Shown here: positions 1-64,000 of the stretch, one piece after another
Position numbering within the stretch: the first letter of the stretch is position 1
Layout of the letters: each line of letters opens with the position of its first letter
From: Planctomycetota bacterium
GTDB lineage: Bacteria > Planctomycetota > J058
Direction: 5' to 3'
Assembly (NCBI GenBank): GCA_024711205.1
Contig: JANJTH010000829.1
Coordinates: 3,309-67,308 of the forward strand
DNA: 64,000 nucleotides
Program-made: the position numbers and the translations under genes
The notes under the pieces: generated by a model
What the model was told of the DNA's origin: nothing
Databases searched by the model: none
Seen by the model: the letters and a program-made list of their open reading frames with translations, nothing else

Positions 1-213
1 GCGGCGCCCCGCCGACCGAGCGGAACGCCCGCACGGGGCTCGAGACGCCGCCCGGGAGCACGTCGAGCGCGCGCGCGAAGAGCGCCGAAGAAGCCGGCCG
101 CCCGGGCGACGCGGGCGGCGGGCCGGCGGGGGGCCGGGGCCCGCAGCCGCACACCTGCCCCGCGCCGGCCTGCTCGGCGCTCTTCTGCTGGGCGCTCACC
201 GGCTCCGACCCGC

Positions 214-1203
214 TCACGAGAGCCACCCCTGCGCGAGCGCCTCGCGCGCGTGGTAGGTGATCAGCCAGTCGGCGCCGGCGCGCCGCATGGCGAGCAGGTT
301 CTCGCGCACGACGCTCGACTCGTCGACCCAGCCCTGCGCGGCGGCGGCCTTCACCATGCTGTACTCGCCGCTCACGTTGTAGCAGGCGACCGGGAGCCGG
401 GTCGCCGCCCGCAGGCCGGCGATCACGTCGAGGTAGGCGAGCGCCGGCTTGACCATGAGCACGTCGGCGCCCTCGGCCTCGTCGAGCAGCGCGTCGCGCA
501 GCGCCTCGCGCCCGTTGCGCGGGTCCATCTGATACCCCTTCCGGTCGCCCTTCCCGGGCGCGCTCCCGGCCGCCTCGCGGAACGGCCCGTAGTAGCTCGA
601 CGCGAACTTCGCCGCGTAGCTCATGATCGAGACGGCGCTCAGCCCGGCCCCGTCGAGCGCGTCGCGCAGCGCGCCCACGCGCCCGTCCATCATGTCGGAC
701 GGCGCGACGACGTGCGCGCCCGCGCGCGCGTGCGCGAGCGCCATGGCCGCGAGCAGGGGCAGCGTCTCGTCGTTGAGCACCTCGCCCCGGTCGTCGAGCA
801 CGCCGCAGTGGCCGTGCGGCGTGTAGGCGCACAGGCACACGTCGGTCATGACGACCACGTCGTCGTCGTAGGCGCGCCGGAGCGCCGCCACGGCCTCGGC
901 GACGAGCGGCGGACCGCCGCCGGGGCCCGCCGCGGCCGTGCTCGCCCGCGCGTCCTTGGGCCCGTCGGGGACGCCGAACAGGAGCACCGACCGGACGCCC
1001 AGGTCGCGGTCGCGCCCGATCTGGCTCACGAGCAGGTCGATCGACTGCCGCTCGATCCCGGGCATGGACGGGATCTCCTGCCGCGCGCCCGCGCCGGGGA
1101 GCACGAAGTGCGGCTGGATCAACTGCGCCGGGTCGAGCCGGGTCTCGGCCGCGGCCGCGCGCAGGGCCGGGGTGCGCCGGAGCCGGCGGGGACGGAGCCG
1201 CAT
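214..1203 (-). CDS. hemB: Porphobilinogen synthase (delta-aminolevulinic acid dehydratase)
   Basis: The translation carries HemB hallmarks: 'GVRSVLLFGVP', 'MSYAAKFASSYYGPFR', 'YQMDP', 'VKPALAYLDVI', 'ACYNVSGEYSM'. I placed the start at the internal Met (MRLRPRR...) because the 36 upstream residues of the ORF are Gly/Arg-rich junk. Length (~330 aa) fits HemB. Confidence 0.9.
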   Translation of the reverse strand: MRLRPRRLRRTPALRAAAAETRLDPAQLIQPHFVLPGAGARQEIPSMPGIERQSIDLLVSQIGRDRDLGVRSVLLFGVPDGPKDARASTAAAGPGGGPPLVAEAVAALRRAYDDDVVVMTDVCLCAYTPHGHCGVLDDRGEVLNDETLPLLAAMALAHARAGAHVVAPSDMMDGRVGALRDALDGAGLSAVSIMSYAAKFASSYYGPFREAAGSAPGKGDRKGYQMDPRNGREALRDALLDEAEGADVLMVKPALAYLDVIAGLRAATRLPVACYNVSGEYSMVKAAAAQGWVDESSVVRENLLAMRRAGADWLITYHAREALAQGWLS

Positions 1204-1355
1204 GGGGGGACCTCCTGCCGCCCCGCGGGGCGCGCGCCGCCGGGACCTGCGCGCCGCGGCGCGCACGGTCCCTGCCGCCCCGTTATCGCCGCGTCGCGGG
1301 CCGCCGCCCACCCTGCCCGGGTCGCGCCCGCCTCGCGTGAGCCCGTCCGCGCTGC

Positions 1356-1799
1356 TTGACTGGGGCCATGGCCCGCGCGACCTGCACCGGCTGCGACGTC
1401 CGCCTCCCGCCCGACCAGGCGGTGGCCGGGGCCTGCCCGGCCTGCCTCGAGCCGCGCCCGACGGACCAGCTCGCGCTCGCGCTCGGAGCAGCGGGCCTCC
1501 TGGCCGGCCTCGCGGGCTGCGCCGCGTTCCTCGGCCTGGGCGACCTCGCGCTGCCCTGGCCTCCCTTCGCCGTCCTGTCCGCCGCCGCGGGCGGCGCCGC
1601 GCTGTGGCTCGCGCACCGGCGCCCGCCCGCCGGGTGGGCGCGCGGGCTCGGCTACCTTGCCCTCTCGGCGGCCTATCCGCCGCTCGTCGTGCTGTCCGTG
1701 GTCCTCGTCGGCCTGTTCGTGGGGTTCTACCTGTACGGGGACCACCTCCGCTGGCGTCGGCGCCGCTCGGGCTGGCCCTTCGGCGACGACGACGACTGA
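1356..1799 (+). CDS. Hypothetical membrane protein with an N-terminal CxxC...CxxC zinc-ribbon-like motif
   Basis: 147-aa ORF. N-terminus 'CTGCDV...CPAC', followed by two hydrophobic helices. No family recognised. Confidence 0.35.
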   Translation: MTGAMARATCTGCDVRLPPDQAVAGACPACLEPRPTDQLALALGAAGLLAGLAGCAAFLGLGDLALPWPPFAVLSAAAGGAALWLAHRRPPAGWARGLGYLALSAAYPPLVVLSVVLVGLFVGFYLYGDHLRWRRRRSGWPFGDDDD

Positions 1800-1914
1800 C
1801 GACGGGCGTCGCCGGCGACCTTCCCCCTTCCGGCTCGCCTGGATCCGGGCGACGTCGCCCCCGTCCGCGGCGGGCCGACCTCCTGGCGCGTCCGCCCTCC
1901 TGGCGCCGCGCGGA

Positions 1915-3258
1915 TCACGGCGAGGGCTCGGGGTCGGCCCCGCCCACGAACTCCTGCGCCAGGCGCCGCAGCTCCAGCCAGGACCAGCGGCTCCCCGCCG
2001 GGGCCTCCTCGGACGGCGCGTCTTCGCGGCTGGCGGGCGGCTCGACCGGGGCCGGCGGCTCGCGCGGGTCGGGCCCGCGCCGCCCTCGGTCCGGGCCCGG
2101 GGGGCCACGGCGCGATCGGTCAGCCGGGTCGGGCCCCCGCGCGTCGCGCGAGGGCAAGCGCGCGGTGGTCCCGTCGCGCAGGAGGTCGCCCACGGCCTCG
2201 ACGACGAGGAGGCTCCGCGGGAGCGCGCCGTGCGAGGCCGTGGAGTACCAAGTCGGCGCGCCGTCGAGCTCGGCGAACCCACGCGGGACCGTGCCGTCCC
2301 CGTCGGTGGACGTCGTCGTCGCGAGGGGGGCGTCGGGCTCGTCGCCCGGGTCGAGCGCGACGACCGTCGGCTGGCCGACGCCCACGACTTGCAGGAGGCT
2401 CCCGGCGACCCCGGGGCGGGCGGCGGCGAGCTCGGCCTGCTCCTCGCGGGCGCGCGCCAGGAGGTCGGGGCGAGGCGCGGGCCAGGCCGCGGACCAGGTG
2501 GACGGGTGGTCGAGGTCCGGCCCTCGCCACCGGTCGCGCCAGGGGAGGAGCAGGTGGGTGCTCGGGAACGAGCCGAACACGTCGCGCGCGAGCGCGCGCG
2601 CGTCGTGCCCCGGGTGGAGCGCGGCCAGCCGCGCCATGGCGGGGTGCGTGCCCTGGAGCACGGTCGCGACGGCGGGGGCGCCCCAGCTCGGCGTCCCCAG
2701 CGTCACGACGCGCCCGAGGCGTTCACGGACCGCGTCGGGCCCGAGCGCCAGGACCGCCTGGGCCACCAGCCCGCCCATGCTGTGCCCGACGACGTGGACC
2801 CGGCCGGGCGCGGCGAGCACGGCGCGCGCCAGCCCCTCGGCCGCGGCCCGGAGGCCGAGGCGCCAGTCCCATGGGTGCAGCGTGGCCTCGAAGCCGGCCA
2901 GGCGCAGGCGGAGCTTCAGGGGCAGGTAGGCGGGCAGGAGCACCCCGAGCGGCTCGACCCGCGGGTCGCCGTCGTCGAGCGAGAGCCACGCGAGGCGCCC
3001 GAGCGCAATGTCCACCAGGTCGAGCCAGATCACGTCGTCCCAGAGGGCGCCGCGCAGGCCCAGGGTCGAGCCCATGACGCCCGGCACGACGAGCACCTGC
3101 TCGCCCCCGGCGCCGGCCGTGTCGGCCGCCTGCGCCAGGTCGGAGAACGCGCGCACGGCCTCGTCGCCGCCCAGCAGGTCGGCCAGCGAGCCGGCGCCCG
3201 CCTCGCGGAGCCGGGCCTCGACGTCCGCGTCGCGCGGTCGCGCCCGCTCCGGGTCCAT
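1915..3258 (-). CDS. Alpha/beta-hydrolase, lipase/LCAT-PGAP1-like (GHSMGG nucleophile elbow)
   Basis: 'VHVVGHSMGGLVAQ' is a lipase G-x-S-x-G motif. 'LGTPSWGAP' resembles the LCAT/PGAP1-like fold. The C-terminal tail is Pro/Arg-rich. Confidence 0.6.
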   Translation of the reverse strand: MDPERARPRDADVEARLREAGAGSLADLLGGDEAVRAFSDLAQAADTAGAGGEQVLVVPGVMGSTLGLRGALWDDVIWLDLVDIALGRLAWLSLDDGDPRVEPLGVLLPAYLPLKLRLRLAGFEATLHPWDWRLGLRAAAEGLARAVLAAPGRVHVVGHSMGGLVAQAVLALGPDAVRERLGRVVTLGTPSWGAPAVATVLQGTHPAMARLAALHPGHDARALARDVFGSFPSTHLLLPWRDRWRGPDLDHPSTWSAAWPAPRPDLLARAREEQAELAAARPGVAGSLLQVVGVGQPTVVALDPGDEPDAPLATTTSTDGDGTVPRGFAELDGAPTWYSTASHGALPRSLLVVEAVGDLLRDGTTARLPSRDARGPDPADRSRRGPPGPDRGRRGPDPREPPAPVEPPASREDAPSEEAPAGSRWSWLELRRLAQEFVGGADPEPSP

Positions 3259-3337
3259 GCCGCCGCCTCCGGCGCTCGCCGCGCGCGGCGCGACGATACC
3301 TCCGATCGGCCTCTCCACGCCGGCCCTCGGGCGTCGG

Positions 3338-3805
3338 TCAGGCGCGCGGCCGACGCAGCGCCTCGAGCTCGTCCACGGTCCGCGGCCAGTCGGCCTTGAG
3401 GAGGCGCGAGAGCGCGCGGTCCGCGAGCAGGCGCCCGCCGGTCTGGCACGTGGCGCAGTAGTTCGCCTCGTTCTGCGCGTAGACGATCCGCTGCACGGGC
3501 GTCGCGCACACGGGGCAGGGCTGGCGGTGCCGGCCGTGGACCGCGAAGCCCTCGCGGAACGCCGTGACGCCGGTCGGCAGCCCGTCGGGCGGCGCGGCGG
3601 CCCGCAGGCGGTCCGTCCACTCGCCCAGCACCGCGCACGCGGCGGCGAACAGGCGCGCCGTCTCGTCGGGCGCGAGCTGGTGGGTCTGACGGAACGGCGA
3701 CAGGCGCGCGCGGTGGAGGATCTCGTCGGAGTAGGCGTTGCCGATCCCCGAGAGCGTGCGCGGGTCGGTCAGCGCGCGCTTGTGCGTCCGCCAGGGAACC
3801 TCTAC
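3338..3805 (-). pseudogene. Truncated Fpg/Nei C-terminal fragment (H2TH and zinc finger only; catalytic N-terminal domain missing)
   Basis: 'LSGIGNAYSDEILHRARLSPF...' and the zinc finger 'CPVCATPVQRIVYAQNEANYCATCQTGG' align with the C-terminal half of the intact Fpg at 41047..41973 (~65% identity). Homology stops near nt 3805. The upstream part of the ORF (to 4066) is unrelated to Fpg. Confidence 0.6.
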
Positions 3806-3860
3806 CCCGTAGGGGTTCCCGGGCACGCGCTTCAGCGTGTGCCAGGGCACCCCTACCCGG
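3785..3860. repeat. Cluster of ~13-bp 'GGTAGGGGTGCCC'-like units in direct and inverted orientation at the fpg truncation breakpoint
   Basis: Minus strand reads CCGGGTAGGGGTGCCCTGGCACACGCTGAAGCGCGTGCCCGGGAACCCCTACGGGGTAGAGGTTCCCTGGCGG. Pattern is direct unit, inverted unit, direct unit. It sits exactly where Fpg homology ends. Confidence 0.45.
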
Positions 3861-4068
3861 GGTCCTCCACTTCTCGCGAGAGGACGTCGAGGAAGCTGCA
3901 CGGCGGCGCGGTCTCCGTCCGGCGTCCTAGCGTGGCCGATCTGCGGGCTTCGGAGAGCGGAGAGCTCGAGGACGGCGACGACCGGGCGCCCGTTCCGTCG
4001 GCCTCCACCAGGAGCATTGCTCGGCCGTGGGCACACGGGACGGACGGTGGGGAGTAGAGTCTCCAACC

Positions 4069-4539
4069 ATGGCGAGGGTCAGGCGGGACTCGGTTCTGAA
4101 GCGGGTGGGGTTGATCCTCGCCCTCCTTTGCCCGCTCGCCTGGCTCTACACCGGATGGCATCTGGCGGTCGAGTCGCACCACGATCACGAGGTCGAGGCT
4201 CACCGCCACGACCGCAGCCACGAGGACGATCACCACTCGGGTCGCGATCACGCCCACCAAGGTCACGACGACGACGACCGTCGCCCCGAAACGGACCACC
4301 ACCCCGACGAGGCGCCCCGCGAAGATCAGGGGCATCACCACGACGACCACCTGATCCCGGACTCGCTGCGACCCGAGCAGGGGCAGCCGTTCGCGATCGA
4401 CCTCACCGCGTCGGACGTAGTCCTCGTCGACTGGCACCCGGACGCCGCAGCTCCAGCGGCCGCTCCGTTCGACGACATCCCATCCGCGACCGACCCGCCG
4501 CTCGGATCGCTCCGGCCTCGCGCTCCTCCCGTCGGCTGA
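4069..4539 (+). CDS. His/Asp-rich small membrane-anchored protein, putative metal-binding
   Basis: One TM helix after 'MARVRRDSVLKRVGLILALLCPLAWLY', then 'HHDHEVEAHRHDRSHEDDHHSGRDHAHQGHDDDD...HHHDDH'. Lies immediately upstream of czcB. Confidence 0.45.
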   Translation: MARVRRDSVLKRVGLILALLCPLAWLYTGWHLAVESHHDHEVEAHRHDRSHEDDHHSGRDHAHQGHDDDDRRPETDHHPDEAPREDQGHHHDDHLIPDSLRPEQGQPFAIDLTASDVVLVDWHPDAAAPAAAPFDDIPSATDPPLGSLRPRAPPVG

Positions 4540-4621
4540 TCGCCCGTCCGCCTCGGACGCGGAGCGGCGCCGTCGCTTCGCCCGCGGACGGATCCCACGA
4601 TCCGCCACCACGGGAGATCCC

Positions 4622-6289
4622 ATGTCTGCCCTTCTGTACCCGCGCCGCCAGGGCCTGGCCGCGCTCCTTGCCGTCATCGTTCCTCTCACAGGTTGCCCCG
4701 CTTCCGACCACGGCCACTCTCATGGCCACGAGGAGGAGGAGCCGCGCACGGACGCCACGACCGTGCATAGCGGCCGCCATCAACTCTTCATCGAGCACCG
4801 GTTGCTCGTGGCCGGCACCGGCACGAAGTTCGTTACGCACGTCACCGACGACGTCACCGGTGAGCCGCGGCGCGAGGGGTCGATCACCTACGTCCTGCGC
4901 CTTGGCGACGGCGCGCCGACCGAGGTCACGGCCGAGAACCCGGACCGCGCTGGCATCTACGAGGTCATGCTCACGTTCCCGTCGACGGGCACCTGGCGCG
5001 TCAGCGTGAAGATCCCCTGGGCCGACGGCACTAACGAGGTCCCGCTCCCCGACCGGACGGTCTTCGCCACGGCCGAGGATGCGGCCAGGTCGCCCGAGGG
5101 CGAGGAGGTGAGTGGAATCTCCTTCCTCAAGGAGCAGGGCTGGAAGGTGCCGGTGATCGTCGAGCGCGCGAAGCGTCGTCCGCTCGTCGAACGCGTGCGT
5201 CTGCCCGGCGCGGTCGAGGCGCTGCCGTCCCGGCAGGCCTTCGTGACCCCGCCCGTGGCGGGCACGCTTCAGCCCCCGCTCGACGGCGCGATCCCGAAGC
5301 CGGGTGATCACGTCGACGCGGGTCAGGTCGTGGCGCTGCTGGTGCCGCCGTTGGCAGGGCCGGACTTGCTGGCCTTCCTCTCGGGCCGGCAACAGCTCGA
5401 GGCGCTGCGCGTCCAGCTCGCAACGCAGGAGGCCGAGGCCCGCGCTCGCGCAGAGCGTGGCACGGCGGTGCTGGAGCAGGCGCGGCGCGCCCACGCGCGC
5501 GTACGCGACCTGGCCGCGGAGAACGCGCGGTCGGCCCGAGAGCTCGAGGAGGCGGAGTCGGCCGAGCGCGTCGCCGCCGCGGAACAGGCGGCCGCGACGC
5601 GGCTGGCCGAGCTGCTGGCAGAGACCCGCGCGAACCTCGCGGGAGCCGGCGGCGACGCCGACCTCTCGAAGGGGCTGCCAGCGGTGCTGCTGCGCGCGCC
5701 AATCACAGGCTTCGTGTCGAGCGTCAATGCCTCGCGTGGCGAGCACGTGACGCCTGAGCGCGCGCTGCTCAGGATCGTCGACACCTCGGTCGTCGTGGTC
5801 GAGGCGCGCTTGCCCGAGGCGTCGGTCCGGCGCCTCGGCAAGGGCCGCAGCGCGTTCGCAGAGGCGCTCGACGCACAGGGCGAGCTGGCGCCGCTCACGG
5901 GAGAGGGCGTCGGCCGCTTCCTCTACGTCGGCCACGAGGTCGACGAGAGCACGCGCACCGTGCCGCTCGTGTGGGAGGTCCAGAACTTGAAGGGCACGCT
6001 CCGGCCGGGCCAGACGCTCGACATCCACGTCGAGACGAGCCGGACGGAGTCGGCGGTGGTGGTCCCGTCGTCGGCCTTGGTTGCCGAGGACGCCCGCTGG
6101 GTCGTGTTCGTCGAGGCGGCCGGCGAAACCTATCAGCGCCGCGACGTGACGCTCGGGATCCGCAGCGGCGACTGGGTCGAGGTCCGCTCGGGCGTGGCAG
6201 AGGGCGAATGGGTGGTGACCCACGGCGGACTCGCGATCCGCCTCGCCTCCGTGTCGAGCGTCATCCCCGCGCACGGGCACGCGCACTAG
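4622..6289 (+). CDS. czcB: HME-RND membrane fusion protein (CzcB/CusB family), lipoprotein with His-rich termini
   Basis: Lipobox 'LTGC'. 'SDHGHSHGHEEEE' at the N-terminus, 'PAHGHAH' at the C-terminus. Coiled-coil and beta-barrel MFP core. GGGAG ribosome-binding site. Stop is 3 nt before czcA. Confidence 0.9.
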   Translation: MSALLYPRRQGLAALLAVIVPLTGCPASDHGHSHGHEEEEPRTDATTVHSGRHQLFIEHRLLVAGTGTKFVTHVTDDVTGEPRREGSITYVLRLGDGAPTEVTAENPDRAGIYEVMLTFPSTGTWRVSVKIPWADGTNEVPLPDRTVFATAEDAARSPEGEEVSGISFLKEQGWKVPVIVERAKRRPLVERVRLPGAVEALPSRQAFVTPPVAGTLQPPLDGAIPKPGDHVDAGQVVALLVPPLAGPDLLAFLSGRQQLEALRVQLATQEAEARARAERGTAVLEQARRAHARVRDLAAENARSARELEEAESAERVAAAEQAAATRLAELLAETRANLAGAGGDADLSKGLPAVLLRAPITGFVSSVNASRGEHVTPERALLRIVDTSVVVVEARLPEASVRRLGKGRSAFAEALDAQGELAPLTGEGVGRFLYVGHEVDESTRTVPLVWEVQNLKGTLRPGQTLDIHVETSRTESAVVVPSSALVAEDARWVVFVEAAGETYQRRDVTLGIRSGDWVEVRSGVAEGEWVVTHGGLAIRLASVSSVIPAHGHAH

Positions 6290-6291
6290 CC

Positions 6292-9200
6292 ATGATCGAC
6301 GCGCTGATCCGCTTCGCGCTCCGCCAGCGCGCGGCGGTGCTCCTGCTCGCCGGCTTGCTCACGGCCGTCGGGGCCTACGTGGCCCGCGGCATGCCCGTGG
6401 ACGTCTTCCCCGACCTGACCGCGCCCACGGTCACCGTGATCACCGAGGCGCATGGCATGGCCCCGACCGAGGTCGAGGCCCAGGTCACGTTCCCCGTCGA
6501 GAGCGCGCTGAACGGCGCGGCCGGCGTGCGGCGAGTCCGTTCCGCGACCGCAGTCGGCATCTCCGTCGTGTGGGTCGAGTTCGACTGGGGCGTCGACATC
6601 ACGGTCGCGCGCCAGATCGTGAACGAGAAGCTGGCCCTCGCGGCCGCGACCTTGCCTCCCGAGGTGCGACCGACGCTCGCGCCCACCTCGTCGATCATGG
6701 GCGAGATCCTGTTCCTGGCGATCACGTCGGACCGCCACGGCCCCGCGGAGCTCCGGAGCACCGCGGAGACCGTGATCCGCCGGCGTCTCCTCGCGGTCCC
6801 AGGCGTTTCGCAGGTCACGCCGATCGGCGGCGAGGTCAAGGAGTATCACGTCACGCTCGCGCCCGCGCGCCTGCAGGCGCTGCGCGTCTCGCTCGGCGAC
6901 GTCGCCGACGCCCTCCGCGAGTCGAACGAGAACGTCTCCGCCGGCTTCCTCTCCGAGGGCGGATCGGAGCTGCTGATCACGGGCATCGGCCGCTTCCAGT
7001 CGGTCGAGGACATCGCCGCAACGGTCGTGACGACTCGCGACGGGATCCCAGTGCGCGTGGGTGACGTGGCCTACGTTGGAACCGGGGCCGCCCCCAAGCG
7101 CGGCGAGGGCTCAGCGAACGCCGAGAAGGCCGTGATCCTCGGCGTCCAGAAGCAGCCCGGCGCCAACACGCTGCTGCTCACGAACGCGCTCGACGAGGTC
7201 CTCGACGATGTCGCGGCACGCCTGCCGCAGGGCATGAGGATCGACCGGGAGGTGTTCCGGCAGGCGAACTTCATCGCCACGGCCGTCCACAACGTCGAGA
7301 TCGCCCTGCGCGACGGCGCGATCCTCGTCGTGCTCGTCGTGCTGCTGTTCCTCGGGAACGTCCGCGCCACGCTCGTGACGCTGACCGCGATCCCGCTCTC
7401 GCTGGTGGCCGCGATCCTCGTGCTGAGCGCGCTCGGGGCCACGATCAACACGATGACCCTCGGCGGCATGGCGATCGCGGTCGGGGCGCTGGTCGACGAC
7501 GCGATCATCGACGTCGAGAACGTCTTCCGACGACTCCGAGAGAACGGCGCGCGCCCGTCCGGCGAGCGCCGCTCGGCCTTCGACATCGTGCTCTCGGCGA
7601 GCGTCGAGATCCGCGGGTCGATCGTCTTCGCCACGCTGATCATCGTCTTGGTCTTCCTGCCCGTGTTCTTCCTCCCGGGCGTCGAGGGCCGGCTCCTCCG
7701 GCCGCTCGGCACGGCCTACGTCGTGTCGCTCGGGGCGTCACTGCTGGTCGCGATCACGGTCACGCCGCCCCTGTGCCTCCTGCTCCTGCCCCGGAGCAAG
7801 GCCGTCCAGGACGGCCGCGAGCCGCGCGTCGTGACCTGGACGCACAAGGCCTACGAGCCCGTGCTCAGGCGCGTGATCGACCGGCCGATGCTCGTGGCAG
7901 TCCCGGCTCTGCTGGCGTTCGTCGTGGCCGTGATCGGCGTCTCGCGGCAAGGCCGGGCCTTCCTGCCCGAGTTCAACGAGGGCGCGCTCACGATCAGCGC
8001 CGTCACGCTCCCGGGCACGTCACTCCGCGAGTCGGACGCACTCGGCCGCATCGTAGAGCGCGTGCTCCTCTCGCAGCCCGAGGTGACGTCGGTCGCGCGG
8101 CGCACCGGCCGCGCGGAGCTCGACGAGCACGCGCAGGGCGTCGAGGCCGCCGAGCTCGACGTGTCGTTCACGCTGAAGGAGCGCACGAAGGAGGAGTTCC
8201 TCGACGCGCTCCGCACGGGCTTCTCGACCGTGCCCGGCATGAACGTCACGATCGGCCAGCCGATCTCGCACCGCGTCGACCACATGCTCTCGGGCACGCG
8301 CGCGAACGTCGCCGTGAAGATTTTCGGCGACGACCTGTACCGCTTGCGCGACCTCGCCGAGCAGGCGCGCGCCGCGATGGCTGGCGTGGGCGGCGTGGTC
8401 GACCTGTCGGTCGAGCAACAGGCCGACGTCCCGACGTTGCTCGTCCGCATGGACCGGCCCGCAATGGCCCGGCGTGGCCTGCGCGTCGAAGACGTGGGCC
8501 ACGCGCTGGAGGCCTCGCTCCAGGGGCTGCCGGTGACGCGCGTGCTCGAAGGACGAGCCAGCTACGACGTCGTCGTGCGCGTCGGCGCGCTGGACGGCTC
8601 TGCATGGCGTAGCGACACGCTCGGCGACCTGTCGCTCGACGCGTCCGACGGCGCGAAGGTCCCGCTACGCTCGGTGGCGCTGCTCGCCCCGAGCACCGGG
8701 CCGAACCTCGTCAGCCGCGAGAACGTCGAGCGCAAGATCGTCGTCATGTGCAACGTCAGCGGCCGCGACGTGGCCTCGGTCGTGAACGACGTGCGGAAGC
8801 TCGTCGACCCGATCATCGGCGGCGCGAAGGGCTACCGCGTCGAGTACGGCGGTCAGTTCGAGGCCGCCGAGGCCGCGAACCGCATGCTCACGCTCCTCAG
8901 TCTCGGCGTGGTCCTCGGGATCGGCCTGATCCTGCACCTGGCCTTCGGCTCGGTGCGCGACGCGCTGCTCGTCATGCTGAACCTGCCGTTGGCGTTGATC
9001 GGCGGTGTGCTCGCCGTGGCGCTGACGGGCGGCGTGCTCTCGGTCGCCTCGCTGATCGGGTTCATCACCGTGTTCGGGATCGCCGCGCGCAACGGGATCA
9101 TGCTCGTGACGCACGTGCGCCATCTGCAGCTCGAGGAGGGCGTGACCTCGCTGCGCGAGGCCGTCCTCCGCGGGTCGACCGAGCGCGTGGCGCCCATCCT

Positions 9201-9483
9201 CATGACCGCGCTCGCCGCGGGTCTCGCCCTGATCCCGCTGGCGCTCGCCAGTGACGAGCCGGGCAACGAGATCCAGAGCCCCATGGCGGTCGTGATCCTG
9301 GGCGGGCTCATCAGCTCGACCTTGCTCAACATGATCGTGGTGCCTGCGGTCTACCTGCGCTTCGGTAGCCCGGCAGTCCGCGACGACGCGCCCGAGCCGG
9401 ACGAGTCGCCGGAAACGCCAGCTGCGCATCCGAGTGAACCGACATCCGAGCCCACGACCGAGCCGACCGGAGGTGCCGCGTGA
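6292..9483 (+). CDS. czcA: Heavy-metal efflux RND transporter (CzcA/HME family)
   Basis: Starts 'MIDALIRFALRQRAAVLLLAGLL', the canonical HME-RND start. 1063 aa with 12 TM segments and large periplasmic loops. C-terminus is Pro/Glu/Thr-rich. Confidence 0.95.
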   Translation: MIDALIRFALRQRAAVLLLAGLLTAVGAYVARGMPVDVFPDLTAPTVTVITEAHGMAPTEVEAQVTFPVESALNGAAGVRRVRSATAVGISVVWVEFDWGVDITVARQIVNEKLALAAATLPPEVRPTLAPTSSIMGEILFLAITSDRHGPAELRSTAETVIRRRLLAVPGVSQVTPIGGEVKEYHVTLAPARLQALRVSLGDVADALRESNENVSAGFLSEGGSELLITGIGRFQSVEDIAATVVTTRDGIPVRVGDVAYVGTGAAPKRGEGSANAEKAVILGVQKQPGANTLLLTNALDEVLDDVAARLPQGMRIDREVFRQANFIATAVHNVEIALRDGAILVVLVVLLFLGNVRATLVTLTAIPLSLVAAILVLSALGATINTMTLGGMAIAVGALVDDAIIDVENVFRRLRENGARPSGERRSAFDIVLSASVEIRGSIVFATLIIVLVFLPVFFLPGVEGRLLRPLGTAYVVSLGASLLVAITVTPPLCLLLLPRSKAVQDGREPRVVTWTHKAYEPVLRRVIDRPMLVAVPALLAFVVAVIGVSRQGRAFLPEFNEGALTISAVTLPGTSLRESDALGRIVERVLLSQPEVTSVARRTGRAELDEHAQGVEAAELDVSFTLKERTKEEFLDALRTGFSTVPGMNVTIGQPISHRVDHMLSGTRANVAVKIFGDDLYRLRDLAEQARAAMAGVGGVVDLSVEQQADVPTLLVRMDRPAMARRGLRVEDVGHALEASLQGLPVTRVLEGRASYDVVVRVGALDGSAWRSDTLGDLSLDASDGAKVPLRSVALLAPSTGPNLVSRENVERKIVVMCNVSGRDVASVVNDVRKLVDPIIGGAKGYRVEYGGQFEAAEAANRMLTLLSLGVVLGIGLILHLAFGSVRDALLVMLNLPLALIGGVLAVALTGGVLSVASLIGFITVFGIAARNGIMLVTHVRHLQLEEGVTSLREAVLRGSTERVAPILMTALAAGLALIPLALASDEPGNEIQSPMAVVILGGLISSTLLNMIVVPAVYLRFGSPAVRDDAPEPDESPETPAAHPSEPTSEPTTEPTGGAA

Positions 9484-10814
9484 AGATGAACAGTCAAGTC
9501 CTCACCCTCCTCGTCGCGGCCTCGCTGGCCGCCTGCGCTCCCGAGCCGCGGCCCGCGGACGAGTCGACGTCGACGCCGACGCCGGCCCGGCCGACTCCAA
9601 CGCCGCCGTCCTCGGGAGCACCCGGAAGCTCCGTGGCCGAGCTCGAGAGCATGACGCTCACGCAGGCCCTCGCGTTCCTCGATGCGCACCATCCAGAGCT
9701 CGACGGGTTCCGCCGGCAGGTCGAGGCCGCGTCCGAACGTGCCGAGGCGGCGGGTGCGCTCCCAGCGCCGGTGGCGATCGTGCGCGCCGAGAACGTGCCG
9801 CTCCATCGCGGGCGCTCGCTGGACCAGGGCAACTACATCGCGGGGCTCGCCTTCTCCCTCCCCCTCCAGGGGCGCCTCGGCGCCGCGCGGAGCGTCGAGG
9901 AGCGGGAGGGCGAGCTCGTGTCGCGCACGCTGGAGCAGCGACGGCACGAGCTCCTGCGCGGCGCGCGCGACGCGTTCGTGATGGCCATGGCCGCGACACG
10001 CGCCGCCGCACTCAACGAGGACGCGGCCCTCGCCGTCGAGACCACGGCCGCGCTCCTCGAACGACGTGTCGCCCGCGGCGACCTGACGCCAGACGAGGCG
10101 ACCTGGGCCGCGATCGAGGCCGCGCGCTCTCGCCTGGACGCCGAGCACAGCCGCTCGCAGGCGCGCCGCGCGCTCGCGCGGCTCGCCCAGGCGCTCGGCT
10201 CGGACCGCCCGATCGCCTCGGTCGCGGGCGACCTCGACGAGACCGCCGGCGCGCCCGAGCTTGCCGCGCTCCTCCGCCGCGTCGAGGACGCGCCCGCCGT
10301 GCGCCACGCCGACGCCACCGTCACGCTGCGTGAGGCGGCCCTCGAACTGGCGCGCGCCGAGCGCATCCCCGACGTGCGGCTCGAGCTGGCCTACCGCCGG
10401 CTCGAGCAGACCGACCAGCACGCGGTCGACGCCGGGATCGAGGTGCCGCTGCCGTTCCTCGGCGGCACGAGCGCCCGCGCGCGCGCGGCGCTGTTCGACC
10501 TGGAGGCCGCGCGCGCTCGCGCGACCGCCGCGCGGCTCGAAGCCACGCGCGACGTTCAGGACGCCTACGAGCGGCTCGCCACGGCCGTCCGCATCGCGGA
10601 GAGCCTGCGGGAGCTGCTACCCCGCGTCGAGCAGGCCCTGGCCGCGGTCTCGGCGCGGCTGAACCGCGGCGACATCAGCGCGCTCGAGGCGCTCCCGGCG
10701 CGGCGGCTCGCCGTCTCCATGCGCCTTGAGCACGTCGCGGCGCTGGGCGAAGCCTTGCGAGCCTGGGCCGATCTCGACGCGGCGCTGGGTCGAGGGCTCG
10801 ACCGGATGCCGTAA
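9480..10814 (+). CDS. czcC: Outer-membrane efflux factor (TolC/CzcC family), lipoprotein
   Basis: GTG start overlaps the czcA stop by 4 nt. GGAGG ribosome-binding site 6 nt upstream. 'LVAASLAAC' lipobox. Two-repeat OMF helical architecture. Gene order is czcB-A-C. Confidence 0.85.
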   Translation: MKMNSQVLTLLVAASLAACAPEPRPADESTSTPTPARPTPTPPSSGAPGSSVAELESMTLTQALAFLDAHHPELDGFRRQVEAASERAEAAGALPAPVAIVRAENVPLHRGRSLDQGNYIAGLAFSLPLQGRLGAARSVEEREGELVSRTLEQRRHELLRGARDAFVMAMAATRAAALNEDAALAVETTAALLERRVARGDLTPDEATWAAIEAARSRLDAEHSRSQARRALARLAQALGSDRPIASVAGDLDETAGAPELAALLRRVEDAPAVRHADATVTLREAALELARAERIPDVRLELAYRRLEQTDQHAVDAGIEVPLPFLGGTSARARAALFDLEAARARATAARLEATRDVQDAYERLATAVRIAESLRELLPRVEQALAAVSARLNRGDISALEALPARRLAVSMRLEHVAALGEALRAWADLDAALGRGLDRMP

Positions 10815-10844
10815 GGCCGTGGGCTCCGCCCGCCGGACGCGAGG

Positions 10845-11150
10845 TCACCGCCACCAGCCGTGGTGACGATCGCGGCGGGAGTGGTGATCGTGGCGCTCGT
10901 TCGAGCGCCCATGGTCCCGATGGTCGTCGCGATGGAAGCGCGGGGCCTGGTGATGCCGATCCGGGGTCTGCCACCGGCGGTCCTGGTGCCCGCGGTCGTG
11001 GCGATCGGGCTGGGGGCGCTGAGGCGCGCGGTGATCGCGGTGCTGGGTCTGCGGCCCATGGAACCGGTCCTGAGCCTGGGCGCTGGTCACGCCCGCGCCG
11101 AACAGCAGCGCGAACACTGCGCCGAGGCCGAAGAGTCGGGGGCGAGTCAT
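10845..11150 (-). CDS. Small secreted His/Arg/Asp-rich protein, putative periplasmic metal-binding
   Basis: Signal peptide 'MTRPRLFGLGAVFALLFGAGVTSAQA'. Mature part is 'DRFHGPQTQHRDHRAPQRPQPDRHDRGHQDRR...HHSRRDRHHGWWR'. Confidence 0.45.
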   Translation of the reverse strand: MTRPRLFGLGAVFALLFGAGVTSAQAQDRFHGPQTQHRDHRAPQRPQPDRHDRGHQDRRWQTPDRHHQAPRFHRDDHRDHGRSNERHDHHSRRDRHHGWWR

Positions 11151-11309
11151 TGGCTTCTCCTCTGCGACCGGTCGCTCTCGAGCGAGGTCACGCACTCTTG
11201 GACGAAGGGGCGGACCTGATCTTCAAGGGCCCTTCGTGGCCGTGCGGCCGGAGGCCGCCTTGCAGGCTGCGCCGCGGGGCATGGTCGTCCCATCCAACAT
11301 CACCGAGCG

Positions 11310-12203
11310 TCAGATCTGAGCGGACTGATCGTCGTCCCCTTCGTCCTCATCGAGGTCGCCGAAGTAGTCGCGGACGGTCGCGCTGAGCTCGGGCCACGCG
11401 CGGCAGATGAGCCCGACGACGACGGTCCACACCGTGCACCGGATCCACCTGCGCTTCGCGACCGCCGTCTGGATCCCGAAGATCTTCATCCCGCCAGGCA
11501 CCGTGCCCGGGACCATCCCCCACATGGGGCAGCCGCTCATGCCCTGGAGCGGCGGGATCGGCGCTGAGGAGCCGTCCGGATGCCTGCCCTCCTCGTCGAG
11601 ATGCAGGAGGAAGTCGGCTCCCCGGATGAACGGCCGCTCCCACGCGATGTCGACCTCCTCGGGCGGCGTCCCTTCGTAGGACACGCAGCGGTACACGAGC
11701 GGAGCGAGGTCGGCGCGCTCGCGATTGATGTCCTGGCTGGCGACGGGGAAGCCGCAGAGGATGAACTCGTTCCTGTAGAAGAAGGGCTCGCGGAAGTCGG
11801 CGACGTCGCGCAGCCCGAGGATGACCTGCCGCTTCGGCAGCTGGGCGACCGACTCCTCGCTGAGGCGGAGGACGGCGACGTCCGGCTCCGTGACCGAGGC
11901 GCGGGTGTAGACCGGGCGGAAGCAATGGCCGCCCTCACCGATGAGCACGAGGCACTCGTCCACCGAGTGTCCGAGTCCAGCCACGACGTGCGCCGCCGTG
12001 ACGAGCAGGTGCACCCCATCGATCTTGAAGATCGTGCCCGTGCCCAGCTCCAACGGTGTGTCGCCGGCGAAACGGAACAGCGGCACCGAGCAGGGGACGA
12101 CGTGACGCAGAATCACGCGCTGTTCCAGCGGGTCGCTGAAGTTGAATGGTGGGATCGCGGGCGGCGTGACGCCTGGAGGGCAGGGCTTCAAGTAGTCGCG
12201 CAT
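11310..12203 (-). CDS. Trypsin-like (S1-fold) serine peptidase-like hypothetical protein, in a lower-GC islet
   Basis: 'LLVTAAHVV' looks like a His catalytic motif. 'GMSGCPMWG' resembles GDSGGP. GC content is visibly lower than the surrounding DNA. Confidence 0.5.
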   Translation of the reverse strand: MRDYLKPCPPGVTPPAIPPFNFSDPLEQRVILRHVVPCSVPLFRFAGDTPLELGTGTIFKIDGVHLLVTAAHVVAGLGHSVDECLVLIGEGGHCFRPVYTRASVTEPDVAVLRLSEESVAQLPKRQVILGLRDVADFREPFFYRNEFILCGFPVASQDINRERADLAPLVYRCVSYEGTPPEEVDIAWERPFIRGADFLLHLDEEGRHPDGSSAPIPPLQGMSGCPMWGMVPGTVPGGMKIFGIQTAVAKRRWIRCTVWTVVVGLICRAWPELSATVRDYFGDLDEDEGDDDQSAQI

Positions 12204-12274
12204 GCTCCAGCTCCGAAGAGATGGAGCATGGCAGGCCGGTCCGACATGGCCGGTCAGACGGCGCGTGTCGATCG

Positions 12275-12679
12275 TCAGCGGTGGACGTGGTACTCGCGGA
12301 TGTTCGCCTTCGCGAACGAGTCGATCGCCGCAGCATCGAGCTGACCGAGATCACGCTCGTACTCCGCGTGAGAGCCACCCGCATGGGCCTCGAGGACGAG
12401 GAAGTGCGACGCTCCCCCGTCCGGAAGGTCGCGGCGGACGAGTCGCGTCGTCTGGCGGCCGCGACCACGCCCTTGCTCATCGCCGCGCTCCTCGACAAAC
12501 TTCCGCAGAGCCTCACGCGCGCTCACGACGCTCGCGACACCGACCGGCGCAGAGCCGAGCTCGCGCTCGACGGTCGCTAGAAACTCCTCCTGGAATCGCC
12601 TATCGCGAACCTGGGCGAAGGCGAAGAGCAGGAGCGTGATGATCACGCCGATCCCGACGCAGACCGCACCGACGGTCAT
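12275..12679 (-). CDS. Small membrane-anchored hypothetical protein
   Basis: Start taken at the internal Met 'MTVGAVCVGIGVIITLLLFAFAQ' (a TM helix), followed by a soluble domain. Same strand as the peptidase-like gene, just upstream of it. Confidence 0.35.
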   Translation of the reverse strand: MTVGAVCVGIGVIITLLLFAFAQVRDRRFQEEFLATVERELGSAPVGVASVVSAREALRKFVEERGDEQGRGRGRQTTRLVRRDLPDGGASHFLVLEAHAGGSHAEYERDLGQLDAAAIDSFAKANIREYHVHR

Positions 12680-12985
12680 GAACTGCTCCTTGAACCTGGA
12701 GCGGGGCTGTCGGTTGCGGGGTCCCACTCGATCAGGACGAGAGGGTGAGTGCGCGGTCGCGTCGCATTTGCGTCCTCCGAACGAAGACGGCGATGTTTGA
12801 ACCGGGGTCGATGTGAAGTCAAGGCAGGCCCAACCCAATTCTGGGAATGCGGTTCGAGGCCTCGACCGACCTGGCACAGAGGCGCAACGCTTCCGTCAGG
12901 CAGCAGGCGTAACCGCAGCTCTCACAGGGCAGTGCGCGGGATGGTCTGCTCGGTGCTGTGAAGGGCCCCCAGCGGAGCTAGCACC

Positions 12986-13597
12986 ATGATCCACATCTTC
13001 ATCGGCGCGGGCATCGGAGCGTTCCTTGGCGCGGCGAGCGTCATCATCCTCGCCAAGGCCACCGGCAAGCCGATCAACTGGAAGAGCGTGGCGGCGAACG
13101 CGCTGGGCGGCGCGGTCGGCGGCGCGATCACCGCAGCCACCCTCGGTGCCGGCAGCGTCGCGAGCGTGGGTGTGGCGCGGACCGTCGGCGGCTTCGCGGC
13201 GGGCGGCTTCGGCGGCGGCGTGGCGCTCAAGACCAGCGACAACGCGATGGAGGGACGTCCCCTCACCGAGGACGTCCTCGAGACGGCCGTCGACTGCACG
13301 ATCACGAGCGTGGTGGCTGGCGGTGCGGGTAAGGCCCTCACGCCCCTGGCGCGCGCGGGTGGTGCGCGGATCGCCGCCACGAGCTGGGGCCGCGTCTTCA
13401 ACAAGGTCACGGGCAAGTTCGACGAGGGCGTGATGCTGCTCGCCGACAACGTCGACAACGTGAAGGACGCGACCGAGCTCGCCGAGGCCAAGGAGGAGGA
13501 GGGCGAGGAGCGCGCAGCGTCCCCTGCGCCCACTCTGCAGGTCGAGCAGCGTGCTCCTCAGCGCGGCATGGTCGACCTTCTTCCAGGGACGAAGTAG
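12986..13597 (+). CDS. Gly/Ala-rich hypothetical protein (glycine-zipper-like N-terminal region)
   Basis: 'MIHIFIGAGIGAFLGAASVIILAKA...GGAVGGAITAATLGAGS'. Codon usage fits this strand. Confidence 0.4.
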   Translation: MIHIFIGAGIGAFLGAASVIILAKATGKPINWKSVAANALGGAVGGAITAATLGAGSVASVGVARTVGGFAAGGFGGGVALKTSDNAMEGRPLTEDVLETAVDCTITSVVAGGAGKALTPLARAGGARIAATSWGRVFNKVTGKFDEGVMLLADNVDNVKDATELAEAKEEEGEERAASPAPTLQVEQRAPQRGMVDLLPGTK

Positions 13598-13674
13598 CCG
13601 CGGCCACGGCACCTGTGTCGGGGTCGAATCCTTGCCCCTAGCCAACGCAATCGACAACGGATAGAACACGGCCC

Positions 13675-14076
13675 ATGTCCTGGCGGAAGATCGTCGCGAT
13701 GGTCCTTGCGCTGCTCGTCCTCGTGACGAGCTCGCGGGCGGCGACGGTCTGCGTGGAGTCGGACGGGAACGCCCGGCTCGAGTTCGTCGGCGCAGGTTGC
13801 TGCACCGAGCCGACGACGCCCTCCACGTCCGACTCGACGATCGGTGCAAGCCAGTGCGCTGGCTGCGACGACGCGCCCTTCGGCGTGACTGGTCGCCTGA
13901 CCTCGCGCGACACGGCCTCGGCTGACCTCGCCGCGAAGCTGTTCACCTTCACCTCCGTTCCGACGACGCTACTCGTCGCGGAGGTCGTGTCTCCCTCACT
14001 CGCCTCGGCCGTCGTGCCCGCGATCTGCGGCCCGACGCCGCCTCGCGACTCTCGCCCCGCTCGCCTCCACTGCTAG
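13675..14076 (+). CDS. Small secreted Cys-containing hypothetical protein
   Basis: Signal peptide 'MSWRKIVAMVLALLVLVTSSRA'. Contains 'GAGCC...QCAGCDD'. Confidence 0.3.
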   Translation: MSWRKIVAMVLALLVLVTSSRAATVCVESDGNARLEFVGAGCCTEPTTPSTSDSTIGASQCAGCDDAPFGVTGRLTSRDTASADLAAKLFTFTSVPTTLLVAEVVSPSLASAVVPAICGPTPPRDSRPARLHC

Positions 14077-14172
14077 CAAGCCCTCCGGGCCGACGCGTCG
14101 TCGTCTGCCCGGCGCCGGTGTCCACGGATCGCGGAACTCGTCCGCGGTCCAGGTCCCGCCCGGAGGGCTCTC

Positions 14173-15564
14173 ATGCGGTCGTACGTCTTCATCCGTCATC
14201 GCCCCTTCATCGCCACGCTCCTCGCTTGCGGGCTCGCGTCCGGATGCTCCAGCGCGCCGGACGACGTCCTCGACGCGTCGGAGACGTTGCGCGCGCTCGA
14301 GAGCATCCAGCTCCAGCCAGCGCCAGCCGAGCTCGCGCGCGTCAGCACGACGAGCATCACGTTTGCGCCCGAGGACGGGCTCAACGTGCTCGAGGCGTCG
14401 GCGCTCGCGATCCACCTGCATCCGCGCCTGCGGGCGGTGCGGGCCGAGATCGGCGTGGCGCAAGCCGAGCTCGTCGTCGCGGGCCTCCTGCCCGATCCGA
14501 CGATCGGCTGGGAGTCGGGCAACGTCGTCGCCGACTTCATCACCGACAGGAAGTCGTCGGCGAACAGCTACATCGCCGGCCTCACGCTCTCGTGGGACGT
14601 CCCGCGCCCCGGCGAGATCGGCGCCCGCGAGGCCGCGGCGCAGGGACGGATCGACGAGGCCCGCGCCCTCCTGCTGCAGGCGGAGTGGGAGCTCGTGCGA
14701 GACGTCCGGCTCGCGTGCGTCCGGCTCGCCTCGGCCGAGGCAGGACTCGCCCTCAACGCGGACCAGGCGCGCATCGCGGAGCGAACGCTCTCCTTCTTCG
14801 GGCAGGCCCGTCAGCTCGGTGAGGCGACGGCGATCCAGGCCCGGATCGCCACGGTCGCCGCGGCGCGCATCCAGGCCGACCAGGCCCGGCTCGAGCTCGA
14901 GGCCACCGACGCCCGACTCGCGCTCCTCGCGCTCCTCGGCCTTCCGCCGCGCACGCCGCTCGTCCTTCAGGATGGCTTGGCGCTCCTCGATCCTGCGCCG
15001 ATCCCTGGCGACGCCGACGCGCTCGTCGTGGAGGCCCTCGGCAAGCGCCCCGACCTCGCGGCGCTCGCTGCACAGCACACGCAGGCCGAGGCGCGGCTCC
15101 GGCTCGAGGAGGCCGGTCGATGGCCGCAGCTCTCGATCGGCAGCGGCATCGGGATCGAGCTCCCATTCTTCAGCCGCTTCAACGGGCCCGCGGTCGAGGC
15201 CGCGCTCCGCGGACGGACGGTCGCGCGCCTGCGCTACGAGTCGGCCGTCCACGAGCTCCGCCGCGATGTGCACGCCGCCCACGCCCAGTCGCGCCTCTCC
15301 ACGGCGCTCGTCCGGCGGCTCGAAGAGACGCTCATTCCGGCGGTCGAGGACTCCCTGCAGCTCACGCGGCGCGCCGTCGAGGCGGGGGAGTTCACCGCGT
15401 TCGAGGTTCTGACCGCACAGACCCAGGCCCTGGAGGCGCAGACCGAGCTCCTTGGCGCGCGCACCCGCAGGGCCGAGGCCCAGGTCGCGCTCGAGGCGGC
15501 GACCGGCCGCCTCACCCCCACCCCACAGCCCTTGCCCCGTGACGACGGGGAGGAGTCGCCATGA
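14173..15564 (+). CDS. czcC: Outer-membrane efflux factor (CzcC/TolC family), lipoprotein
   Basis: Lipobox 'LLACGLASGCSS'. OMF repeat architecture. GGAGGG ribosome-binding site. Overlaps the next gene by 4 nt. Gene order here is C-B-A. Confidence 0.85.
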   Translation: MRSYVFIRHRPFIATLLACGLASGCSSAPDDVLDASETLRALESIQLQPAPAELARVSTTSITFAPEDGLNVLEASALAIHLHPRLRAVRAEIGVAQAELVVAGLLPDPTIGWESGNVVADFITDRKSSANSYIAGLTLSWDVPRPGEIGAREAAAQGRIDEARALLLQAEWELVRDVRLACVRLASAEAGLALNADQARIAERTLSFFGQARQLGEATAIQARIATVAAARIQADQARLELEATDARLALLALLGLPPRTPLVLQDGLALLDPAPIPGDADALVVEALGKRPDLAALAAQHTQAEARLRLEEAGRWPQLSIGSGIGIELPFFSRFNGPAVEAALRGRTVARLRYESAVHELRRDVHAAHAQSRLSTALVRRLEETLIPAVEDSLQLTRRAVEAGEFTAFEVLTAQTQALEAQTELLGARTRRAEAQVALEAATGRLTPTPQPLPRDDGEESP

Positions 15565-16949
15565 TCACGCACCAGGTCCGCCTGCCGCTCAGCGCCCTCC
15601 TCGTGCTCCTGCTCGCGGGTTGTCCGGGCAAGAAGCCGGAGGGTGACGGCCACGACCACGCCCAGGGCGAGGAGGGTCACGGTCACGAAGAGGAAGGAGG
15701 CGGCCACGAGCACGGAGAGCACGGCGAGAGCAGCGACACGGTCGAGCTGACCAAGGCGCAGCTCGAGTCGTCCGGCGTGAAGACGGAGACCGCGGCCGTC
15801 GGGTCGGTGGCCACGACGCTCGCGGTGACCGCGGTGATCGCCGCCGACCTCGACGCGCAGGTCCACGCGACGGCGAAGGTGCCGGGCGTCGTGCGCTCGG
15901 TGAAGAAGCAGCTCGGCGACAAGGTCGCCGTCGGCGACGTCCTCTGCGAGATCGAGAGCGTGGAGCTCGGGCAGGCCGCGGCCGAATGGGTGAAGGCCCG
16001 CACGCTGCTCGAGTCCCAGCGGACGCTCCTGACGCAGGAGGAGGCGCTCCTCGGCCGGCGCGTCGAGCTCGCGCAGACCGTGCTCGACCGCGAGGAGCGG
16101 CTCAAGTCTCAGGAGATCGGGACGGTCCGCGCGTTCTATGAGGCCGAGCAGAAGCTGGCCGAGGCCCAGCTCGAGCGTGATCGGCGCCTGCTCGAGGTGC
16201 GCGCCGCGCTCCGGCAGCTCGAGGTCGAGCAGTCTGCAGCCCGCTCGCGCCTCTCGGCCATGGGCATGGCCAAGGACGAGCTCGACCGTCTCGCGTCGGA
16301 CGACCCGGCGGTGAGCCAGGACATCGGCAAGATCTCCGTCCGCGCCGCAGGCAAGGGCATCGTCGCCGCGCGTCACATCACGCTGGGGGAGTACGTCGGT
16401 CCGTCCGACGTCCTGTTCGAGCTTCAGGACCTCTCCCGCGTGTGGGTCGAGGCGCGCGTCTTCGAGAAGGACCTGCGCCTCGTGCGCACGGGACAGAAGG
16501 CCTGCGTGCGGCTCGAGGCGCTCCCCGGCGGGTGCTTCGACGCTCACGTGACGTTGATCGGCGCGACGCTCGACCGCGAGAGCCGCGCCGCCGTCGTGCG
16601 CATCGAGCTGGAGAACGCGAAGAGCGACGTCTGGCCGGAGGCCTTCCCGATCCGCCCCGGCATGTTCGGGACGGTGGAGGTGATCCTCGACGAGCGCATG
16701 GCGCCCGTGGTCCTGCCGGAGGCGGCGGTCGTCCACGAGGGCGCCGAGACGTTCGTCTTCGTGCGCGCGTCGGAGGACGCCGACGGGGTGACCTTCAAGC
16801 GCCACGAGGTCGTGATCCGCGACGCCGGCGCGGGCCGGGTCGAGGTCGTCTCCGGGATCGCTGCCGGCGAGGTCGTCGCGGTGTCCGGCCTGTTCACGCT
16901 CAAGTCGGTGGCTCGCCAGGGCGAGCTCGGCGGCGGCCACTCTCACTAG
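15561..16949 (+). CDS. czcB: HME-RND membrane fusion protein (CzcB family), lipoprotein with His-rich N-terminus
   Basis: 'LLAGCPGKKPEGDGHDHAQGEEGHGHEEEGGGHEHGEHG' at the N-terminus. MFP core. Ends 'GGGHSH'. Confidence 0.9.
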   Translation: MITHQVRLPLSALLVLLLAGCPGKKPEGDGHDHAQGEEGHGHEEEGGGHEHGEHGESSDTVELTKAQLESSGVKTETAAVGSVATTLAVTAVIAADLDAQVHATAKVPGVVRSVKKQLGDKVAVGDVLCEIESVELGQAAAEWVKARTLLESQRTLLTQEEALLGRRVELAQTVLDREERLKSQEIGTVRAFYEAEQKLAEAQLERDRRLLEVRAALRQLEVEQSAARSRLSAMGMAKDELDRLASDDPAVSQDIGKISVRAAGKGIVAARHITLGEYVGPSDVLFELQDLSRVWVEARVFEKDLRLVRTGQKACVRLEALPGGCFDAHVTLIGATLDRESRAAVVRIELENAKSDVWPEAFPIRPGMFGTVEVILDERMAPVVLPEAAVVHEGAETFVFVRASEDADGVTFKRHEVVIRDAGAGRVEVVSGIAAGEVVAVSGLFTLKSVARQGELGGGHSH

Positions 16950-16960
16950 CGGAGGCGCTC

Positions 16961-19900
16961 ATGATCTCGGGCATCGTCGACGCGTCTCTGAACAACCGCC
17001 TGCTGGTCCTCATCGGGTGGCTCCTCGTCGCCGTGGTGGGCTTCGGCTCGCTGCAGTCGCTGCCGATCGACGCCGTGCCGGACGTGACGAACGTCCAGGT
17101 CCAGGTGCTCACGAACAGCCCCGGCCTCGCGCCCGAGGAGGTCGAGCGGTTCATCACCTTCCCCGTCGAGCTCTCCATGTCGGGCCTGCCGGCCCTCGAG
17201 GAGGTCCGCTCGGTCTCCAAGTTCGGCCTGTCGGCCGTGACCGTCGTCTTCGAGGAAGGGACGGACATCTACTGGGCGCGGCAGCTCATCGCCGAACGCC
17301 TGGTCGCCGCGAAGGAGGAGATCCCGGAGGGCTACGGAGAGCCCGAGATGGGGCCGATCTCGTCCGGCCTCGGCGAGGTCTACCAGTTCGAGGTGCGCGG
17401 CGAGGGCAAGACGCCCATGGAGCTGCGCACGATGCTCGAGTGGCAGATCACGCCGCGGCTCCGCAGCGTGCCGGGCGTCGTCGAGGTCAACGCGTTCGGT
17501 GGCGAGCTCAAGTCGTACCAGGTGACGATCGACCCGAACCGCCTGGTCTCGTTCGGCATCCCGCTCTCACGCGTGTTCGAGGCCATCGAGCGCAACAACC
17601 GGAGCGTCGGCGGCGGCTACATCGAGCACGAAGGCGAGCAGTACCTCGTCCGCGGCGAGTGCCTGGTCGAGAGCCTGCCGGACCTGGCCCGGGTGGTCGT
17701 GGGCAAGGACGACGAGGGCACGCCCATCACGATCGAGCGGCTCGGCAAGGTCGAGCTCGCCCCCGTCATCCGGCAGGGCGCGGTGACCCGCGACGGCGAC
17801 CGCGAGGCCGTCGTGGGCATCGTCATGATGCTCATGGGCGCGAACTCGCGCACCGTCTCGCGCGACGTCCACGCCAAGGTCGAGGAGATCCAGCGCACGC
17901 TCCCCGAGGGCGTGAAGATCGACACGTTCTACGACCGCACCGAGCTGGTGGACCGCACGATCCACACCGTCGGCAAGAACCTGCTGGAGGGCGGCGCGCT
18001 CGTCGTCCTCGTGCTCCTGCTCCTCCTCGGCAACATCCGCGGCGGGCTCATCGTCGCGGCTGCGATCCCGCTCTCCATGCTCATCGCCGCCACGGCCATG
18101 CGGCTGGCCGGCCTGTCGGGCAACCTCATGTCCCTCGGCGCCATCGACTTCGGCCTGATCGTCGACGGCTCGGTCGTCATGATCGAGAACGTCGTGCGCT
18201 ACCTCGCGCACCACAAGGACGATCGTCGACCGCACATGGAGAAGGTCCGCGCGGCCTGCCACGAGGTCGCGCGCCCCGTCGTCTTCGCCGTCGGCATCAT
18301 CGCGATCGTCTACCTGCCGATCCTCGCCCTGCGCGGGATCGAAGGGAAGATGTTCAAGCCCATGGCGCTGACCGTCGTGTTCGCGCTCGCGGGCTCGCTC
18401 GTGTGCGCGCTGACGCTCATGCCCGTGCTGGCCTCGTTCGCGCTCAAGCGCGTCGCGGAGCATGAGCCGCTCCTGTTCCGCCTGGCGAAGCGCGCGTACG
18501 TCCCGTTCCTCGAGCGGACGCTTCGCCACCCCCGACTGACCCCGCTCATCGCCGTCCTCGCGTTCATCGCCAGCCTGTGCCTGGCGCCGTTCCTGGGCGC
18601 CGAGTTCATACCGCGGCTCGACGAGGGCGCGATCGCGCTCCAGATCTGGCGCATCCCGAGCATCTCGCTCGAGAAGAGCAACCAGCTCAGCCTCGACGCC
18701 GAGAAGGTCATCAAGTCGTTCCCCGAGGTGAAGACGGTCGTCTCGCGCACCGGTCGACCCGAGATCGCGACCGACCCCATGGGCGTCGAGATCAGCGACA
18801 CGTACCTCATCCTCGAGCCACCCGACACCTGGCGGTTCCACGACAAGAACGCGCTCGTCAAGGAGATCGACACGGCGCTCAAGGCCCGGCTGCCCGGCGT
18901 GATGTTCAGCTACAGCCAGCCGATCGAGCTGCGCGTCTCCGAGCTCATCAGCGGTGTCCGGTCGGACGTCGGGATCAAGGTCTACGGCGACGACATCAAC
19001 GGCATGAAGAAGGTGGCCGACCAGGTGGCCGCCGTCGTCGGCCGCGTGCCCGGCGTGGTCGAGGCCAAGGCCGAACAGACGACGGGCCTGCCCTACCTGC
19101 GCGTGCGCCTCCGGCGCGAGGCGCTGGCGCGGCTGGGGATCGACGCCCAGGACGTCCTCGACGTCGTCGAGACGATCGGCGGCAAGCCCGTGAGCACCGT
19201 GGTCGAGGGTCAGCAACGCTTCGCCCTCCAGGCCCGCTTCGATCCAGCGACCCGGGCGACGCTGCAGGCGCTGGCCAACCTTCCCGTGGCCACTCCCGGC
19301 GGTGGCATGGTCCCCCTGGGTCAACTCGCGGAGCTGGACGTCGAGAACGGACCCGCCCAGATCAGCCGCGAGCGGGTCAGCCGGCGCATCACGATCGAGC
19401 TCAACGTCCGGGGCCGCGATCTGGCCTCGACGGTCGCCGAGGCGCAGGCGGCCGTGCTGCGCGACGTGAAGCTCCCACCCGGCTGGTCGGTCGAGTGGGG
19501 CGGGCAGTTCCAGAACCTGCAGTCGGCCTCGGCGCGCCTGCGCATCCTCGTCCCGCTGGCGCTGCTCCTCATCTTCGTCCTGCTCTACACGACCTTCAAC
19601 TCCATGAAGCTCGCCGCGCTCATCTTCCTCAACGTCCCGCTCGCCGTGACGGGCGGGATCTTCGCGCTCGCGCTCCGCGGCTACCCCTTCTCGATCTCGG
19701 CGGGCGTCGGGTTCATCGCCCTGTTCGGCGTCGCCGTCCTCAACGGAGTCGTGCTCCTCAGCTATGTCGTCCAGCGCTGGGCTGACGGCCTGCGGGGCGA
19801 GGAGGCTGCGCGGGAGGCGGCGCTGGCTCGCTTGCGCCCCGTCCTCATGACGGCGCTCGTCGCATCGCTGGGCTTCGTCCCGATGGCGCTCGCGACCTCG

Positions 19901-20179
19901 GCGGGCGCCGAGGTCCAGCGGCCGCTCGCCACGGTCGTGATCGGCGGCCTGTTCACATCGACGCTGCTGACGCTCCTCGTCCTGCCGTCGCTCGCCTCCG
20001 GCATGTCGCCGGACGGGTTGCCTTCGTCGGCGGTTCCCGCCCCAACTCACGAGCCGACGTCCCCGCCGGGAGAACCGAGCCACTCGGTCTCCCCGGCGTC
20101 CCCACCGGATTCCGCGGCTCCGTCGAGCCACCAAGACCCGCCCGCGGGGGAGTCATCCGCGGCCAAGGAGGATCTGTGA
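16961..20179 (+). CDS. czcA: Heavy-metal efflux RND transporter (CzcA family)
   Basis: 'MISGIVDASLNNRLLVLIGWLLVAVVGFGS...' 1072 aa. ATG lies 12 nt after the czcB stop, in frame with the longer track ORF. C-terminal tail is Pro/Ser-rich. Confidence 0.95.
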   Translation: MISGIVDASLNNRLLVLIGWLLVAVVGFGSLQSLPIDAVPDVTNVQVQVLTNSPGLAPEEVERFITFPVELSMSGLPALEEVRSVSKFGLSAVTVVFEEGTDIYWARQLIAERLVAAKEEIPEGYGEPEMGPISSGLGEVYQFEVRGEGKTPMELRTMLEWQITPRLRSVPGVVEVNAFGGELKSYQVTIDPNRLVSFGIPLSRVFEAIERNNRSVGGGYIEHEGEQYLVRGECLVESLPDLARVVVGKDDEGTPITIERLGKVELAPVIRQGAVTRDGDREAVVGIVMMLMGANSRTVSRDVHAKVEEIQRTLPEGVKIDTFYDRTELVDRTIHTVGKNLLEGGALVVLVLLLLLGNIRGGLIVAAAIPLSMLIAATAMRLAGLSGNLMSLGAIDFGLIVDGSVVMIENVVRYLAHHKDDRRPHMEKVRAACHEVARPVVFAVGIIAIVYLPILALRGIEGKMFKPMALTVVFALAGSLVCALTLMPVLASFALKRVAEHEPLLFRLAKRAYVPFLERTLRHPRLTPLIAVLAFIASLCLAPFLGAEFIPRLDEGAIALQIWRIPSISLEKSNQLSLDAEKVIKSFPEVKTVVSRTGRPEIATDPMGVEISDTYLILEPPDTWRFHDKNALVKEIDTALKARLPGVMFSYSQPIELRVSELISGVRSDVGIKVYGDDINGMKKVADQVAAVVGRVPGVVEAKAEQTTGLPYLRVRLRREALARLGIDAQDVLDVVETIGGKPVSTVVEGQQRFALQARFDPATRATLQALANLPVATPGGGMVPLGQLAELDVENGPAQISRERVSRRITIELNVRGRDLASTVAEAQAAVLRDVKLPPGWSVEWGGQFQNLQSASARLRILVPLALLLIFVLLYTTFNSMKLAALIFLNVPLAVTGGIFALALRGYPFSISAGVGFIALFGVAVLNGVVLLSYVVQRWADGLRGEEAAREAALARLRPVLMTALVASLGFVPMALATSAGAEVQRPLATVVIGGLFTSTLLTLLVLPSLASGMSPDGLPSSAVPAPTHEPTSPPGEPSHSVSPASPPDSAAPSSHQDPPAGESSAAKEDL

Positions 20180-20409
20180 AGCGTTTCGCCCCTCTCGTCG
20201 CACTCCTGCTGCTCGCTGGCCTCGTCGGGTGCCCTGGTAGCTCGGGCACGTCCAGCGCGCCTGCTCCTGCCGACACGCACAAGGAGGGCGATGGCCACGA
20301 CCACGGCAAGGCGGAGCCTGGCCACAAGGACGGCGACGGCCACGACCATGGCAAGGCGGAGCCTGGCCACAAGGACGGCGACGGCCATGACCACGGTGCG
20401 AAGCACTAG
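20176..20409 (+). CDS. Small His-rich lipoprotein built from 15-aa 'GDGHDHGKAEPGHKD' tandem repeats
   Basis: Lipobox 'LLLAGLVGCPG'. About 2.5 copies of a 45-nt repeat. Start overlaps the czcA stop by 4 nt, suggesting translational coupling. Confidence 0.7.
   Translation: MKRFAPLVALLLLAGLVGCPGSSGTSSAPAPADTHKEGDGHDHGKAEPGHKDGDGHDHGKAEPGHKDGDGHDHGAKH
20287..20400 (+). repeat. 45-bp tandem repeat (~2.5 copies) encoding GDGHDHGKAEPGHKD
   Basis: Unit ggcga(t/c)ggccacgaccacggcaaggcggagcctggccacaaggac at 20287-20331 and 20332-20376, then a partial third copy. Confidence 0.85.
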
Positions 20410-20429
20410 TTGATGCGATGAGGTCGTGC

Positions 20430-20452
20430 CGTCGGCGGCCGCGCCGCCGACG
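20430..20452 (+). terminator. GC-rich hairpin downstream of the czcCBA/lipoprotein operon (putative intrinsic terminator; no U-tract)
   Basis: cgtcggcgg-ccgcg-ccgccgacg is a perfect 9-bp stem. It lies 20 nt after the stop at 20409. Confidence 0.4.
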
Positions 20453-20726
20453 CGCGTCACCTCAGCGCCGCGCCGCTCGCTTCGTCCCGATGACGTTCGT
20501 GGGCTGAACACCCACACGAGCTGCCCTGCCGTCGCACGTCCCGGCACGCCTGCCCGAGGTGCGCGAGCTGCCCATCCATGTACGCCCGGTCGCGGAGCGG
20601 CCGCGGCACCGGTCGTTCCACGCCCCGGCGGCCCGCGACGAGCCGCGACGGGCTGGTTGCGTTCAAGCGAGCTCGCCGATCGTCCTCGTGGGACGTCGGC
20701 GACGGAGCACAACACGGAGGTCCCCC

Positions 20727-22664
20727 GTGAACACCTCGAACGAGAGACCGTACTCCGCGGTGCGGCTGGTCACGCTCTTCTTTCTGGTCGCGTGGGGCGC
20801 GGTGCTGTTGAACGCCGGTCGCCTGCTGACCATGGTCGACGTCGAGGGTCCGCTGGCATGGGCGTGGGCGCTGGCGACCATCGTCACGTACGCCGCGACC
20901 TACCTCCTCCCCGTCGCCCTCCCGGCGCTCGGCATCGCGCTGCTCCTCGATCGCCGCGCCCCCGAGGCGAAGGGAGCGCGCGTGGTGGTCCTGTGCGGCG
21001 CAGCGATCCTCGTCGGCGCGATCCAGGTCGTGCTCTTCGCCGACGTGCTGATCTTCAGCGGGCACGGCTTCCACCTGAACGCCTTCGTGTGGAACATCCT
21101 TCGCACCCCGGGCGGTGTCGCGTCGCTCGGAGGCGGAGCCGCGACGGAGGCCGCCGCCGCGGCGATCTCCGTCGTGCTCCTGCTGCTCCACCTGGCCTTG
21201 GCTGGGCTGGTGTGGTTCGCGGTCAGGCGTCGGCCCACGGTTCTCGCGGCCGTCACCCTTCGGCGCGCCGGGGTGGTGCTCGTCGCCCTCGTCGTCCTGG
21301 GCCTGGCCGAACGCGTCGTGTACGGAGTGGCTGACCTGCGCGGGTACGAGCCGCTGACGTCGCTGCGCGGCCTCGTGCCGTTCTACAAGCCGATGACCAT
21401 GCGCGTCCTCGGACGAGCGCTCGGTCTCGAGGCCCCACGTCCACCGAGCCTGCGCGTCGGGAACCGCGAGCTGACGTATCCCCGCCGGCCCCTCGCCTTC
21501 GTCCCGACGCCGCCTCGGCACAACGTCGTGTGGCTCGTCGGGGAGTCCCTCCGCGCCGACATGATCGACCCGGAGATCATGCCCAACACCCACGCCTTCG
21601 CCCGGCGCGCCCAGTGGTTCCGCAACCACCAGAGCGGCGGCAACGGGACCCGGATGGGGATGTTCAGCATGTTCTATGGCCTGTACGGGGCCTACTGGTT
21701 CCCGTTCAAGGCAGCTCGCCGGCAGCCGCTCATCGTCGAGGAGGTGCTCGGCCGCGGCTACCGCGTCGAGGCCAGGACGAGCGCGCTGTTCAGCTACCCG
21801 GAGTTCGACGAGACGATCTGGGCCCAGTTCCCGCGCGAGCACATGCACACGCTGGAGAAGGAGGTCGCCACCGGCTGGGATCGCGACGCGGAGCACGTCA
21901 GGCGCATGCTCGAGTTCATCGACCAGGACCCCTCCAGGCCCTTCTTCACCTTCATGTTCTTCGAGTCCACGCACGCCGCGTACGGCTTCCCGCCCGAGAC
22001 GGCGATCCGAGAGCCCTACGCCGAGGACATCAACTACGCCACGATGGACATGAACGCCAACGCGGAGCCCATCAAGGCGCGCTACATCAACGCCGCTCAC
22101 TGGCTCGACATCGTGCTCGGGAGGCTCTTCGACCACCTGAAGGAGCGTGGCCTCCTCGACCGGACGATCGTCGTCGTGACGGGGGACCACGGCGAGGAGT
22201 TCTTCGAGCACGGCCGCTGGGGCCACAACTCGACGTTCTCGAAGGAGCAGATCTCGCCGCCCCTGATCCTGTGGCTCCCGGGCGCCGCACCCGCCGAGCG
22301 TCTCGACTTGTCGAGCCATCTCGACATCGCGCCCACCGTGCTGCGCGCGCTGGGGGCCAAGAACCCAACCGAGGACTTCTCGCTCGGCCTCGACCTGATG
22401 GGTCCCACGCGACGTCGCTTCAACGTGGTCTGCGACTGGTACGCGGTCGTCTACTCCGACGAGCACGACCGTGCGGTGTTCCAGCTCGACGGCATCGGAC
22501 GGCCGGACGTCTTCCACGACGACCAACCAGTCGCCGACCCTGGTCCGTTCCTCTCGACGCATCGAGACGATGTGTTTCAGATCATGAAAGACCTGCGCGT
22601 CTTCAACGACCCACGCCGTTCGCATCCGCCTCAGCCCATGGACCGCGAGAAGAAGGCCGAGTGA
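20727..22664 (+). CDS. Inner-membrane sulfatase-family protein, YejM/LapC(PbgA)-like: N-terminal multi-TM domain plus periplasmic sulfatase-like domain
   Basis: GTG start with a GGAGG ribosome-binding site 6 nt upstream. Five N-terminal TM helices. 'WLVGESLRADM', 'VVTGDHGEEF' and 'GRWGHNS' are sulfatase/alkaline-phosphatase superfamily motifs. Confidence 0.7.
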   Translation: MNTSNERPYSAVRLVTLFFLVAWGAVLLNAGRLLTMVDVEGPLAWAWALATIVTYAATYLLPVALPALGIALLLDRRAPEAKGARVVVLCGAAILVGAIQVVLFADVLIFSGHGFHLNAFVWNILRTPGGVASLGGGAATEAAAAAISVVLLLLHLALAGLVWFAVRRRPTVLAAVTLRRAGVVLVALVVLGLAERVVYGVADLRGYEPLTSLRGLVPFYKPMTMRVLGRALGLEAPRPPSLRVGNRELTYPRRPLAFVPTPPRHNVVWLVGESLRADMIDPEIMPNTHAFARRAQWFRNHQSGGNGTRMGMFSMFYGLYGAYWFPFKAARRQPLIVEEVLGRGYRVEARTSALFSYPEFDETIWAQFPREHMHTLEKEVATGWDRDAEHVRRMLEFIDQDPSRPFFTFMFFESTHAAYGFPPETAIREPYAEDINYATMDMNANAEPIKARYINAAHWLDIVLGRLFDHLKERGLLDRTIVVVTGDHGEEFFEHGRWGHNSTFSKEQISPPLILWLPGAAPAERLDLSSHLDIAPTVLRALGAKNPTEDFSLGLDLMGPTRRRFNVVCDWYAVVYSDEHDRAVFQLDGIGRPDVFHDDQPVADPGPFLSTHRDDVFQIMKDLRVFNDPRRSHPPQPMDREKKAE

Positions 22665-22668
22665 CCAC

Positions 22669-24846
22669 ATGACCACCCTTCGCTTCCGCATGCGCGGCAT
22701 GGACTGCGCCGAGGAGACCGCCGCCCTCCGCGATGAGGTCGGCCCCGTCGTCGGCGGCGCAGACCGGCTCGCCTTCGACGTGCTCGAGGGCATCATGACG
22801 GTGCGCATCGAGCCCGGCGCGCCGGTCACGGTGGAGTCGATCCTGGCGGCGGTCCAGAAGGCCGGCCTCGGCGCGACCCAGCTCTCCGACACGGCGGCGT
22901 CCGCACCCGACGAGGCGAGCCGGAACGGGCCCACGATCGCTGCAGCCGCGAGCGTGGGCCTGACGATCGCGGGCTTCGGCGCGCACGCGGTGGTCGCCGG
23001 AGACATGGCGGCGGCCTTCGGCTCCGAGGGCATGGGGACGGCCCACGCGGTCCCCATGCTCGCCCGGGCCGTCTACCTGGTCGCGATCCTGGTCGGCGCC
23101 TCGCACGTCGTGCCCAAGGCGCTCGGCGCCCTCCGTCGCCTGCGGCCGGACATGAACCTCCTCATGACCCTCGCGGTCCTCGGCGCGATCGTCCTCGGCG
23201 AGTGGCTCGAGGCCTCGGTCGTCAGCGCCCTCTTCGCGCTCTCGCTTGCGCTCGAGGCCTGGAGCGTCGGACGAGCGCGACGCGCGATCCGCGCGCTCAT
23301 GGACCTGAGCCCCCCGCAGGCGACCGTGCTCCGCGAGGGAGGAGCGGAGGAGTCCGTGGTCCCCACGGCCGTCGAGGTCGGAGACCGGGTCCTCGTTCGT
23401 CCCGCGGAGCGCATCCCCGTCGATGGCGAGGTGCTCGTCGGCACGAGCGCCGTGAACCAGGCGCCGATCACCGGCGAGAGCGTGCCCGTGCTGAAGGAGC
23501 CGGGCGCCGAGGTGTTCGCCGGCACGATCAACGGCGACGGCGTGCTCGAGGTGAAGTGCACCCGCGTCGCGAGCGACTCGACGCTCGCCAGGATCGTGCG
23601 CATGGTCGGCGAGGCCCAGTCGCGCCGGAGCCCGTCCGAGCGCTGGGTCGAGAAGTTCGCCCAGGTCTACACTCCTGTCGTCCTCGCGGCGGCGCTCCTA
23701 CTCGCCGTGGGCCCGCCGCTCGTCCTGGGGGCGCCATGGTCGGATTGGGTCTACCGCGGGCTCGTGCTGCTCGTGATCGGGTGTCCGTGCGCGCTCGTGA
23801 TCTCCACGCCCGTCAGCGTCGTCGCGGCGCTCGCCGCGGCCGCGAGCAACGGCGTCCTGGTCAAGGGCGGCGAGCACATCGAGACGCCGGCGAAGCTCGA
23901 GGCGATCGCCCTCGACAAGACGGGGACGATCACCGAGGGACGCCCCGAGGTCACATCGATCGAGGCCGTCACGGGCCACGACGAGCGCGAAGTCCTCGAG
24001 CTCGCCGCCGCGCTCGAGAGCCGCAGCGACCATCCTCTTGCCCAGGCGATCGTCCGGCATGCCAAGGAGCGCAACGTCGTTGTCGCCGCCGCCACCGACG
24101 TGAAGGCCATCCAGGGCAAGGGGCTCAGCGGCGCGGTCGACGGCCGGACCCACTGGCTCGGCTCGCACCGCTATCTGGAGGAGCGCAAGCAGGAGACGCC
24201 GGAGGTCCACGCGAAGCTGGAGGCGCTCTCGGCCGACGGCCACACGGTGGTCGTCGTGGGGACCGACGACCACGTGTGCGGCTTCGTGGCCATGGCCGAC
24301 CGTGTCCGCCCCGAGTCCGTCGCGGCCCTCAAGGCGTTGCGCGAGGCCGGCATCAAGCACCTGGTGCTCCTCACGGGCGACAACGCCGGGACGGCCCGCG
24401 CCGTCGCCAAGGTCGCGACGCTCGACGAGGTCCACGCCGAGCTCATGCCGGCCGACAAGGTGACCGCGATCGAGGGCCTCGTCGCGAAGTACGGCTTCGT
24501 GGCCATGGTGGGGGACGGGGTCAACGACGCCCCGGCGCTGGCCCGCGCCTCGCTCGGCATCGCGATGGGTGCGGCCGGCAGCGATGCCGCGATCGAGACC
24601 GCCGACGTGGCGCTCATGTCCGACGACCTCTCGAAGCTGCCCTGGCTGATCCACCACTCGCGTCGGACCGTCCGCACCATCCGCCAGAACGTCGTGTTTG
24701 CTCTGGGGGTCAAGGGCCTGTTCGTCGCCCTCACCCTCGCCGGCGTCGCGACCCTGTGGCTCGCGATCGCCGCCGACATGGGCGCGTCGCTGCTCGTGAT
24801 CGCCAACGGCCTCCGGCTCCTGCGTCGTGCGCATCCTGGTTCTTGA
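22669..24846 (+). CDS. Heavy-metal translocating P1B-type ATPase (Zn/Cd/Pb-type)
   Basis: N-terminal HMA-like 'RMRGMDCAEE' (a single Cys). 'CPC' in 'IGCPCALVIS'. 'DKTGTIT' phosphorylation site. '[10 protein letters not shown]' hinge. 'HP' motif in 'SDHPLA'. Confidence 0.95.
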   Translation: MTTLRFRMRGMDCAEETAALRDEVGPVVGGADRLAFDVLEGIMTVRIEPGAPVTVESILAAVQKAGLGATQLSDTAASAPDEASRNGPTIAAAASVGLTIAGFGAHAVVAGDMAAAFGSEGMGTAHAVPMLARAVYLVAILVGASHVVPKALGALRRLRPDMNLLMTLAVLGAIVLGEWLEASVVSALFALSLALEAWSVGRARRAIRALMDLSPPQATVLREGGAEESVVPTAVEVGDRVLVRPAERIPVDGEVLVGTSAVNQAPITGESVPVLKEPGAEVFAGTINGDGVLEVKCTRVASDSTLARIVRMVGEAQSRRSPSERWVEKFAQVYTPVVLAAALLLAVGPPLVLGAPWSDWVYRGLVLLVIGCPCALVISTPVSVVAALAAAASNGVLVKGGEHIETPAKLEAIALDKTGTITEGRPEVTSIEAVTGHDEREVLELAAALESRSDHPLAQAIVRHAKERNVVVAAATDVKAIQGKGLSGAVDGRTHWLGSHRYLEERKQETPEVHAKLEALSADGHTVVVVGTDDHVCGFVAMADRVRPESVAALKALREAGIKHLVLLTGDNAGTARAVAKVATLDEVHAELMPADKVTAIEGLVAKYGFVAMVGDGVNDAPALARASLGIAMGAAGSDAAIETADVALMSDDLSKLPWLIHHSRRTVRTIRQNVVFALGVKGLFVALTLAGVATLWLAIAADMGASLLVIANGLRLLRRAHPGS

Positions 24847-25558
24847 GGACGACCCGAGGGTCGCTCGGTTCCTTCAGCGAGGCCTGGAGGCCGAGCGTCA
24901 CATCGTGGACGTGCTCCGGACCCGTACGGACGCGCTCCAGCGCGTCACGAGCGGGGCCTTCGACCTCTTGATCCTGGACCTCGGGCTCTTTGGCCTCGAC
25001 GCGCATGACGTCCTGCAGGATCTGCGCCGCGACGGCGCCTCGGCTGGGATCATCGCGCTGGCCGGCAAGGACGCCCAGGAGGACCGAATCCGCGCCCTGG
25101 AAGTGGGCGCAGACGACTGCCTCCTGAGGCCGTTCAGCTTCGCGGAGCTCGTGGCCAGGATCCGAGCGCTCCAGCGCAGGCTCACGCACTCGTTCGAGCC
25201 GACGCTCCGGGCTGGCGACCTCGTGCTCGACCTCGTTCGACATCGAGTGACGGTGGCGGACCGACCGATCGAGCTGACGCCACGCGAGTACCAGCTTCTG
25301 AACTGCTTCGTTCGGCACCAGGGCGAGATCCTCAGTCGGCCTGTGCTGGCGGATCGCGTGTGGGGGATCGACTTCGACACCGGCACGAACGTCATCGATG
25401 TCTACGTGAACTGCCTGCGGAGGAAGCTGGCAGCCTCCCGGTGCCATTGCACGATCCAGACCGTGCGAGGCGTCGGCTACGCGTTCATGCCCGGATCCTC
25501 GCAGCCAGGGCAAGGTGTCGACCATGTTCGTCATCGCGGCCGACCTGAGAGAGATTGA
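24827..25558 (+). CDS. OmpR-family response regulator (CusR/CzcR-like), no cognate kinase in window
   Basis: GTG start 20 nt inside the ATPase 3' end. 'VRILVLEDDPRVARFL...LLILDLGL' receiver domain. Winged-helix C-terminus 'LTPREYQLL...VRGVGY'. Confidence 0.85.
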   Translation: MRILVLEDDPRVARFLQRGLEAERHIVDVLRTRTDALQRVTSGAFDLLILDLGLFGLDAHDVLQDLRRDGASAGIIALAGKDAQEDRIRALEVGADDCLLRPFSFAELVARIRALQRRLTHSFEPTLRAGDLVLDLVRHRVTVADRPIELTPREYQLLNCFVRHQGEILSRPVLADRVWGIDFDTGTNVIDVYVNCLRRKLAASRCHCTIQTVRGVGYAFMPGSSQPGQGVDHVRHRGRPERD

Positions 25559-25580
25559 CCCGCGACGGAGCTGACAGGAC

Positions 25581-25859
25581 ATGACCCCCACGCTGACCTT
25601 CGCCGCGCTCCTCGTCGTTCAGACCCTGCATCTCCTCCATCACCGACTGGCGAAGCGACACATCAGCTACGTCGAGGTCGGGGCGAGCGCCGCCCTGTGC
25701 ATCCCGCTCGACGCGCTCCCGGCCGCCCTGCTGTGCTCGATCCACCTGCTCTTCGCCGGCGTCCAGGTCGTCGGAAGCGTGTGGATCAAGCGGCTCTCAC
25801 CGGACTGGGCCAGCGCGAACGAGCAGGCCGCGGGGGCGAGGGGTCATGAAGGACGATAG
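25581..25859 (+). CDS. Small hypothetical membrane protein
   Basis: 92 aa with two or three hydrophobic helices. Confidence 0.3.
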   Translation: MTPTLTFAALLVVQTLHLLHHRLAKRHISYVEVGASAALCIPLDALPAALLCSIHLLFAGVQVVGSVWIKRLSPDWASANEQAAGARGHEGR

Positions 25860-26317
25860 AGCGGCTTCATCCTCTTCAACCACTCGTCGAGCTCCTCGTC
25901 GGAGGGGATGTGGTCGAGCGCAGGAGGCTGCGGTTCCCGAGGCCCCTCCGGAAAGACCGTCAAGGGTCCGTCGGCGGAGACGACGATGACGAGGCAGTCT
26001 GGATCGGCACGTGAGAACCGCATCGCCGAGTTGAACCGGGCTCCTCTGGCGAGGTCCTCCGTTCCAGACGCTGCTCCGTCGAGGAGGCAGTCGAAACCTC
26101 GGACGATGCATGCCGTCGACGAGCCCTTCCCAGAGGACGTGCAGCTCCATCTCGTAAGGCTCGCCCACGGCGCCTCCTGAGTGACTTTGGTCGCTGCCGC
26201 GGCCCGAGCGGAGCGGACCCAGACGACGCCATCCTCGCCACTGGATCTGACAGACGCCAAACTTCGGGAATCACGTCAGGGGTTGTGGCGTTCCCCATGA
26301 CCAGGTAGGTTCCAGCC

Positions 26318-26746
26318 GTGTCCCGCTTCAAGGTCATGCTCATCGCAGCGGCGCTCCTCCATCTTCTGATGGGGAGCGGCCTGTTGGTCCAGTGCGAACG
26401 GACCGACGGGCACAAGGGCGTCGAGCTCGGCCTGGTCGACTGCGAATGCTGCGGCCCCCCGACGTGCGCGGATCACGTCGCCTGCGGCGAGCAGACGAGC
26501 ACCGAGGCGGGGGCTGATGAGGCCTCGCAGAGCCTCTCGAAGTCCGAGGGTTGCGCCTGCGGCGACCATCCGTTGAGCGTGCTGGCTGCGAAGCCGGCGC
26601 GAGAGGGCGCACCGTCCCCGGCCGTCCTCCTCGAAGTCTCCGAGCCGATCGTGATGGAGCTCCCGCTGCTGGCGGTCGAGCTCTGGTTCCAGGCCGAGAT
26701 CCCGCGACCCCGGCCGCCTCGTTCGACCACCGTCTTCCGGTCCTAG
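26318..26746 (+). CDS. Small secreted Cys-rich protein upstream of an MFP-RND operon
   Basis: Hydrophobic N-terminus 'MLIAAALLHLLMGSGLLVQC'. Contains 'LVDCECCGPPTCADHVACGEQ' and 'EGCACGDHP'. Looks like the ORF at 50164. Confidence 0.4.
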   Translation: MSRFKVMLIAAALLHLLMGSGLLVQCERTDGHKGVELGLVDCECCGPPTCADHVACGEQTSTEAGADEASQSLSKSEGCACGDHPLSVLAAKPAREGAPSPAVLLEVSEPIVMELPLLAVELWFQAEIPRPRPPRSTTVFRS

Positions 26747-26824
26747 GGATCGACGACCGCTGATGCGGCGTGCCGCCCGGCACCGCCGTCGCAGGTTCGT
26801 TCGTTTCCCTACCCGGAGGACATC

Positions 26825-28600
26825 GTGACTGCTGAGCCCGCCCCGTCCCGTCGCACCCCCATCCAGAAGAAGACCGTCGCGCTCGGCGGCGTGCTCGTCG
26901 TCCTCCTCGCCGGCGTGGGCTGGCGAGTGGTCCACATGCAGCAAGGCGGGACCGCCGCAGGCGAGACGCCTGCACCAGCGCCCCCGGCTCCGTCCGGCAC
27001 TTGCGAGCACACGATCGCCCGCGCCGACTGCCCGTTCTGCACACCTTCGCTGATCGAGTCGAAGGGCTGGTGCGGCGGACACAACGTGCCCGAGGCGTTG
27101 TGCACGCGCTGCAACAAGGCCGTGATCCCCGCCTTCAAAGCCAAGGGCGACTGGTGCGGCGGTCATGACCTCCCGGAGTCGCAGTGCCTCAAGTGCAACC
27201 CGGACCTGGCCACCAAGGCCGCGGCCCCGCCCACACAGACAGCCACTGACTGGTGCAAGGAGCACGGGCTGCCGGAGTCGGACTGCTTCCTGTGCAGCCC
27301 GGACCTCGTCGAGAAGCGGGGCATGTGCTCCGAGCACGGCCTGCCGAACGCCCTGTGCACGACGTGCAAGCCCGCCCTCATCCCGGCCTTCAAGGCCGGC
27401 AACGACTGGTGCGAGGAGCACGCCGTCCCCGAGTCCCAGTGCGTGACCTGCAATCCGGCCCTCTCGCGGTCGGCGGAGCCCGAGCTCCCGCCGGGTCCGG
27501 GGGTCGTGAACCGGCTGCATCGCGCACCGGCGGTCCGCTGCATGACCCACCTGCGCCGCATCCAGCTCCAGCCAGGCGTCGAGCGCGAGGTCGGGATCGA
27601 GACCGTCGAGGTCCAGCGCGCGCCGTTCAAGGACGTCCTCGCCTGCAACGCGGAGACGATCCACGCCGCCGATCGCTACGCCCACCTCTCGTCGCGCGTG
27701 GCCGGCGTCGTCCGCGAGGTCCGGACCGACCTCGGTCGGACCGTGAAGCAGGGCGACGTCCTGGTGGTCGTCGACACGCCCGAGCTGCGCGACGCCAAGG
27801 CCGAGTACGCGCAGGCCGTCGAGCTCGCCGCGCTCTGGGAGCGAAATCACGCACGCGAGGTCGAGCTCTCCGGAGGCGGGCTCGCGACGCGGCGACAGCT
27901 CGTGGAGGCGGACACCCGGCGCGTCGAGACGAAGGCCGCGCTCGCGCGCTCCACGCAGCGTCTGCTCGGCCTTGGGCTCGACCCCACCGAGCTGGACCGA
28001 GACGACGGGCTCGCGATCCGCGCGCCCTTCGACGGGACGATCGTCAAGCGGGACGTGGTCCAGGGCGAGGTCGTGGCGCCTGGCGAGTCGCTCCTCGCCC
28101 TCGCCGACACCAGGACCGTGTGGGCCATGATCGACGTGCGCGAGGACGACGTCGCGCGCGTCCACTCCGGCCAGGCGCTGGTGCTCCAGGTCGACGCCCT
28201 CCGCGGCGAGGCGTTCGCGGGAGAGATCACGTGGGTCGACGGCGAGGTCGACCGCCGCACGCGCACCGTGAAGGCGCGCGCGGTGATCGACAACGCGGCC
28301 GGGCTCCTGCGCGCGAACCTCTTCGGCAAGGCCGTGGTCACCCTCGCCGACCGCTCGAACGCCCTCGTGGTCCCGCGCGACGCCGTGCAGTGGGAGGGCT
28401 GCTGCAACCTCGTCTTCGTCCGCCGCGGCGAGGGGACCTACGAACCACGGAAGGTGCGCCTCGGAGGCACGGCCGAACGGCTGGTCGAGGTCGTCGAGGG
28501 TCTGCACGCGGGGGAGCCGATCGCCTCGATCGGGAGCTTCGTCCTCAAGACGGAGATCCTGAAGGGCAGCATCGGCGCCGGCTGCTGCGAGGGCGAGTGA
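26825..28600 (+). CDS. HME-RND membrane fusion protein with an N-terminal array of six Cys3His 'WCxxHxLPExxCxxCNP' repeats
   Basis: GTG start with a GGAGGA ribosome-binding site. One TM helix, then the repeats 'WCGGHNVPEALCTRCN', 'WCGGHDLPESQCLKCNP', 'WCKEHGLPESDCFLCSP', 'CSEHGLPNALCTTCKP', 'WCEEHAVPESQCVTCNP', plus a degenerate first unit. A canonical MFP core follows. Ends 'GAGCCEGE'. Confidence 0.9.
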   Translation: MTAEPAPSRRTPIQKKTVALGGVLVVLLAGVGWRVVHMQQGGTAAGETPAPAPPAPSGTCEHTIARADCPFCTPSLIESKGWCGGHNVPEALCTRCNKAVIPAFKAKGDWCGGHDLPESQCLKCNPDLATKAAAPPTQTATDWCKEHGLPESDCFLCSPDLVEKRGMCSEHGLPNALCTTCKPALIPAFKAGNDWCEEHAVPESQCVTCNPALSRSAEPELPPGPGVVNRLHRAPAVRCMTHLRRIQLQPGVEREVGIETVEVQRAPFKDVLACNAETIHAADRYAHLSSRVAGVVREVRTDLGRTVKQGDVLVVVDTPELRDAKAEYAQAVELAALWERNHAREVELSGGGLATRRQLVEADTRRVETKAALARSTQRLLGLGLDPTELDRDDGLAIRAPFDGTIVKRDVVQGEVVAPGESLLALADTRTVWAMIDVREDDVARVHSGQALVLQVDALRGEAFAGEITWVDGEVDRRTRTVKARAVIDNAAGLLRANLFGKAVVTLADRSNALVVPRDAVQWEGCCNLVFVRRGEGTYEPRKVRLGGTAERLVEVVEGLHAGEPIASIGSFVLKTEILKGSIGAGCCEGE

Positions 28601-31600
28601 GCTCCTCGAGTCCGGACCAGGCCAGGGACGAGGACGAGGGCGGCGTCCTCTCCTGGATCATCGACCTGTGCCTCGCCCATCGCGTCGTCGTGCTCATCGC
28701 CGCGGCGCTGCTCGCCGCGGTGGGCGCCTACGCCCTGCAGCGCCTGCCCCTCGACGCCTTCCCCGACACCACGCCCGTCCAGGTCACCGTCAACACGGTC
28801 GCCCCGACGCTCTCGCCGCTCGAGGTCGAGCGGCAGATCACGCTTCCCGTCGAGCAGGTCTTGAACGGGCTGCCGGGCATCCACGAGGCCCGCTCGATCT
28901 CGAAGTTCGGCCTCTCGCAGGTCACGCTCATCTTCGAGGACGACGTCGGCATCTACCTGGCCCGGCAGGTCGTCTCCGAACGGCTCGCGAGCGTCCAGCT
29001 CCCGGACGGCATCGAGCGCCCGACCTTGGGCCCCGTCTCGACCGGCCTGGGCGAGGTCTTCCACTACCTCGTCACCGGAGACGGCAAGAAGAGCCTCTCC
29101 GAGCTACGCACGGTGCACGACTGGGTGATTCGCCCCCCGCTGAGCGCGGTCCCCGGCGTGGCCGAGATCAACGCCTGGGGCGGCGAGGAGCGCCAGCTCC
29201 AGGTCGTCGTCGACCCGGACCTCCTGATCAAGCACGACCTGCGGCCCGACGACGTCGTGCAGGCCCTCCGCCGCAACAACACGAGCGTCGGCGGCGGCGT
29301 GCTCACGCAGGCCGGTGAGGCGACGCTCGTCCAGGGGCTCGGGCTCGCCGCGACCCAGGACGACCTGCGCGACGTGGTGATCGCCGCGCACCAGGGCGTG
29401 CCCATCCGCGTCCGAGACGTGGCCCGCGTCGAGGACGGCCACGAGGTCCGGCGCGGCGCCGTGACGGCGGACGGCAAGGGCGAGGCGGTGCTCGGCCTGG
29501 GCTTCATGCTCATGGGTGAGAACAGCCGCGTCGTCACGCTGCGCCTCGCCGAGCGGCTGGAGGAGGTCAAGAAGACCCTCCCGCCCGGCGTCCACGTCGA
29601 GCCCGTCTACTCGCGCACGAGCCTCGTCGACCACGTGCTCGAGACGGTCCGCAAGAACTTGCTCGAGGGCGCGCTCCTCGTCATCGCCGTCCTGTTCGCG
29701 TTCCTCGGCAACCTCCGCGCCGGGCTGATCGTCGCGCTCGCGATCCCGCTGTCGATGCTGTGCGCCTTCGACCTCATGCTGCGCTTCGGGATCGCCGGCA
29801 GCCTCATGAGCCTCGGCGCCATCGACTTCGGCCTGGTCGTCGACAGCTCCGTGATCATGGTCGAGAACGCCGCGCGCCGGCTCGGCGAGGACCGGAGCGA
29901 GCGCAGCGTGCGCGAGGTCGTGCGCGACGCGGCCATCGAGGTCCGCCGCCCGACGCTCTTCGGCGAGCTCATCATCATGATCGTCTACCTGCCGATCCTG
30001 ACCCTCGAGGGCGTCGAGGGGAAGCTCTTCCGGCCCATGGCGCTCACCGTGATCTTCGCGCTGATCGGCTCCATGGTCCTCTCGCTGACCGTCATGCCTG
30101 TGCTCGCGAGCCTGGCGCTGAAGCGCGGGTCAGCTGGCCACGACGACAACTTCGTGGTCCGGGCCCTGAAGTGGCTCTATCGCCCGGTCGTCGCCGGCGC
30201 GCTGCGCTGGCCGGTCGTCGTCCTCGTAGGCGCCGTCCTGGCTGTGATCGGCGGCGGCGTGCTTGCCTCGCGGCTGGGCTCCGAGTTCGTGCCTCGCCTC
30301 CGCGAGGGCGCGATCGTCGTCAACACCGTGCGCCTCGCGAGCGTGTCTCTCGAAGAGAGCGTGCGCTACGGGACGCGGATCGAACTCCTCCTGCGCGAGC
30401 GCTTCCCCGACGAGGTCGAGCGCGTCTGGACGCGCACCGGCACGGCCGAGGTCGCCACGGACCCCATGGGCCTCGAGCTCTCCGACGTGTTCGTCACGCT
30501 GACGCCGCGTGAGCGCTGGACCAAGGCCAGCACGCAGGACGAGCTCGTCGTCGCCATGAGCGAGGTCGTGCGCCGGCTCCCCGGCATGAAGGCGATCTTC
30601 ACGCAGCCGATCGAGATGCGCGTGAACGAGATGATCGCGGGCGTCCGGGCAGACCTCGGCATCAAGCTCTTCGGCGACGACCTGGAGGTCTTGAAGGCCA
30701 AGGCCGCCGAGATCCAGACGGTCGTCCAGGCGCTCCCGGGAGCGGCCGACGTCTCGGCCGAGCAGGTCACGGGCCTGCCCGTGCTGCAGGTGACGGTCGA
30801 TCGCCCGGCGATCTCGCGCTACGGCATCACCGTCGACGACGTCCTCGACGCCGTCGCCATGCTCGGGACCAAGCAGGTCGGCGAGGTGAAGGAGGGCGCG
30901 CGTCGCTTCGACCTCGTCGTCCGGCTCGACGACCGCTTCCGCGTCGACCCCGACGCCGTCGGCTCCATCCTCATCCCGACGCCGGACGGCCAGCGCATCC
31001 CGCTCTCGAGGCTGGCCCGGGTCGAGGTCATCGAGGGCCCATCCACGATCCAACACGAGTGGGGCAAGCGCCGGATCGTCGTCCAGGCGAACGTCCGCGG
31101 CCGCGACATCAGCTCCTTCGTCGCCGACGTGCAGCGCGCGCTCGAGGAGAAGGTCCCGCTCCCCGCCGGCTACCGGGTCGACTTCGGCGGACAGTTCGAG
31201 CACCTCGTCGCAGCGCGGCAACGCCTGCTGGTCGTCGTCCCGCTGGCGCTGGCCCTGGTCCTGACGCTGCTCTACGTCACGTACGGCCGCGTGCTGGACG
31301 CGCTGCGCGTCTTCACCGGCGTGCCCTTCGCCGCCGTGGGCGGCGTGCTCGCGCTCTGGCTGCGCGACCTGCCGTTCAGCATCTCGGCGGCCGTCGGCTT
31401 CATCGCGCTGTGCGGCGTCTCGGTGCTGGGCGACATGGTCCTCGTCTCGACGATCCGCCAGCTCCTCGCGACGGGCATGCCCATCGACGACGCGATCCGT
31501 AAGGCCGCCGAGACGCGCCTACGTCCGGTCCTCATGACCGCTCTCGTGGCCGCCCTCGGGTTCCTGCCCATGGCCCTCAACACGGGCATCGGCGCCGAGG

Positions 31601-31740
31601 TCCAGCGGCCGCTCGCGACCGTCGTCATCGGGGGAGTCGCGTCCTCGACGCTGCTCACGCTCGTCGTCCTCCCCGTCCTCTACTCCGTGATGCGCCCGCG
31701 CAGCGGGCCCGGCTCATCGACCACCACTCGCATCGACTGA
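28597..31740 (+). CDS. Heavy-metal efflux RND transporter (HME family)
   Basis: Candidate GTG start overlapping the MFP stop (GTGA), but the start is uncertain. Conserved region begins 'LSWIIDLCLAHRVVVLIAAALLAAVGAYALQRLPLDAFPDTTPVQV'. About 1040 aa. Confidence 0.9.
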   Translation: MSSSSPDQARDEDEGGVLSWIIDLCLAHRVVVLIAAALLAAVGAYALQRLPLDAFPDTTPVQVTVNTVAPTLSPLEVERQITLPVEQVLNGLPGIHEARSISKFGLSQVTLIFEDDVGIYLARQVVSERLASVQLPDGIERPTLGPVSTGLGEVFHYLVTGDGKKSLSELRTVHDWVIRPPLSAVPGVAEINAWGGEERQLQVVVDPDLLIKHDLRPDDVVQALRRNNTSVGGGVLTQAGEATLVQGLGLAATQDDLRDVVIAAHQGVPIRVRDVARVEDGHEVRRGAVTADGKGEAVLGLGFMLMGENSRVVTLRLAERLEEVKKTLPPGVHVEPVYSRTSLVDHVLETVRKNLLEGALLVIAVLFAFLGNLRAGLIVALAIPLSMLCAFDLMLRFGIAGSLMSLGAIDFGLVVDSSVIMVENAARRLGEDRSERSVREVVRDAAIEVRRPTLFGELIIMIVYLPILTLEGVEGKLFRPMALTVIFALIGSMVLSLTVMPVLASLALKRGSAGHDDNFVVRALKWLYRPVVAGALRWPVVVLVGAVLAVIGGGVLASRLGSEFVPRLREGAIVVNTVRLASVSLEESVRYGTRIELLLRERFPDEVERVWTRTGTAEVATDPMGLELSDVFVTLTPRERWTKASTQDELVVAMSEVVRRLPGMKAIFTQPIEMRVNEMIAGVRADLGIKLFGDDLEVLKAKAAEIQTVVQALPGAADVSAEQVTGLPVLQVTVDRPAISRYGITVDDVLDAVAMLGTKQVGEVKEGARRFDLVVRLDDRFRVDPDAVGSILIPTPDGQRIPLSRLARVEVIEGPSTIQHEWGKRRIVVQANVRGRDISSFVADVQRALEEKVPLPAGYRVDFGGQFEHLVAARQRLLVVVPLALALVLTLLYVTYGRVLDALRVFTGVPFAAVGGVLALWLRDLPFSISAAVGFIALCGVSVLGDMVLVSTIRQLLATGMPIDDAIRKAAETRLRPVLMTALVAALGFLPMALNTGIGAEVQRPLATVVIGGVASSTLLTLVVLPVLYSVMRPRSGPGSSTTTRID

Positions 31741-31750
31741 AGGAGCTCTC

Positions 31751-32098
31751 ATGACTCGTCTCTTCGCCTCCGGCCTCGTCCTGTGCGCCTCGCTCGTCCT
31801 CGGCGGCTGCCCGAACTCTCAGGCGCCCGCGACGCCCCCGCCCGCGCCGGCTCCGACGGCTCCCGCGCCCACGACGGCGCCGGCCCCCGCGACCGGTGAG
31901 CACGGCACCGCGGCCAACGACTGGTGCGGCGGCCACGGCGTGCCCGAGTCGATCTGCACCCGCTGCAACGAGTCTCTGATCGCCGGCTTCAAGGAGAAGA
32001 AGGACTGGTGCGCCGAGCACAACCTCCCCGAGTCGCAGTGCCTCACCTGCAATCCGGAGCTCAAGGCCAAGTTCGAGGCCATGGCTCCGAAGCGGTAG
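31751..32098 (+). CDS. Stand-alone lipoprotein made of two copies of the WCxxHxLPESxCxxCNP repeat (putative periplasmic metal-binding module)
   Basis: Lipobox 'LVLGGCPNS'. Pro/Ala linker. Then 'DWCGGHGVPESICTRCNESLIAGFKEKKDWCAEHNLPESQCLTCNPELKAKF'. Lies 10 nt after the RND stop. Confidence 0.7.
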   Translation: MTRLFASGLVLCASLVLGGCPNSQAPATPPPAPAPTAPAPTTAPAPATGEHGTAANDWCGGHGVPESICTRCNESLIAGFKEKKDWCAEHNLPESQCLTCNPELKAKFEAMAPKR

Positions 32099-32241
32099 AT
32101 GATCGCCGCGACGAGCGCTCGCCTGCGAGCGCTCGTCGTCGCGTCTCCTTCGTCGAGCAAGCTCAGCGGTGCGACGCCTGCCACTGTAGGGGCGGCCAGG
32201 ATAGAACGCCTGAACGACGATGTGACCGAGGCAGCCAGGCG

Positions 32242-33501
32242 ATGGACACGGCGGGTCAAGCGGGCGGCGCGAGTGTGACTCCTGCCCCTCACCAGCTGCC
32301 AGCAGTTCCGACTCGTGCGCGTGGTTCCGCGCTCGAGGTCCTCGGCGTGTTCACGAAGCTCGGGCTCACGTCGTTTGGCGGTCCGATCGCGCACCTCTCC
32401 TACTTCCAGGCCGAGCTCGTCGAGCGGCGGCGCTGGGTCGATCAGGAGACCTACGCGGACCTGGTCGCGCTGTGCCAGTTCCTGCCCGGGCCGGCGAGCA
32501 GCCAGGTCGCCATGGCGATCGGGATCGAGCGGGCCGGCCTCCTCGGCGGCCTCGCCGCCTGGGTCGGGTTCACCCTCCCTTCCGCGCTCGCACTCACCCT
32601 CTTCGCCCTCGGCCTCGGCACGTTCGCCACCCAGGGCGATGCGGGTTGGATCCACGGACTCAAGGTCGTGGCCGTCCCGATCGTGGGGCTCGCGATCCAT
32701 GGCATGGCGGAGAAGCTCTGTCCCGACCGTCGACGCGCGACGATCGCCGTCGCCGCGGCGCTCATCGCCATGGTCTTCGAGGCCGCCCTCGCGCAGGTCG
32801 GGATCATCCTCGGCGCGGGGCTGGTCGGCTGGGCGCTCTACCGCGACGAGCCCCGCTCCGCCGTCCATGACGCTCCCGCGCCTCTCTCGCCCTGGCAGGG
32901 AGTCGTCGCCTGGGTCGTCTTCTTTGCCCTGCTCCTCGGCCTCCCGCTCCTCAGCGCGGCGATCCGACATCCTGGCGTCGACGTCTTCGAGCGCTTCTAC
33001 CGCGTGGGCGCGCTCGTGTTCGGCGGGGGACACGTCGTCCTGCCGCTCCTCGAGCGCGAGGTCGTCGACCCGGGCTGGACCACGAGCGACCGGTTTCTCG
33101 CGGGCTACGGCGCCGCGCAGGCTGTCCCTGGCCCGCTCTTCTCGTTCGCGGCGTACCTGGGGTTCATCCTCGACACGACCCCGACCCGCTGGGCTGGCGC
33201 TGCGCTCGCGCTCGTGGCGATCTTCCTCCCCTCGTATCTGCTCGTCGTGGGCGCGCTGCCGTTCTGGTCACGGCTCCGGGGCTCACCCGCGTGCCAGGCA
33301 GCGCTGCGCGGGACGAACGCCTCCGTCGTGGGTCTGCTCCTCGCTGCCTTCTACGACCCGGTGTGGCGGGTGGCGATCCACTCGCGAGCGGACTTTGGCC
33401 TCGCCCTCGGGGCGTTCCTCGCCCTCGCCGTGTGGAAGCTTCCGCCCTGGCTCGTCGTGATGCTGACCGCGTTCGCCAGCGCGCTCGTTCCGAAGCCCTG
33501 A
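32242..33501 (+). CDS. chrA: Chromate ion transporter (CHR family)
   Basis: 'LEVLGVFTKLGLTSFGGPIAHLSYFQAELVERRRWVDQETYADLVALCQFLPGPASSQ' and a second half 'VGALVFGGGHVVLPLLE'. This duplicated CHR fold is typical of ChrA. Confidence 0.85.
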   Translation: MDTAGQAGGASVTPAPHQLPAVPTRARGSALEVLGVFTKLGLTSFGGPIAHLSYFQAELVERRRWVDQETYADLVALCQFLPGPASSQVAMAIGIERAGLLGGLAAWVGFTLPSALALTLFALGLGTFATQGDAGWIHGLKVVAVPIVGLAIHGMAEKLCPDRRRATIAVAAALIAMVFEAALAQVGIILGAGLVGWALYRDEPRSAVHDAPAPLSPWQGVVAWVVFFALLLGLPLLSAAIRHPGVDVFERFYRVGALVFGGGHVVLPLLEREVVDPGWTTSDRFLAGYGAAQAVPGPLFSFAAYLGFILDTTPTRWAGAALALVAIFLPSYLLVVGALPFWSRLRGSPACQAALRGTNASVVGLLLAAFYDPVWRVAIHSRADFGLALGAFLALAVWKLPPWLVVMLTAFASALVPKP

Positions 33502-33647
33502 ACGACGCTTCGAGGGAGAGGGGTGGGCGGGGCCACCGACGGCGCATGATTCCCATGCGAAGTAATCATGGGACTGCCACCTGGTCCGAGAGCCATGATC
33601 CTCGGCACGGGCGCGACCAGCATCGGAGGTCGCGCGGGGAGGCCTGG

Positions 33648-34598
33648 ATGATGTCGTCGTGTCGAAGTGCCCTCGTCCTCGGCGCGCTGCTGGCGCTGCC
33701 GACGATGACGTGGGCGGACCCACCGGATCAAGACAAGGGCGCGAAGGCGGAGGAGCCTGAGGCCGCGGTCTCGCGCGTGGGCCGCGCGTTCGGACAGCTC
33801 CGCGGCTATCAGGTCGCGGCCACTTGCCAGGGCGGCCTCGCGCAGGGCGCGGATCACCGGATCGGGACCTCCACGGTGAACGAGTCGTGGCAGGCCACCG
33901 TCGCCGGCACCGTGTGTCGCGTCGACGCACCGCAGGCCTTCCGCCTCCGTACGGGCCAGGGCGGTGCCGTGCAGAGCGGCGGGCGCTGGATGTCGCTCCT
34001 CGCCAGCGATGAGGGTCGTCGCCTCGAGCGGCTCTTCGTCCGCCCCGAGGCGGTCGTGGCCGAGTGCGTTCGTCTCAAGCGGCTCGCACGTTGGGTGGAG
34101 CCCGAGGCCACTGGACAGGGTCAGGCCCCTGCGGCCCCTGTCGCGGCGCGCGCCGACGCCGACGACGGTGGGACCCAGGCGCGTGGGCAGGGCAGCGATG
34201 ACTCGTCCGCCGAGGTGCCTCCCGCTCCCGTGTCCAATCACCTCCGGATCGTGGGGCCCACGACGACCGCGCTCGAGCACTTCACGCGGATCATCAACTC
34301 GGGCTGCTTCGCCGAGGGCTGAAGCGTCTCCGCCACCTTGTCCCGTGCGGACAAGACCCAGACGCAGATCACCTACGACCTGATGCTCGACGCGACGAAC
34401 CAGACCATCCAGGAGATCCGGTTCACCGTGCTGTGCGCCGCCAGGCCCGTAGGCGCGGGCGTCGCCCCGGCTCCCAACGCGGGCGCGTTCACCACGCAGG
34501 AGCACGTGGCCTTCGTCTCCACGTACCGCTTCACGGGCCAAGGGGCCGACGTGGTGCGCTTCGAGATCCCGGCAGACGCGCAGAAGCTCCTGCGCTGA
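33648..34598 (+). CDS. Secreted hypothetical protein whose reading frame is interrupted by one in-frame TGA (34320-34322)
   Basis: Signal peptide 'MMSSCRSALVLGALLALPTMTWA'. ORF 33648..34322 and ORF 34338..34598 are in the same frame, separated only by TGA ('...NSGCFAEG*SVSATLSRADK...'). Either a pseudogene or a sequencing error, or stop-codon recoding. Confidence 0.3.
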
Positions 34599-34683
34599 TG
34601 TCACCCAGCGACCCGGGCGTGCGCCCGGGTCGCTCGCTTTCCGGCAGCGAGGGAATGGGCCCTCGCCTTCACGAGGAGAGTCG

Positions 34684-35391
34684 ATGCGAGCTCGTCATCG
34701 TTTCGGAGCGATCGTCCTGGCCTCGTCGCTGGCCCTCTCGGCCAGCGCCGTCGTCCAGGCCGACGACACCCCTGGTGCTCAGCAAACGGGAGCCGCGGCC
34801 GTCAACATGGCCCAGCTCAACGTCGAAGGGATGACGTGACCCGGCGGCTGAGGCGCTAAAGTCTCACGAGCCCTGGAAGGGCTCGCCGGCGTTTCGCGTG
34901 TGACCCCACACGATCAGAAGAAGTTCGACGTTCAGTACGACCCTGCCCGCGTCACCCCGCAACAGCTCCTGGCGGCGGTGCAAGGACTCGGTTATCGGCC
35001 CACGGTCGACGGTCCGATCAGCGCGATCGCGGACACCAGCGCCGTGGCCATCAAGGCCAAGGCAGGTGCGGCCGGCCATGCGGCCGGCGCGACGGGCGAG
35101 GTCGTGGTGAAGCTCAGCCCGAAGGCGGGGAACCGCCTGGGCGGCGAGGGACAGGTCGCGACGAAGGTCGTCGTGACCGGCACCGACATGGTGCAGGTCC
35201 CCAACGGAGAGGTCCGCGTGGCGGAGGCCCTCTCGGCCGACCGCGAGGTGAAGATCCCCATCCGGATCAAGGATGGCGCCACCGCTGGAGAGCAGGTCGT
35301 CGTCGTCCGCGTCACGTTCCAGGCTCGCAGCGGCGACACGAGCGCCGCCGAGCAGACGATCGAGCTGCGCATCCCGGTCGTCATCCAGTAA
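34684..35391 (+). CDS. Periplasmic HMA-domain (MerP/CopZ-like) protein with both metal-binding Cys positions encoded by in-frame TGA; candidate selenoprotein, otherwise a pseudogene
   Basis: AGGAG ribosome-binding site 5 nt upstream. Signal peptide 'MRARHRFGAIVLASSLALSASAVVQA'. The sequence '...AVNMAQLNVEGMT-TGA-PGG-TGA-GAKVSRALEGLAGVSRVTPHDQKKFDVQYDP...LAAVQGLGYRP' aligns residue for residue with the MerP 'GMTCxxC...VEGVSKVDV...' fold. A hairpin GAGCCC-UGGAA-GGGCUC starts 15 nt after the second TGA. Confidence 0.5.
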
Positions 35392-35439
35392 CGCGTTCGC
35401 CAGGCCACGACGCCCAGAGCGTCGTGGCCTGGCGGCGCT

Positions 35440-36378
35440 TCAGGCGTGGCCCTGGCCGTCTCCGCTGCATGGCCGCGCGGTGAGCCGGACGGCGTTCACG
35501 AACTCCTCCAGCAGCGGGGTCAGGACCTTGTCCTTGTGCCGGACGACCAGGAGCTGACGCCGGATCTCGAGGCCCGGCACCCGCAACGTCCTGAACCCGC
35601 CGCCCTGCTTCGGCAGGCCCTGACACGAGCTCATCGCCACCCCGACGCCGGCGGCGACCAGGCGCTTGATCGCCTCCGGGCAGGCAAGCTCGATCACGTG
35701 CCTGAGGGCGAGCCCTCTGCCAGCGAGCCAGGCCTCGAACGTCCGTCGCGTCGCCGAGCCGGCCTCGCGAGTGATGAAGGTCTGCTCCACGAGCTGCTCG
35801 GGCCGTATGCGGCGCGCTCGTGCGAGCGGATGGGTTCGCGCCGCGTAGACGAGAACCTCGTCCCCGACGAGCGGCTCGGCCTCGAGGTCCGTGTTGACCA
35901 GGTGACCACCGACGAAGCCGACGTCGAGCTCATTACGAAGGAGGGCCTCTTCGATCGCGAGCGTGTTCGCCAGCCTGAATTCGAGCTTGGCCCCCGGGCG
36001 CTCGCGGAGGAACCGACCCAGGGCGGGGGGAAGGACATACAGCCCCGGCGTCGAGCTCGCGCCGATGCGAAGGCGGCCAGCGGCGCCGCCGCGGAGCCCT
36101 TCGAGCACCTCTCCGGCCCGTGCGAGGTCGCCGCGAAGCTGTTGCGCCTCGCGCAGGAACGCTTGTCCGGCATCGGTCAGCGCGAGCGACTTCCCGAGCT
36201 GCTCGACGAGACGCACGCCTGTCGCACGATGGAGGGCCTGCATCTGCCGCGAGACGGCGGGCTGCGTGAGGAACAGCGCCTCCGCCGCGCGCGTGTAGTT
36301 CAGGTGTTCAGCGACGGCGAGGAAGGTGGCGAGCCAGGACGGCGTCAGCGCTTCCCAACCTGCTCTCATGATCCCCAT
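35440..36378 (-). CDS. LysR-family transcriptional regulator
   Basis: N-terminal HTH 'LATFLAVAEHLNYTRAAEALFLTQPAVSRQMQALHRATGVRLVEQ'. LysR substrate-binding fold. Divergent from the methyltransferase gene. Confidence 0.85.
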   Translation of the reverse strand: MGIMRAGWEALTPSWLATFLAVAEHLNYTRAAEALFLTQPAVSRQMQALHRATGVRLVEQLGKSLALTDAGQAFLREAQQLRGDLARAGEVLEGLRGGAAGRLRIGASSTPGLYVLPPALGRFLRERPGAKLEFRLANTLAIEEALLRNELDVGFVGGHLVNTDLEAEPLVGDEVLVYAARTHPLARARRIRPEQLVEQTFITREAGSATRRTFEAWLAGRGLALRHVIELACPEAIKRLVAAGVGVAMSSCQGLPKQGGGFRTLRVPGLEIRRQLLVVRHKDKVLTPLLEEFVNAVRLTARPCSGDGQGHA

Positions 36379-36444
36379 GAAGACTATTCATATCCCGCAT
36401 GGCACCCGGAGGTCCATGATCGAAGGAGCAAAGGAGGGACGACG

Positions 36445-37089
36445 ATGATCGCCGAACCCGCGCTGGACCTCCGTTCCCACTGGGAGAGCGTCTACCTCGA
36501 GAAGGACGAGGACGACCTCAGCTGGCACCAGGACGACCCCGCTGCGTCCTTCTCGTCCGTGACAAAGCACTGCTCCCGTGGAGGGCGGGTCCTCGACGTC
36601 GGCGGAGGCACGTCCCAGCTCGCCAGCCGGTTGGTGGCCGAGGGCCTCGACGTGACCGTCGTCGACCTCTCCGGCGCGGCGCTCCGCCGAGCGCAGGAGC
36701 GCTCCGGTCCGCACAGGACGTCCATCCGCTGGGTGGTCGCCGACGTCTGCGGCTCGGCCTGGCCAGTGTCCTGCCCCTTCGACGTGTGGCACGACCGCGC
36801 GGTCTTCCACTTCCTCTCCGAGCCCGAGCAGGTCCAGGCCTATGTTCGCCGCGTGCGGGAGTGCGTCAGGCCAGGCGGTCACCTCGTGATCGCCACCTTC
36901 GGCCCGGACGGTCCGGAGCAGTGCAGCGGGCTACAGGTCCAACGGTACGACGCCGCGGGCCTCGCGGCGCCGTTCCGACTGGCCGGCTTCACCGCCGTGG
37001 AGTCCTTCCGCGAGGTGCACAACACACCCTGGGGCGCCGAGCAGCCGTTCGTGTACGTCGTCCTCCGGGCGGCCGGCGAGTCGCCATGA
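36445..37089 (+). CDS. Class I SAM-dependent methyltransferase
   Basis: AAGGAGGG ribosome-binding site. 'VLDVGGGTSQLASRLVAEGLDVTVVDLS' is a methyltransferase motif I. Confidence 0.75.
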   Translation: MIAEPALDLRSHWESVYLEKDEDDLSWHQDDPAASFSSVTKHCSRGGRVLDVGGGTSQLASRLVAEGLDVTVVDLSGAALRRAQERSGPHRTSIRWVVADVCGSAWPVSCPFDVWHDRAVFHFLSEPEQVQAYVRRVRECVRPGGHLVIATFGPDGPEQCSGLQVQRYDAAGLAAPFRLAGFTAVESFREVHNTPWGAEQPFVYVVLRAAGESP

Positions 37090-37313
37090 CCGGCGAGCAG
37101 GCGCTGGCGCTCGACGCGGCGCGCCGTTGGTGCGAGGAGCGCGCAGCGGTCGTGCGGTGGGATGAGGGTGAGAGCCGTTGCCAGATCCGGGTGGCCGCCC
37201 CATCCGGCGCGGGCTCGATCGAGGGAGAGGGCGCGGGCTTCTACGAGGCGTACGTCGAGTGCCGGGTACGCTATGACGCCGCGGCGCCCGGCGGCCCACC
37301 GAGCCACTTCTAG
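37086..37313 (+). CDS. Small hypothetical protein, start overlaps the methyltransferase stop (ATGA)
   Basis: 75 aa. No recognisable family. Confidence 0.3.
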   Translation: MTGEQALALDAARRWCEERAAVVRWDEGESRCQIRVAAPSGAGSIEGEGAGFYEAYVECRVRYDAAAPGGPPSHF

Positions 37314-37442
37314 GCCCGCGTGGCGATTAGGTCATTGCACAGCTCGGCCGGTGACCACGGCATGCGCTCCAAGGTGTTCGTAGCGACGAGGGCGAGACGG
37401 GTGCCCCGCGGGTGCACTCGCGACGCGTGCTACGGTCACATC

Positions 37443-37799
37443 ATGGAGACCACGCTGTCGCCTCTCCGCGTCTTCCCGCTCTTTGTCCTCACCGCGTGCG
37501 CCGAGATCGTCGGCTGCTACCTGCCCTACCTGTGGCTGCGGAAGGAGAAGCCCATGTGGCTCCTCCTTCCTGCCGCGCTCTCCCTCGCGGTCTTTGCGTG
37601 GCTGCTCACGCTTCATCCCACGGCGGCAGGTCGCACCTACGCCGCCTACGGCGGGGTGTACGTGGCGACCGCCATCGCGTGGCTCTGGCTCGTCGAAGGG
37701 CAGCGACCTGACCGGTGGGACATCATCGGCGCGGCCGTCTCGATCTTCGGCATGGTGATCGTCGCCTTCGGCCCGCGGCCACCCGCTCCCCCGGCTTGA
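37443..37799 (+). CDS. ynfA: YnfA/UPF0060-family small membrane protein
   Basis: '[87 protein letters not shown]' is the four-TM YnfA signature. Confidence 0.7.
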
Positions 37800-37870
37800 C
37801 TCCGTTCCCTGGTACAGGGCGTAGGCTGACCCGCCGTGATCGGGCCCAGCTGCCGAGCGGAGCGCGTGCG

Positions 37871-38317
37871 ATGAGGTGGATCATGACGATCTTCGTGGTC
37901 GCGCTCGCGGGCTGCCCAGGGGAGTCCGGACAGCGCGAAGGCGGAGCGCGAACCTCCGAGCCAGTCACCCCGGCGCCGGTGCAGAGCTCGGCGCCCCCTG
38001 CGCCGCCCGAGGACGAGTGTGTCTGCTCGCTCTCCGCGGGTGAGCTCTCGGAGCGCGAGAAGTGGCTCTCGTCCTTCGCGTCCGGGGCCAGTCAGCTCCG
38101 GGAGGTACCGGACGGCTTCGAGTGCCGGTTCCCGAGCACCTGGGGCGCACGGCTGCTCGACCTCGTCGAGAAGGAGCGCGCCTGCTGCTCCTCCCTCACG
38201 TTCGCGCTGCAGTTCGAGCCGGAGAGCGGTCCGATCGTCCTCCGTTGCCGCGGGCCCGTGGCGGCAGTGTCGTTCATCAGATCTCGACTCGTCGTGGAGC
38301 AAGCCCGTCGGCCGTAG
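37871..38317 (+). CDS. Hypothetical Cys-containing lipoprotein
   Basis: Lipobox 'VVALAGCPG'. Pro-rich linker. 'CVCSLS...FECRF...ERACCSS...LRCRG'. Confidence 0.45.
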   Translation: MRWIMTIFVVALAGCPGESGQREGGARTSEPVTPAPVQSSAPPAPPEDECVCSLSAGELSEREKWLSSFASGASQLREVPDGFECRFPSTWGARLLDLVEKERACCSSLTFALQFEPESGPIVLRCRGPVAAVSFIRSRLVVEQARRP

Positions 38318-38395
38318 GCCCTCGCCACGCCGACCGCGTCCTCGATCACCGCGGGTCGACGGGATCGGAAGCGGCCGGAGCGCAGCCCCTCCGCT

Positions 38396-39166
38396 TCATG
38401 CCTTGCCCAGCTTGAGGCGGATCGTGCGTGTCTCGCCGCCAACCGTGCGCACGAGCAGGGTGAACTCCTGTCCCGCGGGGATCGCCCCGACGGCGGAGAT
38501 CAGCCGATCGGGCCCCTCGATCGTCTGACCGTCGATGCCTAGGATCGTCATGCCGGCTTCGAGGCCGGCCGCGGCGACGGGGGCGCCCGGCGTGACGGAC
38601 TCGATCGAGATCGACTTCTTGTCCTCGGAGAGCTTGAGGCGTAGCCCGAGGAAGTCGTCGCCGCCGCCGGTGTCGCCGAGCTGGAAGCGGCCCCTGCAGC
38701 CCACGCAACAGAAGTAGTAGGTCTTCCCGTCCTTCTCCAGGGAGATCTCCGGGTTGACCCGCGAGCCGCGGAAGACCGGGCAGTAGAGGTAGTCGGTCGT
38801 GTGGGCGTCGAACGTCCGCGCGTTCTCCTCACTGGCGAATTGGAACGTCACGCCGTTCGCCGTCCGCGTCGCCACCGCGACGGCTGGGTCGAGCAACGTC
38901 CTCGAGACCGGGTCGAACCCCTGCGACGGCGCGTCACCGCTCCCCACCGCCGCCGTGTCCCAGCCCGACGCGCAGCAGGCCGTCTGGTGCCCGGCGCCCG
39001 AGAACGGCGACGAGCCGGGACCGCACGCCGGGTCCTCGCAGCTCTGACCCATGCACGACGCCTCCGCAGGAGCGTCGGCCGACGCCCCACAGCGCATGCT
39101 CCGGAGGCCGACGGCCCCCGCCCCGAACACAGCCGCAGCGACCAGCGTGACGACGGTCCTGTTCAT
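38396..39166 (-). CDS. Secreted YHS/TRASH-like metal-binding domain protein with a C-terminal PDZ domain
   Basis: Signal peptide. Cys-rich 'CMGQSCEDPACGPG...QTACCASGW'. 'GVTFQFASEENARTFDAHTTDYLYCPV...YYFCCVGCRGRF' is YHS/TRASH-like. 'SISIESVTPGAPVAAAGLEAGMTILGIDGQTIEGPDRLISAVGAIPAGQEFTLLV' is a PDZ domain. Lies 4 nt downstream of the merT fusion. Confidence 0.7.
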   Translation of the reverse strand: MNRTVVTLVAAAVFGAGAVGLRSMRCGASADAPAEASCMGQSCEDPACGPGSSPFSGAGHQTACCASGWDTAAVGSGDAPSQGFDPVSRTLLDPAVAVATRTANGVTFQFASEENARTFDAHTTDYLYCPVFRGSRVNPEISLEKDGKTYYFCCVGCRGRFQLGDTGGGDDFLGLRLKLSEDKKSISIESVTPGAPVAAAGLEAGMTILGIDGQTIEGPDRLISAVGAIPAGQEFTLLVRTVGGETRTIRLKLGKA

Positions 39167-39170
39167 GGGA

Positions 39171-40070
39171 TCACTCCTTCTCGTGCGAGGCGCACGACGG
39201 GCAGGGGGCCGGACGCGACGCGTCCGCGGGGCTGGTCTCGCCGACGACGAGACCAGCGAAGCTCGGGAACGCCGCGAAGCCGATCACGACGACGACCGCG
39301 GTCCAGAGCATGACCTTGTTGAACGCCAGCAGGCCGGAGCCCGGCGCCTCGCACGAGCCGTCCGGCGAGCATTCGACCTTCCGGTAGGTCAGACGGAACG
39401 CGACGGCGAGGAGGAGCCCGGCCGCCCCGAGCAGCCAGGGACGATGGGCGTCGAGGAAGCCCGCGACGCCGCCGGCCGAGACGCCGAACGCGACCAGGGC
39501 CAGCGGGAGCCAGCAGCAGGCCGACGACAGGATCGCCGAGGCCATAGCGCCCGCTGCCGCCAGCGTCCCGGCCCCGCCCCGCCCCGTCGGCGGGGGAGTC
39601 GCGGCGCGGGAGTCGCCCTCCGGCTCCCCCTGACCCTGGAGCGCACGTCGCTCCACGGCACGGACGTTCCCAAGGCAGCAGCTCCCCTGGGGGTTCGTCT
39701 CGGCGCAACGATCGAACTCGCGCCGGCACTGCTCGGTGATCGTGTCCGCGATCGTCGATGCGCCGGTGCGAGCGATCTCCGCCTCGATGTCCTCGGCGGT
39801 GTGGCCGAAGCAGTAGCAGAGCGGCCGCGGAGCCGCGGACTCCTTCGTCCCGATGCGCACGCTCACGTCCGAGGACGCGACGCGGTCGCCAGACTCGGGA
39901 TGGTAGTACGCCGTCGCGCAGCCCGCCGCAGGGCAGTGCCTCCAGCCCTCCGTGCAACCGAACGAGCCCAACGCAGCCGGCGTCAAGAGCGCCTGCACCG
40001 TGACCGCCCGCACCGGCTTCCCGCCTGCGCCGCAGCCCGGGCACACGGTGGCCGTCGCGGCCTGGCTCAC
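39171..40070 (-). CDS. merT: MerT-like mercuric-ion transporter fused to an N-terminal cytoplasmic Cys-rich domain (zinc-ribbon plus BFD-like CxC...C)
   Basis: C-terminal half 'LSSACCWLPLALVAFGVSAGGVAGF...RLTYRKVECSPDGSCEAPG' matches the MerT CC pair in TM1 and the C-x5-C loop with identical spacing. N-terminus has 'CPGCG...', 'CYCFGHTAEDIEAEIARTG', 'CRREFDRC...GSCC'. GTG start overlaps the merR stop (GTGA). Confidence 0.75.
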   Translation of the reverse strand: MSQAATATVCPGCGAGGKPVRAVTVQALLTPAALGSFGCTEGWRHCPAAGCATAYYHPESGDRVASSDVSVRIGTKESAAPRPLCYCFGHTAEDIEAEIARTGASTIADTITEQCRREFDRCAETNPQGSCCLGNVRAVERRALQGQGEPEGDSRAATPPPTGRGGAGTLAAAGAMASAILSSACCWLPLALVAFGVSAGGVAGFLDAHRPWLLGAAGLLLAVAFRLTYRKVECSPDGSCEAPGSGLLAFNKVMLWTAVVVVIGFAAFPSFAGLVVGETSPADASRPAPCPSCASHEKE

Positions 40071-40486
40071 GTGCCGACCTTCGTGGCCTTGCCGCTCCGC
40101 TCGTCGAGCACGTCGAGAATCGGGCACTGGCTCTTCAGGTCGGTGGCGCCGCACTGCTCCACCAGCCGCCCGAGCGCGCGCTTGAACGACCGCAAGGTGC
40201 GGAGCTTCTCGTCGATGTCCTTGAGCTTCGCCTCGGCCAGCTCCCGGACGTCCGAGCACGTCGTCGTGCGGGACACGCGGAGCGCCAGCAGCTCGTCGAT
40301 CTCCTTCAGGGTGAAGCCGAGGGCCTGCGCCTGCTTCACGAAGCTCAGGCGGCGGACGTCGTCCGCGTCGAAGTCGCGGTACCCGACCTTGCCGGGACGC
40401 GGGTCGGGCAGCAGGCCGCGCCGCTCGTAGTAGCGGACCGTCTCGACCCCCACGCCGCACGCCTTGGCCAGCTCGCCGATCGTCAT
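40067..40486 (-). CDS. merR: MerR-family metalloregulator with Hg-type cysteine triad spacing
   Basis: Canonical N-terminus 'MTIGELAKACGVGVETVRYYERRGLL'. Cys at positions 77, 112 and 121. Spacing of 35 and 9 is identical to Tn501 MerR C82/C117/C126. The promoter places the transcription start near this ATG, so the mRNA is leaderless. The upstream in-frame ATG (40498) lies inside the -10 element. Confidence 0.85.
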   Translation of the reverse strand: MTIGELAKACGVGVETVRYYERRGLLPDPRPGKVGYRDFDADDVRRLSFVKQAQALGFTLKEIDELLALRVSRTTTCSDVRELAEAKLKDIDEKLRTLRSFKRALGRLVEQCGATDLKSQCPILDVLDERSGKATKVGT

Positions 40487-40494
40487 GCCGAGGA

Positions 40495-40525
40495 GCATAC
40501 GGTCCGTACCTAGGTACGGGGTCAA
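40495..40525 (-). promoter_or_regulatory. MerR-type promoter: -35 TTGACC, 20-bp spacer holding a perfect 16-bp palindrome CCGTACCTAGGTACGG, -10 TATGCT
   Basis: Minus strand reads cTTGACCCCGTACCTAGGTACGGACCGTATGCTcctcggcATG. The long spacer with a dyad operator is the MerR-family hallmark. Confidence 0.6.
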
Positions 40526-40637
40526 GGGACAATCGGCAGAGCGTAGAGCTGCGCGGGTATCAGGGCAGGGGTTGAGCACGATCGAGCATCATGGGCACGC
40601 GGCGCGACGATCTTCCACAACGCGCCGAGGAGCTGTC

Positions 40638-40979
40638 ATGCCGAACGGATGGTGGGACTGGACGCCGAGCTGGAGCGAGAAGGCGCTCGACGACACGATC
40701 GCGCTCTGGGAACCGAAGTACCAGGAGCGTGACCCGAGCGTGAAGCTCACCCGCGAAGACGCGCGGGAGATCCTCACGAACCTCCACGGGTTCTTCGGGC
40801 TCCTCTCCAAGTGGGATGCCCAAGAGAAGGAGAAGCTCGCGAGCGCCGGTCCGCACGAACCGGGCGCCTCGGCCGAGGCGCCGAGCTCGTCGCCGATGCC
40901 CCCAGCGGATCGACCGAAGACGGCCGAGAAGAAGGCCCCGCGTCGGAGGCCACGGCGGAGCCAACCGCCAGGCGGATGA
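40638..40979 (+). CDS. Hypothetical Trp-rich small protein in a lower-GC stretch
   Basis: GAGGAG ribosome-binding site 5 nt upstream. 'MPNGWWDWTPSWSEKALDDTIALWEPKYQERD...'. Confidence 0.4.
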   Translation: MPNGWWDWTPSWSEKALDDTIALWEPKYQERDPSVKLTREDAREILTNLHGFFGLLSKWDAQEKEKLASAGPHEPGASAEAPSSSPMPPADRPKTAEKKAPRRRPRRSQPPGG

Positions 40980-41046
40980 CCGGCGCCGTGCGCGGGGAGC
41001 CCCGGGCCTTGCCGTGGCGGATGCGGATGCCAGCATCAAGCGGGTC

Positions 41047-41973
41047 ATGCCCGAGCTCCCCGACGTCGTCGTCTACATCGAGTGCCTCGAGCGGCGCGTC
41101 GTCGGGCAGAAGCTCGAGCGCGTGCGGATCGCGAGCCCGTTCGTCCTGCGCTCGGCCGACCCGCCGATCAGCTCCGCCGAGGGGAAGTCGGTCCGCGAGG
41201 TCCTGCGCCTCGGGAAGCGGATCGTCTTCGTGCTCGAGGACGACCTGTTCCTCGTCCTGCACCTCATGATCGCGGGCCGCCTCGCGTGGGCCGACCGCGG
41301 CGCGAAGATCCCCGGGAAGATCGGCCTCGCGGCGCTCGACTTCACGACCGGGACGCTGATCTTCCGCGAGGCCAGCACGAAGAAGCGCGCCTCGATGCAC
41401 CTGGTCCGCGGCGAGGACGGGCTCCGGCAGTTCGACCGCGGGGGCCTCGAGGTCCTGACCGCGAAGCTCGCCGACTTCCGGGCGGTCCTCGCTCGCGAAA
41501 ACCATACGATCAAGGTCGCTCTCGTCGATCCGACGCTCTTCAGCGGCATCGGCAACGCCTACTCCGACGAGATCCTCCATCGCGCGCGCCTCTCGCCCGT
41601 GAAGCTCACGTCGCGCCTCACACCCGACGAGACGAAGACGCTGTTCAAGGCCACGAAGGACGTCCTGGAGGAGTGGACCGAGCGCCTGCGCGGCGAGGTG
41701 GGCGAGGGCTTCCCCGACAAGGGCGTCACCGCCTTCCGCGAGGGCATGGCCGTCCACGGCCGGTACAAGCAGCCCTGCCCCGACTGCGGGTCGCCGGTGC
41801 AGCGCATCGTGCGCGGCGACCACGAGACGAACTACTGCGCGACGTGCCAGACGGGCGGCAAGCTCCTCGCCGACCGCGCGCTGTCGAAGCTCCTCAAGGC
41901 CGACTGGCCGAAGACGCTCGAGGAGCTCGAGGAGCGCATGCCGCGAAGCGCTCCGCCTACAGCGAAGCGTTAA
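41047..41973 (+). CDS. fpg: Formamidopyrimidine-DNA glycosylase (Fpg/MutM), full length
   Basis: 'MPELPDVVVYIECL' catalytic N-terminus (Pro2, Glu3). H2TH 'FSGIGNAYSDEILHRARLSP'. Zinc finger 'CPDCGSPVQRIVRGDHETNYCATCQTGG'. Confidence 0.9.
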   Translation: MPELPDVVVYIECLERRVVGQKLERVRIASPFVLRSADPPISSAEGKSVREVLRLGKRIVFVLEDDLFLVLHLMIAGRLAWADRGAKIPGKIGLAALDFTTGTLIFREASTKKRASMHLVRGEDGLRQFDRGGLEVLTAKLADFRAVLARENHTIKVALVDPTLFSGIGNAYSDEILHRARLSPVKLTSRLTPDETKTLFKATKDVLEEWTERLRGEVGEGFPDKGVTAFREGMAVHGRYKQPCPDCGSPVQRIVRGDHETNYCATCQTGGKLLADRALSKLLKADWPKTLEELEERMPRSAPPTAKR

Positions 41974-42071
41974 CGTTCTTGGAGCCTCCGCGGCGACTGA
42001 ACCCCGGGCCTGTCGGGGCCATCGCATAGGCTGTCGGTTGGTCGCCACTCGCGACCGACGAACGACAACCA

Positions 42072-45000
42072 ATGAGGGATGGTGCGGTGTTCATTCCTGG
42101 CGAGGCGATCCAGCTGCCAGTCCTCAGACTCGCGGATGCGCGAAGGCGTATCGGCACCATCCAGCACGTCCTTCGCCCCGGCCGGAGCCTCACGATCAAG
42201 GAAGTGTCCGAGTCGCGGCTGAAATCCGGCAGAAAGGCCACACTCCTCGAGCTCTCGAACGAAGAGCGAATCCTGGTGACGCAGCAGAAGACCGCCGATA
42301 GGCCGGATGACGTGGACGCTGTCCTCCGCATCGTTGATGGAGAGGCGCCCACCTGGCTCGCCAGTAAGGTTCAAGACGCCTTCGTTGCGGCGACGGCCTC
42401 TGGGTACTCGAGCCAGGTCAAGGTCATCTCCGACGCTTGGCGCGCGACGTTCCAGTTCCCCAGCTCCGGGCGTGGGAGCGGGCGCCCCTGTCTCCGTCCC
42501 CCGCAGATCGGAGCGCTCCACGCGATCGCCGCGCACTGGACCCTGGGCACCGATCCCGCGACGGTGGTGATGCCGACCGGCACGGGCAAGACCGAGACGA
42601 TGCTCACCTGCGTCGTGGGCCTCGCCTGCAGCCCGACCCTCATCGTCGTCCCATCCGATGCGCTGCGCTCACAGACGGCGCGAAAGTTCAGGACGTTGGG
42701 TCTGCTGCGCCAGCTTGGAGTCCTTCCCGAGGACGCGCCCAACCCCATCGTCGGCATCGTGAACAAGCGGCCTCACTCGAAGGAGGAGATCGCGGAGGTC
42801 TTCGACAACTGCAACGTCGTCATTACTACGATGTCCGCACTGGCCCACTGCGCCGACGAGGGCCTGCTCGAGTCGCTCGAAGAGAGGGTCGACGCGCTGT
42901 TCGTCGACGAGGCCCACCACGTCGCGGCCCCCACATGGAACGCGCTCCGGGACGGGCTGCTCGGACGACGGATCCTCCAGTTCACCGCCACGCCGTTCCG
43001 GCGGGACGGGAAGATCGTCGACGGCGAGGTGGTCTACTCCTATCCGCTGCGCCGGGCGCAGGAGGAGGGCTTCTTCAAGCCGATCTCGTTCCGGCCGGTC
43101 TTCGAGGTCGACGCGGACGAGAAGGACAGGAGCATCGCCAAGGCCGCAGTGGAGCAACTCAACGCCGACCGCGCTCGCGGACTGGATCACCTGCTCATGG
43201 CCAGGTGCGACTCCATCAAGCGCGCCACGTCGGTGCTGGAGATCTATCAGGCCCTGGCCGGCGAGCACTCGCCCTTGCTCGTCCACTCCGACCTGCCCGA
43301 AGTCGAGAAGCTGGTCGCTCAAGTCGTCGCTGGCAAGAGCCGCGTCGTCGTCTGCGTCGACATGCTCGGAGAGGGGTTCGACCTGCCGCAGCTCAAGGTC
43401 GCCGCCGTCCATGACGTCCACAAGAGCTTGGCCGTGATCCTGCAGTTCACCGGCCGCTTCACGCGAAACGGTCCGAGCGACGTCGGCGACGCGACGGTCG
43501 TCGCCAACATCGCCGACGCGAACGTCTCCGAGGCCTTGGAGCGCCTCTACAGCGAGGATGCCGACTGGAATCACCTCCTCAGCGAGCTGAGCTCGACGGC
43601 GGTTCGCGACCACGCCGAGTTGATCGACTTCGTCCGAGAGTCGAAGCGACTCGATGAGGACGAGGTCGAGCCCACGCACCTCGCCATCTCGCCCAGGCTC
43701 CTGCGACCACGCTTCAGCACGGTCGTGTACCCGGGCAAGAAGTTCAGGCCGAAGCGCTTCCACGAGGCCATTCCGGATGGGACTCGAATACACGGCGTCT
43801 GGCTCTACAAGGCCAACACGCTGTACTTCGTCACGAAGACCCCGCTGCCCGTCCGCTGGAGCAGCTCGAAGGAAATCCACGACGAACGGTGGGATCTCAC
43901 CGTCGTCCACTTCGACGAGCCTCGGAGGCTGCTCTTCGTCCACTCGAGCGACAACGGCTCGCTTCACGAGCTGCTCGCACAGGTCGTGCTCGACTCGAAG
44001 GAGAGGGTGAAGCCGATCCAGGGCGACGTGGTGTTCCGCACGCTCGGGAACATCAACCGCCTCCTGTTCCAGAACGTCGGGGTGAGGAAGCATGGGCGCC
44101 GGAACATCAGCTACGCGATGTACACCGGGTCCGATGTCGAGAAGGCGCTCACCGAGGCGCAGACGGCGAACTCGATCAAATCCAACCTGACCGGAACGGG
44201 GTGGGAAGGCGGGCACCCCGTCGCCGTCGGCTGCTCCTACAAGGGACGCATCTGGTCGCAGCGCGGCCACGGTCCCATCCCGCGCTTCGTCGAGTGGTGC
44301 ACGACCGTCGGCACCAAGCTGCTTGACGCCTCCATCGACACGTCGAAGATCCTCACCCACGTCCTCATCCCGAAGGAGATCGACAAGCTGCCCGACGCTG
44401 TGCTCCTCGCGGTCGACTGGCCGATCGAGCTCGTCTCCAAGCTGGAGGAGCACCTCACGGTCGGCTGGGAGGGCAGGAGCAGCCCCTTCGGGGACCTCGA
44501 CCTCGTCGCCGGCGCAAGGCTCGGCGATCGAGAGGTGCAGTTCCACGTCCGCGGCGACGCTGGGCTCGACGCCGCCTTCAGCTTCGAGCTCCACAGCGAG
44601 GCTGGCTTCAAGATCACGCAGCTCACCGGAGCACAGCTCTCGATCGGCTCTGCCCGCGAACAGGTGTCGCTGGAGGGTTTCCTGTCCGAGACACCCCCGA
44701 TCTTCCGCTTCACGGACCTGTCCGAGCTCGACGGGACGCTCCTGACGGTCCCGAAGGACCCCACGAGCACGCCCATCCCGCCGACGCAGTTCTCCGATCG
44801 TTCCTGGCCGGGAGTCGACATCACGGTCGAGTCCATGTGGAAGGACGGCAAGCTTCGCCCGGACTCGATCCAGGGGCACATGGCGAAAGAGTTCATCGCT
44901 GCGGCCCATGACCTCGTGATCGACGACGATGGGAGCGGCGAGGCCGCGGACCTGGTGTGCTTCAAGGAGCACGCGGACCGGGTCGAGCTCGTCCTGGTCC

Positions 45001-45365
45001 ACTGCAAGTTCTCGGGGGCGGACGAGCCCGGCGAGCGGCTCAAGGACGTCGTGGAGGTCTGTGCGCAGGCGGTGCGGTCCGCGAAGTGGGTCTGGCGAAC
45101 GAGGGACCTGATGGCCCATCTCTTGCGCCGGGCGCGGACTCGATTGAAGGCTGGCCGCAATCCGTATCTCCGCGGCTCGGCGGCGACGCTCGGCCGAATT
45201 CAACAGGCGATGAAGTCCAAGCGGGTCGTCGCGGAAATCCTGGTCGTTCAGCCCGGTCTGTCCAAGGCCAACTGCTCGGCCAACCAGACCGCGATCCTGT
45301 CCGCGGCCCACACCTTCTTGCTCGAGACCGTCGAGGTCCGGATGCGCGTGATCTGCAGCCCGTGA
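42072..45365 (+). CDS. Large orphan SF2 (DEAH) helicase with a ~600-aa C-terminal extension of unknown function
   Basis: Motif I 'VVMPTGTGKTETM'. Ia 'LIVVPSDALRSQT'. II 'LFVDEAHHVA'. III 'LQFTATPFRRDG'. V 'VDMLGEGFDLP'. VI 'QFTGRFTRNG'. The tail has a possible PD-(D/E)xK-like patch 'ADLVCF...VELVLVHCK'. Local GC is lower than the flanks. Confidence 0.85.
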   Translation: MRDGAVFIPGEAIQLPVLRLADARRRIGTIQHVLRPGRSLTIKEVSESRLKSGRKATLLELSNEERILVTQQKTADRPDDVDAVLRIVDGEAPTWLASKVQDAFVAATASGYSSQVKVISDAWRATFQFPSSGRGSGRPCLRPPQIGALHAIAAHWTLGTDPATVVMPTGTGKTETMLTCVVGLACSPTLIVVPSDALRSQTARKFRTLGLLRQLGVLPEDAPNPIVGIVNKRPHSKEEIAEVFDNCNVVITTMSALAHCADEGLLESLEERVDALFVDEAHHVAAPTWNALRDGLLGRRILQFTATPFRRDGKIVDGEVVYSYPLRRAQEEGFFKPISFRPVFEVDADEKDRSIAKAAVEQLNADRARGLDHLLMARCDSIKRATSVLEIYQALAGEHSPLLVHSDLPEVEKLVAQVVAGKSRVVVCVDMLGEGFDLPQLKVAAVHDVHKSLAVILQFTGRFTRNGPSDVGDATVVANIADANVSEALERLYSEDADWNHLLSELSSTAVRDHAELIDFVRESKRLDEDEVEPTHLAISPRLLRPRFSTVVYPGKKFRPKRFHEAIPDGTRIHGVWLYKANTLYFVTKTPLPVRWSSSKEIHDERWDLTVVHFDEPRRLLFVHSSDNGSLHELLAQVVLDSKERVKPIQGDVVFRTLGNINRLLFQNVGVRKHGRRNISYAMYTGSDVEKALTEAQTANSIKSNLTGTGWEGGHPVAVGCSYKGRIWSQRGHGPIPRFVEWCTTVGTKLLDASIDTSKILTHVLIPKEIDKLPDAVLLAVDWPIELVSKLEEHLTVGWEGRSSPFGDLDLVAGARLGDREVQFHVRGDAGLDAAFSFELHSEAGFKITQLTGAQLSIGSAREQVSLEGFLSETPPIFRFTDLSELDGTLLTVPKDPTSTPIPPTQFSDRSWPGVDITVESMWKDGKLRPDSIQGHMAKEFIAAAHDLVIDDDGSGEAADLVCFKEHADRVELVLVHCKFSGADEPGERLKDVVEVCAQAVRSAKWVWRTRDLMAHLLRRARTRLKAGRNPYLRGSAATLGRIQQAMKSKRVVAEILVVQPGLSKANCSANQTAILSAAHTFLLETVEVRMRVICSP

Positions 45366-45551
45366 CGGGGTACCCGGAGACGTCGCCCCCACGGGTGCAC
45401 ATCGCGGGCGATCCCACGAGGCGATCGGCCAGCAACGGCGAGAGCTTTGCCGACGCGATCATCGTGCGGCGGTTCCGCGACCAGGCGCTCCGGCTCGTCC
45501 AGGAGCTGCTCGCAGCGCTCCTGCTCGTGAAACCCGGCTGGCTGAGCCGCG

Positions 45552-46370
45552 TCAGCGCACCTCCAGCACGAGGGGCGCGGTGATCACGCGCTCGCCGCGC
45601 TTCACCTGAACCCAGAGCTTGTAGAGGCCCGCCACGGGGAACGTGGCGTGCACCGCGAGTGGCCCGCGCCCGCCCGAGGCGTGCGGCTGGTGGTGGCCGC
45701 CGTGAGCTCCGTGGCCATGCTGGCTCGAGCTCGTGAAGCCGCCGTGGAAGTGGAGGAACTGGCGGAAGTCCGGCGAGATCGCGATGGCGTGGACCGGCAT
45801 GCCCATCCACTCCTCGAGCTCGACGGGCTCGCCCTGGTCGTCGTCGACGGCGATCGAGAGCTCGACGGGGACGTTCGCCTGGAGCGGCGCCGCGAGCGGA
45901 GCGATCGTCAACTGCGTGTCCTGCAGGGTGGCGCGGTACGCCATGCGCCCGTCGAACGCGCTTGAGGCGTCGAGCTGCGCGAAGCCGGACTGCGCGCCGG
46001 CCGGCCACACCGTGGTGCGCAGGACCTGGCCCGCGCCCCCCGTCTCCGAGGCCGTCGGCGTGACCTCCGCGAACAGGGCGTAGGGCGAGGCGCGACCGAA
46101 GTCGAGCTCGACGGAGAAGGAACCGTCGCTTCGGAGCCGCGGGTGGACGTGCTGGAAGTCCTCGAGGTCGTACGTCGTGGCGATCAGGTGCATGGCCTGG
46201 CCGTGGTGGGCCTCGAACTGGGTGGCCTTCGTGCCGTCGGCGCGGAGGACGTCGAGGACCAGGTGGCTCCTCTCGCCGACCACGGCAGGAGGAGACTCGG
46301 TGACCTGGAGCTTGTAGCTGGGCGGGTCCTCGGTCCGGACGTCGCACGCCGCGAGGGCGAGCGTGAGCAT
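45552..46370 (-). CDS. Periplasmic lipoprotein of an uncharacterised His/Met-motif family (paralogue of 58290..59150), putative metal-binding
   Basis: Lipobox 'LALAAC'. Shared motifs with the paralogue: 'MHLIA..DL.DFQHVHPRL', 'MGMP.HAI..S.D.R.FLH.HG', 'GLYKLWVQV.R..R.IT.P.V..V'. Gly/His-rich 'HGHGAHGGHHQPH'. Confidence 0.65.
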   Translation of the reverse strand: MLTLALAACDVRTEDPPSYKLQVTESPPAVVGERSHLVLDVLRADGTKATQFEAHHGQAMHLIATTYDLEDFQHVHPRLRSDGSFSVELDFGRASPYALFAEVTPTASETGGAGQVLRTTVWPAGAQSGFAQLDASSAFDGRMAYRATLQDTQLTIAPLAAPLQANVPVELSIAVDDDQGEPVELEEWMGMPVHAIAISPDFRQFLHFHGGFTSSSQHGHGAHGGHHQPHASGGRGPLAVHATFPVAGLYKLWVQVKRGERVITAPLVLEVR

Positions 46371-46501
46371 GGGCAGGGCGATACGCGTATCGAGCACGGG
46401 TGGCCTCCTTCCGACCTTCACGGAGGCAGACGCGACGACGGCCCAATGATTACAGCCGCCGACGCCGAGGTCGAAGCCGAGCGTGCGCAACGGCCCGACG
46501 C

Positions 46502-47131
46502 TCAGTGGTGGACGTGCCCGCCCGTGAGGTGCTTTGCGACGACGAGCGCGATGAGGATGCCGACGGCGATCAGCGCCACCTTGAAGCCGGCGGTGGACAG
46601 CGCTGCCGCAGGGTCGGCTGCGTCGGCCGACGGCTCGCGCCCGTACGGGGTCCGGCCCCACGGCTTGAAGATGCTCAGGACGGTGATCGCGACGAGGACG
46701 AGCAGCGCCAGGCCGGCGTCGAAGACGAGCTGCGTGCCGAGGCGGCCGACCTCCTCGCGGGGCAGCGTGCCCAGGGCGGCGCGGCTCACCCGCTCGGCGG
46801 CCGTGGCGACCGCGGTGAACTGGTGCAGGAGGAGCAGGAGCGTCGAGAGGACCGTGAGGACGAACTTCGCGGCCACCCAGTAGTGCTTGAACAGGCCCCA
46901 GGGCGAGGCGAGCGCCTGGAAGATCCCGCTCGCGGTCGAGGCGAGGCTCAGGGGCACGATCACGTAGCGGCCGATCAGGTCCATCGAGATGTAGGCGCTG
47001 CGCGTGACCTGCGCGTCGGCGCTGGTGAGGCCCGCGATGCTCAGGGCGAGGAAGGCGGCGACCGACCCGAGCCAGCCGACCGAGAGCACGACGTGGACGG
47101 TGAGCGTGGCCTGGCGGACGCGCGGGGTCAT
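46502..47131 (-). CDS. Hypothetical four-TM membrane protein, co-transcribed with the MarR regulator
   Basis: 'MTPRVRQATLTVHVVLSVGWLGSVAAFLALSIAGL...'. Start overlaps the marR stop by 4 nt. Confidence 0.55.
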   Translation of the reverse strand: MTPRVRQATLTVHVVLSVGWLGSVAAFLALSIAGLTSADAQVTRSAYISMDLIGRYVIVPLSLASTASGIFQALASPWGLFKHYWVAAKFVLTVLSTLLLLLHQFTAVATAAERVSRAALGTLPREEVGRLGTQLVFDAGLALLVLVAITVLSIFKPWGRTPYGREPSADAADPAAALSTAGFKVALIAVGILIALVVAKHLTGGHVHH

Positions 47132-47655
47132 CGCGTCCTCCGGGACCGCGCAGGGCGCGCCGGCTCGGGGGCGGCATCGAGCGCGTCCTGGCCGCGGAGC
47201 AAGACGCCGTGGCGCAGCATGCAGTCGGTGGCCCCGGCGAGGAACCCGGCGATCGCCTCGAGCTGGTCCTCGTCGAATGGCTCGAGGAGCGCCGCGACGT
47301 CGGCCCGGAGCGGAGCGAAGACCGAGTCCAGGTCGTCGAGCCGATCGCTGACCACCCGCAGCGACTGCTTGCGCCCGTCCTCCGGGTCGGGCTCACGCCG
47401 GACGTAGCCGGCCTCCTCGAGCCGGTTGACCACGCCCGTCATGGCGCCCGTGGTCAGGCCGGTCATCTGGGCGAGCTCGCTGCCTGTGGCCGCGCCGCGC
47501 TCCCGGAGCAGGTCGAGGACCTTGTGGTCGGTCGGTCCGAGCCCCAGCCGATCGGCGACGGCCTGGTGGAGGAGGACCGCCGCCGTGCTGTGTCGCCGGG
47601 CCAGCCGACGGACGATCTCCTCGGAGAGGGCGCGCTTGGTGCGGGAGGATCGCAT
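47128..47655 (-). CDS. MarR-family transcriptional regulator
   Basis: Winged helix 'LGLGPTDHKVLDLLRERGAATGSELAQMTGLTTGAMTGVVNRLEEAGYVRRE'. Start set at the internal Met (MRSSRTKRAL). Confidence 0.8.
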   Translation of the reverse strand: MRSSRTKRALSEEIVRRLARRHSTAAVLLHQAVADRLGLGPTDHKVLDLLRERGAATGSELAQMTGLTTGAMTGVVNRLEEAGYVRREPDPEDGRKQSLRVVSDRLDDLDSVFAPLRADVAALLEPFDEDQLEAIAGFLAGATDCMLRHGVLLRGQDALDAAPEPARPARSRRTR

Positions 47656-47706
47656 GCTGACTCGCTTAGTAACTAAGCTATCTGCGAAACGATCGGACGG
47701 CAACGC

Positions 47707-48795
47707 CTACTGGACGACGACGAACATGCCGGCCCCGTCGACGAAGCCGGTGGGCCGCGTCTCGCCGGCGACGGCGCCGGCGTCGCCCGACGCGACGACC
47801 GCGCCCTTGTCGCCGTGGACCTGCCAGTGGACGTGGTTGTCGCCGCCGACCCACGCGAACAGCAGGCGGCCGTTCGTGCCCCGCAGGGCGAGCGGGAAGC
47901 GGCCGCGGTCGCCGCCCTCGGCGGGCCGCGCCTGCGGGCCGAAGCCCTGGCGGCCAGCGGCGGCCAGGCCGACGCGGCCGTCGACCGTGCAGGCCACGAC
48001 GAGCGGCTCGCCCGACGCGACGCGCGGGCCGTCCATGGGGCAGCCGCGGAACTCCCAGTTCTCGCGGGTCACGGGCGCGACCCGGAAGCGGCGCGCCTCG
48101 GCGTCGCCGCGGAGGAGGAACACGTCGCGCACGTTCTCGCGCGCGCCGCGGAACGCGACCACGATCCGGCCCTCGCCGTCGACGCCGGCGTCGAGGTGGC
48201 AGCAGGCGCAGGCCCCGCCGTCGTAGTCGTGCGCGAGCGCCGCGGGCGCCGAGAACGTCTTCCCGCCGTCGGTCGAGCGGCTCCCCCACAGCGGCAGGCC
48301 GATCGGGCTGTTCGCCGGCGCCGGGCCGCGGTTGTCGAGCCACACCGCGAGCACGACGTCGCCCGAGGCCGCGATCGTGAGCCCCTCGGCGTCCTTGCCG
48401 CCCTGCCCGAGGAGATCCCGCGACGCCGAGAAGGTCGCGGCGCCGGGCGCGCGCGACGCGTAGCGCGCGCCGCGCAGGCGCGGCGGGCTCCACACGATGT
48501 GGACCGTCCCGTCGCCGCCGACCGCGAGCCGCGGGCCGCGCTCCATGGCGGCGAGGGCCTGCTCGCCCTCGGCGCTCACTCGCGCGGGCGCGCCGAAGGT
48601 GCGCCCGCCGTCGGTCGACTCGGCGTGGAAGATCGCGTCCCGCTGACCCCACGCCAGGTGAACCGACTCGCCCCGGACCGCGACGGCCGGACCCTTCGCC
48701 CCGTCGGGCAGCCGGTGGACCCGGACCACGTCGTCGGCGAGGGCGGCAGGCACCGCCGCCAGCGACACGAGCACGGTCAGCGCGATCGAACGCAT
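47707..48795 (-). CDS. Secreted BNR/Asp-box repeat protein (sialidase-like beta-propeller)
   Basis: Signal peptide 'MRSIALTVLVSLAAVPAALA'. Asp-boxes 'STDGGRTF' and 'STDGGKTF'. Confidence 0.65.
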   Translation of the reverse strand: MRSIALTVLVSLAAVPAALADDVVRVHRLPDGAKGPAVAVRGESVHLAWGQRDAIFHAESTDGGRTFGAPARVSAEGEQALAAMERGPRLAVGGDGTVHIVWSPPRLRGARYASRAPGAATFSASRDLLGQGGKDAEGLTIAASGDVVLAVWLDNRGPAPANSPIGLPLWGSRSTDGGKTFSAPAALAHDYDGGACACCHLDAGVDGEGRIVVAFRGARENVRDVFLLRGDAEARRFRVAPVTRENWEFRGCPMDGPRVASGEPLVVACTVDGRVGLAAAGRQGFGPQARPAEGGDRGRFPLALRGTNGRLLFAWVGGDNHVHWQVHGDKGAVVASGDAGAVAGETRPTGFVDGAGMFVVVQ

Positions 48796-48981
48796 GGAGA
48801 CCTCCGGTCGGGTCGTGACGCTACCGGTCGACGGCGCGCCGGACAACGTGCGCAGGAATCCGCGCTCGCGACCGATCAGGTTGCGGCTCTTTGCGCCCAC
48901 TCCTCGAGCGTGGTCCGCCAGACCTGAGCTTGCGGCGGTCTCGGTCTTGCACCAGCTCGGACCCCACGGAGGTCATCGACG

Positions 48982-50055
48982 GTGCAGAGACGCATTCCGC
49001 TGCAGCGCCGGCTCGCGTACGGCCTCGTCGTCCTGACGGCCGCCGTCGCCGCGGCCGAGCTCGTCTGCCGCGTGCGCGAGGCGCGACGCGGCGGAGAGTA
49101 TCGCTACGCGCCGCTCGAGCCCGACCCGCATCGCGGCTCGGTGCTCCGCCCCGGCGCGAGCTTCCAGCACAACGGCCGGGTCGCCCACATCAACTCGCTC
49201 GGCATGCGCGGACCCGAGGTCGGCCCGCGGCGCCCGGGCGTGCTGCGCGTGCTGTGCGTCGGCGGGTCGTCGACGTATGGGCTCGTGATCCGCGACGACG
49301 ACAGCACCTGGCCCGCGCAGCTCGGCCGCGAGCTGCGCGCGCGAGGGATCGAGGCCGAGGTGCTCAACGCTGGCGTCCCCTCATGGACGCTGCGCTCGAG
49401 CCAGACGAACCTGGAGATGCGGCTGTACGCGCTCGAGCCGGACGTGATCGTCGTCTGCCACACCTTCAACGACCTCGTCGCGCCCGCGTCGAACTACGTC
49501 GGTGACTCGTTCGCCGAGGACGCGTCCGAGCTGTGGCGGCCGTGGCGATCGAGCGCCCTCCTGCGGGGTATCGGACGCAAGCTCGACCGGATCTCGCCCG
49601 AAGCGAAGAGCGATCACGTCGATCCGGCCCTGGCCGAGGCGTTCGAGCGGAACCTGCGACGCATGGTGGTCCGGGGCCGGGCGAACGGGGCGGTCGTGGT
49701 CCTCACGACCGAGCCGCATTGCCTGCGGCCCACGCTCGAGGCGTCCAGGATCGCGAAGGTCCCGGGGCTCGAGCCCTGGTACAGCTTCTACTGCACCCTC
49801 GAGTACCCGCCGCTCCTCGAAGGGGTCGAGCGGTTCTACGCGTCGACGCGGTCCGTGGCGCGTGCGCTCGACGCTCCCTTCATCGACCTCGAGCCGGCGA
49901 TTCCGGACGACCCCGCGTTCTGGGGCTCGCCGATCCACCACACGGAGGCAGGCGAGGCGGTGATCGCCAAGCATCTCGCGAACGCCCTCGTCGAGCGCAG
50001 GGTGCTGGCGTCGGTCCGTCGAACGCGCGAGGTCGAGGTCGCGGCAAGCGACTGA
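48982..50055 (+). CDS. SGNH/GDSL-family hydrolase with N-terminal membrane anchor
   Basis: 'RVLCVGGSSTYG' is a block I GDS(x)-like motif. 'HHTEAGEAVIAKHLANAL' has the catalytic His near the C-terminus. Confidence 0.6.
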   Translation: MQRRIPLQRRLAYGLVVLTAAVAAAELVCRVREARRGGEYRYAPLEPDPHRGSVLRPGASFQHNGRVAHINSLGMRGPEVGPRRPGVLRVLCVGGSSTYGLVIRDDDSTWPAQLGRELRARGIEAEVLNAGVPSWTLRSSQTNLEMRLYALEPDVIVVCHTFNDLVAPASNYVGDSFAEDASELWRPWRSSALLRGIGRKLDRISPEAKSDHVDPALAEAFERNLRRMVVRGRANGAVVVLTTEPHCLRPTLEASRIAKVPGLEPWYSFYCTLEYPPLLEGVERFYASTRSVARALDAPFIDLEPAIPDDPAFWGSPIHHTEAGEAVIAKHLANALVERRVLASVRRTREVEVAASD

Positions 50056-50163
50056 GCGTCTCGCGCGCGCGACGTCGTCACATGAATGTGACGCGCGGCG
50101 TGAGCGGCTGGGCACGACAGGCCGGGAATGCTAGGGTCCGCCCTCGCGTTCCCAGGACGGCCC

Positions 50164-50595
50164 ATGGTCCGCTTCGTTCGCCCCCTCTCGCTGCTGCTCG
50201 CCGCGCTGATCGCGCTGGCCGGGGGGACGTTCGACCTGTGCGGCTGCGAGGGTGCCGTTCACGGCAGCCTGTGCGCCGAGGCCGAGCTGCCCGCGCCGGT
50301 CGCCGACGCCTGCTGCTGCTGCGAGCCCGAGACCCCGCCCGCGCCCCAGACCGACCTCCAGCTCCGCTCGGTTGGCTGCGAGTGCCCGGTCGTGCAGCTC
50401 GCGACCTCGCCCGCGTCCGATCCGGCGTCGGTGGTCCCGGGAGTCACGGCCGACCTGACCAAGGCGCTACACGTCGATCTGCCGCTGGCGCAGCAGGACG
50501 TGGTCACGGCCACCGACGCGACGAGCGCGCGCTCGCCGCCGCCCGAGCCGGGCGGCATCCGTCGACATCTCCTCCTCTCGGTCCTGCGCTGCTAG
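50164..50595 (+). CDS. Small secreted Cys-rich protein directly upstream of cusCBA
   Basis: Signal peptide 'MVRFVRPLSLLLAALIALAGG'. Contains 'LCGCEG...LCAEAE...ADACCCCEPETPP...VGCECPV'. Analogous in position and composition to the ORF at 26318. Confidence 0.4.
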   Translation: MVRFVRPLSLLLAALIALAGGTFDLCGCEGAVHGSLCAEAELPAPVADACCCCEPETPPAPQTDLQLRSVGCECPVVQLATSPASDPASVVPGVTADLTKALHVDLPLAQQDVVTATDATSARSPPPEPGGIRRHLLLSVLRC

Positions 50596-50790
50596 ACGGA
50601 CCCGACGGCGACCTTGGTCGCCGTCGCTGCCGGTCCGTACGCGCGTCGCCGACCCCTCTCGCCACTGAGGCGCATGAGGTTGGGTCCGCCTCGCGAACCC
50701 CTGTAAGGAATCAGCGCGCTCGCGTCTGCAGTGCGAGTCGTGCGCCAGGACGGCGCGCGGCGTGCACTCGGCAGATCGGGAAGGATCTCC

Positions 50791-52143
50791 ATGAGGCTTC
50801 CACGTTCACGCAGGCTCCGCGCCTCGGCGCTCGCGCTCGTCGTCTTCACGACGGGCTGCATCGCCGGCTACTCGGAGTCGAGGGCCGAGGCCGACCGGTA
50901 TCGCGAGTCGCTCCGCTGGGAGGACGAGGCCGACCTCATCGGTCCCAACGCTCGTCCCGCGGACCCGGGCGACGCCGCGTTCGTTGGAACGCTCGTCCCC
51001 GCCTTGGTCGCGGACGAGGTCGTGCGTCGCAACCCGGACGTCCGCGCGGCCCTGGAGCGGTGGGTCGCCTACCTCGAGCGGGCGCCGCAGCGCACCGCGC
51101 TGCCGAACCCCGCGTTCGCCTACCGCTACTCGTCGATGTTCAAGATGCACACGTACGAGCTCATGCAGGAGGTGCCGTTCCCGGCCAAGCTCCTGGCCGA
51201 CGGGCGCGCGGCGCTCGCCGACGCGCGCGCCATGCGCGCCGAGCTCGACGAGCAGACGAACCTGCTTCGCGCGCGGGCCGAGCAGGCGCTCGCCAACCTC
51301 CACCTCGCGCGGCGCTCGCTCGAGCTCGTCGACCAGAACGCCGCGCTCGTGGACCGGTTCATCGAGATCGCCAACTCGCGTTACACCGCGGGGACGGCGA
51401 CGCAGTCCGACGTGCTCCGCGCGCAGGTCGAGCGCGAGGGGCTGCGGGAGGAGCGGGCCATGTTCGTCCGCGACGTGCAGGTGGCCGAGAGCATGCTCAA
51501 CGTGCTCCTCGACCGGGCGCCCGAGGCGCCCCTCGGGCCGGTGGCGATCGTCGACGCGCCCGGCGCGCTCGAGCCGTTGACGGTGCTCTACGAGCGCGCC
51601 CTGCAGCAGCGCCCCGAGCTGGCGGCGTTCCGCGCTCGCGCCGACGCGCAGCGCGAGATGCTCTCGCGCGCCCAGCTCGAGTGGGTGCCCGACTTCGTCG
51701 TCGGCGGCGGCTACGTGCGCGACTTCGGCGAGGACGAGGACCAGGTCGAGCTCACGGCGGGCCTGTCCCTGCCGGTGTGGCTGGGCCGGATCCGCGGCGG
51801 GGTCGCCGAGGCCGAGGCGAACGTCCGGCGGGCCGACGCGGAGACTCACTCGACGCGCAACCGCGTGTTCGACGAGGTGCGCCAGGCCGCCGCGCGGCTC
51901 GCCGCGGCGACCGAGCGATCGACGATCCTTCGCGAGGCGACGCTCCCGCGGGCCCGGCAGAACGTCGAGGTCTCGCAGGCGGCGTACGTCTCCGGCCAGC
52001 TCGGCTTCCTCGAGCTCGTCGACGCGCAGCGCGTGTCGCTCATGAAGGAGCTCGAGCTCGAGCGAGTCCGCGCAGAGCGGACGTCGGCTCAGGCGGAGCT
52101 GCGCCAGGCCACCGGTGATTCCACGACGGAGGAGAGGCCATGA
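50791..52143 (+). CDS. cusC: Outer-membrane efflux factor (CusC/TolC family), lipoprotein
   Basis: 'LALVVFTTGC' lipobox. OMF helical repeats. Overlaps cusB by 4 nt. Confidence 0.85.
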   Translation: MRLPRSRRLRASALALVVFTTGCIAGYSESRAEADRYRESLRWEDEADLIGPNARPADPGDAAFVGTLVPALVADEVVRRNPDVRAALERWVAYLERAPQRTALPNPAFAYRYSSMFKMHTYELMQEVPFPAKLLADGRAALADARAMRAELDEQTNLLRARAEQALANLHLARRSLELVDQNAALVDRFIEIANSRYTAGTATQSDVLRAQVEREGLREERAMFVRDVQVAESMLNVLLDRAPEAPLGPVAIVDAPGALEPLTVLYERALQQRPELAAFRARADAQREMLSRAQLEWVPDFVVGGGYVRDFGEDEDQVELTAGLSLPVWLGRIRGGVAEAEANVRRADAETHSTRNRVFDEVRQAAARLAAATERSTILREATLPRARQNVEVSQAAYVSGQLGFLELVDAQRVSLMKELELERVRAERTSAQAELRQATGDSTTEERP

Positions 52144-53861
52144 CCGACCCGGCACCCGAGAAGACCGCTCCGGCTCCGGCCGGCGTCGATCGCCGCAAGT
52201 GGCCGCTCCTGGCCGCGCTCGCCCTCCTCGCCGCGTTCTTCCTCGGCATGGCGGTCCGGGGCGGCGGCGCGCCCCCGAGCGGACCACCCGCGAAGGGACC
52301 GGTGGCGACGGTCTGGACCTGCTCCATGCACCCACAGATCCGCCTGGATCACCCCGGGAGCTGTCCGATCTGCGGCATGGACCTCGTGCCCGTGAGCGCC
52401 GACGGCGCCGACGCGGGCCCGGTCGGCGACGACCAGGTCGCGCTGGGTCCGCACGCGAGGGCCATGGCGCAGGTCGAGACTGCGCTCGTGTCGAGCCGGC
52501 TCCTCACGAAGGAGCTGCGGACGGTGGGCAAGGTCGAGGTCGACGAGACCGCGGTGGCGTATCTCACGGCGCGCATCGACGGACGCGTCGACCGCGTGTT
52601 CGCCGACTTCCCGGGCACCGTCGTCGCGAAGGGCGACCACCTGGTCGAGATCTACAGCCCCGACCTCTACACGACGCAGCAGGAGCTGCTCGGCGCGCTG
52701 CGCATCGAACGTCAGGGCCCGGGCGGGCCGGCGGCGTCGACCGCCGCGCGCCGGCGCCTCGAGCTGTGGGGGATCACGCCTGAGCAGGTCGAGAAGGTGG
52801 TCGAGACGGGCCAGCCGCTCACGCACCTCACGGTCAACGCGCCGCTCGGCGGCACCGTGATCGAGAAGACCGTGCGGGCCGGCCAGTACGTGAAGACCGG
52901 CGACTCGCTCTACACGATCGCGGACCTGGGCCGCGTGTGGGTCACGCTCGACGTCTACGAGCGCGACCTGGCCTGGGTCCGCTTCGGCCAGTCGGTGGAG
53001 CTGACGGTCGAGAGCGCGCCCGGCCGGCGCTGGACGGGCACCGTGGCCTTCGTCGAGCCCGTGCTCAACGAGGCCACGCGCACGGTGCGCGTGCGCGTGG
53101 TCCTCGAGAACTCGCAGGGCACGTTCAAGCCGGGCATGTTCGCCCAGGCGCTCCTGCGCGCCCCGATCCAGACCGACGGGACCGCCGGCTCGACCGGGCT
53201 CGAGGGCAAGCACACGTGCCCCATGCACCCGTTCGTCGTCCGCGACGCGGGCGGGAAGTGCCCGGTGTGCGGCATGGACCTGATCCTGGTCCCGGGCGAG
53301 GCCAGGGCGCCCGCGCCGATCCTGGCCGTGCCGGCCGAGGCCGTGCTCACGACGGGCGTGCGCAGGCTCGTCTACGTCGAGGACCGGCCCGGCGTCTACC
53401 GCCTCGTCGAGCCCTCCCTCGGGCCAAGGGCCGGCGACCACTACCCCGTGCTCGGCGGCCTGACCGAGGGCCAGCGCGTCGTCACGCGCGGGAGCTTCCT
53501 CCTCGACTCGCAGTTCCAGATCAGCGGCAAGCCGAGCCTGCTCTACCCCGAGGGCGGCGGCGCCGCGGCCGGCCATGACCATGGCGGCGGACAGCCCGCG
53601 TCGGGGCACGAGGGCCACGCCACGCCGACTCCCCCGAACGAGCCGCCGGGCGCGCCGGCGCAGGGCCACACCGGGCAGGAGGGGCACGAGGGGCACGGGA
53701 CGCCGCCGCCTACGGCGACCGAGCCGCCGCCCGCTCCCGCCAGGCCCACGGCCGCGCAGGTCTACACGTGCCCCATGCACCCCGAGGTCACGAGCCCCAC
53801 GCCGGGTGAGTGCCCGAAGTGCGGCATGGACCTCGTGCTCAAGCCCGCCGGCGGGGAGTAG
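52140..53861 (+). CDS. cusB: Cu/Ag-type membrane fusion protein (CusB family) with three CPMHP...CPxCGM heavy-metal-binding repeats
   Basis: HMBD repeats 'WTCSMHPQIRLDHPGSCPICGMDLVPV', 'HTCPMHPFVVRDAGGKCPVCGMDLILV' and '[27 protein letters not shown]'. MFP core. His/Gly-rich linker. Confidence 0.9.
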   Translation: MTDPAPEKTAPAPAGVDRRKWPLLAALALLAAFFLGMAVRGGGAPPSGPPAKGPVATVWTCSMHPQIRLDHPGSCPICGMDLVPVSADGADAGPVGDDQVALGPHARAMAQVETALVSSRLLTKELRTVGKVEVDETAVAYLTARIDGRVDRVFADFPGTVVAKGDHLVEIYSPDLYTTQQELLGALRIERQGPGGPAASTAARRRLELWGITPEQVEKVVETGQPLTHLTVNAPLGGTVIEKTVRAGQYVKTGDSLYTIADLGRVWVTLDVYERDLAWVRFGQSVELTVESAPGRRWTGTVAFVEPVLNEATRTVRVRVVLENSQGTFKPGMFAQALLRAPIQTDGTAGSTGLEGKHTCPMHPFVVRDAGGKCPVCGMDLILVPGEARAPAPILAVPAEAVLTTGVRRLVYVEDRPGVYRLVEPSLGPRAGDHYPVLGGLTEGQRVVTRGSFLLDSQFQISGKPSLLYPEGGGAAAGHDHGGGQPASGHEGHATPTPPNEPPGAPAQGHTGQEGHEGHGTPPPTATEPPPAPARPTAAQVYTCPMHPEVTSPTPGECPKCGMDLVLKPAGGE

Positions 53862-53864
53862 GCC

Positions 53865-56800
53865 GTGGTCGCCGCGATCATCCGCTGGTGCCTCCGCAAC
53901 ACGTTCCTCGTGGCAGTCGCCGTCGCGGCCCTCATCGGCGCTGGCTGGTACGCGGTCCAGGAGACACCGGTCGACGCGATCCCGGACATCGGCGAGAAGC
54001 AGGTGATCGTCTACGCCGACTGGCCGGGCCGCAGCCCGCAGGACGTCGACGACCAGGTCACGTACCCGCTGACGATCGCGCTCGAGGGCACGCCCGGCGT
54101 CAAGGTCATCCGCTCGGCCTCGGGCTTCGGCTTCTCCATGGTCTTCGTGATCTTCAAGGACGAGGTCGACTACTACTGGGCCCGCAGCCGCGTCCTCGAG
54201 CGCATGAACGTCGCGCTCGCCCGCCTCCCCGAGGGCGTGCAGCCCGTGCTCGGCCCGGACGCCACCGCGCTCGGCCAGGTCTTCTGGTACACGGTCGAGG
54301 GCGAGGGCTTCGATCTGGGTGAGCTGCGCTCGATCCAGGACTGGTTCGTCCGCTACCAGCTCAACGCCGTCGAGGGCGTGTCCGAGGTCGCCTCGATCGG
54401 CGGCTTCGTGAAGGAGTACCAGGTCGACGTCGACCCGGTGAAGCTCCGCGCGCATCGCGTGACCCTCGACCAGGTCGCGTCGGCCGTGCAGCGCGCCAAC
54501 ATCGACGTGGGCGCGAAGGTCCTCGAGGTCAACCAGGTCGAGTTCTTCATCCGCGGCGTCGGCTTCGTGAAGTCGGTGGACGACCTGCGCCGCACCCCGA
54601 TCCGCTCCGAGGGCGGCACGCCGCTCTTCGTGCAGGACGTGGCAAGCGTGGAGCTCGGGCCCGAGTTCCGTCGCGGTGCGCTGGACAAGGCGGGCGCGGA
54701 GGCCGTGGGCGGCGTCGTCGTCATGCGCTACGGCGAGAACCCGCTGCGCGTGATCGAGCGCGTCAAGGCCAAGCTCGCCGAGATCGCCCCGGGCCTGCCC
54801 GAGAAGACGCTGCCCGACGGCCGCATCTCGAAGGTGAAGGTCGTGCCGTTCTACGACCGCACCGGGATCATCCACGAGACGATGGCCACGCTGCGCGAGG
54901 CCCTCACCGAGGAGGCGATCGCCGCCGCGCTCGTCGTGCTGGCGTTCCTCCTCCATCTGCGCGCCGGCATGACGATCGTGCCCACGCTGCCGCTCTCGGT
55001 GGGCATGGCCTTCCTGGCCATGTACCTGCTCGGCATCGACTCCAACATCATGTCGCTGGCCGGGCTCGCGATCGCGATCGGCGACGTCGCCGACATGTCG
55101 ATCATCATGACCGAGAACATCTACCGGCACGTCGCCATGAACGACGCGCGGTCCTACCGCCAGCGCGTCGAGGACGGCGCGACGGAGGTCGGGGGCGCGA
55201 TCCTGACCGCGGTCAGCAACACGATCGTCTCGTTCCTGCCCGTGTTCTTCCTCACCGAGCAGGAGGGGAAGATGTTCAAGCCGCTCGCCTACACGAAGAC
55301 GTTCGCCATCACGGCGTCGGCGATCCTGGCCGTGACCGTCGTCCCGGTCCTCGCCTATCACCTGCTGAAGCCGGTGACCTGGACCCGCCGCCGGTCGCTC
55401 GCGATCGCGGCCGCTGCCGGAGTGGGCCTCACGCTCGCGATCGGCCTCGCGGCCCGGACCTGGCTGCTCGGTCCGGACGCGCCGGCCCACCAGGGCTGGC
55501 TGATCGCGCTCGCGGCTGGCGTCGGCACCTTCGCGCTCGTCTACCGCATGACGCGCGAGCGGCTCCTGCCGCTCGAGGAGAACCTCGTCTCCCGCGGGAT
55601 CCTCCGCGTCTACGAGCCGGCGCTGCGCTGGGTGCTGGTGCACAAGAAGACGTTCCTGGCGCTCCCCACGGCGATCCTCCTCTTCGGCCTCACGATCTGG
55701 CTCGGCTGGGCCACGATTGCATCGCCGATCCGCGCCGGTCTCTCGCGCATCGGCCTCGACCCTGGTGGGCTCACGGTCTGGCAGCGGCTCGAGACAACCT
55801 TCCCGGGCCTCGGGCGCGAGTTCATGCCGCCGCTCGACGAGGGTTCGCTCCTCTACATGCCCTCGCTCGTTCCCGCAGGCTCGCTCACGGCCGCCAGCGA
55901 CGTGATCGCGCTGCAGGACGCGGCGATCAAGAGCGTGCCCGAGGTCGAGAGCGTCGTGGGCAAGCTCGGCCGGGCCGAGTCGGCGCTCGACCCGGCGCCT
56001 GTCGGCATGATCGAGACGGTCATCATGCTCAAGCCCGAGGCGCAGTGGCGGCGCGTGCGGGTCGAGCGCTTCTACTCGAGCTGGCCGTCGTGGCTGCAGC
56101 CGCTCCCGCGCTTCTTCTGGGCCGACGAGCGCGCGATCACGAAGCGCGAGCTGCTCGACGAGCTGCGCACGAAGACCGACATCCCGGGCGTCCTGCCGAC
56201 GTGGCTCCAGCCGATCCAGACCCGGATCGTCATGCTCCAGAGCGGCTTCCGGGCCATGATGGGCGTGAAGATCTACGGCGCCGACCTGCGCGAGATCGAG
56301 CGCGTCGGGCTCCAGATGGAGCAGCTCCTCCGCCACGTGCCGGGTGCCACCGACGTCGTGGCCGACCGGATCACGGGCAAGCCGTACGTCGAGATCAAGA
56401 TCGACCGCGAGCGCGCGGCGCGCTACGGCGCGAACATCCGCGACGTCCAGGACGTGATCGAGATCGCGATCGGCGGCCAGATGCTGACGACCTCGGTCGA
56501 GGGCCGCGAGCGCTACCCGATCCGGGTGCGCTACCCGCGCGAGCTCCGCGACAACCTCGAGGCGCTCGAGCGGATCCTCGTGCCGACGACCGACGGCCAG
56601 CAGGTGCCGCTGAGCCAGGTGGCCGACGTGCGCTTCACGGTCGGGCCGCAGGAGATCAAGAGCGAGAACACGCTCCTCGTCGGCTACGTGACGATGAACA
56701 CGCGCGACCGCGACGAGGTGAGCGTCGTCGAGGACGCCGACAAGCTGCTGCGCGAGAAGATCGCCGCGGGCGAGCTCGTCCTGCCGAAGGGCTACTACTA

Positions 56801-57398
56801 CCAGTGGGCCGGCCAGTTCGAGAACCAGGTCCGCTCGACGGATCGGCTGAGCAAGCTCATCCCGCTCTGCCTGCTCCTCGACTTCGTGCTCCTCTACCTC
56901 GGCTTCGGCCGCTGGTGGGTCGCGCTCCTCGTCTTCTCCGGGATCTTCGTCTCGGCGGCCGGCGGCTTCCTCATGGTCTTCCTGTGGGGAGTCAACATGA
57001 GCGTGGCCGTGTGGGTCGGCTTCATCGCGCTGTTCGGCGTGGCCGAGGACGACGGCGTCGTCATGGGGACGTACTTGACCCAGCTCTTCACCGAGCGCAC
57101 GCCCACCTCCGTCGACGAGGTCCGCGAGGTCGTCGTCGAGGCCGGCCGCAAGCGCATCCGGCCCTGCCTCATGACGATCGCCACGACCGTGATCGGCCTG
57201 ATCCCGGTGTTCCTCACCACGGGCCGCGGCTCGGACGTCATGCAGCCCATGGCGATCCCCTCGGTCGGCGGGATGGCCGTGTCCCTCATCACCTTGTTCA
57301 TCGTGCCCTGCATCTACTCGTGGGTCGAAGAGGCGCGCGTGCGCCGTCGTCTCTCGAGCGGGGCCCAGCCTGCGTCGCCCGTCGAGGCGCAGGCCTGA
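53865..57398 (+). CDS. cusA: Cu(I)/Ag(I) efflux RND transporter (CusA family)
   Basis: GTG start with a GGGGAG ribosome-binding site. '[32 protein letters not shown]...[28 protein letters not shown]' is the CusA consensus. 1177 aa. Confidence 0.95.
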   Translation: [1177 protein letters not shown]

Positions 57399-57460
57399 AG
57401 CCAGACGGCCGCCCTGCTCCAGGCGGCCCGCAGATCCAACCGGAGCGAAGGAAGCTCAGC

Positions 57461-58135
57461 ATGAAGACGTTCTTCAAGTCGGCCGCGCTGTTCAGCGTGG
57501 CCATCTCGATCGCGGTGGCCCAGGACGCCGCGCCCGCCGCTGCGCCCGGCCCGCACGGCGGCGTCGTCCGGCCCGTCGGTGACATGAAGGTGGAGGTCGT
57601 GATCGATCGCGAGGGCGTGCACGTGTTCGCCGTGAACGCCCAGGACCAGGCCGTGGAGCTGAAGGACGCCGCGGGCAAGGTCGAGGTCCGGCAGGAGGGC
57701 GCGGAGCCGAAGGCCGCGGACCTGCGCCAGGCGGGCGGCCGCGGGCCGTCGCGCCTCCAGGGCCGCGTCGACCTCGCGCGCGTGCCGGAGACGCCGACCA
57801 CGACCGTGCGCGTGGAGCTCACGAACCTGCCGGGCCGCACCGAGCCCGCGACGATCGAGCTGCCCTTCCGCCTGGCTCGCCTGATCGAGTACGTCTGTCC
57901 GATGGCCTGCGTCCCGGCCCAGGCCGAGGCGGGGAAGTGCAGCCGCTGCAAGATGGACCTCGTGGCCGCGCCGTTCATCTACGCCTGCCCCATGCACCCC
58001 GAGGTCACCTCGCGCCAGGCGACCGACAAGTGCTGGACCTGCAAGATGCGCCTCGAGAAGAAGTCCGAGAGCCAGCAGGGCGGCCACGGCGCGGGCGGCG
58101 GTCACGGCGGCGGCGGTGGCGGTCACCGTCACTAG
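57461..58135 (+). CDS. Secreted protein with two HMBD-like CPM...C..CKM motifs and a Gly/His-rich C-terminus (periplasmic Cu-binding accessory)
   Basis: Ribosome-binding site GGAGCGAAGGAAG. Signal peptide 'MKTFFKSAALFSVAISIAVAQ'. 'YVCPMACVPAQAEAGKCSRCKMDLV', 'YACPMHPEVTSRQATDKCWTCKMRL'. Ends 'GGHGAGGGHGGGGGGHRH'. Confidence 0.7.
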   Translation: MKTFFKSAALFSVAISIAVAQDAAPAAAPGPHGGVVRPVGDMKVEVVIDREGVHVFAVNAQDQAVELKDAAGKVEVRQEGAEPKAADLRQAGGRGPSRLQGRVDLARVPETPTTTVRVELTNLPGRTEPATIELPFRLARLIEYVCPMACVPAQAEAGKCSRCKMDLVAAPFIYACPMHPEVTSRQATDKCWTCKMRLEKKSESQQGGHGAGGGHGGGGGGHRH

Positions 58136-58289
58136 GTCGGCCTCTGCGGGAGCCCTCCGGCGCCTCAGGCGCCGGAGGGTTCGGGCCCTCCAGCCATGGG
58201 CGATGAACCCGATCCGGGACGGATCGCACGGAGCCACCTGAGCTTGTGGCTGGTCTCCTGCGTGCCCTGTGGGGACCGAGGAGCGCACC

Positions 58290-59150
58290 ATGCTTCGTAC
58301 ACATTCGGTCACGCTCGCCGTGCTGGTCGGGGTCGCCCTCTCCTCGAGCGTCGCGCTCGCCGACCACCTCTCCTACTCGCTCCGGGTGACCGCCTCGCCG
58401 AACCCGGCAGTGGGCGCGTCGAGCCGGGTCTACCTGCGCGTCCTGAAGCAGAACGGCTCGGTCGTGCGGCAGTTCGACGACCTGCACACCCAGCCCATGC
58501 ACCTGATCGCCGTGAGCCAGGACCTGGCCGACTTCCAGCACGTCCACCCGCGCCTCTCGCCGCTAGGGTACCTGTCGACGCAGCTCCGCTTCTCGCGTCC
58601 CGCGCCCTACACGCTCTTCGCGGAGTACGACCCGGCCGGAGCGGCGGGCGAGCGCACGAGCCGCCATGTGCTCCGACCCAGTGGTTCCCAGCCGGCCCCC
58701 GCGCAGCTGGACGGCTCGGTGGCGTTCGATGGCGAGCTGACGAGGCGCATGACCGTCGGCTCGACGAGGGTCTCGCTCGTGGGCGCGATGACGAACCGTC
58801 TGCGCGCAGGCGTCGCGTCGTCGATCCACTTGCAGGTCGACGACACCGGCGGAGCGCCCGTGGCCCTCGAGAACTACATGGGCATGCCCGCCCACGCGAT
58901 CGTCGTCTCGCAGGACCTGCGCGACTTCCTCCACCTGCACGGCATGCCGGCCGGTACGCATGGCGGCATGACCGGCGCGGTGCACGGTGGCCACCATGGG
59001 GGGCACGGGACGCCGCCGCCGTCGACCGGAGCGGTGGCGCACCTCTCGATCGATGTGAAGTTCCCGCGCGCCGGCCTCCACAAGCTCTGGGTCCAGGTCC
59101 AGCGCGCCGGCCGGGCGATCACGGTGCCGTTCGTGGTGCGCGTCGAGTAA
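58290..59150 (+). CDS. Secreted paralogue of 45552..46370 (His/Met-motif putative metal-binding protein)
   Basis: GAGGAG ribosome-binding site 6 nt upstream. Signal peptide. Motifs 'MHLIAVSQDLADFQHVHPRL', 'YMGMPAHAIVVSQDLRDFLHLHGMP', 'GLHKLWVQVQRAGRAITVPFVVRV'. Confidence 0.65.
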   Translation: MLRTHSVTLAVLVGVALSSSVALADHLSYSLRVTASPNPAVGASSRVYLRVLKQNGSVVRQFDDLHTQPMHLIAVSQDLADFQHVHPRLSPLGYLSTQLRFSRPAPYTLFAEYDPAGAAGERTSRHVLRPSGSQPAPAQLDGSVAFDGELTRRMTVGSTRVSLVGAMTNRLRAGVASSIHLQVDDTGGAPVALENYMGMPAHAIVVSQDLRDFLHLHGMPAGTHGGMTGAVHGGHHGGHGTPPPSTGAVAHLSIDVKFPRAGLHKLWVQVQRAGRAITVPFVVRVE

Positions 59151-59235
59151 GCGATCCCGGCGAGCGGGGGGGAAGGACACGCCCTGAGCCTCGAGAGCGC
59201 TGTCGATTCCGTCCGGGTCCGTGCACACTGACCGT

Positions 59236-59781
59236 ATGGCGAAGAAGGCCGAGCAGACGCTCGAGACCCTGCTGGCGAACCACGATCGGTTCCTGCGCTT
59301 CCTCGAGCCGCGCGCCGGCAGCCGGGAGGCCGCCGAGGACGTGCTGCAGGCGGCGTTCGTGAAGGGCCTCACGAAGGCCCAGGACATCCAGGACGGCGAG
59401 AGCGCGGTCGCCTGGTTCTACCGGCTGCTCCGCAACGCCCTGATCGACCACCACCGGCGGCGCGCCGCGGAGAAGCGCCGGCTCGAGGTCCACGCGAGCG
59501 GCCTCTCCGAGGCGGACGAAGACGAGGCGCTGCGCGAGACCGTGTGCGAGTGCATGGGCGAGCTGATCCCGCTGCTCAAGCCCGAGTACGCGACCGTCCT
59601 GCGGCGGGCCGAGCTCGAGGGCGCGTCGCTCCAGACGGTCGCAGGCGAGCTCGGGATCACGGCGAACAACGCGGGCGTGCGGCTCCATCGCGCCCGCGCC
59701 GCCTTGAAGAAGAAGCTGGAGGACGCCTGCGGGACCTGCACGGAGCACGGCTGCCTGCGCTGCTCCTGCGCCGAGGGCTGA
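59236..59781 (+). CDS. ECF sigma factor with a C-terminal Cys-rich extension (CorE-like, putatively direct metal-sensing)
   Basis: Sigma-70 region 2 'AEDVLQAAFVKGL...AWFYRLLRNALIDHHRRR'. Region 4 'LRRAELEGASLQTVAGELGITANNAGVRLHRARAAL'. Ends 'CECMGE...ACGTCTEHGCLRCSCAEG'. Confidence 0.75.
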   Translation: MAKKAEQTLETLLANHDRFLRFLEPRAGSREAAEDVLQAAFVKGLTKAQDIQDGESAVAWFYRLLRNALIDHHRRRAAEKRRLEVHASGLSEADEDEALRETVCECMGELIPLLKPEYATVLRRAELEGASLQTVAGELGITANNAGVRLHRARAALKKKLEDACGTCTEHGCLRCSCAEG

Positions 59782-59788
59782 CCGCTGC

Positions 59789-60442
59789 TCAGCGCGACGA
59801 GCCGGGCGTCGACTGGCGGCGGAGCAGCACGCACTCGACGTAGTGAGCGGCGGTGCACGCGCCCGTGTGGTGGTGGGCGCAGACGTCGCGGAGCGACGTG
59901 ACGCGCTCCGACGCCCCATGGAGGGACGGGTCGAGCGGGGACGCGTCGCCCTGGAGCTGGCGCAGGCATGGCTCACCGAGAGGTTCGCCGCCGGCGACCG
60001 AGAGCAGGGTGTCCGTCGCCGCGACCCGGACGTTGACGTCCTGGTCCGAGCTGGCCGCCTGCTTCAGGATCCGCAGCTCCTCGGCCGTGAGCGGCGCGTC
60101 GGCGGGGCGGCACACGCGCAGCGCGTAGGCGGCGGTCGTTCGACCCTGCGCCGTCGCGCCCTCCTCGAGCTCCTCGCGCGCCACGGCGAGCGGGTCGCCC
60201 AGGATCACGCTCTGCGGTCCGCAGACGTCCCCGGCCTCGAGCCGCGAGCGCGCGCGCCACCTGCTGAGGATCGGCGTCAACACGCAGGGCAGCACGATGA
60301 GCGAGAGGACGACGAACGCCGACCGCGGCCAGCGGCGGATCCCCGCCCCGCTCTCGGCGCTCCGGGCCGGCGGGCGATGGTCGAACTTCTTCGGGACCAC
60401 GGGGTGGTCAGGGGCATCTCCGTGTGGTGTCCGTGGACGCAT
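59789..60442 (-). CDS. Hypothetical membrane-anchored protein with a C-terminal Cys/His cluster, convergent to the sigma factor
   Basis: TM helix 'SAFVVLSLIVLPCVLTPILS'. C-terminus 'DVCAHHHTGACTAAHYVEC'. This strand's ORF looks more protein-like than the Arg-rich ORF on the opposite strand. Confidence 0.3.
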   Translation of the reverse strand: MRPRTPHGDAPDHPVVPKKFDHRPPARSAESGAGIRRWPRSAFVVLSLIVLPCVLTPILSRWRARSRLEAGDVCGPQSVILGDPLAVAREELEEGATAQGRTTAAYALRVCRPADAPLTAEELRILKQAASSDQDVNVRVAATDTLLSVAGGEPLGEPCLRQLQGDASPLDPSLHGASERVTSLRDVCAHHHTGACTAAHYVECVLLRRQSTPGSSR

Positions 60443-60630
60443 GCGTCTCCTCCGCCGGAGCGCGGTGCAGCACGTGCTGGACCACAGCCTGCCGGCCTCG
60501 CACCCGCGGGTTCGGTCGTCCGCGTCCCACGCGTGAGACGTCGAGTCATCGAAGCGCGATCGATCCGGCCCTCCCCGCCGCGGTGTAATGAAGCTCGGGG
60601 GGCGGCGTCTGCGGGATCGAGGAGTGACCT

Positions 60631-63039
60631 GTGACCCCGACGAAGACCGATTCCGCTGGCCCTGATCTCGAACACGACTGCTGCGGCGGCCACGGCGCTG
60701 GCAGCGCCCCTGCTCCCGCTTCGCCCGCCCAGGTGCTCGACCCGGTGTGCGGCATGACGATCGACCCCGCGGACGCCGCGGGCACGCACGAGCACGAGGG
60801 GACGAGCTACGCGTTCTGCAGCACCCACTGCCTGAAGGCGTTCGTGGCGAACCCCGAGCGCTACGTGGGTGAGCACGCAGGGCACGAGCACGAGGAGCAC
60901 GCGACGGAGGCGAAGGCCGCGGCGACGGGCACCGAGTACACGTGCCCGATGCACCCGGAGGTCGTGCGCTCCGAACCGGGCCCGTGCCCGCTGTGCGGCA
61001 TGGCGCTCGAGCCGAAGACGATCACGGCCGCGCCCGAGGACGACAGCGAGCTCCGCGACATGACGCGGCGGTTCTGGATCGGCATGGCGCTCACGATCCC
61101 CCTCATGGCGCTGGCCATGTCGGAGATGCTGCCGGGCGCGCCGATCCATCACGCGCTCGGCCGCGCGCTGAACTGGCTCCAGCTCGGTCTCGCCGCGCCA
61201 GTCGTCCTGTGGGGCGGCTGGCCCTTCTTCCAGCGCGGCTGGGCGTCGCTCGCCCACCGCAGCCTGAACATGTTCACGCTGATCGCGCTGGGCACGGGCA
61301 CGGCCTTCATCTACAGCCTCGTCGGCACGCTCTGGCCCGAGGCGTTCCCGCCCTCGGCCCGCGGCCACGGCGGCGTCGTGGCCGTCTACTACGAGGCGGC
61401 CGCGGCGATCACGACCCTCGTGCTCCTGGGCCAGGTCCTCGAGCTGCGGGCTCGGAGCAGCACGAGCAGCGCGATCCGCGCGCTGCTCGGGTTGGCCCCG
61501 AAGACCGCGCGCCGGGTCGGGGCGACCGGCGACGAGGACGTGCCGCTCGAGCACGTGCAGAAGGGCGATCGGCTGCGCGTCCGGCCGGGCGAGAAGGTCC
61601 CCGTCGACGGCAAGCTGCTCGAAGGGTCGAGCACCGTGGACGAGTCCATGGTCACGGGCGAGCCGATTCCCGTGGAAAAGCAGCCCGGCGACTCGGTGAC
61701 TGGCGGCACGATCAACGGCAACGGCTCGTTCGTGCTGCGCGCCGAGCGCGTCGGCAACGAGACGTTGCTCGCGGAGATCGTGCGCCGCGTGAGCGAGGCT
61801 CAGCGCAGCCGCGCGCCGATCCAGCGCCTCGTCGACCAGGTGTCCGCCTGGTTCGTCCCCGCCGTGATCGCGATCGCGGCGCTGACCTTCGTCGCGTGGT
61901 GGAACCTCGGCCCCGAGCCGCGCCTCTCGAACGCGCTGCTCGCGGCCGTGGCCGTGCTCGTGATCGCCTGCCCCTGCGCGCTGGGCCTCGCCACGCCCAT
62001 GAGCGTCATGGTCGGCACCGGCCGCGGCGCGCTGGCCGGCGTGCTCGTGCGCGACGCGCGGGCCCTCGAGCAGCTCGGGCAGGTCGACACGGTCCTCGTC
62101 GACAAGACCGGCACGCTCACCGAGGGCAAGCCGCGCCTGGCCTCGCTCACGCCGGCCGCCGGCCAGGATCCACTCGAGCTGCTCGGGCTCGCGGCCGCGC
62201 TCGAGCGGCCGAGCGAGCACCCGCTCGCCGCCGCGGTCCTCGCGGCCGCGGCCGAGCGCGGCGCGCCCTCGCTCGAGGCGACCGGGTTCCTCGCGGTCCC
62301 CGGGAAGGGCGTCACGGGCCGCGTGGCCGACCGCGCCGTCGCGCTCGGGAACGCCGCCCTGCTCTCGGAGCTCGGCGTCGAGCCCGGCCCCCTGGGGCCG
62401 AGGAGCGACGAGCTCCGCGCGGCCGGCCAGACGGTCGTGTTCGTCGCCGCCGACGGGAGGGTGATCGGCCTGGTCGGCGTCGCCGACCCGATCAAGCCGT
62501 CGACGCCCGAGGCGCTGTCCCTCCTCCGCGAGGCGGGCGTGAAGGTGGTCATGCTCACCGGCGACGCGCGCTCCACGGCCGAGGCCGTCGCGCGGGAGCT
62601 CGGGATCGAGGAGGTGCGGGCCGAGGTCCGCCCCGAGGGGAAGGCCGAGGTCGTGGACGAGCTCCGCCGCACCGGCCGCGTGGTCGCCATGGCCGGCGAC
62701 GGCGTGAACGACGCCCCCGCGCTGGCCGCTGCCCACGTCGGGATCGCCATGGGCACGGGCACGGACGTCGCGGTCGAGAGCGCCGCGATCACCCTCGTCC
62801 GCGGCGACCTCCGCGGGATCGCGCGGGCACGGCGCCTGAGCCAGCAGACGATGAGGAACATCCGCCAGAACCTCGTCCTCGCCTTCGCCTACAACGTGCT
62901 CGCCATCCCGGTCGCGGCCGGCGTGCTCTACCCGGCCTTCGGCCTCCTCCTGAGTCCGATGATCGCCAGCGCGGCCATGAGCCTGAGCTCGGTCTCGGTG
63001 ATCGCCAACGCGCTGCGGCTGCGGAAGGTCGAGCTGTAG
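60631..63039 (+). CDS. copA: Copper-translocating P1B-type ATPase with N-terminal YHS/TRASH and HMBD domains
   Basis: GTG start with a GGAG ribosome-binding site. '[36 protein letters not shown]' is YHS-like. '[26 protein letters not shown]' is an HMBD. 'CPC' in '[12 protein letters not shown]'. 'DKTGTLT', '[10 protein letters not shown]'. Confidence 0.9.
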
Positions 63040-63132
63040 GCGTCACGCGCGCAGGACACCGTCATGCGCACGTGACGGAGGGCCGCGTGCAGCTGCGCGA
63101 AACGCCGGCACCGTGATTGCAGTTGCAGGGGC

Positions 63133-64000
63133 ATGAGCTCGAACCTCTCCGCGCCTGCCCACGCGCTCGACGCCGACGCCGTCGCGCGTGGGCTCGCCAC
63201 CGACCCGATGCGCGGCCTCGCCCCCGACGCCGCCCGCGCGCGGCTGGCAGAGCTCGGGCCGAACGAGCTGACCGAGGAGCCGCCGGCGCCCGCGTGGCGG
63301 CGCTTCGTGGCCCAGCTCAACCAGCTCGTGGTGTGGATCCTCCTCGGGGCGGCCGCGATCGCGGCGGCGACCGGCGAGTGGACGGACGCGGGCGCGATCC
63401 TGGCGATCGTCCTGCTCAACGCGTTCCTGGGCTTCGTCCAGGAGGAGCGCGCCGAGCGGGCGCTCGCGGCGCTGCAGAAGATCGCCGCGCCCCAGGCGCG
63501 CGTCGTGCGCGGCGGCGCGGACGCCATCGTCGGCGCCAGCGACCTCGTCCCGGGCGACGTGGTCAGGATCGAGGCCGGCGACCGCGTCCCGGCGGACGCG
63601 CGACTCGTCGAGGCCTTCGGCCTGCGCGTCGACGAGGCGCTCCTCACGGGCGAGTCGGTCCCGGTGGACAAGGAGGCGCGGGGAGCGCTCGACGCGGCGG
63701 CTCCGCTCGCGACGCGGTCGAACATGCTCCACGCGGGGACCATGGCCGTGGCCGGGACCGCGCGCGCGGTCATCGTCGCCACGGGCATGTCGAGCGAGCT
63801 CGGCCGAATCGCCGGGCTCATGCACAGGCAGGAGCGCGAGCCCACGCCGTTGCAGAAGAAGCTCGAGGAGCTGGGCAGGGCGCTCCTGGGGGTGTGCCTG
63901 GTCGTGGGCGCGGCGGTCTTCGCGCTCGAGTGGTGGCGGGAGGGTCACCCCGGCGACGCGCTCCTCCTGTCGATCAGCCTCGCGGTCGCGGCCGTGCCCG
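63133..64000 (+). CDS. Cation-transporting P-type ATPase (P2/P3-like), 5' part only; runs off the window end
   Basis: 'LAELGPNELTEE' N-terminus. Two TM helices. Actuator motif 'DEALLTGESVPV'. 'PTPLQKKL'. No stop codon before nt 64000. Confidence 0.8.
   Translation, partial: MSSNLSAPAHALDADAVARGLATDPMRGLAPDAARARLAELGPNELTEEPPAPAWRRFVAQLNQLVVWILLGAAAIAAATGEWTDAGAILAIVLLNAFLGFVQEERAERALAALQKIAAPQARVVRGGADAIVGASDLVPGDVVRIEAGDRVPADARLVEAFGLRVDEALLTGESVPVDKEARGALDAAAPLATRSNMLHAGTMAVAGTARAVIVATGMSSELGRIAGLMHRQEREPTPLQKKLEELGRALLGVCLVVGAAVFALEWWREGHPGDALLLSISLAVAAVP

Follow-up and report, generated by a model that had tools for sequence, protein, structure and literature searches.

A compact cassette pairing a mercury-type MerR sensor with a CopZ-NT::MerT fusion in a Planctomycetota bacterium

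Read from its sequence, a compact, self-regulated cassette of a Planctomycetota bacterium combines a sensor of the mercury type and a mercury transporter to which a domain of the iron-sulfur/zinc metallochaperone kind is fused. It lies in the 64-kb stretch of DNA analysed here, called the window. This CopZ-NT::MerT cassette family is widespread, and no description of it was found in the literature. We give an even chance to the reading that the cassette, induced by Hg(II), serves to take up mercury and hand it on, in which the CopZ N-terminal domain (CopZ-NT) would act as a tethered NmerA-like acceptor.

Operon organisation, promoter and sensor

Three minus-strand genes, merR (40486-40067), the CopZ-NT::MerT fusion (40070-39171) and yhs-PDZ (39166-38396), form one tightly coupled unit. 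The TGA stop of merR overlaps the GTG start of the fusion gene (GTGA, 40070-40067), and yhs-PDZ starts 4 nt past the fusion stop with an AAGGAG Shine-Dalgarno sequence ahead of its start, which bears out the single operon proposed in a first-pass annotation. All the features named in that annotation were found again, at the same positions of the minus strand, when the sequence was re-read. Upstream, the operon is limited by a divergently oriented gene and downstream by a convergent one, and the cassette is a discrete block of 2.14 kb whose boundaries are identical in four other, unrelated contexts. Purifying selection acts on all three genes, with a dN/dS of 0.15-0.25 for merR and ~0.2 for yhs-PDZ.

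Direct reading of the minus strand upstream of merR gave a MerR-type promoter, P1 (40494..40525), with a -35 TTGACC (40525-40520) and a -10 TATGCT (40499-40494) separated by a spacer of 20 bp. As the first reading of the sequence had described, the spacer holds a perfect 16-bp palindrome, CCGTACCTAGGTACGG (40504..40519); it abuts the -35. Its half-sites CCGTAC-N4-GTACGG and their position against the -35 are equal to those of Tn21 merO (TTGACT CCGTACATGAGTACGG AAG TAAGGT), and P1 has the form of a merO-type dyad operator inside a promoter with a 19-20 bp spacer. The motif CCGTAC-N4-GTACGG occurs a single time in the 64-kb window, with ~0.04 chance matches expected, even with one mismatch allowed. 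A standard sigma-70 scan misses P1 because only spacers of 16-18 bp are allowed, and the pattern TTGACN-19/20-TAnnnT has two sites in the window, P1 and a second promoter, P2. P1 is invariant in the window and in the related loci L085, L087 and L089, with flanking DNA that diverges in all of them; in L003, also with divergent flanks, one base of the -35 is changed and the -10 is TAGACT. The same 16-mer operator is found upstream of merR in L003, L052, L085, L087 and L089. Across the fusion family the operators vary, with ZntR-, CadR- and MerR-like cores, which indicates that operator identity reflects the DNA-binding module and not the metal.

Seven nucleotides separate the -10 from the merR ATG at 40486. 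An alternative ATG at 40498 falls inside the -10. An ATG or GTG lies exactly 7 nt past the -10 in five loci (the window, L085, L087, L089 and L003), and the bases in between vary, with no Shine-Dalgarno sequence; in several further loci the distance is 6-9 nt. This conserved spacing with variable bases makes a transcription start at or near the merR start codon probable, and with it the leaderless mRNA suggested earlier.

The merR gene (40067..40486, minus strand, 139 aa from the ATG, Pfam MerR_1 at 1e-20) is the sole MerR-family gene in the window. Cys77, Cys112 and Cys121 of its product share alignment columns with C82, C117 and C126 of Tn21 MerR, and align likewise with C82, C117 and C126 of Tn501 MerR, for which the roles of the equivalent residues are described (PMC5027573). 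The alignment showed three cysteine residues of the Hg-ligand type with a proline, Pro122, after the third, and the columns of the triad are invariant in 40 family-linked MerR proteins. The best NCBIfam model was the equivalog TIGR02051 with 140.2 bits, below its cut-off of 150.85, and lower scores were obtained for ZntR (121.7 bits) and CadR-PbrR (95.6 bits). The best PDB matches were the Bacillus MerR 4ua1 (100 bits) and the Tn501 MerR 5crl (91.5 bits), with weaker matches to CadR (73 bits) and PbrR691 (72 bits). The cysteine spacing of 35 and 9 residues had been read as that of mercury-sensing MerR and not of CueR or ZntR; it is not restricted to Hg-MerR, since PbrR691 (5gpe) aligns without gaps to the window MerR with cysteine in the same three columns. 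The residue following the third cysteine is proline in the window protein, as in MerR, but alanine in CadR and glycine in PbrR691. Cysteine columns, best models and merO half-sites agree in pointing to an Hg-type MerR on a mer-type operator, as first proposed, and the best reading is that the window MerR is of the Hg(II)-responsive type, a predicted specificity.

The CopZ-NT::MerT fusion protein and its family

The fusion protein is 299 aa long with 18 cysteine residues, and the Pfam domains on it are zf_CopZ (residues 8-68), a weak Fer2_BFD (84-109) and MerT (173-269). Its residues 1-145 (39636..40070, minus strand) form a CopZ N-terminal domain, predicted to be cytoplasmic. This region scored 39.9 bits against zf_CopZ (PF18423, GA 28.4) and 86.4 bits against NF047645, a model named 'putative iron-sulfur cluster-binding metallochaperone', which is below the cut-off of 100. 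In the phmmer comparison with 2hu9 (E=3.7e-8), all nine cysteine residues of the A. fulgidus domain were aligned, those of its CYC and CC motifs among them, and they correspond to C10, C13, C46, C51, C85, C87, C122, C131 and C132. The AF2 model has a pLDDT >90 across CopZ-NT and matched 2hu9 in Foldseek with a probability of 1.00 and a TM-score (target) of 0.81. By sequence model, modelled fold and the nine cysteine residues, the region described as unusual in the first-pass annotation is the known N-terminal domain of A. fulgidus CopZ (PDB 2HU9), with predicted Zn and [2Fe-2S] sites. In a sister family, NF045877, Sec replaces the second cysteine of the CC motif.

CopZ-NT is documented solely in copper handling, through Cu(II) reduction in A. 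fulgidus (PMC7558416). In A. fulgidus CopZ the domain is soluble, has a cytoplasmic HMA domain as its fusion partner and works on copper, by Cu(II) reduction and delivery to CopA, whereas in the window it is N-terminal to the MerT membrane domain and under an Hg-type MerR. Its predicted topology is cytoplasmic, which puts it at the usual site of mercury acceptance by NmerA, in line with the initial proposal. The likeness to NmerA, the HMA domain of mercuric reductase, is one of position, as a cytoplasmic cysteine-bearing acceptor beside the MerT loop. The folds are unrelated, a ferredoxin-like HMA for NmerA and a zinc ribbon with a BFD-like Fe-S region for CopZ-NT, and CopZ-NT is tethered to the transporter while NmerA is tethered to the reductase. 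By this analogy, CopZ-NT may be functionally equivalent to NmerA.

Residues 146-299 with the stop codon (39171..39635, minus strand) comprise a linker, a three-helix membrane domain of the MerT type and a short tail predicted to be periplasmic. The membrane domain matched Pfam MerT (PF02411) with 36.2 bits (GA 32.9), is 37% identical to Tn21 MerT and has three AF2 helices (167-194, 199-229 and 245-275). The pair C185/C186 of TM1 and the cytoplasmic-loop pair C234-x5-C240 align with C24/C25 and C76/C82 of Tn21 MerT, and both functional pairs are thus kept, as had been noticed before. The score against the MerT equivalog NF010314 was 50 bits, with a cut-off of 150, and by its sequence the domain is a distant member of the MerT family. 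At least 90% of the family have a CC in the linker (DCC motif), in place of which the window protein has D-S-R. The tail motif C290-P-S-C293 aligns on the GMTCxxC of the MerP-like HMA domain of relatives; by this alignment it is a remnant of that domain, which is otherwise lost here. In MerTP fusions (NF033556), a periplasmic HMA domain comes after MerT, as in most relatives of the window protein, which differs in having the HMA cut to the CPSC remnant and a cytoplasmic CopZ-NT added. The window fusion scored far under the cut-offs of NF033556 (40.6 vs 180 bits) and of NF045683 (20 vs 375 bits), the latter a model for a MerT/CopZ fusion-like selenoprotein.

The fusion belongs to a large existing family, with 487 database matches, mostly from Planctomycetota, Myxococcota and Verrucomicrobiota. 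Among the matches listed, most end in a periplasmic MerP-like HMA domain, so that the family can be described as CopZ-NT plus MerTP. A MerR with the cysteine triad adjoins the fusion in ~40 of 54 GTDB loci, and merA or merB is found within 10 kb in only ~5 of the 54. A true MerA (CxxxxC and C-terminal SCC) is encoded near the fusion and on the same strand in L006, L016, L042 and L089, in no case with NmerA, and MerB adjoins the fusion in L012 and L023. CopZ-NT is also encoded as a separate gene, straight after merT-merP, in 8 of 23 loci, which independently suggests a joint function of CopZ-NT and MerT. These unfused operons have the order merR-merT-merP-copZNT; CopZ-NT takes exactly the place of merA, and these loci have no MerA core. 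Some stand-alone CopZ-NT copies adjoin P1B ATPases.

The cassette shares with the mer operons of Tn21/Tn501 the C82/C117/C126-equivalent cysteine residues of MerR, the CCGTAC-N4-GTACGG half-sites abutting a TTGACY -35 with an over-long spacer, and the TM1 CC and cytoplasmic C-x5-C pairs of MerT. It differs in that merR is co-directional and first in the operon instead of divergent, the spacer is of 20 bp instead of 19, merP, merA and merD are missing, MerT has an N-terminal CopZ-NT of ~165 aa, and yhs-PDZ is added. In Gram-positive-type mer operons (Bacillus RC607, pI258), merR comes first and shares a transcript with the structural genes, made from the regulated promoter of merR, and the window MerR is nearest to the Bacillus MerR 4ua1. 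Those operons encode MerA, often MerB, and neither CopZ-NT nor YHS-PDZ, and a leaderless start such as the probable one of the window merR is not described for them.

The YHS-PDZ gene and neighbouring elements

The third gene, yhs-PDZ (38396..39166, minus strand), codes for a protein of 256 aa predicted to be secreted. An N-terminal hydrophobic signal or anchor is followed by a conserved Cys-rich region (SC..SC..AC...ACC), a degenerate YHS, a Cys-bearing YHS/TRASH domain (C129, C153, C154 and C157) and a PDZ domain; the N-terminal region holds 6 cysteine residues besides the TRASH site. The Pfam gathering scores were reached for YHS (32.4 vs 30.3), PDZ (33.3 vs 23.2, 6e-8) and PDZ_2 (27.2 vs 27). 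The family is tiny: a word-indexed search of 5.8 billion database proteins gave 6 clusters, and ~7 full-length representatives were found among 1.84 billion proteins; more distant relatives retain cysteine in the first YHS. In the loci that have it, yhs-PDZ is always directly 3' of the fusion gene. This location and the cysteine residues suggest that YHS-PDZ might take part in metal handling; its AF2 model is poor (pLDDT 47).

On the opposite strand, the pattern scan of the window gave the MerR-type promoter P2 (37796..37827, plus), TTGACT CCGTTCCCTGGTACAGGGCG TAGGCT with a 20-bp spacer, which is kept in L085/L086 as TTGACT CCGTACCTGGTACAGGGCG TAGGCT and to which MerR may bind. Downstream of P2 and convergent with the cassette is a gene for a Cys-rich lipoprotein of 148 aa (37871..38317, plus) with a lipobox LAGC and CVC/C/CC motifs, for which no Pfam or NCBIfam match was found. 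Its family is tiny as well; L085/L086 have a copy, 79% identical, beside the cassette, and L019 has a homologue of 35% identity. The ynfA gene (37401..37799, plus; NF002586, 158 bits), UPF0060/SMR-like with C-x4-C in TM1, forms with the lipoprotein gene a second conserved DNA block (37403-38323, 85% identical in L085), and ynfA adjoins the merR/fusion pair in L003, L016, L019, L038 and L039. Genes for RND pumps, P1B ATPases and ChrA make the window as a whole a multi-metal island.

A gene for a secreted HMA-domain protein (34684..35391, plus), 3 kb from the operon and on the opposite strand, contains two in-frame TGA at 34837 and 34849 (GMT-U-PGG-U), the HMA domain being recognised by Pfam with TGA read as Cys. 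Its best NCBIfam match was NF041115, UxxU metal-binding (seleno)protein (54 bits, cut-off 95), and a stable hairpin lies 3' of the UGAs (z=-4.3). In L003, L021 and L042 the gene directly 3' of the fusion is a homologue whose TGA codons fall in matching columns, which lends comparative support to the earlier suggestion that this Sec-HMA protein is a possible periplasmic partner of the cassette.

The reported lack of merA and merP was confirmed for the operon, and no merA, merB or Tn21-type merP was found in the 64-kb window. A tblastn search with Tn21 MerA, MerP, MerC, MerD and MerE gave no other match in the 64 kb at E<=0.01, and the MerB query gave chance-level matches only (best E=0.95). Pfam found no HMA domain in the operon, where the only counterpart of the HMA CxxC found in relatives is the CPSC tail.

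Proposed route of mercury and alternative readings

In the hand-off reading, MerR would sit on the merO-like palindrome between the -35 and the -10, 20 bp apart, and Hg(II) bound at a three-cysteine site (C77' with C112 and C121) would switch transcription on. Transcription beginning on or beside the merR start codon would give a single leaderless transcript of merR, fusion and yhs-PDZ, coupled through the GTGA overlap and the 4-nt gap with its Shine-Dalgarno sequence. Periplasmic Hg(II) would be captured by the Cys-rich YHS-PDZ protein, a task in which the CPSC tail, the neighbouring Sec-HMA protein and the lipoprotein may share, and would pass to C185/C186 in TM1 of MerT, then to the loop pair C234/C240 and from there to the tethered CopZ-NT, with C131/C132 lying where NmerA would classically accept mercury. 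From CopZ-NT it would most likely go to a MerA catalytic core without its own NmerA, encoded elsewhere in the genome. The first-pass annotation had seen a thiol-relay importer or sequestration device rather than Hg(II) reduction. A regulated relay is kept in the present reading, but the exclusion of reduction is not, because the cassette of L089 lies immediately beside a plain merTP and a true merA and family members are strung with NmerA-less merA in L006, L016 and L042. Against hand-off speak the absence of MerA, MerB and canonical MerP from the 64 kb and the few relatives with merA or merB nearby, and uptake without a sink (merT/merP without merA) is expected to sensitise cells. The MerR score slightly under TIGR02051, the cysteine columns shared with PbrR691, the varying family operators, the loss in the window protein of the linker DCC and the HMA, both nearly invariant in the family, the copper-only record of CopZ-NT with stand-alone copies near P1B ATPases, and a YHS-PDZ role drawn from location and cysteine residues with a poor model also count against it.

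Another thiophilic divalent metal (Cd, Pb, Zn), or copper or gold, might be the substrate, sensed by a CadR/PbrR/ZntR-like regulator and passed from the MerT-like domain to a CopZ-type chaperone. We consider this unlikely. The triad common to PbrR691, the good scores of the ZntR and CadR models, the MerR below the TIGR02051 cut-off and the ZntR- or CadR-like operators of relatives fit such a metal, as do the known copper systems with CopZ-NT and YHS domains, the multi-metal island and the Cu-type ATPases, CusA or ars genes frequent in related loci. However, both solved Hg-MerR structures match best by ~20-30 bits, the proline after the third cysteine is that of MerR, the operator core is merO, the MerT and MerP families are mercury-specific, and merA and merB are the only metal-specific enzymes seen beside the family; a cysteine at position 77 also speaks against a sensor of +1 ions (CueR-type). 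A buffering role, in which the induced proteins bind Hg(II) on many cysteine residues in periplasm and membrane with no onward transfer, appears very improbable. It would account for the cysteine content of the fusion, of YHS-PDZ with its TRASH site and of the lipoprotein, and for a window without reductase, but few ions would be bound per protein, with little protection: one tethered domain binds about one mercury ion, which makes the sequestration first considered a weak explanation. Most CopZ-NT cysteine residues are moreover predicted ligands of the structural Zn and the Fe-S cluster, and the intact two-pair MerT relay implies transport. Hardly credible is an outward relay, DsbD/CcdA-like or an exporter, in which the cytoplasmic Fe-S domain would send reducing equivalents or metal through the MerT cysteine residues to the periplasmic CxxC/HMA. 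Its architecture (cytoplasmic redox domain, membrane cysteine pairs, periplasmic CxxC) is the right one and no cytoplasmic sink is encoded, but MerT has no precedent for outward working, the family is homologous to importers, and the cytoplasmic proteins MerA and MerB, encoded near family members in several loci, imply delivery to the inside.

It is also quite unlikely, in our judgement, that CopZ-NT replaces MerA, the tethered [2Fe-2S] domain reducing relay-delivered Hg(II) to volatile Hg(0) with electrons from cellular reductants. The position of CopZ-NT in the merA slot of unfused operons with no MerA core and the ~90% of fused loci without merA within 10 kb point this way. So do the Cu(II) reduction mediated by the homologous A. 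fulgidus domain (PMC7558416), the Sec in the CC motif of NF045877, which suggests a reactive site, and the mobile DCC motif, which resembles the C-terminal CC tail of MerA. Reduction of Hg(II) by a ferredoxin-dependent route without MerA has been put forward, and MerA is seldom found in Planctomycetes and Verrucomicrobia (PMC8261052). Yet Hg(II) to Hg(0) takes two electrons where [2Fe-2S] gives one, the cassette encodes no electron donor, the window protein is without the DCC motif, and merA, where present, adjoins a family member (L089, L006, L016 and L042), which fits hand-off better than replacement. If CopZ-NT were nonetheless such an unrecognised mer component, a MerT-coupled [2Fe-2S] protein reducing or otherwise neutralising Hg(II) without the flavoenzyme MerA, it would endow Planctomycetota, Verrucomicrobiota, Myxococcota and their relatives, in which MerA is rare, with a second enzymatic pathway dedicated to mercury detoxification. 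It would also give a genetic footing to the ferredoxin-type, MerA-independent reduction of Hg(II) that has been reported, and to the puzzle of genomes with MerB but without MerA.

Organization and promoter of the cassette

The genes coding for a MerR regulator (40486-40067), for a 299 aa fusion protein (40070-39171) and for a 256 aa YHS-PDZ protein (39166-38396) are located head-to-tail on the minus strand of the window, the G+C content of which is 71.6%. The GTG start codon of the fusion gene overlaps the merR stop codon (GTGA), and the yhs-PDZ gene starts 4 nt past the fusion stop with AAGGAG in front. On its upstream side the trio meets a divergent gene (40638-40979), beyond which lies an Fpg/Nei gene, and on its downstream side a convergent lipoprotein gene (37871-38317, plus strand), so that the transcript can hold no additional gene. 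The first-pass annotation had described a three-gene unit with no merA in the same operon, and the boundaries on both sides bear this out. No MerA, MerB, MerP, MerC, MerD or MerE homologue was found in the whole 64 kb either.

The minus strand 5' of merR reads TTGACC CCGTACCTAGGTACGG ACCG TATGCT CCTCGGC ATG, i.e. a -35 element, a 20-bp spacer with a perfect 16-bp palindrome, a -10 element and 7 nt between it and the ATG. CCGTAC-N4-GTACGG has a single match in the window, against about 0.04 expected, and the palindromic operator proposed earlier between TTGACC and TATGCT was thus read at this place only. A standard sigma-70 scan of the window, which permits spacers of 16-18 bp only, missed this promoter; MerR-type promoters were located by a custom scan instead. 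Comparison with the Tn21 mer operon taken from plasmid R100 (TTGACT CCGTACATGAGTACGG AAG TAAGGT) showed that the half-sites and their placement relative to the -35 element are identical, whereas the central four bases differ and the spacer is 19 bp in Tn21 and 20 bp in the window.

In the window and in four comparison loci (L085, L087, L089 and L003), an ATG or GTG lies exactly 7 nt past the -10 element. The promoter elements are near-invariant among the five, L003 departing at one -35 base and in the -10, and variation is found in the 7-nt stretch and in all the DNA upstream of the -35. Starting at the ATG inside TATGCT would add four codons (MLLG, MLPG, MLRG or MLSD) that are unconserved as protein, and L003 has no ATG inside its -10. 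Because the start distance is fixed while the intervening nucleotides vary and the upstream ATG codons are unconserved, a leaderless merR message, as predicted from sequence, is likely in the clade of the window; the five loci lend weight to the earlier proposal of such a start. Several more distant loci start 6-9 nt past the -10, and others have ordinary leaders of 17-23 nt with Shine-Dalgarno sequences.

At the DNA level, similarity to L085, L087, L088 and L089 runs from about 10 nt 5' of the -35 to the stop of the third gene (window 38396-40537), between unrelated flanks. In L087 the flanking genes (HicA, ParB, a LexA-like gene and ArdA) suggest a mobile element. Against these relatives, dN/dS is 0.15-0.25 in merR, 0.24-0.36 in the fusion gene and about 0.2 in yhs-PDZ, so that all three genes are seen to be kept by selection. 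A relic or pseudogene was rejected on the intact ORFs, on this 0.15-0.36 range and on the presence of an identical protein in independent samples.

The cassette lies in a metal-resistance island that takes up the whole window. RND/MFP sets number at least four (4622-9480, 14173-20179, 26825-31740 and 52140-57395 among them), and the island also has one outer-membrane factor, ChrA (31924-33501) and two to three P1B ATPases (22669-24843; 60631-63036, with YHS and HMBD domains; a third beginning at about 63373); neither tRNA nor housekeeping genes turned up in the window. A second MerR-type promoter (37796-37827, plus strand), TTGACT CCGTTCCCTGGTACAGGGCG TAGGCT, with a 20-bp spacer and a merO-like CCGTTC...GTACAG core, precedes the lipoprotein gene, whose product is Cys-rich and uncharacterised; promoter and gene are conserved beside the cassette in L085 and L086. 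With merR as the sole MerR-family gene of the window, the lipoprotein gene is probably a member of its regulon. With its promoter it forms, together with ynfA (UPF0060, SMR-like; 37401-37799, plus strand), a second conserved block. YnfA has a C-x4-C pair in TM1, and we know of no established metal-related role for it; its gene recurs beside the merR/fusion pair in unrelated genomes (L003, L016, L019, L038, L039 and L085).

On the other side, the Fpg/Nei-like glycosylase gene next to merR is a full copy (41137-41973, plus strand), and a partial second copy (3335-3787, minus strand) about 37 kb apart is 67% identical over about 150 aa, which hints at duplication or at mosaic assembly of the island. 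Just past the full copy, 42072-45365 (plus strand) encodes a ResIII/DEAD helicase-family protein of 1097 aa, the long C-terminal half of which is uncharacterised; this may be a defence or mobile-element gene.

Proteins encoded by the cassette

The regulator matched MerR_1 and MerR-DNA-bind (Pfam). Its top NCBIfam model was TIGR02051 (Hg MerR) with 140.2 bits, just below the cut-off of 150.85, against 121.7 for ZntR, 109 for CueR and 95.6 for CadR-PbrR, and its nearest solved structures were Bacillus MerR (4ua1, 100 bits) and Tn501 MerR (5crl, 91.5), against 73 for CadR, 72 for PbrR691 and 58 for CueR. Residues C77, C112 and C121 share alignment columns with C82, C117 and C126 of Tn21 MerR, which hold Hg(II) in trigonal geometry (PMC5027573), and the Pro following the third Cys, described in that paper as functionally important, is kept in the window protein; at that place CadR has Ala and PbrR691 Gly. 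The assignment to the Hg type agrees with the cysteine columns and with the closest models and structures. The spacing argument first offered for it is not exclusive, however: all three columns are also occupied by Cys in PbrR691 (5gpe), which aligns gaplessly, so that Cys spacing alone is insufficient and was ruled out as a unique Hg signature.

In the fusion protein, residues 173-269 correspond to MerT, above the Pfam gathering score and with 37% identity to Tn21 MerT. The C185/C186 pair in TM1 and the C234-x5-C240 loop pair are the counterparts of Tn21 C24/C25 and C76/C82, so both functional cysteine pairs are retained, as had been noted. Residues 8-135 correspond to the N-terminal domain of CopZ (CopZ-NT; zf_CopZ, 39.9 bits, Pfam), with 86 bits against NF047645, "putative iron-sulfur cluster-binding metallochaperone" (NCBIfam, cut-off 100). 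A phmmer comparison with 2HU9 gave E=3.7e-8, with nine of the nine archaeal cysteines aligned. An AlphaFold2 model built from 79 homologues had a pLDDT above 90 over CopZ-NT and placed membrane helices at 167-194, 199-229 and 245-275, and Foldseek retrieved 2HU9 with a probability of 1.00 and a target-normalised TM-score of 0.81; the pTM of 0.55 makes the domain arrangement unreliable. In A. fulgidus, where the domain carries Zn and a [2Fe-2S] cluster, it mediates the reduction of Cu(II) (PMC7558416). The extra domain of the window protein, a predicted Fe-S domain, carries no export signal. For this reason, and since the N-terminus of MerT is cytoplasmic, CopZ-NT is expected in the cytoplasm and therefore beside the cytoplasmic loop of MerT, where it had been placed before. 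The first-pass annotation had rightly seen a Cys-rich, zinc/BFD-like cytoplasmic domain; in calling it unusual it overlooked CopZ-NT, which Pfam, NCBIfam and 2HU9 all identify.

In the alignment, most relatives of the fusion have one or two HMA (MerP-like) domains after TM3, on what is the periplasmic side, which gives CopZ-NT + MerT + MerP as the family architecture. HMA domains are absent from the window protein and from the relatives nearest to it (P0002-P0006), and the Cys pair of their short tail (CPSC in the window) aligns on GMTCxxC. At least 90% of the family, an 83%-identical relative included, have a Cys pair in the linker (DCC/GCC); the window has D-S-R there, at fusion residues 154-156 (39602-39610). 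Stand-alone CopZ-NT proteins start with M-D-C-C, the same motif, and DCC may be a mobile metal-pickup tail that the window variant has lost.

In the YHS-PDZ protein, a hydrophobic N-terminus is followed by a conserved Cys-rich segment (SCxGQSCEDPAC ... TACCASGWD), two repeats and a PDZ domain. The first repeat is YHS-like and has lost its cysteines in the clade of the window, although relatives further away retain them; the second, of the YHS/TRASH type, has C129, C153, C154 and C157. The AF2 model (pLDDT 47.5) is confident over the PDZ domain only. The family is tiny, with six clusters in a word-indexed search and about 7 full-length representatives among 1.84 billion proteins, the remaining matches covering the PDZ domain only, and its gene lies 3' of the fusion wherever the context is known. 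From location and chemistry, we infer a MerP-like role, in which the protein would capture periplasmic metal. Its reading as a strict replacement for a lost MerP-like HMA is weakened by L089, where the fusion still has its HMA domain together with YHS-PDZ, so that HMA loss is a later step within the clade. Docking of the PDZ domain on the periplasmic C-terminus of the transporter is unsupported, since the tails have charged residues at their ends (HEKE, HAKE, SRKE, RSDR) and offer no hydrophobic PDZ ligand.

A secreted HMA protein (Sec-HMA; 34684-35391, plus strand) has in-frame TGA codons at 34837 and 34849, at the CxxC positions (GMT-U-PGG-U). These columns are kept in homologues directly 3' of the fusion in L003 (8650-9150), L021 (2380-2700) and L042 (12150-12650), as UxxxU, UxxU and UxxC. 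The top NCBIfam model was NF041115, 'UxxU metal-binding (seleno)protein', below cut-off, and the hairpin after the UGAs is stable (z=-4.3). The protein is likely a double-selenocysteine MerP-like protein; the suggestion that it may be the periplasmic partner of the cassette gains from the position of these homologues.

Distribution of the fusion family

A database search gave 487 matches to the fusion, and zf_CopZ and MerT were found together in nearly all of the 120 listed, under labels such as "MerT family protein", "cation transporter" and "copper chaperone CopZ". In the GTDB species representatives 80 loci were recovered, most of them belonging to Planctomycetota, Myxococcota and Verrucomicrobiota and a few to Eisenbacteria and Krumholzibacteriia; the best fusion match among them is 57% identical. 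With the window and two Logan contigs, 83 loci were compared: 56 have the full fusion (54 from GTDB, the window and L001) and 23 have CopZ-NT alone. With so many members, the fusion is not the oddity it was first taken for.

In about 40 loci the fusion has a MerR-family gene as its neighbour, in most cases co-directional and upstream. All fusion-linked MerRs have the three Cys columns, and nearly all their promoters follow TTGACY-palindrome-TAnnnT, with a variable core resembling merO, ZntR or CadR sites; the 16-mer operator of the window is exact in L003, L052, L085, L087 and L089. Taking the active site GGTCVNxGCxPSK and a C-terminal LSCCA tail as the criterion, true MerA was found near the fusion on the same strand in L006, L016, L042 and L089, and NmerA, the N-terminal HMA domain of MerA, is missing in all four. 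In L089, a plain merTP, this merA and a second regulator, of the CueR-like kind, come after the cassette. L012 and L023 have MerB homologues beside the fusion, two matches that validate the MerB query. With so few merA or merB genes, about 90% of the loci have no mercury enzyme in the locus DNA compared.

The extended mer-like locus of L023 (8000-12500, a Myxococcales MAG) has merB, a merC-like gene and merR in one direction and, in the opposite one, a CopZNT-MerT-HMA fusion and a pyridine-nucleotide-disulfide oxidoreductase with a GGTCALRGCDPKK active site and no C-terminal CC pair. This oxidoreductase, which recurs 3' of the fusion in L033, may represent a non-canonical Hg reductase.

Among the 23 loci with CopZ-NT alone, 8 have its gene directly after merT-merP, in the slot that merA takes in Tn21, and no MerA core was found in these unfused loci. 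L070 and L071 show the order merR-merT-merP-copZNT, with a merO-like operator, CCGTACCTGGGTACAG, in L070. The occurrence of CopZ-NT and MerT both fused and as neighbouring separate genes is independent evidence that they work together. We found no description of this combination in the literature. Every part is a member of a known family; what appears to be undescribed is their combination, how it is regulated and how widely it occurs.

Proposed role in mercury handling

Mercury resistance is usually described as MerR and transporters supplying the reductase MerA. The best-supported reading of the cassette is an Hg(II)-induced, MerT-type thiol-relay importer in which the tethered CopZ-NT is the cytoplasmic acceptor, in the part of NmerA. 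Capture of the metal in the periplasm would fall to the YHS-PDZ protein and the CPSC tail, possibly together with the Sec-HMA protein, and the metal would then pass through MerT to CopZ-NT. For its subsequent fate, the most conservative option would be delivery to an unlinked, NmerA-less MerA. Another option is that the Fe-S domain of CopZ-NT itself reduces Hg(II): MerA is rare in Planctomycetes and Verrucomicrobia, and a ferredoxin-type Hg(II) reduction has been proposed (PMC8261052), which makes a reductase-independent route worth testing. It is also possible that the cassette handles another metal. Being small (2.1 kb), self-regulated and apparently mobile, the cassette should be easy to test in E. 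coli.

The family, mainly found in MAGs of Planctomycetota, Myxococcota and Verrucomicrobiota and in some Eisenbacteria, thus places under an Hg-type MerR a MerT(P) fused to, or preceding, an Fe-S/Zn CopZ-type domain, usually with no reductase nearby. If CopZ-NT is the cytoplasmic acceptor, it would explain how MerA enzymes without NmerA are supplied with substrate; if it is the detoxifying step, it would add a new mercury-transforming activity to phyla now counted as non-resistant in surveys based on merA. On either reading, a new marker would have to enter the mer gene catalogues from which environmental mercury cycling is predicted.

Follow-up and report, generated by a model that had tools for sequence, protein, structure and literature searches.

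We consider it likely, though with restrained confidence, that the gene examined here is intact, was acquired horizontally and encodes, as a single polypeptide, an ATP-dependent helicase–nuclease from a large and unnamed accessory family, which probably acts as a lone innate defence protein. It lies on the plus strand, at 42072..45365 of the window, the whole stretch of 64,000 nucleotides that was analysed. Its product of 1097 aa comprises, in this order, an N-terminal domain, an SF2 motor, an RdgC-like module and a restriction-endonuclease-fold domain. This anatomy is well supported, and the defence role was inferred from the distribution of the family and from its genomic neighbourhood.

The ORF extends over 1097 codons from the ATG at 42072, with the TGA stop codon at 45363-45365. 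In public assemblies, a 100% identical copy of the protein (P0001) is 1092 aa long and begins five codons downstream, at GTG 42087. A GAGGGA sequence (42075-42080) precedes this GTG, and no Shine-Dalgarno-like sequence was found before ATG 42072; GTG 42087 is the likelier start, with a product of 1092 aa. The full-length alignment with 119 homologues revealed neither frameshift nor truncation, and the ORF is real and intact. As had been noticed in the sequence-only reading of this DNA, the GC content across the gene is lower (0.65-0.67) than that of the flanks (0.70-0.75), and its GC3 is 0.887 versus 0.92-0.98 in neighbouring genes. This difference is real and modest, and, since the GC3 is largely ameliorated, the acquisition of the gene is not recent.

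Both the N-terminal domain (aa 1-135; 42072..42476, plus strand) and the region following the motor (aa 510-1097) presented no match in Pfam, NCBIfam, PADLOC, PHROGs or PDB sequences. The N-terminal domain is kept in the close subfamily, within which P78, W95 and W123 are conserved, and it was present in 74 of the 95 diverged full-length representatives. It is absent from a large subfamily, and many loci align only from about aa 115-141 on; this domain is an optional component of the family. The SF2 helicase/translocase core (aa 140-510; 42489..43601, plus strand) comprises a ResIII N-lobe and a Helicase_C domain, for which the Pfam matches were ResIII at aa 141-310 (1.3e-21), DEAD (5e-11) and Helicase_C at aa 390-467 (7e-07). 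The SF2 motifs claimed beforehand (I, II DEAH, III, V and VI) were all recovered, namely motif I MPTGTGKT (aa 167-174; 42570-42593), motif II DEAHH (aa 279-283; 42906-42920), motif III FTATP (aa 304-308), motif V MLGEGFDLP and motif VI QFTGRFTR (aa 458-465; 43443-43466), all on the plus strand. K173, D279, E280, H283, R462 and R465 were invariant in 96/96 diverged representatives.

When the family profile was compared with the PDB, the nearest solved relatives were RadD (5e-14), XPBII (2e-13), Rad25, SauUSI (7clg; 4.6e-9), UvrB and HsdR; Mfd and PriA were also matched, with no DinG/XPD entry among the 60 matches listed. In PADLOC v2, no model matched beyond the generic helicase core (mREase_IV, 2e-5). 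Judged from its sequence, the motor is an SF2 enzyme of the XPB/RadD/Type-I/III-Res-like kind. That the nearest solved helicases are repair enzymes, i.e., RadD, XPB/Rad25 (some entries with Bax1), UvrB and Mfd, favours an alternative in which the protein would be an accessory helicase–nuclease of repair or recombination, analogous to a fused XPB–Bax1 pair or to RadD, which would process damaged DNA or stalled forks and be functionally linked here to the glycosylase gene fpg; it is taken up again below with the neighbourhood data.

The ~600-residue tail, in which no family had been recognised previously, was found to contain an overlooked module of ~300 aa between the motor and the nuclease domain. 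This middle module (about aa 541-895; 43692..44756, plus strand) is composed of a predicted RdgC-like fold of ~300 residues followed by a small β-rich segment. In the AF2 model of aa 530-1097 (pLDDT 91.4, pTM 0.88), its top Foldseek match in the PDB was the E. coli RdgC (2owl_A; E 5.5e-4, prob 1.00), with 296/302 columns aligned, so that the RdgC-like fold spans essentially the whole 2owl monomer, the exact boundaries of this part not being given by Foldseek. The fold was also recovered in a second, independent library, BFVD, in which nine matches with E<=1e-3 were obtained, all of them viral proteins of 277-388 aa; among the four that were named, two were recombination-associated/RdgC proteins, one an 'Exonuclease' and one 'Uncharacterized'. 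At the sequence level, hhalign gave a probability of 0.5% between the family profile and the E. coli RdgC, and Pfam RdgC did not match the 1097-aa protein; as modelled, the likeness to RdgC is structural only. RdgC is a DNA-binding dimer that forms a ring, and the residues conserved in the module among diverged representatives include the basic R656, R663, K703, K724 and R726, besides W728. Since RdgC is recombination-associated, this resemblance also speaks for the repair alternative.

The C-terminal domain (aa 900-1097; 44769..45362, plus strand) was assigned to the restriction-endonuclease fold from AF2, Foldseek and conservation. The model of aa 895-1097 (pLDDT 92.3) displayed the element order H39-49, E54-57, E67-72, E76-84 and H96-109, corresponding to the αβββαβ core fold of the PD-(D/E)xK superfamily. 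Most of the Foldseek matches in the PDB were PD-(D/E)xK nucleases, each of them weak (E 0.03-0.2); the best was CdiA-CT (4g6u, E 0.027), and others were Nt.BspD6I, HincII, SwaI, LmuA and the FokI cleavage domain (prob 0.8, TMq 0.46). Nine residues (E920, Q934, D952, D953, E957, D960, H977, K979 and Q999) were 100% invariant in 96 diverged representatives of 28-48% identity, resulting in the pattern DD-x3-E-x2-D…H-x-K…Q. In the model, D960 stands at the start of β2, H977-x-K979 at the end of β3 and Q999 in α2; D960 and K979 hold the canonical PD-(D/E)xK positions, and the middle residue is the invariant histidine H977. The carboxylate missing at this position could be supplied by D952, D953, E957 or E920. 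The patch 'ADLVCF...VELVLVHCK', previously likened to PD-(D/E)xK nucleases, does fall inside the predicted nuclease core, whose putative active-site motif spans 44925-45008 on the plus strand, but its supposed 'E-x-K' is in reality the invariant H-x-K, and E972, the glutamate of 'VEL', is variable, with V, E, R and Q occurring. The more general suggestion of a PD-(D/E)xK-like C-terminal domain on a stand-alone SF2 helicase was supported by the fold model, the Foldseek matches and the invariant residues.

It could be argued that this endonuclease fold is non-catalytic, serving in DNA binding or regulation, and that the protein is a helicase/translocase only. The histidine at a position where (D/E)xK enzymes canonically carry Asp or Glu and the weak Foldseek matches would fit this view, for which inactive PD-(D/E)xK folds provide a precedent. 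However, nine invariant polar or charged residues on the canonical α1/β1/β2/β3/α2 positions across 96 members are typical of an active site, D960 and K979 included, and a non-catalytic domain is considered improbable. Since the catalytic residues of both domains are 100% invariant in the 96 representatives, the ATPase and the putative nuclease activities appear to be under selection, and the C-terminal domain is the probable DNA-cutting domain of the protein.

In the window, fpg (formamidopyrimidine-DNA glycosylase; 41047..41973, plus strand; Pfam Fapy_DNA_glyco, H2TH and zf-FPG), whose true start (MPELPDV) is at 41047, lies 98-113 nt upstream of the helicase gene on the same strand. Downstream, 186 nt separate the helicase stop codon from a convergent gene of 281 aa (45552..46397, minus strand), called in the identical public contig L001 and presenting no Pfam match. 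No DNA methyltransferase flanks the gene and no adjacent partner was found, in line with the original description of a gene that sits alone and converges with its downstream neighbour. The same description had placed it at the edge of a metal island; metal-related genes were found both upstream (MerT/CopZ-like, YHS-PDZ) and 5-10 kb downstream (an OEP/CusB/CusA-type pump), which places it inside. That its neighbours in the window are fpg and genes for metal resistance rather than for defence speaks against a defence role, and the window contained no integrase call, tRNA or flanking repeats.

The proximity of fpg, on the same strand and within 98-113 nt, is a further point for a repair function, as is an AddA/AddB-like pair found directly upstream in about 10 alphaproteobacterial loci. 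However, across 80 related loci fpg did not recur as a neighbour, and three relatives whose fpg is 85-90% identical lack the helicase gene downstream of it. In one relative, two other helicase-type genes, one of them PLD-helicase-DUF3427, occupy the place downstream of fpg. This site is variable in the lineage, and fpg is context rather than a conserved partner. The AddAB-like association, in turn, is limited to one recently spread island, in which the helicase is 94-99% identical across genera. Besides, the tail matched neither Bax1/DUF790 nor any other repair family, and a patchy and rare distribution with plasmid-borne and IS-flanked copies, described below, is atypical of repair genes. A repair role is consequently regarded as unlikely. 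The absence of the gene in the three fpg relatives also sets its homologues apart from syntenic core genes, and no assignment of the tail to a housekeeping family was found.

Clustered at 50% identity, the tail-containing family forms about 1,400 clusters, and none of the annotation resources consulted gives it a name. In the best 150 matches listed, the tail was at the C-terminal end; most of the proteins have ~1000-1120 aa, and the shorter ones are probably fragments. Members are scattered across >15 phyla, including Planctomycetota, Alpha/Beta/Gammaproteobacteria, Bacteroidota, Acidobacteriota, Nitrospira, Verrucomicrobiota, CPR (Candidate Phyla Radiation) and Firmicutes, besides one archaeon. 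They were found on at least 60 plasmids, with 226 plasmid records matching the family, 83 of them conjugative; Klebsiella IncFIB/HI1B plasmids carry an IS5-flanked copy. About 11 predicted viral/prophage contigs also carry a member, and only 8/5,426 E. coli complete genomes do. Serine recombinases (11 loci), tyrosine integrases (9 loci), IS elements and the TrwC relaxase adjoin family members. No universal partner gene emerged across the 80 loci examined, and no methyltransferase family was found among the recurrent immediate neighbours (69 loci) or the neighbour clusters.

Defence genes recur in these surroundings. Azaca ZacABC was found near family members in 8-9 loci, associated with at least four divergent variants, and HmaA/DrmD-like (Hma/DISARM-like) SNF2 helicases in 6 loci; AIPR, HEPN and reverse transcriptases are also among the neighbours, and an E. 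coli member is accompanied by a retron Ec78-type RT-PtuA-PtuB (retron-Septu). Ordinary genes, for example those for SecA, RNR and a sigma factor, make up many of the immediate neighbours, and the defence-neighbour evidence is qualitative. Altogether, the family is accessory and horizontally moving, not core, and its members behave as accessory, mobile or defence-island genes, as the initial impression of a mobile or defence-type gene had anticipated.

The same data raise the alternative that the gene serves the mobile element carrying it, either in the competition between plasmids or ICEs (integrative conjugative elements) or in their exclusion, or by processing the DNA of that element while it is transferred or replicated. 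The 226 plasmid records with their 83 conjugative members, the adjacent recombinases, IS elements and TrwC relaxase, and the predicted prophage regions all point in this direction. Nevertheless, there is no fixed link to a replication or transfer module, and many copies are chromosomal with no visible element nearby, including the one in the window, which leaves this explanation rather doubtful. As immunity includes anti-plasmid systems, this explanation can also be understood as a variant of the defence explanation.

Under the preferred explanation, that of a lone defence protein, the RdgC-like module, in which basic residues are conserved, would hold or encircle DNA, the motor would spend ATP to translocate along or unwind the clamped DNA, and the terminal domain would cut it. 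The protein would need no partner and would protect the cell innately from the DNA of phages or plasmids, either in a restriction-like mode or by sensing replication intermediates or DNA with abnormal ends, in the manner of other helicase–nuclease immune proteins. More tentatively, the family might constitute an unnamed and very widespread single-gene immune system of bacteria, CPR and some archaea, in which an RdgC-fold clamp, loading or sensing DNA, couples the XPB/Res-like motor to an unusual H-x-K endonuclease. In bacterial immunity, a role in sensing abnormal DNA is emerging for stand-alone helicase–nucleases, among them Hna, Hachiman, Druantia DruE and DdmD. If the family is a defence system, a common gap in defence annotation, covering >15 phyla and clinical Klebsiella plasmids, would be filled. 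The RdgC fold would acquire its first immune role, and helicase–nuclease defences a new architecture; this fold, whose function in the cell is still little understood, would also gain a defined job in a DNA-targeting machine. The invariant K173, DEAH, D960, H977 and K979 make the hypothesis directly testable by mutagenesis.

Hna, from Sinorhizobium meliloti, is a single-protein abortive-infection system of 845 aa, in which a DinG/XPD-like helicase is fused directly to a nuclease (PMC13381803). Like Hna, the protein described here is a single polypeptide with an SF2 ATPase followed by a C-terminal domain of predicted PD-(D/E)xK fold, has no partner gene, and shows a broad and patchy distribution. 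Unlike Hna, it has 1097 aa, an XPB/RadD/ResIII-like core and an H-x-K site; a ~350-aa RdgC-like module lies in its middle, and family members often carry an additional domain at the N-terminus. Abortive infection by Hna is set off by phage SSB, and Hna has a 3'-5' ssDNA exonuclease activity. Membership in Hna was rejected, since no DinG/XPD match was among the 60 listed and the RdgC-like module separates the motor from the nuclease domain; the 'Hna-like' label of the sequence-only reading could not be maintained for a helicase nearest to RadD, XPB, SauUSI, UvrB and HsdR.

With Type III Res and HsdR, the protein shares a ResIII-type SF2 translocase and a restriction-endonuclease-fold domain in one chain, and the order of motor then nuclease matches that of Res. 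It differs in that no Mod or HsdM/S gene accompanies it here or is conserved near its relatives, and in its RdgC-like insert, which is no Res feature. A decayed or orphaned Type III Res or Type I HsdR-like subunit, functionless after loss of its methyltransferase, could account for ResIII being the best Pfam domain match, for the shared motor–nuclease order, and for the name 'type III restriction endonuclease subunit R' given to some database copies. However, decay is incompatible with an architecture and catalytic residues kept in ~1,400 clusters with no conserved methyltransferase neighbour, and the insert is foreign to Res. The best restriction-type NCBIfam matches were far below cutoff (dnd_restrict_1, 41.5 bits versus 600), and type I R models scored 11-12 bits against cutoffs of 550-729; no Res or HsdR model reached its cutoff (best E 0.027-0.077). 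The orphaned Res subunit, also suggested earlier, was rejected, with a ResIII motor present but no Mod gene here or conserved in the 80 loci and no NCBIfam Res match, and a functionless remnant is very improbable.

In SauUSI, a PLD nuclease stands at the N-terminus and a DUF3427 reader at the C-terminus. Like SauUSI (7clg), the protein is a stand-alone helicase–nuclease with a DNA-recognition module, and their helicase cores are detectably related; unlike it, its nuclease domain is C-terminal and of a different fold. A SauUSI-like Type IV enzyme was rejected, since neither PLDc nor DUF3427 matched in Pfam at E<=1. Hachiman (HamA nuclease and HamB helicase) and the archaeal XPB–Bax1 are two-protein systems, which also couple an SF2 helicase to an endonuclease-fold effector acting on DNA. 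Hachiman was rejected in view of no HamA/HamB match in PADLOC at E<=1, no DUF1837 in Pfam and no conserved partner; DUF790 (Bax1) likewise had no Pfam match to the protein. As to RdgC and phage RdgC, the modelled middle module superposes on the monomer without sequence similarity, and, whereas RdgC is a free protein of ~300 aa, the RdgC-like fold is here a domain inside a helicase–nuclease.

The orphan SF2 DEAH helicase gene proposed by a sequence-only reading was found at 42072–45365 on the forward strand as an intact ORF (1097 aa, counted from ATG 42072), harboring the complete set of SF2 motifs I, II (DEAHH), III, V and VI. A protein 100% identical to it occurs in public assemblies (P0001), in which it is called from GTG 42087 and comprises 1092 aa. 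Since a GAGGGA box is located 7–12 nt upstream of GTG 42087, and none precedes ATG 42072, position 42087 is the likelier start. Pfam recognized ResIII at aa 141–310 (1.3e-21), DEAD, and Helicase_C at aa 390–467, and the closest solved structures for the helicase were those of RadD, XPB, SauUSI, UvrB and HsdR. PDB searches by sequence and by family profile gave matches confined to the helicase core, and aa 1–135 and 510–1097 had no match in Pfam, NCBIfam, PADLOC, PHROGs or PDB sequences. PADLOC v2 (2023), among the tools suggested for naming the system, matched the generic helicase core, with PbeA as the best match (3.6e-13, aa 156–390), but offered no model beyond it.

The region following the motor, in which no named module had been seen at first, was predicted to hold one that had been missed between the motor and the nuclease. 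Structures were predicted from alignments with 119 full-length homologues (about 47–51% identity), in which conservation extended from end to end. The model of aa 530–1097 (pLDDT 91.4, pTM 0.88), compared with the PDB by Foldseek, presented E. coli RdgC (2owl_A) as its sole significant match, with 296/302 columns aligned to the middle module (E 5.5e-4, probability 1.00). Against viral predicted structures, the same model gave nine matches with E ≤ 1e-3, all of them viral proteins of 277–388 aa; the names available for four of the nine were recombination-associated/RdgC (two), 'Exonuclease' and 'Uncharacterized'. This agreement between the PDB and the viral structure libraries points to an RdgC-like fold in the about 300 residues past the helicase. 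The predicted likeness is structural only: comparing the family profile with E. coli RdgC in hhalign gave a probability of 0.5%, with no sequence similarity, and Pfam RdgC did not match the window protein. Across the wide family, the middle module kept a basic cluster composed of R656, R663, K703, K724 and R726, together with W728, a conservation that would fit nucleic-acid binding.

The terminal domain (aa 895–1097) was predicted with a pLDDT of 92.3 and the element order α–β–β–β–α. Its Foldseek matches were individually weak (E 0.03–0.2), with PD-(D/E)xK nucleases dominating the top of the list, and included CdiA-CT, Nt.BspD6I, HincII, the FokI cleavage domain (prob 0.8, TMq 0.46), SwaI and LmuA. 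Conservation was evaluated in the query and 95 full-length representatives, each drawn from a different 50%-identity cluster and 28–48% identical to the query. In this set, K173, D279, E280, H283, R462 and R465 of the helicase were 100% invariant, as were E920, Q934, D952, D953, E957, D960, H977, K979 and Q999 of the terminal domain. In the predicted structure, D960 is placed where β2 begins and H977-x-K979 where β3 ends, which are the canonical PD…(D/E)xK positions with His replacing the acidic residue. In this way, the D...E-x-K-like nuclease patch noticed earlier held as to the endonuclease-like fold and the D and K sites, but E972, the acidic residue of the proposed E-x-K, was variable, and the invariant motif was H-x-K. 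Such invariance indicates strong purifying selection on both enzymatic centres, which argues against two alternatives. A tail devoid of catalysis, a possibility that concerns the domain and not the biological role of the protein, is quite improbable given the invariant terminal-domain residues, and the gene being a decayed Res/HsdR remnant is more improbable still. The window gene very probably encodes an intact protein in which a motor, an RdgC-like module and an endonuclease-fold domain are joined.

The helicase gene showed the lowest GC content of the whole window (0.65–0.67 vs. 0.70–0.75 in the flanks) and a GC3 of 0.887, compared with 0.92–0.98 in neighbouring genes. The GC deficit already noticed is therefore real, although modest and largely ameliorated. 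At the window ends (1–4000 and 62000–64000), GC reached up to 0.76–0.79, compared with about 0.70–0.74 elsewhere.

Upstream of the helicase gene lies fpg, at 41047–41973 (+); the mechanical ORF (40816–41973, +) opens 77 codons early, the catalytic N-terminus MPELPDV beginning at ATG 41047. The downstream neighbour, a gene for a 281-aa protein of unknown function, is convergent, as had been claimed. Metal-related genes were found on both sides, so the helicase gene lies within a metal region and not at the edge of a metal island, as first supposed. A functional link to these genes was rejected, since none of them recurs in relatives. On the reverse strand, an ORF at 39171–40532 joins zf_CopZ zinc-binding and MerT-like mercuric transport domains, its start or frame being uncertain because its GC3 of 0.75 is low for the genome, and it is followed by a YHS and PDZ protein (38396–39166). 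Only chance-like short direct or inverted repeats flanked the helicase gene, neither sigma-70 promoter nor terminator consensus was found around it, and no tRNA was found in the 64-kb window. The spacer separating it from fpg contained two short GC-rich hairpins (42002–42057; CCCCG…CGGGG and GGTCGC…GCGACC). The predicted RNA fold of this intergenic region was not better than that of shuffled sequence (z = -1.15), and thus gave no evidence of a regulatory RNA.

Relatives of the window fpg were 81–93% identical to it, the few source-labelled ones being Planctomycetota MAGs. The helicase gene was absent downstream of fpg in three relatives' contigs. In ENA scaffold_2112_c2 (L086:11350-18837; fpg 90% identical), the DNA 1.4 kb downstream of fpg carried two large helicase-type genes, encoding a 1418-aa HIT, DEAD/ResIII helicase and Peptidase_S24 fusion and a 1012-aa PLD, helicase and DUF3427 (SauUSI-like) protein. 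The site downstream of fpg is therefore variable, and in the window's lineage it resembles a hotspot of variation or defence. An operon with fpg was rejected, since fpg is not conserved beside the helicase in relatives.

A search with the tail alone returned about 1,400 clusters (50% identity), of which 412 had E ≤ 1e-30. Among the best 150 matches listed, the tail was placed at the C-terminal end and the proteins were mostly of ~1000–1120 aa, the shorter ones probably being fragments. A sizeable subfamily lacked the N-terminal ~120 aa. The closest relative of the window protein was 74% identical and occurred in another gene context; the remaining ones did not exceed 51%. A scan of species-representative genomes revealed 548 relatives, distributed among Planctomycetota, Alpha-, Beta- and Gammaproteobacteria, Bacteroidota, Acidobacteriota, Nitrospira, Verrucomicrobiota, Poribacteria, Saccharibacteria, Parcubacteria, Clostridia and one Aenigmatarchaeota MAG. 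Near-full-length copies were carried by 60 or more plasmids, including 246-kb Klebsiella IncFIB/HI1B plasmids with IS5 copies on either side of the gene, and full-length copies were present in some 11 contigs predicted to be viral or prophage. Within a species the gene is rare: in E. coli, it occurred in only 8 of the 5,426 complete genomes. Two Acinetobacter 'phage MD-2021a' records (H26/H27; 328–379 kb), filed as phage, which may be plasmids or megaphages, included a family member at 165784–167445 whose label, 'uvrB_1', is probably wrong.

When every ORF within 6 kb was clustered for 80 loci, no universal partner gene was found. Recurrent neighbours were large serine recombinases (11 loci), an AddA-like helicase in an AddA/AddB-like pair (10), tyrosine integrases (9), Azaca ZacA, ZacB and ZacC (9, 9 and 8), HmaA/DrmD-like SNF2 helicases (6) and ABC-type ATPases (6). 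Six of the Azaca loci represented one island, with the helicase 94–99% identical across genera. Three more combined the helicase with Azaca variants in either orientation, ZacC being just 30–56% identical, so the association is more than one clone. The six-gene island comprised, in order, an AddB-like PD-(D/E)xK protein, an AddA-like UvrD helicase-nuclease, the family helicase, ZacA, ZacB and ZacC, and was found in Brevundimonas, Nitrospirillum, Prosthecomicrobium, Rhizobium, Aminobacter and a Xanthobacteraceae MAG (L067, about 1850–17400; L075, L077, L078, L080 and L081). Its proteins were 92–99% identical across hosts, indicating recent inter-genus spread. In E. coli ECONIH5 (L085:12001-18957), WP_001549206 directly adjoined a retron Ec78-type RT–PtuA–PtuB, both being placed between IS elements and two integrases within a disrupted fimbrial operon. 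At 69 further loci, immediate neighbours were mixed, including integrases, recombinases, SNF2 helicases, reverse transcriptases, AIPR, HEPN and TrwC, along with ordinary genes (SecA, ribonucleotide reductase, a sigma factor). A PADLOC scan of 125 immediate neighbours found three SNF2/DrmD-like ones and 199 matched families in total, these being family counts and not per-protein rates. The context thus included defence genes (Azaca, HmaA/DrmD-like, retron), but also ordinary ones.

These results altogether showed an accessory, horizontally mobile family whose architecture is fixed and which has no constant partner gene. The role somewhat favoured for it is innate immunity to phage or plasmid DNA. 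The protein would act alone on DNA, which the RdgC-like module may hold or encircle, the motor may translocate or unwind, and the H-x-K domain may cleave. An accessory repair helicase–nuclease is an unlikely alternative reading of the same architecture, and a function serving the mobile elements that carry the gene, which would overlap with defence, is comparably unlikely; all these estimates were made separately and do not form a partition. The stand-alone antiphage helicase-nuclease first envisaged therefore stands as an intact one-gene protein of an accessory family, but neither as Hna nor as Res, and its defence role is a proposal. As a single-gene helicase–nuclease candidate for defence, it is credible and unnamed; many comparable candidates exist, and this family is large and directly testable.

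The literature search found no paper on the family, including WP_001549206, WP_074091248 and 'RdgC-like' helicases. A 2026 preprint on a 'forked DNA helicase-nuclease' was set aside, as it concerns Druantia DruE. The 'Crouga' P4-hotspot system (2026) likewise includes a ResIII/DEAD/Helicase_C protein (PMC13586616). Neither HamA nor HamB models of Hachiman matched the window protein. It shares the ResIII motor and domain order with Type III Res, but has no Mod and no curated Res model matches it, so the resemblance noticed earlier extends only to the general plan. SauUSI has a distantly related helicase core, and the window protein lacks its PLD and DUF3427. Hna is an 845-aa, DinG/XPD-like protein without the middle module (PMC13381803). 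Both are single chains combining an SF2 ATPase with a PD-(D/E)xK-fold nuclease, and to this extent the Hna-like resemblance was sustained. However, membership was rejected on core type, length and middle module, since the window helicase is nearest to RadD, XPB, SauUSI, UvrB and HsdR and its 1097-aa protein includes the RdgC-like module, whose predicted position between motor and nuclease is the distinctive trait of the family.

Follow-up and report, generated by a model that had tools for sequence, protein, structure and literature searches.

How does an ECF sigma factor that is encoded among copper-export genes, and carries cysteines both in its linker and at its C terminus, receive its signal? 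The question is posed by a gene at 59236..59781 (+) of the window, the whole 64-kb stretch of DNA analysed here. The initial annotation took its product for a complete ECF sigma factor (regions 2 and 4) with a 'CECMGE' segment and a Cys-rich terminal tail, which would act as a direct metal sensor as in CorE of Myxococcus xanthus. The ORF listing opens the frame at a GTG (59221..59781 (+)), and an ATG five codons on, at 59236, gives a protein of 181 aa; the same start, with an identical protein, is used by independent gene calls on three metagenome contigs. Codon-position GC values of 0.73/0.47/0.97 are typical of coding sequence in a window of 71.6% GC. Pfam places a Sigma2 domain (PF04542 Sigma70_r2, 39.3 bits against a cutoff of 24) at residues 15-77 (59278..59466 (+)) and a Sigma4.2 region (PF08281 Sigma70_r4_2, 35.3 bits against a cutoff of 25.7) at residues 105-157 (59548..59706 (+)), with neither sigma3 nor sigma1. 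This is the architecture of an ECF factor, complete as annotated.

Seven cysteines are distributed over the protein, at residues 104, 106, 165, 168, 173, 176 and 178. The 'CECMGE' segment corresponds to residues 104-109 and includes a linker CxC motif, C104-E-C106 (59545..59553 (+)). The terminal tail, ACGTCTEHGCLRCSCAEG, spans residues 164-181 and holds the Cys-rich domain (CRD) C165-x2-C168-x4-C173-x2-C176-x-C178 with an invariant H171 (59728..59778 (+)), so that both elements of the earlier description are found at defined residues. The best NCBIfam match is SigZ TIGR02959 at 97.8 bits, under the equivalog cutoff of 168.65, and NF007215 (SigZ) scores 94.8 bits for a cutoff of 212, which leaves the protein outside the SigZ equivalogs. 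An AlphaFold model gives sigma2/sigma4 a mean pLDDT of 86; at a pTM of 0.50 the arrangement of the domains is uncertain, and the tail, modelled in its apo form, is of moderate-to-low confidence, with pLDDT falling from 77 to 44. A sequence search of the PDB returned no CorE-like structure, the best match being SigE (E 3.5e-10) over sigma2-sigma4 only.

CorE-like sigma factors, classed as ECF44 and since merged into ECF238, are defined by sigma2 and sigma4, a linker CxC and a C-terminal CRD with invariant cysteines equivalent to CorE C181, C184, C192 and C194. Our genome scan contained the M. xanthus corE locus (L049), with a 211-aa ORF downstream of a multicopper oxidase; its cysteines at 120, 122, 181, 184, 189, 192, 194 and 206 and its Ala185 match the published numbering exactly, which identifies it as CorE. 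Aligned over 173 residues, the window sigma factor is 57% identical to this protein (E 6e-69). The numbering of the two differs by 16 throughout: CorE C120-Q-C122 corresponds to C104-E-C106, and C181/184/189/192/194 to C165/168/173/176/178. The alignment that the annotation had called for thus places the CxC and five of the six CRD cysteines of CorE in register, C206 being the sole absentee, and the four invariant CRD cysteines (C-x2-C-x7-C-x-C; C165, C168, C176 and C178) are spaced as in CorE.

That the C-terminal cysteines might not be conserved in orthologues, a reservation attached to the original proposal, is answered by an alignment of 118 homologues in which all seven cysteines are invariant; the full set of invariant positions comprises C104, C106, C165, C168, H171, C173, L174, C176 and C178. 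The tail pattern C-x2-C-x4-C-x2-C-x-C is kept in every one of the 120 best database homologues, and the Cys pattern is therefore not a product of chance. Of the genomes scanned, the closest are MAGs labelled Planctomycetota, whose sigma, CopA and CusC proteins are 65%, 73% and 64% identical to those of the window. Judged by these alignments, assignment of the gene as a CorE-type sigma factor, a member of a known family, is supported.

Published genetics assigns roles to several of these residues. The linker CxC is essential in both CorE and CorE2 (PMC4937300), as is the CRD. In CorE, C189 is the main activating residue and accompanies copper-gene neighbourhoods, C184 is needed for inactivation, and C206 has a minor role only. 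At position 185, CorE has Ala whereas CorE2, which responds to Cd/Zn, has Cys, and an exchange of this residue alters the specificity for metals (PMC4937300). The window protein has Thr169 at this position, which is never Cys among the best 120 homologues, and has C173 at the CorE-189 position. With that cysteine present and none at the CorE-185/CorE2-174 position, it has both features of the copper-type subset.

The genes around it form a metal island, and all the neighbours that had been described (cus operon, HMBD protein, exported protein, convergent ORF and copA) were located. Profile matches identify cusC (outer-membrane factor, OEP; 50791-52143 (+)) and cusB (CusB-like adaptor with three HMBD motifs; 52140-53861 (+)), which are followed by cusA (CusA/CzcA-family RND pump; 53865-57398 (+); TIGR00914, 910 bits against a cutoff of 701). 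The window CusA shares 41% identity with its E. coli counterpart. Its M665/M715/M790 align with E. coli M573/M623/M672, the Met triad of the Cu(I)/Ag(I) pump, and its A404/D410/E417 with A399/D405/E412 in TM4. By these signature residues, cusCBA (50791..57398 (+)) is an HME-RND efflux system of the Cu(I)/Ag(I) type. Beyond the sigma gene lies copA (60631..63039 (+)), which passes the TIGR01511 cutoff of 397 with 603 bits and encodes a P1B-1 Cu(I) ATPase whose N-terminal part holds YHS and HMBD domains. The protein carries CPC447, YNVLAIP754 and MSLSS783, all the elements of the P1B-1 Cu(I) signature in the Arguello classification (CPC in TM4, YN(x4)P in TM5, M(x2)SS in TM6). The window also contains a MerR-family regulator gene (40070-40588), which could control copA too. 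Rfam searching detected no RNA families in 45000-64000.

Two exported proteins are encoded between cusA and the sigma gene. The first (57461..58135 (+)) has a visible signal peptide, two HMBD motifs (Pfam PF19335, E 7e-11) and a Gly/His-rich C terminus. The second (58269..59150 (+); public data use a start at 58290, giving 286 aa) is uncharacterised and consists of two tandem Ig-like beta-sandwiches, each carrying an invariant His cluster. It matched nothing in Pfam or NCBIfam, and a Foldseek comparison of its fold with the PDB returned generic Ig/FN3 tandems only, at TM-scores of ~0.2-0.3. A lipoprotein paralogue with 45% identity is encoded at 45552..46397 (-), and in planctomycete loci the tandem Ig-like protein is fused to HMA-like and MauE-type domains.

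If the sigma factor controls this island, as its position had suggested, its targets should share a promoter. A motif was first recognized by eye in the regions upstream of cusC and copA, as TGTAA(G/T)-N15/16-GCGTCTGC. The 64-kb window contains the form TGTAA-N16/17-CGTCTGC at exactly three places, and the pattern TGTAA-N15-18-CGTC is found 3 times where 0.15 occurrences are expected. For the cus operon, the predicted CorE-type promoter (TGTAAG-N15-GCGTCTGC; 50702..50729 (+)) has 16 nt between TGTAA and CGTC and stands 62 nt before the cusC start codon, an ATG at 50791. That of copA (TGTAAT-N16-GCGTCTGC; 60584..60612 (+)) lies 19 nt upstream of the copA GTG, and an orthologous site directly follows the sigma gene at the loci of two close relatives (L084 and L085). 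The third site (TGTAAT-N16-GCGTCTGC; 46426..46454 (-)) directly precedes the gene for the lipoprotein paralogue.

We then scored the window with a PWM built from 75 family sites, scanning spacers of 15-18 nt. The cus site scores 22.4 bits (next best in window 7.1), the copA site 23.1 bits (next best 8.2) and the third site 22.2 bits; the remainder of the window reaches at most 8.2 bits, and the maximum in shuffled sequence is 18 bits. The PWM found no further CorE-type sites in the window, including upstream of 57461, 58269/58290 and the sigma gene. The idea that the sigma factor controls its neighbours through a shared ECF motif is therefore borne out in part: the motif stands before cusC and copA, and also before the paralogue of the 58290 gene, and is missing directly before the 57461 and 58290 genes and the sigma gene itself. 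An ECF promoter belonging to the 57461 or 58290 gene was dropped from the model, since the scan found no site there. On the strength of the motif, the neighbouring copper-export genes are likely CorE-type targets.

The same motif recurs where CorE is known to act. At the M. xanthus corE locus there are 4 pattern matches against 0.08 expected, and these precede an HMA-containing P1B ATPase (copB), a small ORF, the OEP-cuoB-corE operon and a 74-aa HMA gene. Dependence on CorE has been shown genetically for copB, for the MXAN_3424 promoter serving cuoB, and for MXAN_3427. The CorE report (PMC3107203) describes the promoter in words, as seven invariant -35 residues with a conserved -10 G 16-18 nt downstream, and it is by gene positions and this verbal description that we equate the window motif with the published consensus. 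Recognition of CorE-regulon promoters is thus seen at the level of the sequence motif only, with a window-derived motif and M. xanthus targets.

Across 80 related loci (1.2 Mb), the motif has 84 matches, against 10 for reversed or complement-only control patterns. Site density is 0.27/kb within 1.5 kb of the sigma gene and 0.020/kb elsewhere, a difference of ~13-fold, and a nearby site is present at 49 of the 80 loci. The genes behind 68 sites are mostly those for P1B ATPases (19), HMBD/YHS/HMA proteins, the sigma factor itself (8), MauE-domain proteins (8), cupredoxins and Cus components. We consider evenly balanced a broader proposition: that a motif sTGTAA(T/G)G-N15-sCGTC(T/A)GC is common to CorE-like sigma factors of Myxococcota, Planctomycetota, Gemmatimonadota and Acidobacteriota, that it reads out their regulons from sequence and adds uncharacterised families as direct targets, and that His171 is a non-Cys ligand. 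Sharing of the motif across phyla would make CorE-type regulons readable from sequence alone.

The 57461, 58269 and sigma genes lie behind cusA on the same strand, preceded by gaps of 62, 133 and 85 nt, respectively. Given that the 57461 and 58290 genes have no promoter site of their own, any control over them would come via read-through from the cusC promoter. The HMBD, His-rich and sigma genes may all be read through from there, resulting in partial autoregulation as in corE; CorE-like genes in general are not fully autoregulated. The gap that follows the HMBD gene contains a strong GC hairpin (58153..58179 (+); fold of 58130-58200, dG -44.8 kcal/mol, z = -3.3) with no T-tract. It is possibly a partial terminator or an RNA stabiliser, and could limit read-through to the sigma gene. 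A scan of 57000-60700 for sigma-70 promoters and intrinsic terminators found nothing.

The incomplete autoregulation of CorE-like genes is one of several observations compatible with a different account, in which the cysteines bind structural zinc and sense nothing, and activity depends solely on how the sigma gene is transcribed or on a further regulator, for example the MerR protein. Cys4-type clusters are often structural, and ECF238 includes SigZ, whose cysteines have no known role. In CorE and CorE2, however, the CRD and CxC are required, and single Cys mutations alter induction or give constitutive activity. Seven cysteines and a histidine that are strictly invariant across phyla, together with promoters at metal genes, fit a sensor, and we regard a purely structural role as very unlikely.

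Published work describes the CorE-like group as lacking anti-sigma factors. The annotation saw no obvious anti-sigma factor with a ZAS motif and noted a small convergent membrane ORF. Motif and family searches bear out the former, detecting no anti-sigma family or ZAS motif among the neighbours of the sigma gene; nor is a conventional anti-sigma factor, which the annotation treated as incompatible with its proposal, encoded adjacently. The membrane ORF is present at 59789..60442 (-), convergent with the sigma gene, and encodes a protein of 217 aa with one TM helix and with Cys and His residues conserved in its extracytoplasmic part. Coding-type GC3 and eight full-length homologues (64-90% identity) mark it as a real gene, though a lineage-restricted one. 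It contains neither HxxxCxxC nor CxxC, and it matches no Pfam or NCBIfam family.

Could this protein nevertheless be a non-canonical anti-sigma factor or a co-sensor? It adjoins the sigma gene and combines a single TM helix with a short N-terminal cytoplasmic part and a Cys/His-rich outside domain; short anti-sigma factors of class II are known, CnrY among them, and MXAN_5262, beside corE2, modulates the response though it is not an anti-sigma factor. Its convergent orientation, however, means that it is not co-transcribed with the sigma gene, and CorE-like sigma factors operate without such partners. A homologue occurs at one of the 80 related genome loci, 6 kb from the sigma gene there, and at 79 of the 80 it is not syntenic with sigma. 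On metagenome contigs its relative converges instead with other island genes, a His-rich gene (L081) or an HMBD gene (L082). The closest sigma relatives (L084, 80% identity; L085, 79%) show the order sigma, copA promoter, copA, without this ORF. The absence of a ZAS motif and of linkage to the sigma gene in relatives argues that it is not an anti-sigma factor, and a regulatory partnership of either kind is exceedingly improbable. As a candidate anti-sigma factor the ORF was rejected, having no ZAS motif or family, lying convergent and not being co-conserved; by its gene context, it belongs to the metal island.

We put at about 80% the probability that the locus encodes a CorE-like one-protein pathway, in which the sigma factor would be its own metal sensor and direct the cus and copA promoters. 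The signal is most likely copper, perhaps silver too, because CusA and CopA bear Cu(I)-type signatures, a Thr occupies the 185 position and the C189 equivalent is present. The same architecture might instead answer to Zn/Cd, as CorE2 does, or to some other thiophilic metal, for instance Ag. In favour of this, CorE shows a weak response to Cd and Zn, one substitution is enough to alter specificity (PMC4937300), the window tail is shorter than that of CorE, and Cus pumps and P1B-1 ATPases export Ag(I) as well. Yet the residue after the second CRD cysteine is Thr and not the CorE2-type Cys, and the C189 equivalent is tied to copper gene contexts. The predicted targets, moreover, all have Cu(I)/Ag(I)-type features, namely the Met triad of CusA and the CPC/YNx4P/MxxSS signature of CopA, and they include no CDF or Czc-type gene. 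A signal other than copper is accordingly unlikely, if less so than the two alternatives considered above.

In the copper-sensing pathway that we favour, the protein would be inactive without metal, as CorE and CorE2 genetics imply. Copper (Cu(II) in CorE) would bind the thiolates of tail and linker, probably with His171, and the copper-bound sigma factor would direct RNA polymerase to TGTAA-N16/17-CGTCTGC promoters. Reduction to Cu(I) would switch it off again, so that cus and copA would be expressed in a transient pulse. Both the metal specificity and the Cu(II)/Cu(I) switch are extrapolated here from one characterised relative at 57% identity.

Comparison with known relatives shows where the window protein departs from them. 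CorE (MXAN_3426; PMC3107203) has the same sigma2-linker(CxC)-sigma4-CRD layout, and like the window sigma factor it operates without an anti-sigma factor, lies amid copper genes and has a residue other than Cys at 185; the targets of the two have a common TGTAA-N17-CGTC promoter motif. The window protein, by contrast, is 16 residues shorter at its N terminus, and its tail ends three residues past the last Cys, lacking CorE C206 and the rest of the 38-residue CRD. Its predicted targets include a CusCBA RND pump and a His-rich protein where CorE has the multicopper oxidase CuoB and a small HMA protein. Unlike corE, the sigma gene has no promoter site in front of its operon position apart from the distant one at cusC.

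CorE2 (MXAN_5263 of M. xanthus, a Cd/Zn-responsive ECF44 factor; PMC4937300) resembles the window protein in its CxC linker, in the shortness of its CRD and in having no anti-sigma factor. Compared by published residue numbers only, its CRD of 28 residues is nearer to the window tail in length. Its extra cysteine C174, beside the second CRD Cys, sets the Cd/Zn response where the window protein has Thr, and it regulates a CDF transporter rather than copper exporters. SigZ of Bacillus subtilis (TIGR02959, ECF238 subgroup 9), which also lacks an anti-sigma factor, comes from the same broad group, ECF238, and as the best NCBIfam match gives indirect support for placing the window protein there; it has two C-terminal cysteines only, and its function is unknown (PMC7826278).

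The sigma family, its motifs, the absence of anti-sigma factors and the metal-gene neighbourhoods are all already published, and the window protein leaves the current picture of the CorE family unchanged. An explicitly written cross-phylum promoter motif, and the recurrent tie of the tandem Ig-like His-rich exported protein to CorE-type promoters, may go beyond the literature accessible to us. To our knowledge, CorE-type proteins are the best-understood sigma factors that sense a signal directly, and only two have been studied, both from one species. The window offers a compact natural variant of 181 aa, whose tail is minimal, at 17 residues, yet retains all the cysteines of functional importance; at its locus it is accompanied by promoters that can be predicted clearly and by genes for copper(I) export. 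This combination is well suited to testing the Cu(II)/Cu(I) switch model, to designing metal biosensors and to assigning functions to the His-rich periplasmic proteins that accompany such regulons. If the broader proposition is true, the tandem Ig-like protein with its two invariant His clusters (58269-59150, paralogue 45552-46397) would be the clearest uncharacterised family to join bacterial copper homeostasis, and the invariant CRD His171 would fill the place of the non-Cys ligand whose existence was predicted by the CorE authors, who did not identify it.

The exported His-rich protein (58269–59150, plus strand) is likely to be a periplasmic copper-binding protein. Its structure model predicts two tandem Ig-like β-sandwiches (pLDDT 86.5), and a Foldseek search against the PDB found no specific match. 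Across its homologues (P0130–P0161), histidines are invariant in both the first (H73, H78, H91 and H93) and the second sandwich (H209, H222 and H224), and the family displays the motif DFxHxHP at these clusters. A His/Gly loop (residues 232–248) is disordered in the model, and some homologues carry a Cupredoxin_1 domain at the C terminus.

A paralogue and relatives of this protein lie behind CorE-type promoter sites. In the window, a third such site (46454–46426, minus strand) is located immediately 5′ of a lipoprotein gene (45552–46397, minus strand) whose product is a paralogue, 45% identical to the His-rich protein. Gene and site lie approximately 4 kb away from the cus–copA cluster, and the lipoprotein gene is preceded by genes for a DUF2269 membrane protein (46502–47131) and a MarR protein (47131–47706). 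Four related loci labelled Planctomycetota or Kapaibacteriota (L031, 10937–12877; L035, 4430–5794; L063, 1996–3947; and L068, 1190–3130) harbour two promoter sites, spaced by exactly 307 bp in 4/4 cases, followed by an 84-aa open reading frame and then a fusion protein of around 520 aa. The N terminus of this protein is HMA-like, with the sequence TNLNCNxC, and its C terminus shows 25–28% identity to the His-rich protein of the window. The CorE-like sigma gene itself stands directly 3′ of 8 of the 68 family sites (among them L009 2236, L034 1992, L066 4669, L072 9766 and L080 9859), an arrangement indicating that direct autoregulation exists in some lineages; judged by site positions, autoregulation in the window would be absent or distal only.

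The convergent single-TM protein (59789–60442, minus strand) belongs to a small, lineage-restricted family with eight homologues, whose genes are always adjoined by copper-island genes. Its extracytoplasmic portion contains invariant cysteines (C74, C111, C159, C188, C196 and C204) and histidines (H175, H190 and H200), with the signature stretch DVCAHHHTGACTAAHYVxC. The window motif scan revealed no CorE-type promoter 5′ of this gene.

Two further elements may contribute to regulation. A GC hairpin (58153–58179) with a perfect 12-bp stem, a 3-nt loop and no T-tract follows the HMBD gene and may attenuate or stabilize the cus transcript ahead of the His-rich protein and sigma genes; the fold of 58130–58200 has a dG of −44.8 kcal/mol (z −3.3). 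Within a GC-rich spacer, a perfect 18-bp AT-rich palindrome (50076–50093; CGTCACAT-GA-ATGTGACG) could serve a different regulator as its operator. Downstream of it lies a small Cys-rich open reading frame (50164–50595) containing CCCC, and the gene at the equivalent position in L084, a locus with a close sigma relative, encodes a YHS domain.

The stretch from the MerR region to the copper genes encodes a 1,097-aa ResIII/DEAD-helicase protein (42072–45365, plus strand). This protein resembles a component of a restriction or defence element, and its presence suggests that the neighbourhood forms an accessory-gene island. The MerR-family regulator (40070–40588) and a YHS/PDZ-domain protein (38399–39283) are both encoded on the minus strand, some 19 kb 5′ of the sigma gene. 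In L084, a MerR gene adjoins those for the His-rich protein and the sigma factor, so a second copper circuit, of the MerR type, may overlap the sigma regulon, as has been proposed for copA of Myxococcus xanthus.
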